Assembly: GCA_004431415.1 (NCBI GenBank)
Contig: QPMI01000481.1
Span: 1-47,260, forward strand
Source: Cyanophora paradoxa CCMP329
Lineage: Eukaryota > Plantae > Glaucophyta
Direction: 5' to 3'
Length of the DNA stretch: 47,260 nt
This document shows, piece after piece, positions 1-47,260 of the stretch. The notes below the pieces were generated by a model. That model made no database searches, was not told the DNA's origin, and saw only the letters and a program-made list of their open reading frames with translations. The position numbers were made by a program, and so were the translations under genes. Position 1 is the stretch's first letter. Every line of letters begins with the position of its first letter.

Positions 1-1145
1 CATGCGCAGACGCCGGCGCCTAGCTAGGCCTACGGAGGGGCGCCGGCAGGCTCTCGTATACGTATACGTACGGCTGCGCTACGGCAAGCGTTGAGAAGGG
101 AGGGGGGCCCGGGGCGCCCGGCGGGCGGGCTGCAGGCGCGGCCTAAATATAGGAGGAACGAGGCCTAGAGCTAGGCCGCGCCTGCAGCCCGCCTCGTTCC
201 TCCGACGCCCCTAGGGCGCGTTATAAGTTGGAGGGTGGGGGGCGTCGGAGGACGGGGACGTTGGCGATCGCGACGCGCGGCGTCGATGATCGTGCTCATG
301 ATCATCGGATCGTGATCATGAGGGCGCGACCGCTAGCTGCGCATGCCGAATTCAAATGGACGTTCCCCGGCCCCGCCCGCCCGGCCCGCGCGGTGGCCAG
401 AGCCGCATGGGTACGAGTGCTATAGCTATAGCTAGTGCTAGAGCTATCACTAGGGGCCCCCCCAGTTCCAATGGTTCGGAATCATGAATTCGAAGTTTGC
501 TGGCAAAACTGTGACTATTGTAAATCGGAAACAACGAAGTTCCCAACTTCGTTCGCACTATGCACAGCTCTCGTACGATCATGTAGTACCGACAGCGTCA
601 GTTGTAACGAGAGCAATCCAGAGCTGTCCACAGAGAACAAGGCGCGGCCGGGGCGCGGCACAGGGCGCCCGGGGAGCACTATCAGTGCGCTAGGGCAGCT
701 AAGTAGGGGTCATAGCTACGACTAGCAGCGCAGGCGGGCTCCGGAGCTCGGTTGCAGTCGCCGAGTCGACCAGCGCCGGCGGCCTCCTGAGTGCTTTCGA
801 ACGCTAGCTATGGCTGTGCATTCGTGTTTGATGCGTGTGCGGCCCGCGCCGGGCTTGTCGATCGAGGTGCCGACCGCGCGCCTTGTAGGAAGCGCGCACG
901 CGGGCCGCGTCAGTGCCAACGCCTTGCACGGAAGGCCATATGCTATAGAGACCGCGTTTGCACAGCTAGAGCCCGCGGTTCCTGGTGTGCCGTGGCTCGT
1001 TGGGGTACTGCGTGCTGGCAAGTGGTGCTAGTACCCCCAAGCTACGAAGCGCTGACAAGCGGAGGCCGGCTGAAGAAAGTGCGCTGAATCGGGCCTTAAT
1101 GGTCAGATTGGCTCACAATGCGCAGGTTCCAGTGACCCGCCGAGG

Positions 1146-1330
1146 ATGAGGCGCATTGCCACGAGGCGCCAGCTGCCGCAAGAGCTTCCGGGCGAGCTAG
1201 CGATGGTGCTCCTGGTCAAACTTTCTTCAATTGAATGCAAGAGCTTCCGGGCGAGCTAGCGATGGTGCTCCTGGTCAAGCTTTCGTTTGTAGAGCGCGTC
1301 CGGCTCGAGCGCGTGTCGAGGGAGAGACTA
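1146..1330 (+). pseudogene. F-box gene 5' fragment carried in the CACTA element (also at ~6174-6355 and 18406-18500)
   Basis: MRRIATRRQLPQELPGELAMVLLVKLS, then a ~48-bp re-duplication giving MQELPGELAMVLLVKLSFVERVRLERVSR, an F-box-like L-P-x-E...L...R...V-S/C-R pattern. It runs into the minisatellite. Confidence 0.65.
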
Positions 1331-1389
1331 GCCTCGCCATCGACCACAGGCTCGCAGAGCTCACAGGCTGCCAGACGACGCGGCTCACG

Positions 1390-2480
1390 GGACGGGGCGG
1401 AAGTGCGGCGGGCGGCGGCGCAGCTCGCGGCGAGACGGAGGCGTGGCGGATGGCGGCGCAGCTCGTCGGGCGAGAAGGAGGCGTGGCGGATGGCGGCGCA
1501 GCTCGTCGGGCGAGAAGGAGGCGTGGCGGACGGCGGCGCGGCTTGCCGTACGGGGCGGGGGCTCGGCGGGCGGCGGCGCGGCTCACCGCACGGCGCCGGG
1601 GCTCGGCGGGCGGCGGCGCGGCTCACCGCACGGAGCGCGGCTTGCCGTACAGGGCGGGGGCTCGGCGGGCGGCGGCGCGGCTCACCGCACGGCGCCGGGG
1701 CTCGGCGGGCGGCGGCGCGGCTCACCGCACGGGGCGGAAGCTCGTGGCGGCGGCGCAGCTCGACGGGCGGGGCGGGGGCTCGGCGGGCGGCGGCGCAGCT
1801 CACCGCACGAGGCGGAGGCTTGGCGAGTGCCGGCGCGGCTCGCCGGGCGGGGCGGAGACTCGTCGGGCGGCGGCGCAGCTCGACGGGCGGGGCGGGGACG
1901 CGGCGGGCAGCGGCCCGGCTCGACGGGCGGGGCGGGGCGCGGGGGGCGGCGGCGCGGCACGCCGGGCGGGGCGGAGACTCGGCGGGCGGCGGCGCGGCTC
2001 GACGGGCCGGGCGGGGGCGGCGGCGGACGGCGGCGCGGTACGCCGGGCGGGGCGGGGACGCGGCGGGCGGCGGCGCGGCTCTTCGGGCGGGGCGGCGGCG
2101 CGGCGGGCGACGGCGCGGCTCGCCGGGCGGGGCGGAGACTCGTCGGACGGCGGCGCAGCTCGACGGGTAGGGTGCGGACGCGGCGGGCGGCGGCGCGGCA
2201 CGCCGGGCGGGGCGGGGACGCGGCGGGCGGCGGCGCGGCTCGCCGGGCGGGGCGGCGGCCCGGCGGGCGACGGCGGGGCTCGCCGGGCGGGGCGGAGACT
2301 CGTCGGGCGGCGGCGCAGCTCGACGGGCGGGGCGGGGACGCGGCGGGCGGCGGCGCGGCTCGACGGGCGGGGCGGCGGCGCGGCGGGCGGCTTTGCGGAC
2401 GGCGGCGCGGGTCGCAGGACGGGGCGGCGGCGCGGCGGGCAACAGCTCCGCGGCAGGACTTGCCGCACGGGGCGGGGGCT
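1390..2480. repeat. GC-rich 40-bp-period minisatellite (copies at ~6420-7490 and ~18560-19460)
   Basis: Units such as GGCGTGGCGGATGGCGGCGCAGCTCGTCGGGCGAGAAGGA and GCGGCTCACCGCACGGCGCCGGGGCTCGGCGGGCGGCGGC recur at 40-bp spacing; strongly G-skewed on the + strand. Confidence 0.92.
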
Positions 2481-2689
2481 CTGCGGCTTCAAGGCTAGTT
2501 ACCACGCGTGTCAAAATAGGTTGCTCTGACGTACTGCTTCATGGCCTGGCTGCGCGAGAATGCGCACTGTGGCACTGCAGATCTAGAACAGAATCAGATG
2601 CACCCCTTCCCCCTTCGTGTCCGGATCCTAGAGCCTCGAAGAAGATTCACGCTTAAATAACTAAGTTTATTGAAAGGGAGATGTTTATA

Positions 2690-3185
2690 GCATATAATTA
2701 TATGAGATGTGCTGGGTGACATAGTGCCGCACTATCACTTTTAAGTTGACAAGCCGAAAGTACGACTTCAACTTCTCAACATCACACTGACTCATGATCA
2801 GTGATCATGATCGAGATTGAACGTGCCGCACGTTCGCGCAGGATGCAAATCGGACAGCATGATGAACATCCATTATACTTTCATTTAACTCAGTGAGTCC
2901 AGCGAGAATGCGGCCAGGTGGCTTGCTCTAACATCGAGCCCTTCGAGAGCCCGTGCTGTGGCGTGTGCGCAGGGCCTGGGCTCGATACTAGACAGCGAAA
3001 CAATCACTTTTCAAACATTATACAAGATCCTGCCACTAGACAGAGCGGCGCGCGCCCTGAACTGTCCACTCGCATGAGATTCTCCAGTGGGGTCCGTGAC
3101 AGACTCGGATCAAATCGAGCGCCCGAAGGCCACGACGAGGCAGGCGTATATCTATGCACCGTATTAGCACTTCTATGAAGAAGAG
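2690..3185 (-). pseudogene. Possible captured exons of an LRR-like gene inside the CACTA element
   Basis: Minus-strand segments read as protein-like: IDIRLPRRGLRALDLIRVCHGPHW, ARALEGLDVRASHLAAFSLD, CDVEKLKSYFRLVNLKVIVRHYV. No complete gene model. Confidence 0.25.
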
Positions 3186-6100
3186 AGCAAAATGCTGCGA
3201 TACGGGCGCAAGCGCACTGGCACGCACGGCAGCGCGTCGTGGAATCTGTGTGGTGGGTCAGTTCAAAGGCGCGTGGCCGAGCCAGCGACGCGCGACAGTA
3301 GCGCAAACTCCTGCAGTGCGTGCAATCTGCGTATGTGGTCAGTGCAGTCTCGCACGCCCGCCCCGGCGGACGGTGGGCCGGGCTCTCAACGCGGCCGGCC
3401 GCGGTGTCCGATTGACGTCCGGCGGCGGCGACGTCCGGCTTCAGTCGGCCGTCGGCTAGCTGTAGGTCAGGCTGACGGCAGGCTGACGTCGACGGCAGGC
3501 TGTTGGACGCAAGCGCTGTTGTCTGGAAGCACGCCCAGGCGGCCCAGCTGCTACAGTCGGCTACAGCTGCTGCGCCCTCTGCATGGTAAAGCCTAACGCT
3601 CGTTAAGCTCGGCTCGCACCGGGCGGCTGGTCCGGGTATACGTAGATCCTCGCAACGGCCAGCAGCTTCAAACAGCGGGCCACCTGCACCTAACTCGCGC
3701 TTGAAGCAGCGTCTTGACAGCGTCTAGGGACCTCTAGCGAGCTGCTGTGCCTTGCTCTCGCGCAGGGAAGCCGCGGCAGTCGGCTGCAGCCGGGTTTGAA
3801 CAGCCCAGGTCCGACGGCCCGTCCCCGGCGGGCTGCCGAGCGCTCATGTGCCTTTGCTTCCCAGAGCGCTCCTAGAAGCGGGCGGCTTCCTCGCCGAGCG
3901 CCGAGCGGCATTTTCCGCGGTCTCGCAAGGTTCACCGGCAACCCTCGCGTAAATCTTGCCTGCGAGGCCCGCGTCGTTTATTGCTCGTGCGCTGAACATG
4001 TTGCGCAGGAGCGGTCGGTGACGTGCGCTCGTCTGTTCCGTTGAGTCCATCCGGCCGCTCGCTTGAGTGAGCGCTCCAGCCCTGCGGTCTCCGCTCGCTT
4101 GAGTGAGCGTCGTGTCTCCGCGCTCGAAGAGTGATCTTCGTTGCGCAGGACATGGCGATAAGCGCGAGGCGGCGGCCGCGGTTCCGGAGGCGACAGCCGC
4201 GCCGGTGTTCAAGGAGCTCGAGTACTGCCCCCGCCTATTTCTCAACGAGTCTGACACGCAGTTTAGCCCGCGCGGAAGCGCGCAGGAGGACGCAACCCGC
4301 ACGCGGCGGTCCGACGGCCCAGACTTTGACCCTTGCTGCACCCGACTTCCTCTGTTGCGAAACGGTGCGGTCCTCACCTTAACGCTTCCCCCTCCATCTG
4401 AATCTGACTTCCGCACAGGAACCTGTGGGCTACTTGAAATTCACTCACATCTTGCCCTTCCTCAAGGACGGCTCAAGGTGCGGCTCTTCGTTGCCAAGAT
4501 CGACGTCTACGTCGTCGACGAAGGTTCTTCTTCGCGGCATCGGCATTCTAGTGCCCAAGTGCGGCAAGATGAACCTCCCCCTCCCCTTCCCCCCCCCCTC
4601 GCCCCACGTCGCCCCGCAGTACACCCTCCTAGCTATATCTAGATGCCCTACCCCGCCCGCTCCGCTCCGCCCCCTCCGGCCCCGGTGGGGTACGCCTTCG
4701 CCGGCGTCTTCGACAAGTACCCCCGGTAGCTGGGGTCCCTTGTCCGACGCGCTGGTGAGGCGTACCCCCTCGCGCGGGCCCCGATCGGGCACTAGCTCTA
4801 GATGCCCCTACTTACCCGCCCCCTCCGGCCCCCGGTGGGGTACGCCTTCGCCGGCGTCTTCGGACAAGGTACCCCCGGTAGCTGGGTCCCTTGGTCCGAC
4901 GGCGCTGGTGAGGGCGTACCCCCTCGCGGGCCCCGATCGGGCACTAGCTCTAGATGCCCCTACTTACCCGCCCCCTCCGGGCCCCCGGTGGGGGTACGCC
5001 TTCGCCGGCGTCTTCGGACAAGGTACCCCCCGGTAGCTGGGGTCCCTTGGTCCGAAGGCGCTGGTGAGGGCGTACCCCCTCGCGCGGGCCGCGTCGGGGC
5101 GCTAGCTTCATAGCTAAACGCCGTACCCCTCTTCAGTTGGGCCACATACTGACTCCATTTCAGTTGGGCGAAGCTGAGGAGCCCTCGGACGTCGTCAGTT
5201 GGTTGTGCTTGCCGAAGGCAAAGCTGACGAGGACGTGCTGGGCAGAAAGGTAGCTCTGTCACTCCCCTCGAGGTTTATTCAGTTCATTCACGTCTAGCGT
5301 GCAGATCCCCGAGGATATCACGGAGTTGCCTGGCAACGAAGAGCTCACTACTTTCAGTGGCTGGAAGGCCGAGTGGTCTTCTGCCCAAGGCCTCCTTTCC
5401 CTCCTCCGCAGTGGCCAGAGCCGCATGGTACGGCCAGAGCCGCATGGTACGAGTGCTATAGCTATAGCTAGTGCTAGAGCTATCACTAGGGGGCCCCCCC
5501 AGTTCCAATGGTTCGGAATCATGAATTCGAAGTTTGCTGGCAAAACTGTGACTATTGTAAATCGAACAACGAAGTCCCAACTTCGTTCGCACTATGCACA
5601 GCTCTCGTACGATCATGTAGTACCGACAGCGTCAGTTGTAACGAGAGCAATCCAGAGCTGTCCACAGAGAACAAGGCGCGGCCGGGCGCGGCACAGGGCG
5701 CCCGGGAGCACTATCAGTGCGCTAGGCAGCTAAGTAGGGTCATAGCTACGACTAGCAGCGCAGGCGCGGCTCCGGAGCTCGGTTGCAGTCGCCGAGTCGA
5801 CCAGCGCCGGCGGCCTCCTGAGTGCTTTCGAACGCTAGCTATGGCTGTGCATTCGTGTTTGATGCGTGTGCGGCCGCGCCGGGCTTGTCGATCGAGGTGC
5901 CGACCGCGCGCCTTGTAGGAAGCGCGCACGCGGGCCGCGTCAGTGCAACGCCTTGCACGGAAGGCCTATATGCTATAGAGACCGCGTTTGCACAGCTAGA
6001 GCCCGCGGTTCCGGGTGTGCCGTGGCTCGTTGGGGTACTGCGTGCTGGCAAGTGGTGCTAGTACCCCAAGCTACGAAGCGCTGACAAGCGGAGCCGGCTG

Positions 6101-9100
6101 AAGAAAGTGCGCTGAATCGGGCCTTAATGGTCAGATTGGCTCACAATGCGCAGGTTCCAGTGACCCGCCGAGGATGAGGCGCATTGCCACGAGGCGCCAG
6201 CTGCCGCAAGAGCTTCCGGGCGAGCTAGCGATGGTGCTCCTGGTCAAACTTTCTTCAATTGAATGCAAGAGCTTCCGGGCGAGCTAGCGATGGTGCTCCT
6301 GGTCAAGCTTTCGTTTGTAGAGCGCGTCCGGCTCGAGCGCGTGTCGAGGAGAGACTAGCCTCGCCATCGACCACAGGCTCGCAGAGCTCACAGGCTGCCA
6401 GACGACGCGGCTCACGGGACGGGGCGGAAGTGCGGCGGGCGGCGGCGCAGCTCGCGCGAGACGGAGGCGTGGCGGATGGCGGCGCAGCTCGTCGGGCGAG
6501 AAGGAGGCGTGGCGGATGGCGGCGCAGCTCGTCGGGCGAGAAGGAGGCGTGGCGGACGGCGGCGCGGCTTGCCGTACGGGCGGGGCTCGGCGGGCGGCGG
6601 CGCGGCTCACCGCACGGCGCCGGGCTCGGCGGGCGGCGGCGCGGCTCACCGCACGGAGCGCGGCTTGCCGTACAGGGCGGGGGCTCGGCGGCGGCGGCGC
6701 GGCTCACCGCACGGCGCCGGGGCTCGGCGGCGGCGGCGCGGCTCACCGCACGGGGCGGAAGCTCGTGGCGGCGGCGCAGCTCGACGGGCGGGGCGGGGGC
6801 TCGGCGGGCGGCGGCGCAGCTCACCGCACGAGGCGGAGGCTTGGCGAGTGCCGGCGCGGCTCGCCGGGCGGGGCGGAGACTCGTCGGGCGGCGGCGCAGC
6901 TCGACGGGCGGGCGGGACGCGCGGGCAGCGGCCCGGCTCGACGGGCGGGGCGGGGGCGCGGGGGCGGCGGCGCGGCACGCCGGGCGGGCGGAGACTCGGC
7001 GGGCGGCGGCGCGGCTCGACGGGCCGGGCGGGGCGCGGCGGACGGCGGCGCGGTACGCCGGCGGGGCGGGACGCGGCGGGCGGCGGCGCGGCTCTTCGGG
7101 CGGGCGCGGCGCGGCGGGCGACGGCGCGGCTCGCCGGGCGGGGCGGAGACTCGTCGGACGGCGGCGCAGCTCGACGGGTAGGGTGCGGACGCGGCGGGCG
7201 GCGGCGCGGCACGCCGGCGGGCGGGGACGCGGCGGGCGGCGGCGCGGCTCGCCGGGCGGGCGGCGGCCCGGCGGGCGACGGCGGGGCTCGCCGGGCGGGG
7301 CGGAGACTCGTCGGGCGGCGGCGCAGCTCGACGGGCGGGCGGGGACGCGGCGGGCGGCGGCGCGGCTCGACGGGCGGGGCGGCGGCGCGGCGGGCGGCTT
7401 TGCGGACGGCGGCGCGGGTCGCAGGACGGGGCGGCGGCGCGGCGGGCAACAGCTCCGCGGCAGGACTTGCCGCACGGGGCGGGGCTCTGCGGCTTCAAGG
7501 CTAGTTACCACGCGTGTCAAAATAGGTTGCTCTGACGTACTGCTTCATGGCCTGGCTGCGCGAGAATGCGCACTGTGGCACTGCAGATCTAGAACAGAAT
7601 CAGATGCACCCCTTCCCCCTTCGTGTCCGGATCCTAGAGCCTCGAAGAAGATTCACGCTTAAATAACTAAGTTTATTGAAAGGGAGATGTTTATAGCATA
7701 TAATTATATGAGATGTGCTGGTGACATAGTGCCGCACTATCACTTTTAAGTTGACAAGCCGAAAGTACGACTTCAACTTCTCAACATCACACTGACTCAT
7801 GATCAGTGATCATGATCGAGATTGAACGTGCCGCACGTTCGCGCAGGATGCAAATCGGACAGCATGATGAACATCCATTATACTTTCATTTAACTCAGTG
7901 AGTCCAGCGAGAATGCGGCCAGGTGGCTTGCTCTAACATCGAGCCCTTCGAGAGCCCGTGCTGTGGCGTGTGCGCAGGGCCTGGGCTCGATACTAGACAG
8001 CGAAACAATCACTTTTCAAACATTATACAAGATCCTGCCACTAGACAGAGCGGCGCGCGCCCTGAACTGTCCACTCGCATGAGATTCTCCAGTGGGGTCC
8101 GTGACAGACTCGGATCAAATCGAGCGCCCGAAGGCCACGACGAGCAGGCGTATATCTATGCACCGTATTAGCACTTCTATGAAGAAGAGAGCAAAATGCT
8201 GCGATACGGGCGCAAGCGCACTGGCACGCACGGCAGCGCGTCGTGGAATCTGTGTGGTGGGGTCAGTTCAAAGGCGCGTGGCCGAGCCAGCGACGCGCGA
8301 CAGTAGCGCAAACTCCTGCAGTGCGTGCAATCTGCGTATGTGGTCAGTGCAGTCTCGCACGCCCGCCCCGGCGGACGGTGGGCCGGGCTCTCAACGCGGC
8401 CGGCCGCGGTGTCCGATTGACGTCCGGCGGCGGCGACGTCCGGCTTCAGTCGGCCGTCGGCTAGCTGTAGGTCAGGCTGACGGCAGGCTGACGTCGACGG
8501 CAGGCTGTTGGACGCAAGCGCTGTTGTCTGGAAGCACGCCCAGGCGGCCCAGCTGCTACAGTCGGCTACAGCTGCTGCGGCCCTCTGCATGGTAAACGCT
8601 AACGGCTCGTTAAGCTCGGCTCGCAGCCGGGGCGGCTGGTCCGGGGTATACGTAGATCCTCGCTAACGGCCAGCAGCTTCAAACAGCGGGCCAACCTGCA
8701 CCTAACTCGCGCTTGAGCAGCGTCTTGAACAGCGTCTAGGGACCTCTAGCGAGCTGCTGTGCCTTGCTCTCGCGCAGGGAAGCCGCGGCAGTCGGCTGCA
8801 GCCGGGTTTTGAACAGCCCAGGTCCGACGGCCCGTCCCGGCGGGCTGCCGAGCGCTCATGTGCTCTTTGCTTCCCAGAGCGCTCCTAGAAGCGGGCGGCT
8901 TCCTCGCCGAGCGCCGAGCGGCATTTTCCGCGGTCTCGCAAGGTTCGACCGGCAACCCTCGCGTAAATCTTGCCTCGCGAGGCGCCGCGGTCGTTTTATG
9001 TGCTCGTTGCGCTGAACATGTTGCGCAGGAGCGGTCGGTGGACGTGCGCTCGTCTGTTCCGTTGAGTCCATCCGGCCGCTCGCTTGAGTGAGCGCTCCAG

Positions 9101-9443
9101 CCCTGCGGTCTCCGCTCGCTTGAGTGAGCGTCGTGGTCTCCGCGCTCGAAGAGTGATCTTCGTTGCGCAGGACATGGCGATAAGCGCGAGGCGGCGGCCG
9201 CGGTTCCGGAGGCGACAGCCGCGCCGGTGTTCAAGGAGCTCGAGGTACTGCCCCCGCCTATTTCTCAACGAGTCTGACACGCAGTTTTAGCCCGCGCGGA
9301 AGCGCCGCAGGAGGACGCAACCCGCACGCGGCGGTCCGACGGCCCAGACTTTGACCCTTGCTGCACCCGACTTCCTCTGTTGCGAAACGGTGCGGTCCTC
9401 ACCTTAACGCTTCCCCCTCCATCTGAATCTGACTTCCGCACAG

Positions 9444-10426
9444 GAACCTGTGGGCTACTTGAAATTCACTCACATCTTGCCCTTCCTCAAGGACGGGCTC
9501 AAGGTGCGGCTCTTCGTTGCCAAGATCGACGTCTACGTCGTCGACGAAGGGTTCTTCTTCGTCGGCATCGGCATTCTAGTGCCCAAGGTGCGGCAAGATG
9601 AACCTCCCCCCTCCCCTTCCCCCCCCCCTCGCCCCACGTCGCCCCCGCAGTACACCCTCCTAGCTATATCTAGATGCCCTACCCCGCCCCGCCTCCGCTC
9701 CGCCCCCTCCGGGCCCCCGGTGGGGGTACGCCTTCGCCGGCGTCTTCGGACAAGGTACCCCCCGGTAGCTGGGGTCCCTTGGTCCGACGGCGCTGGTGAG
9801 GGCGTACCCCCCTCGCGCGGGCCCCGATCGGGCACTAGCTCTAGATGCCCCTACTTACCCGCCCCCTCCGGGCCCCCGGTGGGGGTACGCCTTCGCCGGC
9901 GTCTTCGGACAAGGTACCCCCCGGTAGCTGGGGTCCCTTGGTCCGACGGCGCTGGTGAGGGCGTACCCCCCTCGCGCGGGCCCCGATCGGGCACTAGCTC
10001 TAGATGCCCCTACTTACCCGCCCCCTCCGGGCCCCCGGTGGGGGTACGCCTTCGCCGGCGTCTTCGGACAAGGTACCCCCCGGTAGCTGGGGTCCCTTGG
10101 TCCGAAGGCGCTGGTGAGGGCGTACCCCCCTCGCGCGGGCCGCGTCGGGGCGCTAGCTTCATAGCTAAACGCCGTACCCCTCTTCAGTTGGGCCACATAC
10201 TGACTCCATTTCAGTTGGGCGAAGCTGAGGAGCCCTCGGACGTCGTCAAGTTGGTTGTGCTTGCCGAAGGCAAAGCTGACGAGGACGTGCTGGGCAGAAA
10301 GGTAGCTCTGTCACTCCCCTCGAGGTTTATTCAGTTCATTCACGTCTAGCGTGCAGATCCCCGAGGATATCACGGAGTTGCCTGGCAACGAAGAGCTCAC
10401 TACTTTCAGTGGGCTGGAAGGCCGAG
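9444..10426 (+). pseudogene. Captured multi-exon gene fragment of unknown function inside the CACTA element (also at ~4420-5375 and ~21413-22385)
   Basis: In-phase AG/GT-bounded exons 9444-9587 (EPVGYLKFTHILPFLKDGLKVRLFVAKIDVYVVDEGFFFVGIGILVPK), 10188-10301 (LGHILTPFQLGEAEEPSDVVKLVVLAEGKADEDVLGRK) and 10357 onward (IPEDITELPGNEELTTFSGLEG). Confidence 0.6.
9670..10157 (+). repeat. Intronic tandem array of three ~159-bp fold-back units (also at ~4640-5107 and ~21640-22115)
   Basis: Units start CTAGATGCCC at 9670, 9841 and 10000. Each contains a ~90-nt imperfect inverted repeat GGGGGTACGCC...GGCGTACCCCC. Confidence 0.9.
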
Positions 10427-11779
10427 TGGTCTTCTGGCCCAAGGCCCTCCTTTCCCTCCTCCGCAGTGCTAGCTCTAGATAGTGTGCGGCCGCTAGGGCG
10501 GCGCTGTGTTGCAATTGCAGTATTCATGCATGGCAACCCCGGCGCTGCAGGGCAGGGTGCACGGGGCGGGGCGCGGGCGCCCGGGTGCGCGAGCCTGCTA
10601 TTTTTAGCTTCTCTGGGAACTCTTCTCTTTGTCGTCGGAACAATTGCTATTGCTATCTGAACAATTGCCGTTGCTCTCGGGACTCCTGATTTGGGATCTC
10701 CATGGGCTACACAACTTAACGTTTCACTTGATCATTAGTTCCCAGACCTACGAAGTTTCCAGTATGGAGAATTTGGAAGTTCTGTGTCCAGAGACCGTAA
10801 GACTATCTGATTCCGAGCTATTGGAAATGGGGGGGGCCCACTAGTGTATCTCGTAATTTCCTGCAATTGCCGGCTTCGTGACGTCGACGCTGGCTTCGTG
10901 CGTCACAGCTTGATTATTTTTTCTTACGCTTCGTGCGCATGCGTCCACTCGCCATCGACTCGCTGACGACTCGCTGACGATCGCGACTCGCGATCGAGCT
11001 CGCCCGGCCTCGCCGGCGCCGTCGAGGCGCGCCTGCAGTTTGATTTTTTTTAGAAGCGTGAAGCATTCGCTCAGCGGCTAACTTCAGTAATATACAAGCA
11101 GGGGGCAAGCCCCCCGCACCCCCCATTTACTGATGATCGATATCATGACCGTCGGACATAGCAATAGCGAAGCATGTATACGTAGATCTGCAGCTGAACT
11201 TCAATCGAGAAACGCGCAGCGTCGACGTCAGCGCCATATGCATACGCGCGCGTCGCGTCGGCCGCGCCGACTTCGATCTAGACTCTCAGATCTTGAGCTT
11301 CGTTACTAAGTTAAGATCTTTGGCTAGCTTTAGATCGGAACTGTTACAATTAGCTATTATTGCAAGGGGGAAAGAAGACCGAAGGTCTTCCCCCTTGCTT
11401 CCCGTTCCCTCGCTTCAGCCAAAAGTTTTCTATGAGGCCGTTTGCGAGGTCCAGTATGCAACACCAGAAAAAAATGGTGCTTTATTCGCGTTCCGATTGG
11501 CTGGGTGAACCGGTCAGCCCTCGACTTTGGAGCGTCAAACTCGAGGGGAAAAAGTGGTTTTCGAGGGGAAAACCAGCTTCTGTCTCACGTGCACTCCTCT
11601 AGCTTGTTCTACGTATACTGTATAGATCTGGGCTCTCCGGGCTTCTCCCTCGCGCGGCGCGGCGCTGCATCATAGCAACCACTTCTCCTTAGCTGTCTCC
11701 TCTAGTTTTAAAAATTCCCCTTCCTCGCACTGCGCCGCGTACGCCGCACGGTCCGCTTGCGCTGTTAACGTTGCCTAGC

Positions 11780-12240
11780 TACGTATACGTATACGCCGCT
11801 GATCGCAGCCGAGCACTGCGGCACGCCCGCTCAGCACGCGGCCGACATATGCATCGAGCTGATACGTATATACCGCAGAACCGCGTGCGCGTGCCCGCAG
11901 CCGAGTACGCCGGCCGGGCCGGGCGCGCGCGCAGTCGTACGCGTGCTGCGCGTGGATGCGCAGCCAAGATTGAGTTTGCACCGCAAAACCGCTTGCGCCG
12001 CTGCCAAGCTGCGCCGCTGATCGCAGCCGAGCTTGGCCGGCCGCCGGGCGTGCAGACTGTACTCTCTTGCTGCGCTCAGCACGCTGCCGACATCGAGTTC
12101 ATACCGCAGAACTGCTGCTCGACTGCCCGCAGCCGAGCACGCCGGCTGGGCCGAGTGCCGCGGTGCTCTTGTTGCGCTCGGCACGCCGCTGCTGAGGACC
12201 CAGTCCATCCCGTCCGCGGCTGGCACGTACTGCCGGTCAT
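11780..12240. repeat. Degenerate internal repeats (copy at ~23744-24205)
   Basis: CGCTGATCGCAGCCGAGC (~11797, ~12015), ATACCGCAGAAC (~11870, ~12101) and GCCCGCAGCCGAGyACGCCGGC (~11893, ~12125) each occur twice. Confidence 0.55.
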
Positions 12241-13137
12241 ATATAATATGTGTCTATCTTTACTACTTCAACCTGCCGCGCGCGCTGGGCCGGGATCAAT
12301 CTACATCTGCCCCGTACATGTTCGTGCCACTACTACTCTTTCATTAGATCCCGATTCCCCCTTGCACCCCGGAGCGCCAAACGCGGCCGGGCCCTAGTAT
12401 ACTTCGATTCTTGCTCAGTTTGCCAGCTGCAGAACGACGTCGACGGACCGGACGTTTTCAGGACAAAGAATTCGAATAATCTTCCTCGGCTTCGTACGCG
12501 TCTTCCCGTTTGTATGACCATACATCTAGGAAAATCTTGTACCGCGTCCGCGAGAGACTGAGCATCCAATATGCATTTAGAGACGTACTAGCTCGTGTTT
12601 AGTGCTTCGGTCTCTCGCCAATCGCTCCCCTAGTTGTAGTGTTACTTGAGTGTACGCTCCCCCATTCTGTACCCTCTTACTTGAGTGTACCCTTGCCGAG
12701 TGGACCCCCCTGTTTCTCCTCCCCCCTCCCCCGTGACCGCGCGCGGTTGCGGGCCCCCGTCACGGCGTTTAATAATTAGTACTTCGCCAAAACTGCCACT
12801 TTAGCGGCTGGTAAATCTTTAGTAGGTCAGTCTTCGCAGGGCTTTTGTATGGCGGAGACGGGGCTACCCCTACAAATTCTCGGCTTTAGCAGGCGGGAAA
12901 TATTTAGTAGATCGCCCAAAAACTTTTAGTACTATAAATATGCAACCCACTAAATATTTCTAGCTCTCCAGTAAGTCCCGTAAGTCGTAAGTGGCAACCC
13001 TACCCGCCGGCGCCGGCGGGGCTGGAGCCTGGAGTCCCTGCAGCTGGACTCCCTGGAGCCTGGCGGGCAGTGGCGCCCGGCCCCACTGGCGGGCCACTGG
13101 CGGCCCCGCAGTTACCGCCGACACTGTGACAGCGGCC

Positions 13138-14301
13138 GAAGCGGCTGGCAGATCTTGCCATGTGTAAATTAGCTACCGTACCGGGTACCGGTGGGTTCTA
13201 GTAGACTCCTGGTACGGAACAGTCCTAGTAACTGCCGCCTAGTAACTGCCGCTACGAGTTATGGGCCTTAGGCGGAGTTTCCTGGCGAACTGGGGCCAAA
13301 CTCCAGGGGCCTGAAGCGGCTGGCAGATCTTGCCCTTATGTAAATTAGCTACCGGGTAGGTTCTAGTAGCCTCCTGGTACAGTCCTAGTAACCGCCGGCT
13401 AGTAAGTTAGCAGTAACTGCCAACAGCAGCTTTTATATAGCATGTGAAATATACCGGCACGTGCCCAATCGGAAAACACTGGCATTTTCAAGTCGAATTA
13501 GTACGGGGACCTCGACGGTCCCAGCGCAGTACTAATTTGAGTCAAAAGGTGTTCCCAGTCTAAAACTCGGCCGAGTTTTAGTCAATCGACTTGACTCGGA
13601 AAAAGTTTGTATGGCGGAAACTGCGCCTAAGGCCCATAACTCGTAGCGTGCCAACAGCAGCTTTTTAGCCTAGTAGTACCGTAGTACGGGGACCTCGATC
13701 GCGACGGTCCCAGCGCTGTACTAATTTGACTTGGAAGGTGTTCCCAGTGCAAAAACTCGGCCGAGTTTTAGTCAATCCACTTGACTCTTGGCAGCCCCCG
13801 CGGCCGGAGTGCTGCCAGCCTGTGCCAGGCTGGTGTCTAGAGCAGTGAATTTAAAATTTCACTTTCGCAAATTGCAAAATGAAAATTTACATATTAATTT
13901 TCAGAAAACTTTCACTGCCAAAAAGAGCACTGAAAACTTTCAATATTTGCAAGGGGGGTACCGTTGAAGCTGCTTTTTGGGGGGGTGTAACCGGGTGTTT
14001 CATGATCACGCCAAATTGGAGGGTCAAACACGCCAGAAGACGAGACGAGACGAGAAAGTTTTCGAAAGTTTACTGAAAGTTTTCAGGGTGCTTCTGGAAT
14101 AATAAAATTTCACAAACACTTTTTTTTCGATCCGTGGGGCCGCCATGGGGCATGATCGATCGGAATTATGTGGAACGGGCGGGATTCGAAGGCGTGATGG
14201 TCTAGAGACTGTGGCCGGTAATTCACAAAAAAAAGACTTGACTCGGAAAACGCTTGTACATGTATGGCGGAAACTGCGCCTAAGGCCCATAACTCGTAGC
14301 G
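13138..14301. mobile_element. Outer, left-truncated copy of the same MITE family, with nested insertions
   Basis: 13138-13249 and 13649-13787 align with the internal sequence of the inner MITE. The right TIR ends at 14301. A ~448-bp insert (13788-14235) is flanked by the 9-bp duplication ACTTGACTC. Confidence 0.65.
13250..13648. mobile_element. 399-bp CACTA-like MITE (CGCTA termini, TGC TSD) inserted in an older copy of the same family (duplicate at 25220-25618)
   Basis: TIRs CGCTACGAGTTATGGGCCTTAGGCG...CGCCTAAGGCCCATAACTCGTAGCG. TSD TGC at 13247-13249 / 13649-13651. The empty site GTAACTGCCAACAGCAGC is seen inside the element (~13413). Confidence 0.8.
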
Positions 14302-14762
14302 TACCGAACGATAAGTCGGTAACCCGAGGCCGGCCGTACGGTAACTAGTAAGCTTCCACTGTCGGTGTCGGTGTCGCAAATCGATATCGGTGTCGGTGTC
14401 GCAAATCAAGGTGCGCTGCCGCAGTGCTTGCCAAAGTTGGTCGAGGTGACCATAAGTGCGCACACGTGCGTGCACCTCGACGTGCTGCTAAGTTGTGCTA
14501 ACTGCCAACTTCGGACTCCGGGACGGGACGCCAGCTGCAGTCGCTGATCTTTTCACAGACTCGCTGTCAATCATGTTCTCGTGTGCGCATGCGTCGACAG
14601 CGTATCATAGTATGCAAATTATGTAGATGTGCCGTAATCCGGATCGACGCAGATGAAGCCGGAAACTACCTCAATTCGATCTTCGCGTCAACGACTCCCC
14701 CGCGTATCCCATCTCATTACTCCTTATTACTGTATTCGAAAGCCTTGACGAGTTGTACGCAG

Positions 14763-16613
<1,851 letters not shown>

Positions 16614-18401
16614 ATCTAGAGTAACGTTCACATCAATCACCTCGTTTTGAGCAATCGCAATTCCGGATTCAGTCATCCTGGCGGAGGCCTTGGGCCATTA
16701 AAGAGGCTGGCTACCGCAGTGCGATAAGGAGTGCCGGGGCTACAAGAGGGAATGGTGGGAGGGAAGGGGGCGTGGGGTGGGGGGGGGGGGGGGGGGGGGG
16801 GTGGGAGGGAGGAGGATCGAGCCGGCGCGCCTTCGTCACCGCCGCCGCCTCCCCGCCTCCTTCCTCTTCTCGGCGAGCTCCCTGCCCCGAGCCGAGCCGC
16901 CGCGCCGGACGGAGGAGGAAGATGCACCGGTTGGGCGCGGAGGCGCTGGTCGGCGTAGCGCGCGCGGCCTCGCGCCGCCTCCGCTCCGCCCGCTGAGCCT
17001 GGGGCGGCCGCTCCGACTCGGTTTCCGCCCCGCGTCGCCCGGCGAGAGCGGCGAGGGCACGGGTGGGGGATGCGGGGCACCGTTGGTGAAGTCGAGGTGG
17101 ATGGCGGCCGGGGCGACGCTGGGAGGCTCTCCACGGAGACGCTCAGCACGTACGTCCCGCTGGCCTGCAGGGGTCCCAGTGTGAGGGGGCCGGGCGGGGG
17201 GCGGGGACAGGAGCAGGGAAGCACCCGTCGCCGATGGTGAGGCCGGACAGCACGACGCTCGCGTGCCCCGCCGGCCACGCCACCGGCCCCGCCGCCGCCG
17301 CCACCTGGGACGCCGGGCCCTCCGGTCCGCGGCACGGCCGCCCGAGGCGGAGACAAAGCAGGCGAGGCGGAGGGGCGGGGCGGGTGGCGCCGGTGCGGGG
17401 TTCTCGAAGCGGTCGAGGAGCTCGAGGGCGAGGCTTGGGAGCGCGGCGCCCGTCCCCAGCTGCAGCCCCGTCGCCCCGCCCTCCGCCGCCACCCGCAGCG
17501 CGTGCGGCGCCCCTGCAGGCGGCCTCGGCTCTCGGGCCGAGCAGGAGGGGCGGGGGAGGGGCGCGCGGACCGGGCGGACGGTGAGGTCGCAGGCGGCGGG
17601 GGCGACGGAGGCGTCTGGCGCGCCGCTCGCGGCGAGGCCGAATCGCCTCCCGCAGGGCCGGCACCTCCCGGAACACGTACCCTGGCGCCTCCCCGGGCAC
17701 CTGCGCGCCCTCAGGGGCGGGGCGGAGACGCGGATGGGGGCAGGGCGGGGCGCCTCGTCGGGGAGCCGCAGAGGGGCCCCCGTCTCCGAGAGCACCTCCG
17801 CCTGCGGGGACCGTGGGGGGCGAAGAGTACGGGGGGGCGTGGAGGGAAGGGGGCGGGGCGTGGAGGGCAGGGGCCGGGGCGGCTCACAGGGATGTCGGGG
17901 AGCGTGGCGCCGGCCTCGCAGGCGAGGGCGCCCGGCGGGAGGCGCAGGACGACGCGCTCCGCCCGCTCCGCCGCCGGCACCACCCGCACCGATACCGCCG
18001 CCGCCTCCACCTCCTGGGCGCCCTGCTCAGGCGAGGGTAGGCGAGGCGCGGCAGAGGGCCGGGGCGCACGGGCCGGGGGGCGGAGGCGGCGGGGCGGCGG
18101 CGGACGGCGGAGGGGCGGCGGGGACGAGGGCGAAGCGGATGGAGTGGACGCCGGCCTCGCGCGCAGGCGGCTCCGGTCCCGCTGCTGGCCGAGCGGGCGG
18201 GCGGGCGGGCCGGCGCGGTCAGGCGAAGCGGGGGCGACTGGAGGGGGCGGGGGGCGGACCAGGGAGGCGCGGAGGAGGCGAGGGGGGCGACGCCGGCCTT
18301 GAGGGGATGCGGATGGGGAGGCGGGGGCCGACGTGCACGGCGCCGGCGGCCGAGGCGGCCACCGATCGGGAGCCATCCTCGTCGAGCGCCCGCGGCCCGC
18401 A

Positions 18402-21400
18402 TTGAATGCAAGAGCTTCCGGGCGAGCTAGCGATGGTGCTCCTGGTCAAGCTTTCGTTTGTAGAGCGCGTCCGGCTCGAGCGCGTGTCGAGGGAGAGACT
18501 AGCCTCGCCATCGACCACAGGCTCGCAGAGCTCACAGGCTGCCAGACGACGCGGCTCACGGGACGGGGCGGAAGTGCGGCGGGCGGCGGCGCAGCTCGCG
18601 GCGAGACGGAGGCGTGGCGGATGGCGGCGCAGCTCGTCGGGCGAGAAGGAGGCGTGGCGGATGGCGGCGCAGCTCGTCGGGCGAGAAGGAGGCGTGGCGG
18701 ACGGCGGCGCGGCTCACCGCACGGAGCGCGGCTTGCCGTACAGGGCGGGGGCTCGGCGGGCGGCGGCGCGGCTCACCGCACGGCGCCGGGGCTCGGCGGG
18801 CGGCGGCGCGGCTCACCGCACGGAGCGCGGCTTGCCGTACAGGGCGGGGGCTCGGCGGGCGGCGGCGCGGCTCACCGCACGAGGCGGAGGCTTGGCGAGT
18901 GCCGGCGCGGCTCGCCGGGCGGGCGGAGACTCGTCGGGCGGCGGCGCAGCTCGACGGGCGGGGCGGGGACGCGGCGGCCGCGGGCAGCGGCCCGGCTCGA
19001 CGGGCGGGGCGGGGCGCGGGGGCGGCGGCGCGGCACGCCGGGCGGGGCGGAGACTCGGCGGGCGGCGGCGCGGCTCGACGGGCCGGGCGACGGCGCGGCT
19101 CGCCGGGCGGGGCGGAGACTCGTCGGACGGCGGCGCAGCTCGACGGGTAGGGTGCGGACGCGGCGGGCGGCGGCGCGGCACGCCGGGCGGGCGGGGACGC
19201 GGCGGGCGGCGGCGCGGCTCGCCGGGCGGGCGGCGGCCCGGCGGGCGACGGCGGGGCTCGCCGGCGGGGCGGAGACTCGTCGGGCGGCGGCGCAGCTCGA
19301 CGGGCGGGGCGGGGACGCGGCGGGCGGCGGCGCGGCTCGACGGGCGGGCGGCGGCGCGGCGGGCGGCTTTGCGGACGGCGGCGCGGGTCGCAGGACGGGG
19401 CGGCGGCGCGGCGGGCAACAGCTCCGCGGCAGGACTTGCCGCACGGGGCGGGGGCTCTGCGGCTTCAAGGCTAGTTACCACGCGTGTCAAAATAGGTTGC
19501 TCTGACGTACTGCTTCATGGCTGGCTGCGCGAGAATGCGCACTGTGGCACTGCAGATCTAGAACAGAATCAGATGCACCCCTTCCCCTTCGTGTCCGGAT
19601 CCTAGAGCCTCGAAGAAGATTCACGCTTAAATAACTAAGTTTATTGAAAGGGAGATGTTTATAGCATATAATTATATGAGATGTGCTGGGTGACATAGTG
19701 CCGCACTATCACTTTTAAGTTGACAAGCCGAAAGTACGACTTCAACTTCTCACATCACACTGACTCATGATCAGTGATCATGATCGAGATTGAACGTGCC
19801 GCACGTTCGCGCAGGATGCAAATCGGACAGCATGATGAACATCCATTATACTTTCATTTAACTCAGTGAGTCCAGCGAGAATGCGGCCAGGTGGCTTGCT
19901 CTAACATCGAGCCCTTCGAGAGCCCGTGCTGTGGCGTGTGCGCAGGGCCTGGGCTCGATACTAGACAGCGAAACAATCACTTTTCAAACATTATACAAGA
20001 TCCTGCCACTAGACAGAGCGGCGCGCGCCCTGAACTGTCCACTCGCATGAGATTCTCCAGTGGGGTCCGTGACAGACTCGGATCAAATCGAGCGCCCGAA
20101 GGCCACGACGAGGCAGGCGTATATCTATGCACCGTATTAGCACTTCTATGAAGAAGAGAGCAAAATGCTGCGATACGGGCGCAAGCGCACTGGCACGCAC
20201 GGCAGCGCGTCGTGGAATCTGTGTGGTGGGGTCAGTTCAAAGGCGCGTGGCCGAGCCAGCGACGCGCGACAGTAGCGCAAACTCCTGCAGTGCGTGCAAT
20301 CTGCGTATGTGGTCAGTGCAGTCTCGCACGCCGCCCCGGCGGACGGTGGGCCGGGCTCTCAACGCGGCCGGCCGCGGTGTCCGATTGACGTCCGGCGGCG
20401 GCGACGTCCGGCTTCAGTCGGCCGTCGGCTAGCTGTAGGTCAGGCTGACGGCAGGCTGACGTCGACGGCAGGCTGTTGGACGCAAGCGCTGTTGTCTGGA
20501 AGCACGCCAGGCGGCCCAGCTGCTACAGTCGGCTACAGCTGCTGCGGCCCTCTGCATGGTAAACGCTAACGGCTCGTTAAGCTCGGCTCGCAGCCGGGGC
20601 GGCTGGTCCGGGGTATACGTAGATCCTCGCTAACGGCCAGCAGCTTCAAACAGCGGGCCAACCTGCACCTAACTCGCGCTTGAGCAGCGTCTTGAACAGC
20701 GTCTAGGGACCTCTAGCGAGCTGCTGTGCCTTGCTCTCGCGCAGGGAAGCCGCGGCAGTCGGCTGCAGCCGGGTTTTGAACAGCCCAGGTCCGACGGCCC
20801 GTCCCCGGCGGGCTGCCGAGCGCTCATGTGCTCTTTGCTTCCCAGAGCGCTCCTAGAAGCGGGCGGCTTCCTCGCCGAGCGCCGAGCGGCATTTTCCGCG
20901 GTCTCGCAAGGTTCGACCGGCAACCCTCGCGTAAATCTTGCCTCGCGAGGCGCCGCGGTCGTTTTATGTGCTCGTTGCGCTGAACATGTTGCGCAGGAGC
21001 GGTCGGTGGACGTGCGCTCGTCTGTTCCGTTGAGTCCATCCGGCCGCTCGCTTGAGTGAGCGCTCCAGCCCTGCGGTCTCCGCTCGCTTGAGTGAGCGTC
21101 GTGGTCTCCGCGCTCGAAGAGTGATCTTCGTTGCGCAGGACATGGGCGATAAGCGCGAGGCGGCGGCCGCGGTTCCGGAGGCGACAGCCGCGCCGGTGTT
21201 CAAGGAGCTCGAGGTACTGCCCCCGCCTATTTCTCAACGAGTCTGACACGCAGTTTTAGCCCGCGCGGAAGCGCCGCAGGAGGACGCAACCCGCACGCGG
21301 CGGTCCGACGGCCCAGACTTTGACCCTTGCTGCACCCGACTTCCTCTGTTGCGAAACGGTGCGGTCCTCACCTTAACGCTTCCCCCTCCATCTGAATCTG

Positions 21401-22806
21401 ACTTCCGCACAGGAACCTGTGGGCTACTTGAAATTCACTCACATCTTGCCCTTCCTCAAGGACGGGCTCAAGGTGCGGCTCTTCGTTGCCAAGATCGACG
21501 TCTACGTCGTCGACGAAGGGTTCTTCTTCGTCGGCATCGGCATTCTAGTGCCCAAGGTGCGGCAAGATGAACCTCCCCCCTCCCCTTCCCCCCCCCCCTC
21601 GCCCCACGTCGCCCCCGCAGTACACCCTCCTAGCTATATCTAGATGCCCTACCCCGCCCCGCCTCCGCTCCGCCCCCTCCGGGCCCCCGGTGGGGGTACG
21701 CCTTCGCCGGCGTCTTCGGACAAGGTACCCCCGGTAGCTGGGGTCCCTTGGTCCGACGGCGCTGGTGAGGGCGTACCCCCTCGCGCGGGCCCCGATCGGG
21801 CACTAGCTCTAGATGCCCCTACTTACCCGCCCCCTCCGGGCCCCGGTGGGGGTACGCCTTCGCCGGCGTCTTCGGACAAGGTACCCCCGGTAGCTGGGTC
21901 CCTTGGTCCGACGGCGCTGGTGAGGGCGTACCCCCTCGCGCGGGCCCCGATCGGGCACTAGCTCTAGATGCCCTACTTACCCGCCCCTCCGGCCCCCGGT
22001 GGGGTACGCCTTCGCCGGCGTCTTCGGACAAGGTACCCCCGGTAGCTGGGGTCCTTGGTCCGAAGGCGCTGGTGAGGGCGTACCCCCTCGCGCGGGCCGC
22101 GTCGGGGCGCTAGCTTCATAGCTAAACGCCGTACCCCTCTTCAGTTGGGCCACATACTGACTCCATTTCAGTTGGGCGAAGCTGAGGAGCCCTCGGACGT
22201 CGTCAAGTTGGTTGTGCTTGCCGAAGGCAAAGCTGACGAGGACGTGCTGGGCAGAAAGGTAGCTCTGTCACTCCCCTCGAGGTTTATTCAGTTCATTCAC
22301 GTCTAGCGTGCAGATCCCCGAGGATATCACGGAGTTGCCTGGCAACGAAGAGCTCACTACTTTCAGTGGGCTGGAAGGCCGAGTGGTCTTCTGGCCCAAG
22401 GCCCTCCTTTCCCTCCTCCGCAGTGCTAGCTCTAGATAGTGTGCGGCCGCTAGGGCGGCGCTGTGTTGCAATTGCAGTATTCATGCATGGCAACCCCCGG
22501 CGCTGCAGGCAGGGTGCACGGGGCGGGGGCGCGGGCGCCCGGGTGCGCGAGCCTGCTATTTTTAGCTTCTCTGGGAACTCTTCTCTTTGTCGTCGGAACA
22601 ATTGCTATTGCTATCTGAACAATTGCCGTTGCTCTCGGGACTCCTGATTTGGGATCTCCATGGGCTACACAACTTAACGTTTCACTTGATCATTAGTTCC
22701 CAGACCTACGAAGTTTCCAGTATGGAGAATTTGGGAAGTTCTGTGTCCAGAGACCGTAAGACTATCTGATTCCGAGCTATTGGAAATGGGGGGGGGCCCA
22801 CTAGTG
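18402..22806. mobile_element. CACTA element, left-truncated copy (right TIR only)
   Basis: Duplicate of 6259-10846 inside the 12-kb duplication; ends ...GGGCCCACTAGTG|TAT at 22806. Confidence 0.8.
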
Positions 22807-25800
22807 TATCTCGTAATTTCCTGCAATTGCCGGCTTCGTGACGTCGACGCTGGCTTCGTGCGTCACAGCTTGATTATTTTTTCTTACGCTTCGTGCGCAT
22901 GCGTCCACTCGCCATCGACTCGCTGACGACTCGCTGACGATCGCGACTCGCGATCGAGCTCGCCCGGCCTCGCCGGCGCCGTCGAGGCGCGCCTGCAGTT
23001 TTGATTTTTTTTAGAAGCGTGAAGCATTCGCTCAGCGGCTAACTTCAGTAATATACAAGCAGGGGGGCAAGCCCCCCCGCACCCCCCCATTTACTGATGA
23101 TCGATATCATGACCGTCGGACATAGCAATAGCGAAGCATGTATACGTAGATCTGCAGCTGAACTTCAATCGAGAAACGCGCAGCGTCGACGTCAGCGCCA
23201 TATGCATACGCGCGCGTCGCGTCGGCCGCGCCGACTTCGATCTAGACTCTCAGATCTTGAGCTTCGTTACTAAGTTAAGATCTTTGGCTAGCTTTAGATC
23301 GGAACTGTTACAATTAGCTATTATTGCAAGGGGGAAAGAAGACCGAAGGTCTTCCCCCTTGCTTCCCGTTCCCTCGCTTCAGCCAAAAGTTTTCTATGAG
23401 GCCGTTTGCGAGGTCCAGTATGCAACACCAGAAAAAAATGGTGCTTTATTCGCGTTCCGATTGGCTGGGTGAACCGGTCAGCCCTCGACTTTGGAGCGTC
23501 AAACTCGAGGGGAAAAAGTGGTTTTCGAGGGGAAAACCAGCTTCTGTCTCACGTGCACTCCTCTAGCTTGTTCTACGTATACTGTATAGATCTGGGCTCT
23601 CCGGGCTTCTCCCTCGCGCGGCGCGGCGCTGCATCATAGCAACCACTTCTCCTTAGCTGTCTCCTCTAGTTTTAAAAATTCCCCTTCCTCGCACTGCGCC
23701 GCGTACGCCGCACGGTCCGCTTGCGCTGTTAACGTTGCCTAGCTACGTATACGTATACGCCGCTGATCGCAGCCGAGCACTGCGGCACGCCCGCTCAGCA
23801 CGCGGCCGACATATGCATCGAGCTGATACGTATATACCGCAGAACCGCGTGCGCGTGCCCGCAGCCGAGTACGCCGGCCGGGCCGGGCGCGCGCGCAGTC
23901 GTACGCGTGCTGCGCGTGGATGCGCAGCCAAGATTGAGTTTGCACCGCAAAACCGCTTGCGCCGCTGCCAAGCTGCGCCGCTGATCGCAGCCGAGCTTGG
24001 CCGGCCGCCGGGGCGTGCAGACTGTACTCTCTTGCTGCGCTCAGCACGCTGCCGACATCGAGTTCATACCGCAGAACTGCTGCTCGACTGCCCGCAGCCG
24101 AGCACGCCGGCTGGGCCGAGTGCCGCGGTGCTCTTGTTGCGCTCGGCACGCCGCTGCTGAGGACCCAGTCCATCCCGTCCGCGGCTGGCACGTACTGCCG
24201 GTCATATATAATATGTGTCTATCTTTACTACTTCAACCTGCCGCGCGCGCTGGGCCGGGATCAATCTACATCTGCCCCGTACATGTTCGTGCCACTACTA
24301 CTCTTTCATTAGATCCCGATTCCCCCCTTGCACCCCCGGAGCGCCAAACGCGGCCGGGCCCCTAGTATACTTCGATTCTTGCTCAGTTTGCCAGCTGCAG
24401 AACGACGTCGACGGACCGGACGTTTTCAGGACAAAGAATTCGAATAATCTTCCTCGGCTTCGTACGCGTCTTCCCGTTTGTATGACCATACATCTAGGAA
24501 AATCTTGTACCGCGTCCGCGAGAGACTGAGCATCCAATATGCATTTAGAGACGTACTAGCTCGTGTTTAGTGCTTCGGTCTCTCGCCAATCGCTCCCCCT
24601 AGTTGTAGTGTTACTTGAGTGTACGCTCCCCCCATTCTGTACCCTCTTACTTGAGTGTACCCTTGCCGAGTGGACCCCCCTGTTTCTCCTCCCCCCTCCC
24701 CCGTGACCGCGCGCGGTTGCGGGCCCCCGTCACGGCGTTTAATAATTAGTACTTCGCCAAAACTGCCACTTTAGCGGCTGGTAAATCTTTAGTAGGTCAG
24801 TCTTCGCAGGGCTTTTGTATGGCGGAGACGGGGCTACCCCTACAAATTCTCGGCTTTAGCAGGCGGGAAATATTTAGTAGATCGCCCAAAAACTTTTAGT
24901 ACTATAAATATGCAACCCACTAAATATTTCTAGCTCTCCAGTAAGTCCCGTAAGTCGTAAGTGGCAACCCTACCCGTCGGCGCCGGCGGGGCTGGAGCCT
25001 GGAGTCCCTGCAGCTGGACTCCCTGGAGCCTGGCGGGCAGTGGCGCCCGGCCCCACTGGCGGGCCACTGGCGGCCCCGCAGTTACCGCCGACACTGTGAC
25101 AGCGGCCGAAGCGGCTGGCAGATCTTGCCATGTGTAAATTAGCTACCGTACCGGGTACCGGTGGGTTCTAGTAGACTCCTGGTACGGAACAGTCCCAGTA
25201 ACTGCCGCCTAGTAACTGCCGCTACGAGTTATGGGCCTTAGGCGGAGTTTCCTGGCGAACTGGGGCCAAACTCCAGGGGCCTGAAGCGGCTGGCAGATCT
25301 TGCCCTTATGTAAATTAGCTACCGGGTAGGTTCTAGTAGCCTCCTGGTACAGTCCTAGTAACCGCCGGCTAGTAAGTTAGCAGTAACTGCCAACAGCAGC
25401 TTTTATATAGCATGTGAAATATACCGGCACGTGCCCAATCGGAAAACACTGGCATTTTCAAGTCGAATTAGTACGGGGACCTCGACGGTCCCAGCGCAGT
25501 ACTAATTTGAGTCAAAAGGTGTTCCCAGTCTAAAACTCGGCCGAGTTTTAGTCAATCGACTTGACTCGGAAAAAGTTTGTATGGCGGAAACTGCGCCTAA
25601 GGCCCTTAACTCGTAGCGTGCCAACAGCAGCTTTTTAGCCTAGTAGTACCGTAGTACGGGGACCTCGATCGCGACGGTCCCAGCGCTGTACTAATTTGAC
25701 TTGGAAGGTGTTCCCAGTGCAAAAACTCGGCCGAGTTTTAGTCAATCCACTTGACTCTTGGCAGCCCCCGCGGCCGGAGTGCTGCCAGCCTGTGCCAGGC

Positions 25801-26734
25801 TGGTGTCTAGAGCAGTGAATTTAAAATTTCACTTTCGCAAATTGCAAATTGAAAATTTACATATTAATTTTCAGAAAACTTTCACTGCCAAAAAGAGCAC
25901 TGAAAACTTTCAATATTTGCAAGGGGGGTACCGTTGAAGCTGCTTTTTGGGGGGGTGTAACCGGGTGTTTCATGATCACGCCAAATTGGAGGGTCAAACA
26001 CGCCAGAAGACGAGACGAGACGAGAAAGTTTTCGAAAGTTTACTGAAAGTTTTCAGGGTGCTTCTGGAATAATAAAATTTCACAAACACTTTTTTTTCGA
26101 TCCGTGGGGCCGCCATGGGGCATGATCGATCGGAATTATGTGGAACGGGCGGGATTCGAAGGCGTGATGGTCTAGAGACTGTGGCCGGTAATTCACAAAA
26201 AAAAGACTTGACTCGGAAAACGCTTGTACATGTATGGCGGAAACTGCGCCTAAGGCCCATAACTCGTAGCGTACCGAACGATAAGTCGGTAACCCGAGCC
26301 CGGCCGTACGGTAACTAGTAAGCTTCCACTGTCGGTGTCGGTGTCGCAAATCGATATCGGTGTCGGTGTCGCAAATCAAGGTGCGCTGCCGCAGTGCTTG
26401 CCAAAGTTGGTCGAGGTGACCATAAGTGCGCACACGTGCGTGCACCTCGACGTGCTGCTAAGTTGTGCTAACTGCCAACTTCGGACTCCGGGACGGGACG
26501 CCAGCTGCAGTCGCTGATCTTTTCACAGACTCGCTGTCAATCATGTTCTCGTGTGCGCATGCGTCGACAGCGTATCATAGTATGCAAATTATGTAGATGT
26601 GCCGTAATCCGGATCGACGCAGATGAAGCCGGAAACTACCTCAATTCGATCTTCGCGTCAACGACTCCCCCCGCGTATCCCCATCTCATTACTCCTTATT
26701 ACTGTATTCGAAAGCCTTGACGAGTTGTACGCAG

Positions 26735-28528
<1,794 letters not shown>

Positions 28529-28589
28529 ATCTAGAGTAACGTTCACATCAATCACCTCGTTTTGAGCAATCGCAATTCCGGATTCAGTC

Positions 28590-30990
28590 ATCCTGGCGGA
28601 GGCCTTGGGCCATTAAAGAGGCTGGCTACCGCAGTGCGATAAGGAGTGCCGGGGCTACAAGAGGGAATGGTGGGAGGGAAGGGGGCGTGGGGGTGGGGGG
28701 GGGGGGGGGTGGGAGGGAGGAGGATCGAGCCGGCGCGCCTTCGTCACCGCCGCCGCCTCCCCCGCCTCCTTCCTCTTCTCGGCGAGCTCCCTGCCCCGAG
28801 CCGAGCCGCCGCGCCGGACGGAGGAGGAAGATGCACCGGTTGGGCGCGGAGGCGCTGGTCGGCGTAGCGCGCGGCGGCCTCGCGCCGCCTCCGCTCCGCC
28901 CGCTGAGCCTGGGGCGGCCGCTCCGACTCGGTTTCCGCCCCGCGTCGCCCGGCGAGAGCGGCGAGGGCACGGGTGGGGGATGCGGGGCACCGTTGGTGAA
29001 GTCGAGGTGGATGGCGGCCGGGGCGACGCTGGGGAGGCTCTCCACGGAGACGCTCAGCACGTACGTCCCGCTGGGCCTGCAGGGGTCCCAGTGTGAGGGG
29101 GCCGGGCGGGGGGCGGGGGACAGGAGCAGGGAAGCACCCGTCGCCGATGGTGAGGCCGGACAGCACGACGCTCGCGTGCCCCGCCGGCCACGCCACCGGC
29201 CCCGCCGCCGCCGCCACCTGGGACGCCGGGCCCTCCGGTCCGCGGCACGGCCGCCCGAGGCGGAGACAAAGCAGGCGAGGCGGAGGGGCGGGGCGGGTGG
29301 CGCCGGCGCGGGGTTCTCGAAGCGGTCGAGGAGCTCGAGGGCGAGGCTTGGGAGCGCGGCGCCCGTCCCCAGCTGCAGCCCCGTCGCCCCGCCCTCCGCC
29401 GCCACCCGCAGCGCGTGCGGCGCCCCTGCAGGCGGCCTCGGCTCTCGGGCCGAGCAGGAGGGGCGGGGGAGGGGCGCGCGGACCGGGGCGGACGGTGAGG
29501 TCGCAGGCGGCGGGGGCGACGGAGGCGTCTGGCGCGCCGCTCGCGGCGAGGCCGAATCGCCTCCCGCAGGGCCGGCACCTCCCGGAACACGTACCCTGGC
29601 GCCTCCCGGGCACCTGCGCGGCCCTCAGGGGCGGGGCGGAGACGCGGATGGGGGCAGGGGCGGGCGCCTCGTCGGGGAGCCGCAGAGGGGCCCCCGTCTC
29701 CGAGAGCACCTCCGCCTGCGGGGACCGTGGGGGGGCGAAGAGTACGGGGGGGCGTGGAGGGAAGGGGGCGGGGCGTGGAGGGCAGGGGCCGGGGCGGCTC
29801 ACAGGGATGTCGGGGAGCGTGGCGCCGGCCTCGCAGGCGAGGGCGCCCGGCGGGAGGCGCAGGACGACGCGCTCCGCCCGCTCCGCCGCCGGCACCACCC
29901 GCACCGATACCGCCGCCGCCTCCACCTCCTGGGCGCCCTGCTCAGGCGAGGGTAGGCGAGGCGCGGCAGAGGGCCGGGGCGCACGGCCGGGGGGCGGAGG
30001 CGGCGGGGCGGCGGCGGACGGCGGAGGGGCGGCGGGGACGAGGGCGAAGCGGATGGAGTGGACGCCGGCCTCGCGCGCAGGCGGCTCCGGTCCCGCTGCT
30101 GGCCGAGCGGGCGGGCGGGGCGGGCCGGCGCGGTCAGGCGAAGCGGGGGCGACTGGAGGGGCGGGGGGGCGGACCAGGGAGGCGCGGAGGAGGGCGAGGG
30201 GGGCGACGCCGGCCTTGAGGGGATGCGGATGGGGAGGCGGGGCCGACGTGCACGGCGCCGGCGGCCGAGGCGGCCACCGATCGGGAGCCATCCTCGTCGA
30301 GCGCCCGCGGCCCGCACGGAGAGGGGCGGCAGCGGCGCCCCGCTGTGCACTTCGAGGGGCGAGGGGGTCCGGAGCCGTGGGCGTGAGAAGGGCGGGGCGG
30401 GCGGGTGGGGTATATGTACGCGGGCGGGCCTGGGCGAAGGCGCGGGAGGGTACGGGGTCGCCCGAGGCGGCGACGAGGAGGAGTGGGAGGGAGGCCGGCT
30501 GCCGGTTCTGCACGGGGAGCGCCCCCTCGTGCGCCCCCCGCAGCCGCTGCGGCGCGTCTGCGCACACACTCGCGTGAGACGAACGCAGAGCAAAGCAAAG
30601 CAAAGGAGAGGGAGCGGGCCCCAGAAGGCCGGCGCACGCGACGTGGCAGGCGCGCGCCCCCTGCCCCTCCCCCGCCCCCGCCCCGCTGCCCCCGTCGGCC
30701 GGCGGGAGCTCCCCCGCCCGGATGTCCGGCAGCGTCGCCCGCCCGTTCTGGAGCCTGCCGCCCTCCGGTTCGGAAGGCGGGCGGGGGGCGGGGGGCGGGG
30801 GGCTTTTGGGCGCCGGGCGCACTTGCGGGACTGGCTCGGGCCCTGGGGGATGCGGAGAGGCGGCCGGGGCTGGGGGTAGAGCGGCGGGGTGGGGAGGGAC
30901 GGGGCCAACGCTTGAAAGAAACAGGCGGGCAGCTGCAGGGACGCCGCGCGCCAAGGTCGGAGCCGCGGACCGAGGTCTCAGCTGCAGGCC
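28590..30990 (-). CDS. Multi-exon protein (possibly a truncated fragment) with Ig-like beta-sandwich repeats and a short coiled coil, resembling the SMCHD1/GMI1 linker region; 3' part duplicated at 16673-18401
   Basis: Exonic peptides EAGVHSIRFALVP, VSVRVVPAAERAERVVL, EAGATLPDIP/AEVLSETG, LPSLALELLDRFENP, SVVLSGLTIGD and GTYVLSVSVESLPSVAPAAIHLDFTN, then AQRAERRRREAAARY. The family call is pattern-based only; no ATPase or hinge domain is seen. Confidence 0.45.
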
Positions 30991-31007
30991 GCGCGCTGCT
31001 ATGGCCG

Positions 31008-32429
31008 CTAGACGGAGCCCCACGCCTGCTCGTCGGCTCCGCCCTGCCAGCCGCCGTCCCCGAACAGCTCGGCGTACCCCCCCGGGTGCGCGACGCCGTA
31101 CCCCGGGTCCGCGGCCCCGTGGGGGTCTTCGTCCGCTGCCAGGCCACCCCCTGGCCCTTCGAGCGCCTCGCCTGTACCCGGGGGCTCGGCTGCGTGGTAG
31201 GGGTACAGCTCCAGGCCGGGCGCCTGCTCGCGGCTCAGGGATACGGTCAGGTAGCTTCGGAAAAGCCGTACCCAGGTCTCGTCGACGAGCTGCGCGCCCC
31301 CGTCTATGTGGCGGTACCGGTTCTCTGCGATAAGGGTACCCGGGAAGGGTGCGGCGTTCAGCGGTACGAGGACACGCAGCCGTACCCCCGTCCCGGCGCA
31401 CCGTAAACCTCGACTTCGGGCAGGTTCAGTATACCCCCCTTTGGCATCCATATTCTAACCAGGTTACCTGCGGGGGTACGGCTAAGCCAGGGGTGAGGGA
31501 ACGAGAACTTCGGAAAGTAAGACAGGGTACCCTGGACGCCTTCTGGTACAAGGATGTCCACAACGTGATTGTTGTTAGCCTCTGGAGGCACGGGGAAGTG
31601 CTGCGACCAAATCTGCGGGAGGGTACGCTAGTTCAGTGCCGTGTTCAGCCCGACACGACGTGGTGACCGCGGTCAGTGGGGGGCGCGGCGCACCTCCTGA
31701 GCGTTCCTGAATATTGTTACTGTGAAGTCCTTTAGCCTGGGCGCCGCCCCGTCGGATCGGTTGTAGATAACGACTTTCCCTATTCGGTAGTGTGCCTGCG
31801 ACGAAGTTTGGTGGGGGGGTACCGGCGGTGGGACGAAGAGACAGGGCGCACCCCCAGGTCGACCTGCAGGCGAGCCGCGGGGCGGCAGGCGTCAGCGAGT
31901 GCGGCTGAGACGGGCTGGCGCTGGGCGCGGGAGCCGGCCGCTGAGCAGGGACGGGGCGGGACCCCTCGCACCTGCCACCAGGGAACGTTCTCAACGCCGT
32001 TGCTGTGGTACCCCGTCGGAAAGCCCTTTTCGTCCGCGAAGCCCCCGTCTTTGCCACGCCCGTCTGCGGAGAGCGCCGGCGGCGCGTCAGACTAGAAGCG
32101 CCGAGCTTTCGCGGGCGGGCGCGCCTACGGCGAGCCAGGGCCCTCCGCCCGCTGCCGATGTGGATGCTATGACGGGCTTGCCAAGCGCGAGGTTCCTGCG
32201 CTCGGCGGCGGGCGAGCGGGCGAGGTGAGGGCCGTGAGGCTCGAAGGCAGCCCGGCGGGCTCCTCGCCGGCCCGGCGCACGGTGCCGAGGTCGACGGCAG
32301 CGGCGTGTAGACGCCGAGCTGTGCCGCGAGCTCCGAGTTCGGCTTCTCGGAGACGAGCGGCGCGGGTGCGGAGGTCGACGTCGACGGCGGCATCAAGCAC
32401 GAGCTTTCCGGCTCGTCTTCGTCCGCCAT
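31008..32429 (-). CDS. Multi-exon F-type lectin-domain protein, no signal peptide
   Basis: Spliced: MADEDEPESS...STSAP-NLALGKPVIASTSAAGGGPWLAVDGRGKDGGF...GYHSNGVENVPWWQVDLGAHYRIGKVVIYNRSDGAAPRLKDFTV...QGNLVRIWMPKGGILNLPEVEVY...WGSV*. Contains NxALGKP, AVDG, PWWQVDLG, H-x27-RxD-x4-R and EVEVY motifs. Confidence 0.9.
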
Positions 32430-32762
32430 GCAGTGCGAAAGACAGAGCTAAGAAGCCCGCTAAGAGCGGGCTGGAACAGACGAGCTGGGGCCTGGCTGGA
32501 AGTGGTTTGCGCTGTGCGCCGAGCACTCGGGCAAGCGGGCTGATTGAAAGCGGGGCCTCTGAAGCTAGCAGGCGCTTTGGATGCCTTGGAATGTCTGAGC
32601 GGCGGCCGGCGAGCGAGCGGCGGGTGACTGGTGGTCTCTCTATGGGGTACAGCGCTGCAGAAGGCCCAGGACGGATTGCCGGAAGCCTCTGACCCAGGCG
32701 CGCGATTCCCGCACAGCTCAGCTGCGTTTGGTTCTCCAGCAGAGCGCACGTGCTCAGAGGCG

Positions 32763-35153
32763 ATGAGCGATGACGCGCCCGAGAACGTCGGCGCACAAAC
32801 AGCTGCAGCTAGCGCTGCTTCGCATACGGATCTACATGCACCAGAAGCAGCGCCATTCGCATTCGATCGGCTCCCGCACGGCGTCCTCGCGGAGGTCCTG
32901 CAGTTCTTGGGCCTGCAGCACGCGGCCGCGGCGCGCGCGGTGTGCAGGAGCTGGCGGGAGGCCGTCGAGGCGATCCAGTGGCGGCGGCTCGACGTAGTCG
33001 GCAAGGGCCTCATGCGCCCAGAGCGGCTTTTGAAGCTCCTTGTCGATCCTGGCGTCGAGGAGCCCGAGGGAAATCCCGCCGTCGGCGCCAAGCGGCGGTG
33101 GATCCGCGTCGCCCCCGGCGCGTCGCTGCGCGTGGAGATGGGCTCCGAAGCGTACGCGAAGGCGTCGCTCGCAAAAGACTGGGCCGACTGGTTCCAGACG
33201 GCGGTCGCCCTCGTCGCGGCGTGCGTCGCGGCGGCGAGCGCCGGCCTCGGCGAAGTCGCCATCGAGTGCGTCTACCTCGTGGGCGGCGACGCCGCCGCTC
33301 TGGAGGCGCTGCTCCTCGCCCTCCTGCCTCCCTGCGCCGCCGCCTGCCCGGCGCTACGCAGCTTCAAGCTGCTCTGCCACTTCGCGGACGGCTCCGGGGG
33401 CGTGCCGTTCCCCCTGGAGCCCCGCCTTCGCCCCCTGTCGAACCTGGAGGTCTTCGCCCTCCCCCGCTGCTGGTACGTCGACCGGCCCGCCGCGGACGCC
33501 ATCGGCCGGTCCCTCCCCCGCCTCAAGCGGGTGCGCCCCAGTGCAGTACCCCCCATCACCCCCCGCCCCGCACCTTCCCCCTTCAGATGTTCACGCGGGC
33601 CGCGCAGCTGGGGATCACCTTGGGCGGCTTCGAGGCGGCCGGCGGCCTCGCGGGCGCGGCCTCCCTGGAGTACCTGAAGGCCAGGAGCAGCGGCGGCTCG
33701 GCCGGCCGGCCCCACTGCCCCGACGCCGGCCCGCTCCTCGAGGGCCTCGCTTCCGGACCCGCCGCCCTCTCCCTCAAAGAGTCCGTGCCGTACCCCCCCG
33801 GCCTCGCAAAAGATCTCGGCCGACTCCGCCCCATGGCCAGGCTCTGCTTCGAGGGGCGCCTCTCCGCCGCCGCCCTGCGCGTCCTCCCTCGCCTCGCCGC
33901 CCTCGAGCTCCTCAGCGGATCCTTAACGGTCCGCCCGTACCCCCACCCTCCAAACTTACAACGCGCCCTAACGGTACCCCCCGCCCCCGCGCCCCGCAGC
34001 TCGGCCCCGATCTGGACCGGGCGGACCTGGGTGCCCTTCGGCTCCCCCCGGCGCTGCGGGGGCTGGGTACGCTGCGCCTCAGCCGTGAGCTCGAGCGGGA
34101 CGGCGCGGCGCTCGCCGGGGCCCTCGAGGGCCTCGCGGGGGCCCTCGCCGCGTGCCCCAAGCCGTCGTCGTCGCCCCCGGCCCTCACCCTGGTCCTCGGT
34201 CCGCCCGCCCGCCCGCGCCGCGGTCCGCCCCCGGCCCTTAAGCTTATTACGTAAAGCGGACGCGGCAGAGGCGCCGCCGGAGGCGACCTGGACGCTCGCT
34301 GGCCTCTCGGCGCTGGCGCGGGCGGCCCGCGGGCAGCTCTCGCTCGAGCTGCCGGTCGACCTGCGGCCCGGCCGCCCCGCGGACGCCGCCGCCGCGCTCT
34401 CCGCCGCCCCGCTCCGCAAGTGCGTATCTCGTCCATCGTTCCTAAAGCCTGGATTGGAATCTATATTGTTCCTAGCTATATATTCTGCATCCGTCCTCGT
34501 ATTGCTCCGTCCGATCTCCTACATATATATTCTAGCTATATTGCTCCGCAAGCGCGTATGTACCCGTCCTCGCCGGAATCTAAAGTAAAGCCTTCGCTAT
34601 CTAAAGCCTGGAATCATACATATGTTGCTCCTAGCTATCCTGCATCGCTCCTAACTACTTTCGCGGCGCGTGGGCACATATACCACTCCTTCCTGTCTTC
34701 ATATATTGTTCCTAGCTATATTTCCTGCATCGCTCCTAACTACTTTCGCGGCGCGCGGGCACGGCGCAGGCTCCTGCTCGTGGTCGACGTGAGCGAGGAG
34801 GCGGCGCGGGGCGGCTGGGCGGACGGCCTCTCCGCCTTCGCCGGCTGCAGCTGCTCGGGGGGGCTCGAGGTGCGCCCTCGATCGCCGGCTGCCCCTAAGC
34901 TTTAAGCAGCGGATGCACGTGCAACAGGCCTAGGCTTAAGAATTGATCTCGAATTTATATTTAGTTTATAAGCAGCAGGCTTAAAATCTAGAATTGACAT
35001 CGATGGCAGATCCGGCTTCGCGCCTTGCGCCCGTACGATTCCACGAACATGTACATCGTGGAGGAGGAGGCCGCCGGCCACGCGTTCCGCCTCGGCGTGT
35101 GGGCGGCCGTCGCGCGCGCCCTCCCGGCGGCTCGCATCCTCACGAGCCCGTAG
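32763..35153 (+). CDS. F-box protein with LRR-like C-terminal region (multi-exon)
   Basis: FDRLPHGVLAEVLQFLGLQHAAAARAVCRSWREAV is an F-box motif. LRR-like segments CPALRSFKL, LSNLEVFAL, LPRLKRLGI and LPRLAALELL follow. The last exon ends LTSP* at 35153. Confidence 0.85.
34440..34760. repeat. Intronic AT/CTAG-rich direct repeats
   Basis: ATATTGTTCCTAGCTATAT, CTAAAGCCTGGA and CCTGCATCGCTCCTAACTACTTTCGCGGCGCG are each repeated within one intron of the F-box gene. Confidence 0.7.
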
Positions 35154-35268
35154 TTCTAGAAAGCGGACTCGGGACGCGGGGCGGGCAGCGGTGCGCAGGG
35201 CTTTTTGTTCCTTTTCAATTTCGCTGCTGCAAGCTATTGAGATCGGGTGGCCGCTTACTATGATTACG

Positions 35269-35367
35269 CCTAGTGAGCGCTAGCTACGTAGCTAGAGCTC
35301 ACTAGGTTTGTTTATTTAGACCCCACCTTTCCAGGCGGTCTTTGTTTGTTTATTTAGACCCCACCTT
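35269..35367. repeat. 38-bp palindrome ending in CACTAGG plus two 24-bp direct repeats; candidate terminus of the virus-like element
   Basis: CCTAGTGAGCGCTAGCTACGTAGCTAGAGCTCACTAGG (35269-35306, one mismatch). GTTTGTTTATTTAGACCCCACCTT at 35306-35329 and 35344-35367. CACTAG at 35300. Confidence 0.8.
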
Positions 35368-35664
35368 GCACATCCTGAGACGAGCGGGGGGCGGGGGAGA
35401 GTCGAAGACCTGGTACAATTACAAATCCAACCCCGTAGTACTAGCTGTGTATACTATATAGGTGGGCCTTTGTGAAGCGTTGAGCTCTCGAGCTTGCCCC
35501 TTCGCTGTCAATGCATTGTTAACCCTCGGAGGTTGCATGAGTCACGCGTCGCGGAGGTTTGGGTGTTATATTGCGATCAGGTACACGCTGCACTAACAGG
35601 GGGGCTAGCACTAACCGACGCGGGGAGTAACAGCCGGTGTACCCCTCGGGGGGCCTCCCGGCCT

Positions 35665-36443
35665 CTAACGATGCTCAGGCTCTAACTGAATGCTGTACCC
35701 CCCGCTGTTACTGCCCGAACCTTCCGAACTTGCGTAATTCGGCCTCGCCCTGTACCAGTGGCTGGTGTCGTCCATCCATTCGCGTACCTCCCTCTGACGC
35801 TTGAGTGACTCACGCTGCTCGGGGTAGGGGAGGGGGGGCCTTCGAGGCGGGGTGGGGAAGGGGGTACGGTGGCAAAATTCAGCCACTCGGGGGTATGCCG
35901 AATTCGCCGTGAACGATCCTCTGCGGTGTGAAATACCGGTCGCTGCTCACGGCCAAGTGGAAGAACGCGCTCCTGAGCCCGGAGAGGAAGCGTGGTTGCA
36001 TGAATGGCTGCTGGAGGGACTCGTCGCGCCAGGGGCTACGAAATCAATGATACGCTGCTGTACCTGCGCGGGCAGGGCAAGGATCTGGCTCTTGCGGTTC
36101 GCAAAGGCCGTCCACAGCGCTTGCAGGTCGGCCCAATCGCCGTTCAGATCCCTGCGTTCGCGCCTCAGGTACGATCTCGGGTTCTCTGTCATACCCATCA
36201 AGCCCGCGGCCCTGATCATCTCCCTGTCCGGGAGCTCTCGCTCGTCGTGGAATTCGTCTCTAATCCAGCGCACAAGGTAGAGCACGCGCTCCATGAAGTT
36301 CTCCGCCGGCGAGCCGCCCCCTGAGGACGTGCGCCTCCCTCCAGCACTGCGTTCGCATCCTCCAAGTCCACGTTCCGCTGTCGAATCTCCCCGTCCAGGT
36401 CGCCGTTGTTGTACAGCACGTCGGACTCGCGTGTTCGCGCCAT
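35665..36443 (-). CDS. Intronless hypothetical protein B (frameshifted in the assembly), paralogue of the neighbouring gene
   Basis: Joining frames gives MARTRESDVLYNN...FMERVLYLVRWIRDEF...LWTAFANRKSQILALPAQVQQRIIDFV.WRDESLQQ...LSGLRSAFF...IPPEWLNF...KRQREVREWMDDTSHWY. Confidence 0.7.
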
Positions 36444-36477
36444 GCTCGCGGCTCGGTGAGAATTTATACCTGTACCC

Positions 36478-37173
36478 CTACTCGCGGTCGGGGTACCTGT
36501 CGCCGGGCATCAGCCTCGCGCGCTTCCGCATCTCCGCCTCCCCGGGTAGCCAGTTCTTCGGGTCGTTGCTCCACTCCTCCCATTCGCGTATGTCCCGTCT
36601 GACGTCACGCGGGGCGGGGGCGTTTATCGGTGGGGCGGGCGGGCTGGCAGGGCCTGGCGCGGGGGTTGAGGCCCCTGTTCCACGAGTACTCGGGGTACTC
36701 TTCCCATCCCAGGGGTACCAGATTCATCGGAATTGGCTCAACTTCGAATTGGGGCTTTTTGACGTGATAATCATAGTTTGTGACATACGCCGTCACAGCC
36801 GAGCGCAAGCGCGAGAGGTCGCGCAAATTTACGTCGTCCCATTGCGAGTCCCTTGCCTTCGCGTACCACTCGAGGATTTGCATGCGAATGTGGTCCGGGA
36901 GGGTCGAGAGTATGCTGAGCTTGGAGCCCAGGGCGAACCAGATGCGCTTGAACTCGTCGATAATCCTGCCCTCGTCGTGGCTCCGAACGTAAAGGGCCCC
37001 GCCAGAGTTGTAATGCGTGTCTAGCCACCCTGCCCGGGCCAGCTCTAGCACCGGCCAGGGTTGGCGCTGTCGATTCGGTCGCGAGGCCTGCTCTACCACC
37101 CAGCGTCTAAGTCCTTGACCTGATCTATGAACTGTGCGATCACGTCCCTGGGCGCTTCCTCTGCATCCGACAT
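36478..37173 (-). CDS. Intronless hypothetical protein A (frameshifted in the assembly)
   Basis: MSDAEEAPRDVIAQFIDQVKDLD...RIWFALGSKLSILSTLPDHIRMQILEWYAKARDSQW...LSRLRSAVT...VPLGWEEY...RRDIREWEEWSNDPKNWLPG...DRE*. Confidence 0.7.
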
Positions 37174-37223
37174 TTGCAATTGCACACATCAAGAAATTCT
37201 AAACGCTACTGCGAGGCTACGCT

Positions 37224-37880
37224 ATGCATACCGATACAAATTGCGAGACTTTGCAACAGGGGAGCGCAGCGTGGCACGCGGCGCGCCGTGAAAAACTAAC
37301 TGCATCTAATTTTGCGGCTGCGTGCGGCATAAACCCCTGGAAATCCAGGGCCCGCCTGTGGGCGGAGCTAAGCGGGATAGCGGAGGAAAACAACTTTGAC
37401 AACCCTGCCCTAACCTATGGGCATGACTATGAGCCCCTCGCGGTCTCTCTCTACAAAACGTCGAACAACAACGTGGACGTGCAACATACTGGATTGCACG
37501 AACATAAGGAACTGCCCTTCCTGGCGGGCAGCCCGGACGGGCTGATTGGAAGCGATCGTATACTTGAAATAAAATGCCCCTACAAACAAGAACTCTACGA
37601 AAAGGTCCCAACTTATTACATGCCCCAGCTCCAGGGCCTGCTGGACATAACGGGCCGCGAGTGGGCCGAACTTTTTTGCTTCACTCCTCTGCGCGTGCAA
37701 ACGTGGTACGTCAGACGGGACGAGAGGTACATCAAGCTCATGAGGAAGTGCTTACATCTATTTTGGATGCACGTCAAGGAGGGCACGCCGCCCGAGCCCT
37801 ACAGCGATCGAATGAAGTCAGAGAACCTCAGCGAGGAGCAGGCGGCGCTGCGCGAGTTTAAGTCGTACGCCCTCCTCTAG
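37224..37880 (+). CDS. YqaJ-like viral recombinase / lambda-type PD-(D/E)XK exonuclease
   Basis: Intact, intronless 218-aa ORF with QGSxxWxxxRxxxLTAS, GxxxEPxA, GSPDGL, LEIKCP and YxxQxQG motifs; lower GC than the host genes. Confidence 0.92.
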   Translation: MHTDTNCETLQQGSAAWHAARREKLTASNFAAACGINPWKSRARLWAELSGIAEENNFDNPALTYGHDYEPLAVSLYKTSNNNVDVQHTGLHEHKELPFLAGSPDGLIGSDRILEIKCPYKQELYEKVPTYYMPQLQGLLDITGREWAELFCFTPLRVQTWYVRRDERYIKLMRKCLHLFWMHVKEGTPPEPYSDRMKSENLSEEQAALREFKSYALL

Positions 37881-37930
37881 TGTCCGGACCTTTCCAATAC
37901 TCTATATGATTATTGGGAGGGTCCGGACAC
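37880..37930 (+). terminator. 20-bp stem hairpin directly after the YqaJ stop codon
   Basis: GTGTCCGGACCTTTCCAATA, 11-nt loop, TATTGGGAGGGTCCGGACAC; fully paired with 2 G-U pairs on the + strand. The terminator role is inferred. Confidence 0.6.
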
Positions 37931-37950
37931 GTCTCTTGGTCAGACTACTT

Positions 37951-38002
37951 CTGTCCCAGGTCTTTGGAATCTTAATATAAATTTTCCCGGGACCCGGGAC
38001 AG
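37951..38002. terminator. Second hairpin, ~35 bp downstream of the convergent gene's stop
   Basis: CTGTCCCAGGTCTTTGGAA...TTCCCGGGACCCGGGACAG, an imperfect 19-bp stem with an AT-rich loop. Confidence 0.45.
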
Positions 38003-38035
38003 GGCTTGGTCGGACTCACCGTAGCTTGGTGTAGC

Positions 38036-41000
38036 TCAGGCCCAGGCCGGGTAGGCGAGTCTGTAATGAATCAGACCGCGCAGGATTTGGTTGAGCTGCT
38101 CGGTGCAGGGGGGCGGGAAGGCGAGGCCGCGGAGGGCCATAGAGACGTAGCGGAAGGGGTGGGGGAGGCGGCCCCTGTTATCCCACATGGCGTCCACTAT
38201 GGCGTTGTGGACCACTTGCTCGGAGAGGGGACGGGCCTGCGCTCACCGTTTCAGGGCCCTCAGCAGCCCTCGAAGATGTTGGAGTTTGCGTGCACCAGCG
38301 GGAGGGAGGGCTGGGACGGCGGCGGCGAGCCCGGGCCGAGCCCTGGGTGGCGAGGGCCTGCGAGGGCGCCGGCTCCAGCTCCATCTCGAACATACCGCCC
38401 TCGACGTCGACGGTCACGGGCGGCGAGGCCGGGATCGCGCCGGCCTGCTGCGTGGCGGGGACCTGAGCCGAGAAGTTCTCGAGCCGCCACTCGCGGCAGC
38501 CCTGGCACTCACCTGGACGAAGACGGTGCGGTTGGCGACGGGCGGCGTCGGCAGGGCCTGCGCGGGGCGTCACTCACAGAAGCCGAAGGCGCCGGCCTTG
38601 TGGGGCGGGGCGTCGGGGTCGCGGGGCGTGCTATAGGCCTCCGAGCCCTCCGATTCAGAGTCACTCACCGGGCTGAGAGGGTGGGGTGAGAAGAGGCCGA
38701 GGCGGGCCTTCTTGGCGGGCAGGAGGTGGGAGCCGTTGAGGGCGCAATCGGCGCCGTGGGCGCACCTCTCTCCGTAGGTGGGGCAGAGGGCCGGGGCGAG
38801 GGCGCCGGAGCCAAGGGCGCCGGAGCCGAGGACGCCGGGGGCTGGAGGAGGCGGTGAGAGGGGCCGAGGAGGAGAGGAAGGGGAAGGGCGCGGGCACCGG
38901 CGCCGGGACGAGGCCCTCCTCCAGCAGCCGCATCTGCGCCTCCTTCGCCTTCTCGTCGATGCGGGCCTCGAACGTCGCCCAGTTGAAGCCGACGGCGTCC
39001 GCCTCCGCCAGCTCGGGGAGGCCGTGCTCGTCGAACGCCAGCGCGGGCCGCCCGCTGAAGCCGAACGGGCGGGGGGCGAGAGCGCGTTGTCCCCGACGCC
39101 CCAGACGGCGCTGAACGCCGCATCGTCCCAGCGCGCCTCCGCCTCCGCCTGGCCCTCGTCCCTTGCCTCGTCCACCTCCTTGGCGGAGAGCGACCCGATC
39201 TTGATGATGGAGGCCTGGATCAGCACAAACTCGCGCTGGAAGAATTGGACGAGCGGGATGGTAACTGCGGGAGAGGGGTGAGCGGGGAGAGCGCGGGGCG
39301 CAGGCCAAGGGCGGGGGCGCAGGCCAAGGGCGGGGCGGACGCACATTCGATGCCGTAGGCCACCTCCTTGATGTAGCGGCCCCGGCGGCCGATCTCCTTG
39401 GCCAGCATGCTGCACTCCTTGCGCGCCGGGTGGCCGTGGCCCCACTCCATGGCGATCATCGCCTTCGCCAGACGGACGCCCTCGATGTGCCACTCGTCCA
39501 TCAGCGCCTCCAGCTTGGCGCAGATGCGCATCCAGAAGAAGACGCGCTTGAGCTTGTCGCGGTCGAATTCGGCGTCGCCGCTCTTGCTGCCCCAGTCGCG
39601 CAGGTCCGTCTCCTCCGCCTTCTTCACCTTCTCGTACCAGCACTTGATCTTCTCCGCCTGGCGCTGGAACTCGTCCGCCCGCGCCGTGAGAACGTCCGAC
39701 TCCTCCTGCGCTCCGAGGGCCCGGGGTCAGGGAGGAGAGGCGGGCTAAGCGGGCGGCGGCGGACCGTGTGCGAGAGCTCGCCGACGATCACGGAGATGGC
39801 CGCCGAGAGGATCTCACGGGCGCGGGCCGGCCCGTTTGGGTGGCCCTCGCGCAGAACCTCCTCCAGCTTCAGCACGGCCGTCCGCGCGAGATCGCGGTGG
39901 CGCTGGCGGGTCTCGTCGCTCCGGCCCTGATCCACGAGAAGCTGGAGCTGGGGCCGCATGCCGGAGTCGCAGACGCTGGCGTACTTCAGAAGGGCCGCGC
40001 AGGAGAGCACCTTCTGCACGCTGACCAGCCAGTACGCGTAGCCCAGCGGGCTCTCCGCGCTCGGGTTCTCCCCGACCTGCGGACGCGACCTTAGCGCGCG
40101 CAGGGGCAGGGGAAAGGGGAAAGGGCGGGCTCTCGCGCACGTAAATGTCATCGGCGCAGGAGAGGAACATGTGATCAACGACGTCGAAGAAGCCGCCGGA
40201 CGGGAGCGTGCCGACGCCGTGGTACGCGCCTTGGATGGTCTCGCCGGCGCAGATGCCGGCCTGGACGGTGACGGTGTACTGCGAGGCCGGCGGCCCTCCT
40301 TCACGTAGACGAAGTTGAGGTCGTACTTCTTGGCGTACGTCGGGTTGATGCGCTTGGTGACGATGACGTAATCGCACCGAACGCCGAGGCCGGACGGGCT
40401 GGCCTTCTCCTTCTCCGTCACCGACGCCAGGCACTGATCCCGCGCGATCAAGAGCTGCAGCGGCCCGCGCGTGAGCAAGCGCGGGCACGCGAGCGCAGGG
40501 AAGGGCCCTCACCCCGTGGGCGCCGCCGCTGCCGGATTTGAGGTCCGCGAGGAACTCCTTCTGCTCCGGAGTGCCGGAGAAGATCGCGCGCGGATGGAAA
40601 TCGCGATGGAGCGCGATGCTGTTGAAGCAGCCCGCCGCCGCATTGTCGGACATCAGCAACAGCGCCACATCGCCGTGCGTGAAGCCGTACTTCGCCTTCA
40701 CATGCTCCGGCAGCTCGTGAATGCTGTAAGGCACGATCTGCGCGCGGGCACGCGAGCCGGGGCATGTGAGCCGGGGCCGAAGCGGTGCGGGCGAAACCGC
40801 GAACCTCGTTGAACTTATTCACCGGCGTGAACTGGCCCTTGGTCTTCAAGCGCTTCGGGTGGCCGTCCGTGTTCTGGATCTTCTTCAGCCCGCCGAACGG
40901 CTCGAAGCGCGGCACGCCGGCCGAGTTGAACACGCTATCGCAGGTCATCGCGTTGAGCGCCTCCTCCGCCGATAGGCTGCCGAGATCGCGGGCTATGCTG

Positions 41001-41056
41001 TCCTGCTCGCCGGGCTGCTGCTGCTTCGCGCAGGAGCGGAAGGTCGCCGCCTGCAT
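38036..41056 (-). CDS. Large multi-exon hypothetical protein (~800 aa), divergent from the helicase gene
   Basis: Coherent GT-AG-separated exons: MQAATFRSCAK...VNKFNE | IVPYSIHELPEHVKAKYGFTHGD... | LLIARDQC...KRINPTYAKKYDLNFVYV...FFDVVDHMFLSCADDIY | VGENPSAESPLGYAYWL... | EESDVL...DRDKLKRVFFWMRICAK... | VTIPLVQFFQREF... ending ...LIHYRLAYPAWA*. No family recognised. Confidence 0.75.
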
Positions 41057-41360
41057 CGCGAGTGTTACTGCCCGCGATGTCTCAACGGATTCCGTTCAAC
41101 GTCGTACCCCCGCTGGCTTGTTCCCTCCCCAACTCGCGAAGACTCAGACTTGAAGCCCGCTTCCCCCCCCTCAAAATGCGTACCCCCCTTGGGCTCGAAC
41201 CCCGGTCGGTTTTCTCGCTTTTTTTTGACTGCCCAGTCCGGCGATGCAATGCAGGCGCTCGTTCAAATCGGCTGGGAACTTGGCGCCAGAACCTTCGCAG
41301 CGCGCGCAGCACTCCCAGCAGAGCGCGCGCAGCACCGGCGGCAGCATCGGCGGCAGCAGC

Positions 41361-44300
41361 ATGTCTCGGCTCGCGCTCCCTCCGGAGATCCCGGCTAAGC
41401 TGGCGAAGAACACGCTGTACGACGTTCTCTGCGTCGGCGACAGCTTCGGCGTCGATTGACGGTTTTCGAGGCCGGCATCAGCGACCAGGCGAAGGAGGCG
41501 CAGGCGCGTGCGCTGGAGGATGGCATGCAGTTCAGCCCGAGCAGCAAGGATGTGCTGCGCAAGACCGAGCTGGCCGAGCGCAAGCGCAAGCTCGCCGCGG
41601 CGCGGACTTTGAACGCCGAGGGTGCCCCCGGCCCGTCGGTGCAGTTCTCCATCGACTCCGTCCTGTCGCGGCTGCGGCTCGCGGAGGTGCTCGCTGCCTC
41701 TTTCTCCTCGCGCGCCCGGCTCGCAGCGGCTGAGGCGCCGCCGCGCTCGCAGGACGCGGACGTGCGGGCGATGCACGCGGCGCTGAACATGACGGAGGAG
41801 AACTTCGACACACCGAGCAAGCCGAAGCCCGGGCGCGATTCCGACGCCCGCCGGCTGTTCGCGGCGCAGCGCCTGCGGCTGCTCATGGGCGCCGTGCCCC
41901 GGCACATCGCCAAGGGCGAGTGGCGCACGATTGGCCTGCTGGCGGGCCCGGAGGAGTTCTACTTCAACCGCATGGCGGAGGCGGCCCCGCACCTGCTCTG
42001 GCTGCTGGTGCTCAGCTCGGACCCGGCCTACACGCCCGAGGTGCGCCCCGGCCGCCCGTGCAGCCGCGGCCGCCCCTCCCGCCGACCCCCGCCGGCCCGC
42101 AGAGGCTGGCGAAGGGCATCATGGGCGTCGAGGCGCGCTGCATCATGCGGAACAGCCGCGCGTTCATCACGCGCCACGAGAGCTCGGCGGTCTGGGGCGA
42201 GCGGCCGGACACCGGCGTCCTCACCGACGCCTACGCCATCCGCATCGTGCTGGAGGCGGCCTGCCGGACGTGCCGGGACCGCCACGGGCGCCAGGGCATC
42301 TGCGCCTTCGACCTGGTTCCTGAGTTCGAGGTGCCCGGCGTCACCATCGGCGACCGCGTGCAGGTGCGCCGTTTCTATTTGGATGCTATTTAGATGCTAT
42401 TTAGACTATTTAGATGCCATTTAAACCCCCTCGCAGGTCATCCGCCGGTGCTCGATGCCGGACTCGCACGGGCGGCCCATGATCCACGGCGCCGTGAAGT
42501 ACGTGGTGCCGCGGCGCACCCTCGCCCTCACCTTCTTCGTCCCCGTCTTCGACAAGGCGGCCGCCGCCGCCGCCGCCGCCGCCTCCCGCCCCCGCCCCAT
42601 GCTCGCGGCCGCGGAGTCCTCGGATTCCGACTCGGATTCCGAGGCGGAGCGCGAGGCCGAGGCCGCCGCCGCGGCCCGGGCGCTGGACTTCACGGAGGAG
42701 GAGCTGGAGCGGGCGCGGAGCCTGCCGCGCGCCGGCCAGGCGATGGCGCGGCCTCCAGGCGGCGATCGGCGAGGGCGACGGCCTCCGCCTCGGGCGCCCG
42801 GGCCGGCGGCAGCATGATCACGGCGGAGGGCCTCGCGCGCGCCATGCGCGTGGCCAGGCCCAGGCCAGGCGAAGGGCAAGGGCAAGGGCAAGGCCGCCTA
42901 CATCGACCTGCGGTTCGAGGAGGAGGAGGCGGGTGCCCCGGCGGCGCGGCGCGATCTCGGCGAGGAGATGGAGGCGGCGGCCCCCAAGGCGGCCGGTGCG
43001 CCCTCCCCGCCCCTAATTTCTGAGCCTAGGGCGTTCCAGAGGCGCAAAGGAATGACCCTGCCCACAGAGGAGGAGCTGGAGGCCGAGCGCGAGATGGAGA
43101 TGGAGGCCGCGCTGGCGGCGGCGGCGGACGCGAAGGCCTCGCGCGAGCTGGAGGTGGCGGAGGAGTACGCGATGGAGCTGGAGCGCGAGCGCGAGCGCTG
43201 AGGGCGAGCCCGATGCGGAGCTGGCGGCGACGGTGGAGGCGGGGGCGGGGGACACCTTCGAGCCCGAGCCCCCGTCGACGAGTTCTACCCCTCCGCCCTC
43301 CCCCTCCCTCGACGGCGCCCGCCGCCGCCCATCGAGGAGTTCTCGGACGACGAGCCCGGCGACGCCGGCCCCAGGCCGCCCCTCGTCTCCCCCCGCCGCC
43401 CGCCGCCCCGTGCCCCCCGCCAGCCCCGCCGCCTCCGACGTCTCCTGGCGCCCGAGCGGCAACCCCTCGCCTTCAGTCCCTTCCGCCCCTCGCAGCCTCG
43501 CAGCGCCCGCCGCCCTCCGTCCAGGTACCCCTCGCCCGCCCATCCCCTCGCCGCCGGGGGCACGCCCGTCGCCACGCCCGCCTCCTCCCTCGGCCACATG
43601 CCCCTCCGCCCCCTCCGCCCCCGCGCCGGCCGCCTCTCCCGCCGGCCCAGCAGCGGCGCGAGCGCGAGCGGCAGCTGCTGCGCGATCAGCGGCGGAGGCG
43701 GAGGCGGACCACGACGACGGCCAGGCGTCGGAGAGCGACGGCGAGCCGCGCGCGCCACCAGGCTGGAGCTGCGCGGGCGGAGCTGGCGGTGCAGCCGCGC
43801 GAGGCGCCCGAGATCGACATGTCCAAGTACGACGACTGACAACGTACAGCAAGGACAACAAGTCCAAGAAGGAGGCGGCCATTCAGATGCGCTCCGCCTC
43901 TTCGTCAAGAACAACGTGCGCCCCGCCCCCTTAGCTGCGCGCCCCGCCCCCTTAGAGGCGGAGCGGCCGTGGCCCAGCTGCTTAAGGCGCTGGGCCCGAG
44001 CCGCCTTCGGCCGGTGCGCCCCCCTCCCCGCGTTCGAACCCGCTAACCCCCTTTTGCCGGCGCAGCGGATCGTGCGCCAGAGACCCTACGGCCCGAACTC
44101 CCCGCCCACCTTCTACGTCGAGCTCCCGAACCTCTTCGTGTACGACCAAGGTCAGCGCGAACAGGCACGCCGGCGCGGGACGATGAAGGAGGTCATCCAG
44201 CTGCTGGCGATGACCTTCCACAAGACCTACGAGTCCAACCCCGGCTCCTTCGAGTTCACCTTCTCGAAGGAGGTGCTCTCGGGCGGACGCGCACGTTCGT

Positions 44301-46493
44301 GGAGGAGTCCCTCCAGCTCGAGACGTCTGCCCCGAGATGCCCGTCATCCCCGGCTTCGCCTTCGCCTGCGACACGCGTGCGCCGCCCGTACCCCTGCGCC
44401 CCGCCCCGTACCCCCGCCGACGCCCCTTGCGCAGATTTCGTGGTGCGGGCGCCGCAGGACAGCACGGGCAGCGCCTGCGTCCTCGTCATGACGCACGAGG
44501 AGGCACGGGAGCGGTACGCGGGCTACATGAACACCTGCTACATCCAGGGCGCCTGCCCGCGGCATCGAGGAGGCGACCGAGACCTGCGACTGGGCCCACC
44601 GTGTACGGCATGCTGCACCCCTTCATGCCCAACGTCGTCAAGCACCTGGCGGACAACGGCTACGTGACGGCGACGAGTTCGGCTACGCGGCGGCCGTCTC
44701 TACGCCTTCAACCTCGTCGGGCCGTGGAACTTCTGCGACAAGCCCGTCTTCGACCGGGAGCCGCGCGCGGAGATCGAGCCGCCGTCCGAGGGCGCCATGC
44801 TGCAGTACTGCGGCATCATCAAGGGCCAGTCGGGCACAGGCAAGTCGATGGTGACGCAGATCATGACGGAGTGCTGCCGCCGGGCCGCGTCTGCGTCTAA
44901 CCGCCCCTCCAAGGGCTCGGCCTTCTCGGAGCACGGCGGCGAGGAGGCGATCTGCATGGTGATGGCGGAGGGCCTCGACCCTAAGGCCTGCTCGGAGGAG
45001 GAGCTCAAGATGCGCTCCGGCGACGCCTACTCCCGCAACTTCAAGAACGTCCGCGGCGACGATGTGCGCACCAAGCGACGCGCAAGGTGCTTGTCATCGT
45101 CTGCAACAGCTTCCCGCAGGTGCGCCCGTTCCCTGCCCCCTTCCCCTTCCCGCGCCCTTTCTCACTTGCCCCGGCGCAGCTCGAGAACCGCATGCTCGAG
45201 TTCTTCGCCCGCGCTCGTCCTGATCCCCCTCGACCACAAGCCGGCCAAGAAGCGCACCTACCTCCACTCCGACATCCGCGAGAACGAGCTGCGGCGCTCA
45301 TGGTCGCGGCCTTCACTTCGCGTGAAGATCATCCACGCGCTCTCCGACGGCAAGGCCTCCTGCATCCAGCGCCGTCGAGCCGGCGTGGCTCGGGCGCAGC
45401 GCCTCGGCTTCTGGCAGGAGACGGCCTCCTGTCCCCTCACCCGCTTCATCATCGCCCACTGCGCCGTCGACCCCACCACCTACGTCGCCGCCCCGACAGC
45501 GGAGGGCTAACATGACGAGCGTCGCGGGCATCGTCGAGTACATCGCGCGCACGGAGGGCCCCGACACCTCCGCCGCCGTCGGCGCCGACATCGAGAACGG
45601 CGGCTGGACGAGACCCTCGCCGCTTCGGCTCCTGTGCCGCCCCTACTCCTACAAGCTCGGCGGCGTCTGGCAGACCTACATCCGCGGCATCGTCCCAAGG
45701 CCCCGCTCTCCCTCGGCGAGAGCCAGCCGCGCTGGAGGCGATCGCGATCCCCGTCGCCCAGTTCAAGGACCCGGCGCCCGACGTCGGGCCCTTCCTCGTC
45801 AAGCCCCACACCAAGGCAAGGGCAAGCGCACCCGCAACTCGGCGCCGGCCTTCCTCCCGCCCAGCCCCCCGCCACGGCCCCCCAGCAGCGCCCCGGCCAG
45901 CAGCGCATCGACGAGATGCTGCCGCGCCAGGTCCGGCCCCGCGTACCCCCCGCCTTCCCTCCCGTACCCCCCTCCCCCCGCCCCCCTCCTGATCCAGGGC
46001 AGGGTACCCCGACGAACGGCGGCGCGGGCACCGAGCGGCTACGGGAGCTCGGCCTCCTCCGCGAGCGCCGACGGCCCCAGCCCCCTCCCCGGCCCCGGCG
46101 CCGTCCTCACCGCGATCCAGGGCTTCGGGGCCAGCAGGAGGCCGAGCGGCGGGCGCTGGCGGCGCGCCAGGCGCGCGAGGCGGAGGAGCGGCGCCAGGCC
46201 CTCTGGGCCCAGCGCCTGCAGGCCACCATCGCCTTCCGCGCCGAGCTGGACTCCGGCTTCCGCGCCGGCCAGATCGCCGGGCGGAGGCCTCGGAGCGCTG
46301 GCGGGCGTTCGAGGCGGAGTCGGCGGGCTGGCGAAGGCCTCGGCTACAGCTACCGGCGCCGTGCCCTGCTCAAGGACTACGCGTCGCGGCACAGGCGCGC
46401 GAGGCCTCGCGGGCGGAGATCGACGCGGCGGAGGAGCAGGCGGCGCGCGAGGAGGCCGAGGACAACGCGCGCTTCCGGCACCTGCACCACTGA
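41361..46493 (+). CDS. Large intron-containing D5-like (poxvirus D5 / phage P4 alpha type) superfamily-3 helicase, frameshifted in the assembly; may be two genes
   Basis: Walker A GQSGTGKS (44824-44847), Walker B-like CMVMAE, B'-like LKMRSGDAYSRNFKN, motif C LVIVCNSFP, FFARALVLIPL and C-terminal YIRGI. The N-terminal part has PriCT-2-like LMGAVPRHIAKGEWRTIGLLA and Zn-ribbon-like CRTCRDRH...CAFDL...RRCSMPDSH. Several GT-AG introns. Confidence 0.8.
42375..42425. repeat. 11-bp tandem repeat in a helicase-gene intron
   Basis: CTATTT(A/G)GATG repeated about 4 times. Confidence 0.8.
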
Positions 46494-46542
46494 GGCCCGA
46501 GGCGGTATTTTTTCTCACTCCCTCCCTCAATTCGGTCCCGCG

Positions 46543-46732
46543 ATGGCCTTCGAAGCTTATCCTGCCCACTACTCGCTAGGAGCCCTGGCCGCGACCCTCA
46601 CCTGGCTCCTCGGCCGCACCACCCACGGCCTCGGCGGTCATAGGCGTGGGCTTCGGCTACGCCGCCAAGTCCCTCTACGCCCCCGGCGGCGCCTCGCAGG
46701 CGGCGGCCGGCATGCGCCCCGCCGGGCGCTAA
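46543..46732 (+). CDS. Small (~62 aa) putative two-helix membrane protein (one frameshift)
   Basis: MAFEAYPAHYSLGALAATLTWLLGRTT / ASAVIGVGFGYAAKSLYAPGG...GR*: two hydrophobic Gly/Ala-rich segments. Confidence 0.45.
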
Positions 46733-46828
46733 CTTTTCAAAGTTCATTCTCCCCTCCCCCTTTTCCGAGTTTCCGAGTCCGTTGGCGTTCCCTTTTAAAT
46801 TTTCTTCATTCTCGTTACACGTTCGAAG

Positions 46829-47260
46829 ATGTCGAGCGCGGTAGAGAAGCTGCTTGCACCGTGTTCAAATCGGATTCGCGATGCAGCAAGATCGGCGAGG
46901 CGGCGAGGCTAAGGGCGGGCGGCGGCGGAGGGGCCCAGGGTGAAGGCGGCGGATCCCGCGCCGCCGTCGCTGAAAACGATCAAGGGGCGGGCAAGGCAGG
47001 AGCGTGGGGCGCTGCCCCTCGTGGCGATCGCGCCGGGGCAGAGGGAGGCGGCGCACGCGGCGACGGCGGCGCTCCGCTGGCCCGCGGCGGCAGGCGGAGG
47101 CCTACCCGTGCCTGGGCGGGGGCTGCACCGCCGGCCCGGCCGCCCCTACGCCGTGAGCGCCTACTTCGACGAGGCCAACCGGCTGAGCTGCCAGGAGCTG
47201 TGCGACAACCGCATGCGGCGCGCCGTGGACGGGCACCTGCCGCTGCTGGTGGCGCTGGCG
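46829..47260 (+). CDS. 5' part of a hypothetical gene running off the window
   Basis: ATG at 46829 (MSSAVEKLLA) after a T-rich leader. Coding-like terminal segment RPYAVSAYFDEANRLSCQELCDNRMRRAVDGHLPLLVALA. Confidence 0.45.

Follow-up and report, generated by a model that had tools for sequence, protein, structure and literature searches.

The window analysed here, a 47,260-nt stretch of the Cyanophora paradoxa genome, carries a copy of a DNA element that bears introns, is multicopy in this species and starts at about 35453. The visible portion of the element is 11.8 kb (35453 to 47260), and its right end lies beyond the window. The features of the element and of its left flank are as follows.

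32763 to 35154 (ends approximate), plus strand: host F-box gene in the flank, outside the element (Pfam F-box-like, E 3.4e-8; flank-level depth)
35270 to 35305: 36-bp palindrome in the flank (34 of 36 bases self-complementary; folding z -7.4)
35306 to 35329 and 35344 to 35367, plus strand: two exact 24-bp direct repeats, the first copy at flank depth
35344 to 35415: short dispersed repeat beside the element (high summed depth in bins 35344-35417)
35453: position best supported as left boundary of the multicopy unit (loose ends and depth step)
35665 to 36443 (end approximate), minus strand: ORFan A, no visible intron, reading frame shifted in the assembly (1-nt indels relative to contigs)
36478 to 37173, minus strand: ORFan B, paralogue of ORFan A (reading frame; weak similarity)
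37224 to 37880, plus strand: YqaJ/lambda-exonuclease-family nuclease, intronless, GC 55%
37689 to 37755, minus strand: GT-AG intron of a transcript antisense to YqaJ
37880 to 38002: hairpins between convergent genes, variable among copies (folding z -5.8)
38036 (left end approximate) to 41056, minus strand: ORF-X, about 800 aa, 7 candidate introns (paralogue alignment, exon blocks, splice sites)
41361 to 46493, plus strand: P-loop protein of about 1500 aa, likely helicase, 8 candidate introns (paralogue alignment, HHalign, splice sites)
46543 to 46732, plus strand: short hydrophobic ORF of about 60 aa with a single frameshift in the assembly (ORF; fused models)
46829 to 47260, plus strand: start of ORF-Z, running off the window at multicopy depth (matches the C-terminal part of fused model P0046)

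Contigs with unlike flanks converge at 35453 in all four runs compared, where 4, 4, 4 and 2 contigs, with a median of 255 letters and an agreement of 0.53-0.62, have loose ends before this position. The contig starting at 35506 and the flank contig had depths of 2914 and 278, 3539 and 340, 4916 and 449, and 64 and 9 in the four runs; within the element contig depth is 7-11 times flank depth and persists at the multicopy level to the window end, depth being a rough measure and all depth runs standing under one organism label. A low-depth stretch (bin 35418-35454) parts the element from the dispersed repeat, in which further loose ends lie behind 35390 and 35393. The initial annotation had recognised the F-box gene, as the Pfam match bears out, and had placed the start of the gene block at a CACTAG motif at 35300 with direct repeats behind it. 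Both the motif and the repeats are present, the 24-bp repeat being exact, but the block does not begin there: CACTAG is the right arm of the palindrome and lies at flank depth (in the three listed runs, 198 vs 278, 250 vs 340 and 4.9 vs 9.1 for contigs over CACTAG versus flank), 153 bp to the left of the multicopy edge. The inverse of either candidate end was not found within the window by self-BLAST. A joint between 35186 and 37881, with a short side of 22 letters, was set aside because contigs run across 35186 unaltered.

About 20-30 near-identical copies of the block are present in the Cyanophora paradoxa genome. Gene models of ORF-X lie on 26 named contigs, as do those of the helicase, and the two stand within three gene numbers of each other on 20; of the 8 named contigs with YqaJ, 4 carry it beside them. 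The ORF-X models 23372 and 23374, both near full length, share a contig, models 18074, 18078 and 18080 share another, and on some contigs the repeated copies are only 2-4 gene numbers apart. This close spacing hints at a short unit, although genes without introns seem to be missing from the EukProt models (among those returned, none matches this YqaJ at more than 93%), so that gene-number spacing may understate unit length. The copies are mosaic, helicase alleles being 62-77% identical in the motor region and 96% in the N-domain. The 1-nt frameshifts in the element genes of this assembly look like assembly errors when contigs are compared. Apart from YqaJ, the element genes match only paralogues from Cyanophora paradoxa; no relatives outside the host were found among 1.84 billion representatives, where the 10 of 16 new matches that were looked up were all Cyanophora. 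The 26 contigs and the raised depth are at odds with single-copy or ordinary host genes, outcomes that the initial annotation had set against its own view. Its description of a large virus-like element holds as to the D5-like helicase, the YqaJ nuclease, the introns and the multicopy state; largeness is unproven, the close gene numbers hinting at a short unit.

The YqaJ gene is the most securely assigned, and its identity, as annotated initially, is confirmed by the family profile (Pfam E 5.9e-30) together with an intact PD-(D/E)xK catalytic motif, all 17 aligned sequences sharing the residues D105, E115 and K117. Its PDB matches include lambda exonuclease and R354. Phylogeny gave no supported viral sister group, and a search of IMG/VR with YqaJ returned just one relative, at 27%. 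A JGI scan recovered 19 YqaJ loci at 28-44%; the two whose ORFs were read, L004 and L011, have a phage-like look and by eye share no further gene with the element.

The protein of about 1500 aa comprises an N-domain without assignment, an acidic and proline-rich linker, a P4/D5-like SF3 core and a C-terminal extension. HHalign matched it to P4/D5-like SF3 helicases with a probability of 91.7% (P 7.6e-7), and Walker A, B, B' and C and an arginine finger align with those of 13 phage P4/D5-like helicases over 241 columns. All eight helicase paralogues scored 5.3-13.7 bits, against 1.9 for the best of 808 shuffled or reversed decoys; a natural control overlaps this range, the score being 8.7 bits for a P-loop ORF of phage type in L011. 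When restricted to the part following Walker A, the comparison gave a P of 0.0044 and a probability of 7.9%. The protein is likely, by profile comparison, to be the divergent D5-like SF3 helicase that was initially proposed, a modest assignment. The SF3 motif order is shared with the phage P4 alpha and poxvirus D5 primase-helicases, and the C-terminal region aligns with their winged-helix part. In contrast to these enzymes, the protein has a long low-complexity linker, no detected Toprim or AEP domain and an identity of about 21%. Profile and motif searches found no primase or polymerase family and no AEP motif, Pfam gave no D5_N or Pox_D5 match, and no helicase homologue was found outside Cyanophora; tblastn of the P-loop piece against phages returned just two matches, at E 2 and 7. 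AlphaFold modelled the helicase region at a pLDDT of 29.7, a confidence at which the absence of Foldseek matches at E <= 0.001 is meaningless.

The large gene without assigned function reported initially was traced by paralogue alignment on the minus strand from 41056 to about 38036; its paralogues form 22 clusters with 41 members, and AlphaFold gave it a pLDDT of 30. PDB profile searches with the ORF-X and helicase alignments returned 0 matches, and neither had relatives in IMG/VR. The paralogy of the two ORFans, also an earlier suggestion, is weak but real, the score of the core being reached by 17 of 2000 shuffles and that of the tail by 0 of 2000; ORFan B had no Pfam match above the cut-off. 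The short hydrophobic ORF, annotated initially as a small membrane protein, is present, with an indel at 46621 in three of the four runs and no cover in the fourth, and its text recurs in the fused models P0046, P0050 and P0112. A divergent integrase, primase or structural protein could be hidden in ORF-X, ORF-Z, the helicase N-domain or either ORFan. Searches of Pfam, PHROGs and NCBIfam with the visible 11.8 kb and the paralogue models gave no family match to a capsid, PolB, integrase or transposase; in the visible part this extends to major capsid protein (MCP), packaging ATPase and YR or rve integrase. No tRNA or Rfam match was found, and IMG/VR contained no match to the 20-mer at the edge. 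Neither empty sites nor a target duplication nor a free form of the element came to light.

The introns of the two large genes are host-like and more numerous than the partial adoption first described: 15 candidate GT-AG introns (7 in ORF-X and 8 in the helicase gene), of which four were shown to be spliced, namely the ORF-X intron 38558-38668 and three helicase introns, all in RNA-like contigs. Five GT-AG joints, including that of the transcript antisense to YqaJ, were shared by the two RNA-like runs and absent from the two DNA-like ones. The RNA-like contigs come from two studies; the RNA status of the two runs (X15 and X17) is a tool's guess, and the transcripts, which carry 4-8 mismatches per exon in the N-domain, may derive from other copies. 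Between the convergent YqaJ and ORF-X genes, a strong hairpin (arms 37880-37902 and 37908-37930) is followed by a weaker one (37951-38002), and in this region go-back joints (52 and 62 nt) occur together with numerous loose ends. The GC content of the two large genes is host-like, at 70-73%. The CpG observed/expected ratio is 1.03-1.11 in the element and 1.11-1.20 in the flank; CpG in the element is undepleted and therefore does not discriminate.

We tentatively favour, at somewhat less than even confidence, the view that this is a virus-derived, capsid-less nuclear element that is copied by means of its own helicase and reinserted by recombination. That it has no capsid is a conclusion drawn only from the 11.8 kb in view and the gene-number spacing. 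According to this model, the helicase would load at an internal origin, for which the divergent gap at 41056-41361 and the hairpin at 37880 are candidates, and would drive unscheduled replication with host primase and polymerase, which are proposed because none was found in the element. YqaJ would resect the ends of extra copies to leave 3' single-stranded tails, and host repair would anneal or join these tails at new sites or beside old copies, a joining that could produce both the tandem copies and the allele swaps. Comparable capsid-less and integrase-less replicase genes near nucleases have been proposed as autonomous replicase modules or transpoviron-like elements (10.64898/2026.10.13.758929); they are suggested to move by copying into broken DNA, and one example bears an assembly prefix that PMC10120064 assigns to Cyanophora paradoxa. 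Those modules, however, are AEP-, PolA- or pPolB-based, whereas the present element has no primase or polymerase that we found, at least six genes, and spliced transcripts.

To our knowledge, eukaryotic DNA transposons owe their mobility to a DDE, tyrosine-recombinase or HUH enzyme. If the favoured model is true, this expressed and spliced family, whose roughly 30 copies encode a helicase and an exonuclease yet none of those enzymes, would put to the test the recent proposal that viral replicase modules are self-moving, and would bear on how a virus turns into a resident nuclear element. It is possible, though clearly less probable than the model itself, that the family represents a new class of self-copying eukaryotic DNA transposon: a capsid-less, integrase-less, spliced unit of about 13-16 kb, derived from the replication module of a DNA virus, that combines SF3 helicase amplification with lambda-exonuclease-assisted recombination and has no transposase. 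The host glaucophyte is a model species kept in culture, and numerous DNA runs of it are public.

The main rival, which we hold possible but not probable, is that the 11.8 kb form only the left arm of an integrating DNA virus of larger size, whether Polinton-like, mirusvirus-like or like a small nucleocytovirus, that replicates in the nucleus and has acquired introns; with the right end unseen, capsid or integrase genes may follow beyond 47260, and depth stays high to that point. An SF3 helicase with YqaJ and ORFans is virus-like content, PMC10120064 lists 366 MCP genes for this host, and PMC12344493 reports giant-virus insertions in it. Polinton-like viruses and other endogenous Polisuviricotina elements resemble the element in being multicopy in protist genomes, this host included (PMC10120064, PMC12220804), in having SF3 helicases as replicases, a number of them free-standing or joined to unknown domains (PMC10120064), in a gene legend that lists YqaJ, and in mosaic replicases and tandem integration (10.64898/2026.10.13.758929). 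They differ in that MCP, A32 ATPase, YR or rve integrase, PolB, PolA and AEP were undetected in the visible part of the element, which moreover has host-like GC, no relative outside the host and many spliceosomal introns; according to PMC10120064, the small DNA viruses endogenous to protist genomes lack introns. Giant endogenous viral elements and mirusviruses offer a further comparison, since YqaJ and D5 are nucleocytovirus genes and introns go with endogenisation or with replication in the nucleus; intron-rich mirusviruses are described in 10.64898/2026.08.29.747986. Giant endogenous viruses, however, are single degrading giants, as opposed to about 30 near-identical small units with no core virion gene seen. 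Against a larger virus stand, in addition, the repeated copies 2-4 gene numbers apart and the lack of IMG/VR relatives. None of the six Cyanophora MCP example contigs listed is among the 36 contigs here, a weak test, and six paralogue contig names do not occur in the supplement material available for PMC12344493 and PMC10120064. Should a capsid turn up, the element would still be a deeply divergent, intron-rich virus without a known relative.

Passive spread of a domesticated viral relic through segmental or subtelomeric duplication rather than through its own mobility, in the manner of yeast Y' elements or fungal telomere-linked helicases, is unlikely. Host-like GC and the introns of the two large genes would fit such a relic, and subtelomeric recombination also yields tandem copies and mosaic alleles; the window itself contains 5-kb and 12-kb tandem duplications, and part of the flank to the left of 35453 is found again in allele-like contigs. 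Passive duplication accounts poorly, however, for an edge sharp to one base with unlike flanks in four of four runs, for dense virus-like packing preserved in 20 contigs, and for a host F-box gene at flank depth less than 300 bp away. Far less probable is a Helitron- or CRESS-like rolling-circle transposon with an unrecognised HUH nuclease, in which a hairpin serves as the origin or the terminator. In small DNA replicons HUH nucleases are partnered by SF3 helicases, and the strong hairpin at 37880 and the tandem copies would suit this explanation; yet ORF-X has no HxH motif, the helicase protein has one only at its last residues, Pfam gave no HUH or Helitron match, and the one end seen forms no hairpin (folding z 0.2 at 35453). 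Lastly, mobilisation through CACTA ends as part of a Teratorn-like transposon-virus fusion, proposed initially, is largely refuted: a CACTA pentamer and short direct repeats, as in CACTA transposons, do exist near the element, but they are not part of the repeated unit (the motif being about 150 bp away from it), the motif and the first repeat have flank depth, the edge common to the copies is 35453, no TnpD or TnpA match occurs in the visible ORFs or paralogue models, and CACTAG, here half of a palindrome, is common in the window, with 14 occurrences on the plus strand and 9 on the minus strand.

The right part of the contig, from about 35453 onwards, carries an element that is real: expressed, multicopy and apparently undescribed. 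The genes proposed for it and its flank in the initial annotation are present in the window, with YqaJ and the F-box gene recognized by Pfam and the two large genes placed by alignment of paralogous gene models:

Left flank: F-box gene of the host, confirmed by Pfam
41056 to ~38036, minus strand: ORF-X, a large gene, from aligned paralogous models
41361-46493, plus strand: 1500-aa protein, the candidate helicase, from aligned paralogous models

Many 1-nt indels interrupt the reading frames. In the 12 of 135 indel rows considered, contigs from sequencing runs contradicted the window wherever they covered it, in every run and mostly at full depth; the indels therefore appear to be assembly errors, not decay. 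The two ORFans are weakly related paralogues (BLASTP E 0.002), with the core score reached by 17 of 2000 shuffles and the tail score by none. GC content is 55-61% in YqaJ and the ORFans, lower than in the two spliced genes, ORF-X and the helicase (70-73%). By eye, a short Cys/His cluster in the C-terminal region of ORF-X (~38750-38810) resembles a CCCH zinc finger; it had no match in a profile search.

At the left edge, contigs from four runs were aligned to 34900-36000. Taking contig depth as a rough measure and not as copy number, the flank contig reaching 35295 had depths of 278, 340, 449 and 9, and the contig beginning at 35506 had 2914, 3539, 4916 and 64, or 7-11 times the flank. Among 24 of the 105 loose-end rows, every one of the four runs had contigs with loose ends just before 35453 (4, 4, 4 and 2, with an agreement of 0.53-0.62), so flanks that differ from one another meet the element at this one base. 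The element had been proposed to start at a CACTA end, as a virus-transposon hybrid; we rejected this reading, since CACTAG (35300) lies at flank-level depth (spanning contigs 198, 250 and 4.9 in three runs) and represents the right arm of a palindrome 36 bp long, while the multicopy edge is at 35453. The near-perfect palindrome (35270-35305), likewise at flank depth, sits just 3′ of the F-box gene. Given the loose-end rows used, the roughness of depth and the allele-like contigs that share part of 35350-35453, a variable subterminal zone is possible. A separate short dispersed repeat (~35344-35415) runs on into several unlike sequences in other contigs, some terminating in CTAG and then T. 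Helitron 3′ ends have CTAG followed by T.

For YqaJ, ORF-X and the helicase, the closest matches are labelled with EukProt accessions of Cyanophora paradoxa or with gene names in that style. Searches returned 22 clusters (41 members) for ORF-X and 18 proteins for the helicase, plus 16 in a representative search (10 looked up). By gene-model names each occurs on 26 contigs, and on 20 they lie no more than three gene numbers apart. YqaJ adjoins them on four of eight named YqaJ contigs; the other four had no partner gene among the matches found. Together the three genes are spread over 36 contigs. On two contigs ORF-X genes are repeated 2-4 gene numbers apart. Two helicase alleles are 62-77% identical in the motor region with N-domains 96% alike, which points to recombination between copies. 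Three 5′-truncated helicase models (P0104, P0109, P0110) are fused to another repeated sequence.

At least five GT-AG joints (three in the helicase, one in ORF-X, one antisense within YqaJ; 15 of 138 joints) occur in both RNA-like runs, which come from two studies, and are missing from the two DNA-like runs, RNA status being a software guess and the transcripts possibly deriving from other copies. RNA-like pieces start or stop at 44435, 45114 and 45931, adjoining splice sites predicted within the core of the helicase. The deepest RNA-like contig departs from the window at 42500 into sequence matching an insert of gene model P0048; most of the transcript for the N-domain may thus come from a variant copy. 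The contig of the spliced antisense transcript over YqaJ (37689-37755, minus strand) is deeper than the unspliced one in one RNA-like run (199 vs 52); this transcript may represent an extended 3′ end of ORF-X or a means of silencing YqaJ. Directly 3′ of the YqaJ stop is a strong hairpin (z -5.8), which could be an origin. Mimiviruses have hairpins at transcript ends, and this one may be likened to them.

The YqaJ exonuclease was confirmed by a Pfam match, lambda exonuclease structure matches and intact catalytic residues. In a 40-row tree, seven host copies cluster with one environmental protein (support 100/99): P0002, from a 1912-bp ENA contig, is 64% identical, sister to the host clade, and may point to a related element in an alga not yet sampled. 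Deeper placement of the host clade had no support in this tree, so a viral donor is not demonstrated. One clade made up of environmental YqaJ proteins (P0005-P0014) has basic C-terminal tails, with in-frame insertions resembling retained introns in P0011 and P0013; its members may be eukaryotic nuclear genes.

Assignment of the 1500-aa protein as a D5-like helicase is supported by profile comparison. Pfam gave only AAA_22, below threshold. When the protein is compared with a profile built from 13 P4/D5-like helicases of phages, its Walker A, a one-acid Walker B, B′, motif C and arginine finger all align (HHalign 91.7% over 241 columns), and 808 decoys reached at most 1.9 bits. Among 527 natural ORFs (nine with Walker A), P4 alpha itself scored 415, followed by a phage P-loop ORF at 8.7 and then one at 4.4; because of that P-loop ORF and a match that drops to P 0.0044 without Walker A, the call is likely rather than proven. 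Pfam profiles and a motif search detected neither a primase family nor an AEP motif, and neither large protein had a usable structure prediction.

We place the element among endogenous viral or replicase elements and consider its viral descent likely; that it forms a new class is possible, though less likely. We favour a capsid-less nuclear element, in which the helicase would drive extra replication using host enzymes, YqaJ would resect the ends of copies, and recombination or repair would reinsert them. Alternatively, capsid or integrase genes could lie beyond the right window edge. The mostly open-access literature searched, including the available parts of 10.1101/2022.07.28.501842, 10.64898/2026.08.29.747986, PMC11890097 and PMC5294986, held no description of this family; a listing of these loci in preprint supplements or in the PNAS files of PMC10120064 is possible. 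Other sources, likewise available in part, report unknown repeats as 11.5% of the genome (PMC6704402, the available text mentioning neither helicase nor YqaJ), giant-virus insertions in Cyanophora paradoxa (PMC12344493), 366 MCP genes and endogenous viruses termed intronless (PMC10120064), one PLV in this alga (PMC12220804) and mobile replicase modules (10.64898/2026.10.13.758929).

Elsewhere in the window are tandem duplications of 12 kb (6560-18401 vs 18547-30316, 97%) and 5 kb (395-5413 vs 5432-10468, 98%), containing 40-bp and 155-bp arrays; these duplications (395-30316) could be either real or an assembly artefact. Within the 12-kb unit, inverted repeats of 33 bp, together with short direct ones, at 13130-14305 and 25100-26275 are possibly a small non-autonomous transposon.

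Follow-up and report, generated by a model that had tools for sequence, protein, structure and literature searches.

Within the window, by which we mean the whole 47,260-nucleotide stretch of Cyanophora paradoxa CCMP329 contig QPMI01000481.1 that was analyzed, a long intron-bearing gene encodes a protein whose C-terminal half is, judging by its motifs and profile comparisons, a very divergent SF3 helicase of the D5/P4 type. A second spliced gene lies head-to-head with it, and farther left are a YqaJ-like gene, two DNA hairpins and a step in sequencing depth.

Gene structure and splicing

The helicase gene and its introns are laid out as follows.

41361..46493, forward strand: helicase gene, about 1520 aa, nine exons and eight introns (six seen, two inferred)
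41687..41752, forward strand: intron 1, GT-AG, 66 nt; joint in runs X15, X17 and X19, none in DNA run X3
42041..42102, forward strand: intron 2, 62 nt; joint in the three RNA-type runs
42364..42436, forward strand: intron 3, inferred, 73 nt, GT-AG ends
42996..43067, forward strand: intron 4, predicted, in frame, 72 nt, GT-AG ends; 24 extra codons relative to natural copy P0011
43916..44065, forward strand: intron 5, 150 nt; joint in the three RNA-type runs
44377..44434, forward strand: intron 6, 58 nt; joint in the three RNA-type runs
45120..45179, forward strand: intron 7, 60 nt; joint in the three RNA-type runs
45931..46002, forward strand: intron 8, 72 nt; joint in the three RNA-type runs

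The gene is real, intact and spliced. The spliceosomal introns that a preliminary description had read from the sequence are borne out by six GT-AG joints, present in contigs of three RNA-type runs from three studies and absent from the DNA run (these joints alone support the presumed RNA status of X15, X17 and X19). At intron 3, RNA contig pieces end at 42359 and restart at 42433, and the intron is removed in the natural gene models. Intron 4, which is not among the joints found in the RNA-type contigs, may be retained in the mRNA.

When spliced in silico and compared with P0011, a full-length natural copy of 1519 aa without errors, the window gives 1450 identical residues, 27 mismatches and 50 indels. 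All nine of the coding-region indels listed recur in both DNA and RNA contigs, and the frameshifts are therefore errors of assembly GCA_004431415.1, not lesions. The preliminary description had flagged real frameshifts or two unrelated genes as ways in which the locus might have been misread, and the 50 indels, together with a linker that no listed RNA contig spans whole, would suit a decayed pseudogene or such a pair. That reading is largely refuted by the shared indels and by several natural copies with one uninterrupted model of 1.4-1.5 kaa, and we regard it as very improbable; among the RNA contigs listed, none runs from the N-terminus to the helicase. As a weak indication of selection, 9 of 16 substitutions in exons 1-3 are synonymous, among the 40 of 208 rows listed (p ~0.016 against an assumed 28%).

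A divergent helicase and its N-terminal half

The protein can be divided into the following regions and motifs.

41361..42560, forward strand: N-terminal region of about 330 aa, predicted to be largely helices followed by a short beta part
42262..42469, forward strand: Cys/His cluster (C259-x2-C262-x3-H266 ... C272, C297, H303), candidate zinc ribbon
42262-42285, forward strand: CxxC-x3-H, CRTCRDRH in 12 stored copies
42560..43800, forward strand: acidic linker rich in Ala and Pro, about 400 aa, from sequence
43860..44560, forward strand: putative D5_N/collar region, placed by position and eye only; size fits
44824..45212, forward strand: SF3 ATPase with Walker A, Walker B, motif C and Arg finger
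44824-44847, forward strand: Walker A, GQSGTGKS-type motif in 21 stored copies
44953-44970, forward strand: Walker B-type CMVMAE, assigned by position; CM(V/I)MAE in both subtypes
45096-45116, forward strand: motif C, IVCN(S/G)FP in both subtypes
45210-45212, forward strand: Arg finger codon, FF(A/S)R
45415..45703, forward strand: predicted RFX-type winged helix, where an otherwise poor model does best (pLDDT 50-64)
46129..46493, forward strand: charged tail, probably helical from its sequence; varies between copies

The SF3 motifs noted earlier were located again (Walker A, the Walker B-type motif and motif C), and four weak yet concordant routes suggest the SF3 assignment. The nearest ESM Atlas clusters are DUF5906/NrS-1-like (0.92), a match to PHROG 1156 has E=0.0013, 17 of 18 weak phage tblastn matches (E 2-5) fall on the ATPase regions of primase-helicases, and hhalign against phage D5-type proteins, targets pre-picked as hits, gives a probability of 95.8 with a score reached by 0 of 40 shuffles. 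The hhalign alignment pairs motif C with VIACNNPP of a phage primase-helicase, with Walker B misregistered there. The arginine finger, previously read as ARA, is EFF(A/S)R in 16 stored copies, with its Arg kept and aligned to the LYDR Arg of a phage primase-helicase; the ARA reading is a frameshift artefact, and a window indel lies directly after the Arg codon. Two subtypes of the helicase, which share 78% identity in the ATPase and 53% in the part preceding it, both retain Walker A, Walker B and motif C along with the finger Arg. The protein is very probably an active helicase.

Pfam-type models did not recover this helicase. It is too diverged to match the Pox_D5, D5_N, DUF5906 or TIGR01613 models; the first two were among the HMM searches earlier proposed as a check, and neither domain was detected. 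In the collar-position region, D5_N had no Pfam match, and the score of a 4-sequence profile was equalled by 9 of 40 shuffles. A C-terminal RFX-like winged helix, as in D5/P4 helicases, is predicted from the structural model: VIA-align paired this segment with RFX5 (Z 6.1, rmsd 3.5, 82 aa) and with 1ka8, the origin-binding domain of P4 (Z 4.0, rmsd 4.2, 86 aa), both below the tool's caution level of Z 8. A sequence match of this segment to Pox_D5 was not found by Pfam or profile comparison. The two AlphaFold2 models, made from 6-7 near-identical sequences, are both of low confidence (pLDDT ~34), and a Foldseek search of them against PDB and BFVD returned nothing at E<=0.001.

The helicase gene has no primase domain that we could detect by sequence. 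In keeping with the preliminary description, a motif scan of residues 1-335 found no AEP motif I (hhhDxD/E) on a hydrophobic strand; the only DxD-like strings there are EDAD and RDAD, neither of them so placed. An upstream AEP exon would not fit, since the RNA contigs start near 41240 and the opposite-strand gene at 41056. AlphaFold modelling, also proposed earlier, was carried out, and it gave a mostly helical N-terminus at pLDDT 33.5, too poor to judge folds; VIA-align of this model returned generic helical bundles only. A reading of GRPMIHG as an HUH motif was rejected, as it offers a single His only.

The primase accessory domains proposed for this half are unproven. PriCT-2 found no Pfam match at E<=10 with whole copies or short exon pieces, under filters that drop weak matches and that also lost the clear SF3 core, and ESM Atlas gave no usable match for the PriCT-like exon. 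The CxxC-x3-H motif is present, within a cluster that could possibly form a zinc ribbon, but its identification with the UL52/PrimPol ribbon drew no Pfam match at E<=10. The acidic, Pro-rich linker and the charged tail are both there as described.

A dispersed unit and its neighbors

To the left of the helicase gene, the window contains the following features.

35269..35367, no strand: approximate left boundary of the high-copy region; a palindrome of 38 nt is followed by a direct repeat of 24 nt
37221..37880, forward strand: YqaJ-like viral exonuclease/recombinase gene, intronless, 55% GC; Pfam YqaJ E=6e-30
37880..37930, no strand: strong DNA hairpin directly after the YqaJ stop; z -8.1, 0 of 200 shuffles as stable
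37951-38002, no strand: weaker DNA hairpin, z -2.5
38036..41056, reverse strand: partner gene, about 800 aa, spliced (RNA joints), head-to-head with the helicase gene

Copies of the helicase gene occur on 41 C. paradoxa contigs, 23 with the helicase core and 18 with the 3' part only. The partner adjoins the helicase on 21 of the 23 core-bearing contigs, and 16 of the 18 3'-only contigs share one breakpoint region and foreign upstream sequence, with the junction near residue 1154-1189. Some copies are mosaics, 96% identical in the N-terminus and 53-80% in the helicase between subtypes. Dispersed near-identical copies, conserved gene order and deletion derivatives are what is expected of a mobile element, and the pattern of core-bearing and 3'-only copies with a shared breakpoint argues for an intron-rich element of viral ancestry that has spread recently. 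We consider the unit probably to be such a mobile element. The preliminary description had left a choice between a domesticated gene and one served by a primase in trans. A single domesticated copy is disfavored because the gene belongs to a dispersed unit of high copy number that has a family of truncated derivatives, and the second option is the one we favor.

At the bin boundary 35292/35293, DNA contig depth jumps in two DNA runs from ~200-600 to at least 2,600, a roughly tenfold step at 35.3 kb. The window thus holds 12 kb of the unit (35.3-47.3 kb), the right end lying beyond it. Pfam and PHROG brought up no integrase, transposase, tyrosine recombinase, HUH nuclease, capsid or packaging gene at 35.3-47.3 kb, and neither the helicase nor the partner, the two long genes examined, carries an HUH motif. 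Neither terminal repeats nor a target-site duplication or an empty site came to light for the part of the unit inside the window. Depth reaches 10,000-16,000 over the YqaJ-like gene as against ~3,000 over the partner, and the YqaJ-like gene may be part of a separate, higher-copy unit.

The yeast Y' helicase repeats, which spread by recombination, suggest another origin for such a pattern: a host-captured helicase within a subtelomeric or segmental repeat, either serving the host or merely riding it. The helicase gene is expressed and host-like in its GC and intron signals, no mobility enzyme was seen, and the mosaic copies and the tandem copies on some contigs are in keeping with this; tandem partner copies likewise fit spread through recombination. 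We nevertheless judge this origin improbable, given a viral YqaJ among the neighbors, a helicase-less derivative with a common breakpoint region on 16 contigs, which is typical of non-autonomous mobile elements, and the lack of an orthologue in other eukaryotes within the searches made.

The partner and the helicase diverge from a common gap of ~300 nt, and hhalign finds a 39-aa motif shared by the partner and the helicase N-terminus (46% identity over 39 columns). Baculovirus P143 and LEF-1 form a split helicase/primase pair, and by analogy the partner or the N-terminal region could be a primase or primase-polymerase, present in cis and diverged beyond recognition. Divergent transcription, joint travel on 21 of 23 contigs, the shared motif and the beta-rich N-terminal part of the partner are consistent with this idea. 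Against it, hhDxD/E is found in neither the helicase N-terminus nor the partner, Pfam, PDB and phage searches gave no match, and comparisons with phage Prim-Pol halves, made with shallow profiles, stayed inside the shuffle range; a hidden primase of this kind is accordingly a doubtful prospect. The partner also carries HRD at residue 128 and HGV ~110 residues later, a spacing that could be TET/JBP-like, although neither Pfam nor PDB returned a match for that reading.

Known systems and the source of priming

Relatives outside the C. paradoxa genome were not found by searches that are weak for distant relatives. Against 1.84 billion representatives, phmmer with a 126-aa query containing a frameshifted stretch returned nine copies from the same genome and one unrelated repeat protein, and word-seeded protein searches returned only C. 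paradoxa proteins. IMG/VR held no related locus for the helicase or the partner, and a YqaJ scan yielded one distant locus (L005). A separate metagenome match (L006) was dismissed as chance, being a repeat-like protein among phage-type ORFs. The literature we could search, with most subscription journals outside it, contains no description of the element, which is in that sense undescribed.

The Walker A and B motifs, motif C and Arg finger are like those of the D5/P4-alpha SF3 primase-helicases (vaccinia D5, NrS-1, phage P4 alpha; PMC9611036), and the domain order and predicted C-terminal winged helix also fit that family. Unlike its members, the Cyanophora gene has no detectable primase domain, contains a 400-aa low-complexity linker, a charged tail and eight introns, and escapes the D5_N, DUF5906, Pox_D5 and TIGR01613 models. 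Its architecture, called novel in the preliminary description, is less so than it seemed. Primase-less SF3 helicases are already known: in mriyaviruses the AEP of SF3_hel1/SF3_hel2 is degraded or replaced by an N-terminal domain of unknown nature (PMC11253617), and stand-alone SF3 helicases are described for polinton-like viruses (PLVs; PMC12220804).

The mriyaviruses offer the nearest alternative, an intron-invaded endogenous virus in which an HUH endonuclease encoded elsewhere nicks the origin for rolling-circle replication, so that the helicase would need no primase. Their SF3 helicases with a degraded AEP or unrelated N-terminal domain are accompanied by a PDDEXK nuclease of YqaJ-like type, and at ~4.56 kb the Pleurochrysis virus gene is similar in size (PMC11253617). 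Helicase length is also similar in Gamadviridae. Mriyaviricetes-related regions are reported for a Glaucocystophyceae assembly (10.1101/2025.04.19.649669), and strong hairpins lie within our unit. However, the partner lacks an HUH motif, the helicase tail has a terminal HLH only, and IMG/VR holds no related locus. A point in common is that nuclear replication by host polymerase has been proposed for mriyaviruses (PMC11253617). Unlike them, the unit shows no HUH, capsid or VLTF genes in the window, and it has introns and host-like GC. We find a mriyavirus-like origin unlikely.

Papillomavirus E1 and SV40 large T are primase-less nuclear SF3 initiator-helicases that recruit host Pol alpha-primase. 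They have a single Arg finger without an RR pair, as in the Cyanophora helicase, but belong to another SF3 clade with another origin-binding fold, so the analogy is one of mechanism only. SF3 helicases are ring-shaped and unwind 3'-5', and as a member of the family the Cyanophora protein would form an ATP-driven 3'-5' unwinding ring. It would bind an origin through its predicted winged helix and act in the nucleus, since its mRNA requires the spliceosome. By analogy with E1 and large T, its N-terminus and linker would recruit host Pol alpha-primase. Full-length copies would mobilize the helicase-less derivatives in trans. We lean slightly towards priming borrowed in trans. The reading as a whole, an intact, spliced and primase-less helicase that would bind the origin and drive replication of a virus-derived mobile element, with the host's nuclear primase-polymerase supplied in trans, we rate as evenly poised.

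PLVs of protists including C. paradoxa are dispersed and multi-copy, and the same host class has many PLV-type elements (40 scored with D5_N, 15 with PriCT_2 and 8 with Prim-Pol; PMC12220804, Table S6). Such elements are a plausible donor pool and a plausible second source of primase in trans, and PLV replicase domains are shuffled (10.64898/2026.10.13.758929). PLV helicases are detected by D5_N/COG3378 models, and the passages of PMC12220804 consulted describe only group I introns, whereas the Cyanophora helicase is missed by D5_N and TIGR01613 and its introns are spliceosomal. Again unlike PLVs, no capsid module or integrase was seen in the unit within the window.

Viral-type genes with processed spliceosomal introns are shared with mirusviruses, pandoraviruses and GEVEs (PMC12768974), and no mirusvirus hallmark was seen in the window. 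In endogenous nucleocytoviruses, introns are usually taken to indicate decayed and silent genes (PMC12768974); the Cyanophora helicase gene, by contrast, is an intron-rich, host-like and Pfam-invisible gene of viral type that is intact, spliced and recently multiplied. Screens for endogenous viruses often call intronless ORFs, and one says explicitly that it left introns out of account (10.1101/2025.04.19.649669). Should the unit still be mobile, an element can gain introns and keep moving, and protist genomes contain a class of elements that is being overlooked. More speculatively, and we think rather improbably, the unit could represent an undescribed class of large, expressed glaucophyte elements, capsid-less or fully intronised, in which a D5-type helicase carries host-recruiting domains in place of a primase, with autonomous copies, recombining subtypes and non-autonomous derivatives: an intermediate between virus and transposon that would be invisible to screens ignoring introns. 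C. paradoxa, which is culturable and haploid, provides a system for studying how a D5-type helicase may work after primase loss.

Gene structure and intactness

The helicase gene (41361-46493, plus strand) is GC-rich and, as assembled in the window, frameshifted. When public contigs were aligned to the window, six GT-AG joints appeared in three RNA-type runs (runs taken as RNA from their splice joints, from three studies) and none in the DNA run used for comparison, bearing out the preliminary description's proposal that spliceosomal introns interrupt the gene.

Introns of the helicase gene: six with GT-AG joints in three RNA-type runs, two inferred from splice signals and natural gene models
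41687-41752, plus strand, intron with joint
42041-42102, plus strand, intron with joint
42364-42436, plus strand, inferred intron
42996-43067, plus strand, inferred intron
43916-44065, plus strand, intron with joint
44377-44434, plus strand, intron with joint
~45120-45179, plus strand, intron with joint
~45931-46002, plus strand, intron with joint

All nine coding-region indels among the 12 of 107 indels listed occur in the DNA run and in each of the three RNA-type runs, and the same nine coincide with breaks in the alignment of the spliced window to P0011, an intact, error-free copy (1519 aa). The frameshifts are therefore assembly errors, not lesions. That alignment contains 1450 identical residues, 27 mismatches and 50 indels, mostly net deletions. 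Excerpts of PMC6704402 describe the assembly as PacBio RSII based and probably haploid. With the frame intact, a pseudogene is extremely improbable. The helicase copies correspond to Cyanophora paradoxa gene models, several natural copies each being one uninterrupted model, which argues against a division into two unrelated genes, though no single RNA contig among those listed crosses the linker. RNA contigs of all three runs also splice directly 3' of the stop codon (46498-46579); since this splice joins a short downstream hydrophobic ORF region, the transcript extends beyond the stop.

Helicase half and N-terminus

No D5-family model in Pfam or NCBIfam matched the helicase. Four weak but concordant lines nevertheless agree with the D5-like assignment made earlier, indicating a putative SF3 helicase half of D5/P4/NrS-1 type: its Atlas neighbours are DUF5906; PHROG 1156 matches it (E=0.0013); 17 of 18 sub-significant phage matches fall on primase-helicase ATPase regions; and hhalign against four phage primase-helicases, three of them chosen as hits beforehand, gave a probability of 95.8, and none of 40 shuffles scored as high. 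Judged by sequence, the protein is an SF3 member that would act in the manner of D5-type helicases; it falls outside the D5 primase-helicases proper. Its helicase motifs are intact. The earlier reading of the arginine finger as ARA is an artefact of a window indel that directly follows the Arg codon; in the copies this site is FF(A/S)R. Because a phage homologue has DR at this site, an RR pair is not required. Only one stretch of the fold model can be used; it resembles RFX winged helices as well as the origin-binding domain of P4, at modest Z, which would fit the D5 domain order given in PMC9611036; D5_N is placed by position only.

The preliminary description saw no motifs of AEP, the primase catalytic core, and we concur. 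Between residues 1 and 335 there is no DxD/E motif on a hydrophobic strand, and searches of Pfam, PHROG (E<0.01), phages, Atlas and fold libraries gave no match; the predicted fold of this region is a poor, mostly helical model. Between the start of the opposite gene at 41056 and that of the RNA contigs at about 41240 there is no space for an upstream AEP exon. The Cys/His cluster noted in the N-terminus is real; it may resemble PrimPol/UL52 ribbons, and the N-terminus may have a PriCT-2-like part. A cryptic primase in cis is decidedly unlikely.

A dispersed unit with a partner gene

DNA contig depth, which is not copy number, is about ten times higher from 35.3 kb through the window end than to the left of that point. 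Of the 41 contigs that carry helicase copies, 23 have the helicase core and 18 the winged helix and tail only. The partner gene, the head-to-head neighbour of the helicase (38036-41056, minus strand), occurs within three gene numbers in 21 of the 23 core-bearing contigs (one by adjacent accession). Sixteen of the 18 tail-only copies have upstream foreign sequence in common, joined to the helicase near residues 1154-1189, so this helicase-less derivative has itself spread. Subtypes A and B, two versions of the helicase, share 96% identity at the N-terminus versus 53-80% across the helicase half, a contrast that, in sequence terms, points to module exchange. Neither a mobility enzyme nor a capsid gene was seen in the part of the unit inside the window, beyond which the unit extends. 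Spread of a host repeat by recombination is quite unlikely. A further unit gene starts at 46829-47260 (plus strand); its continuation, which appears fused in the gene model P0016, has no Pfam match.

The partner gene is spliced, encodes ~800 aa and matched no known family. It has a 39-aa motif in common with the helicase N-terminus, seen as an 82% inverted DNA repeat (38913-38972 and 41465-41524); some partner copies are without it. In a beta-rich region the protein has an HxD motif (residue 128) and HGV ~110 residues later, a pattern we regard as reminiscent of TET/JBP-type 2OG-Fe(II) dioxygenases, and it has a CCCH-like cluster near the C-terminus; database searches gave no support. To its left lies a YqaJ gene, intronless, lower in GC and higher in depth, with two hairpins alongside. 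Minus-strand spliced joints (CT..AC; 37688-37756 and 37797-38019), antisense to the YqaJ 3' end and hairpins, are probably the partner gene's 3' UTR. Two intronless ORFs of no known family (35950-37198, minus strand), in the leftmost part of the high-copy stretch, have a faint helical motif in common (E=0.003 pairwise).

Possible replication and related systems

E1, large T, P143/LEF-1 and Y' offer comparisons. We give about even odds that the helicase acts as the initiator-helicase of a nuclear, virus-derived mobile element, which would have lost its AEP domain and would borrow priming in trans. The protein would then bind an origin and unwind it, with primers supplied by the host or by co-resident polinton-like viruses (PLVs), which encode Prim-Pol proteins according to excerpts of PMC12220804. 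Rolling-circle replication of the mriyavirus kind, relying on a HUH not seen here, is unlikely. Mriyavirus SF3 helicases, whose AEP is degraded or replaced, likewise have no intact AEP, so this feature of the Cyanophora helicase is already on record (excerpts of PMC11253617). Parts of three sources report mriyavirus-related regions, PLVs and GEVEs in the host or its class (10.1101/2025.04.19.649669; PMC12220804; PMC12344493), and portions of two others describe replicase domain shuffling as common in polisuviruses (10.64898/2026.10.13.758929; 10.64898/2026.06.19.733378). Viral genes with processed spliceosomal introns are known in mirusviruses, and in endogenous nucleocytoviruses such introns are taken as decay (both from excerpts of PMC12768974). 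Our literature searches found no description of the helicase-bearing element.

Elsewhere in the window, 395-30316 holds large tandem duplications (~5 kb and ~12 kb units, 94-98% identity), as far as seen unrelated to the helicase unit; the same stretch carries minisatellites of 40 nt and 152-159 nt as well as long CT runs. Immediately outside the left edge of the high-copy region is a low-copy, intron-bearing gene (32760-35150, plus strand) that by eye looks like an F-box/LRR-type host gene.
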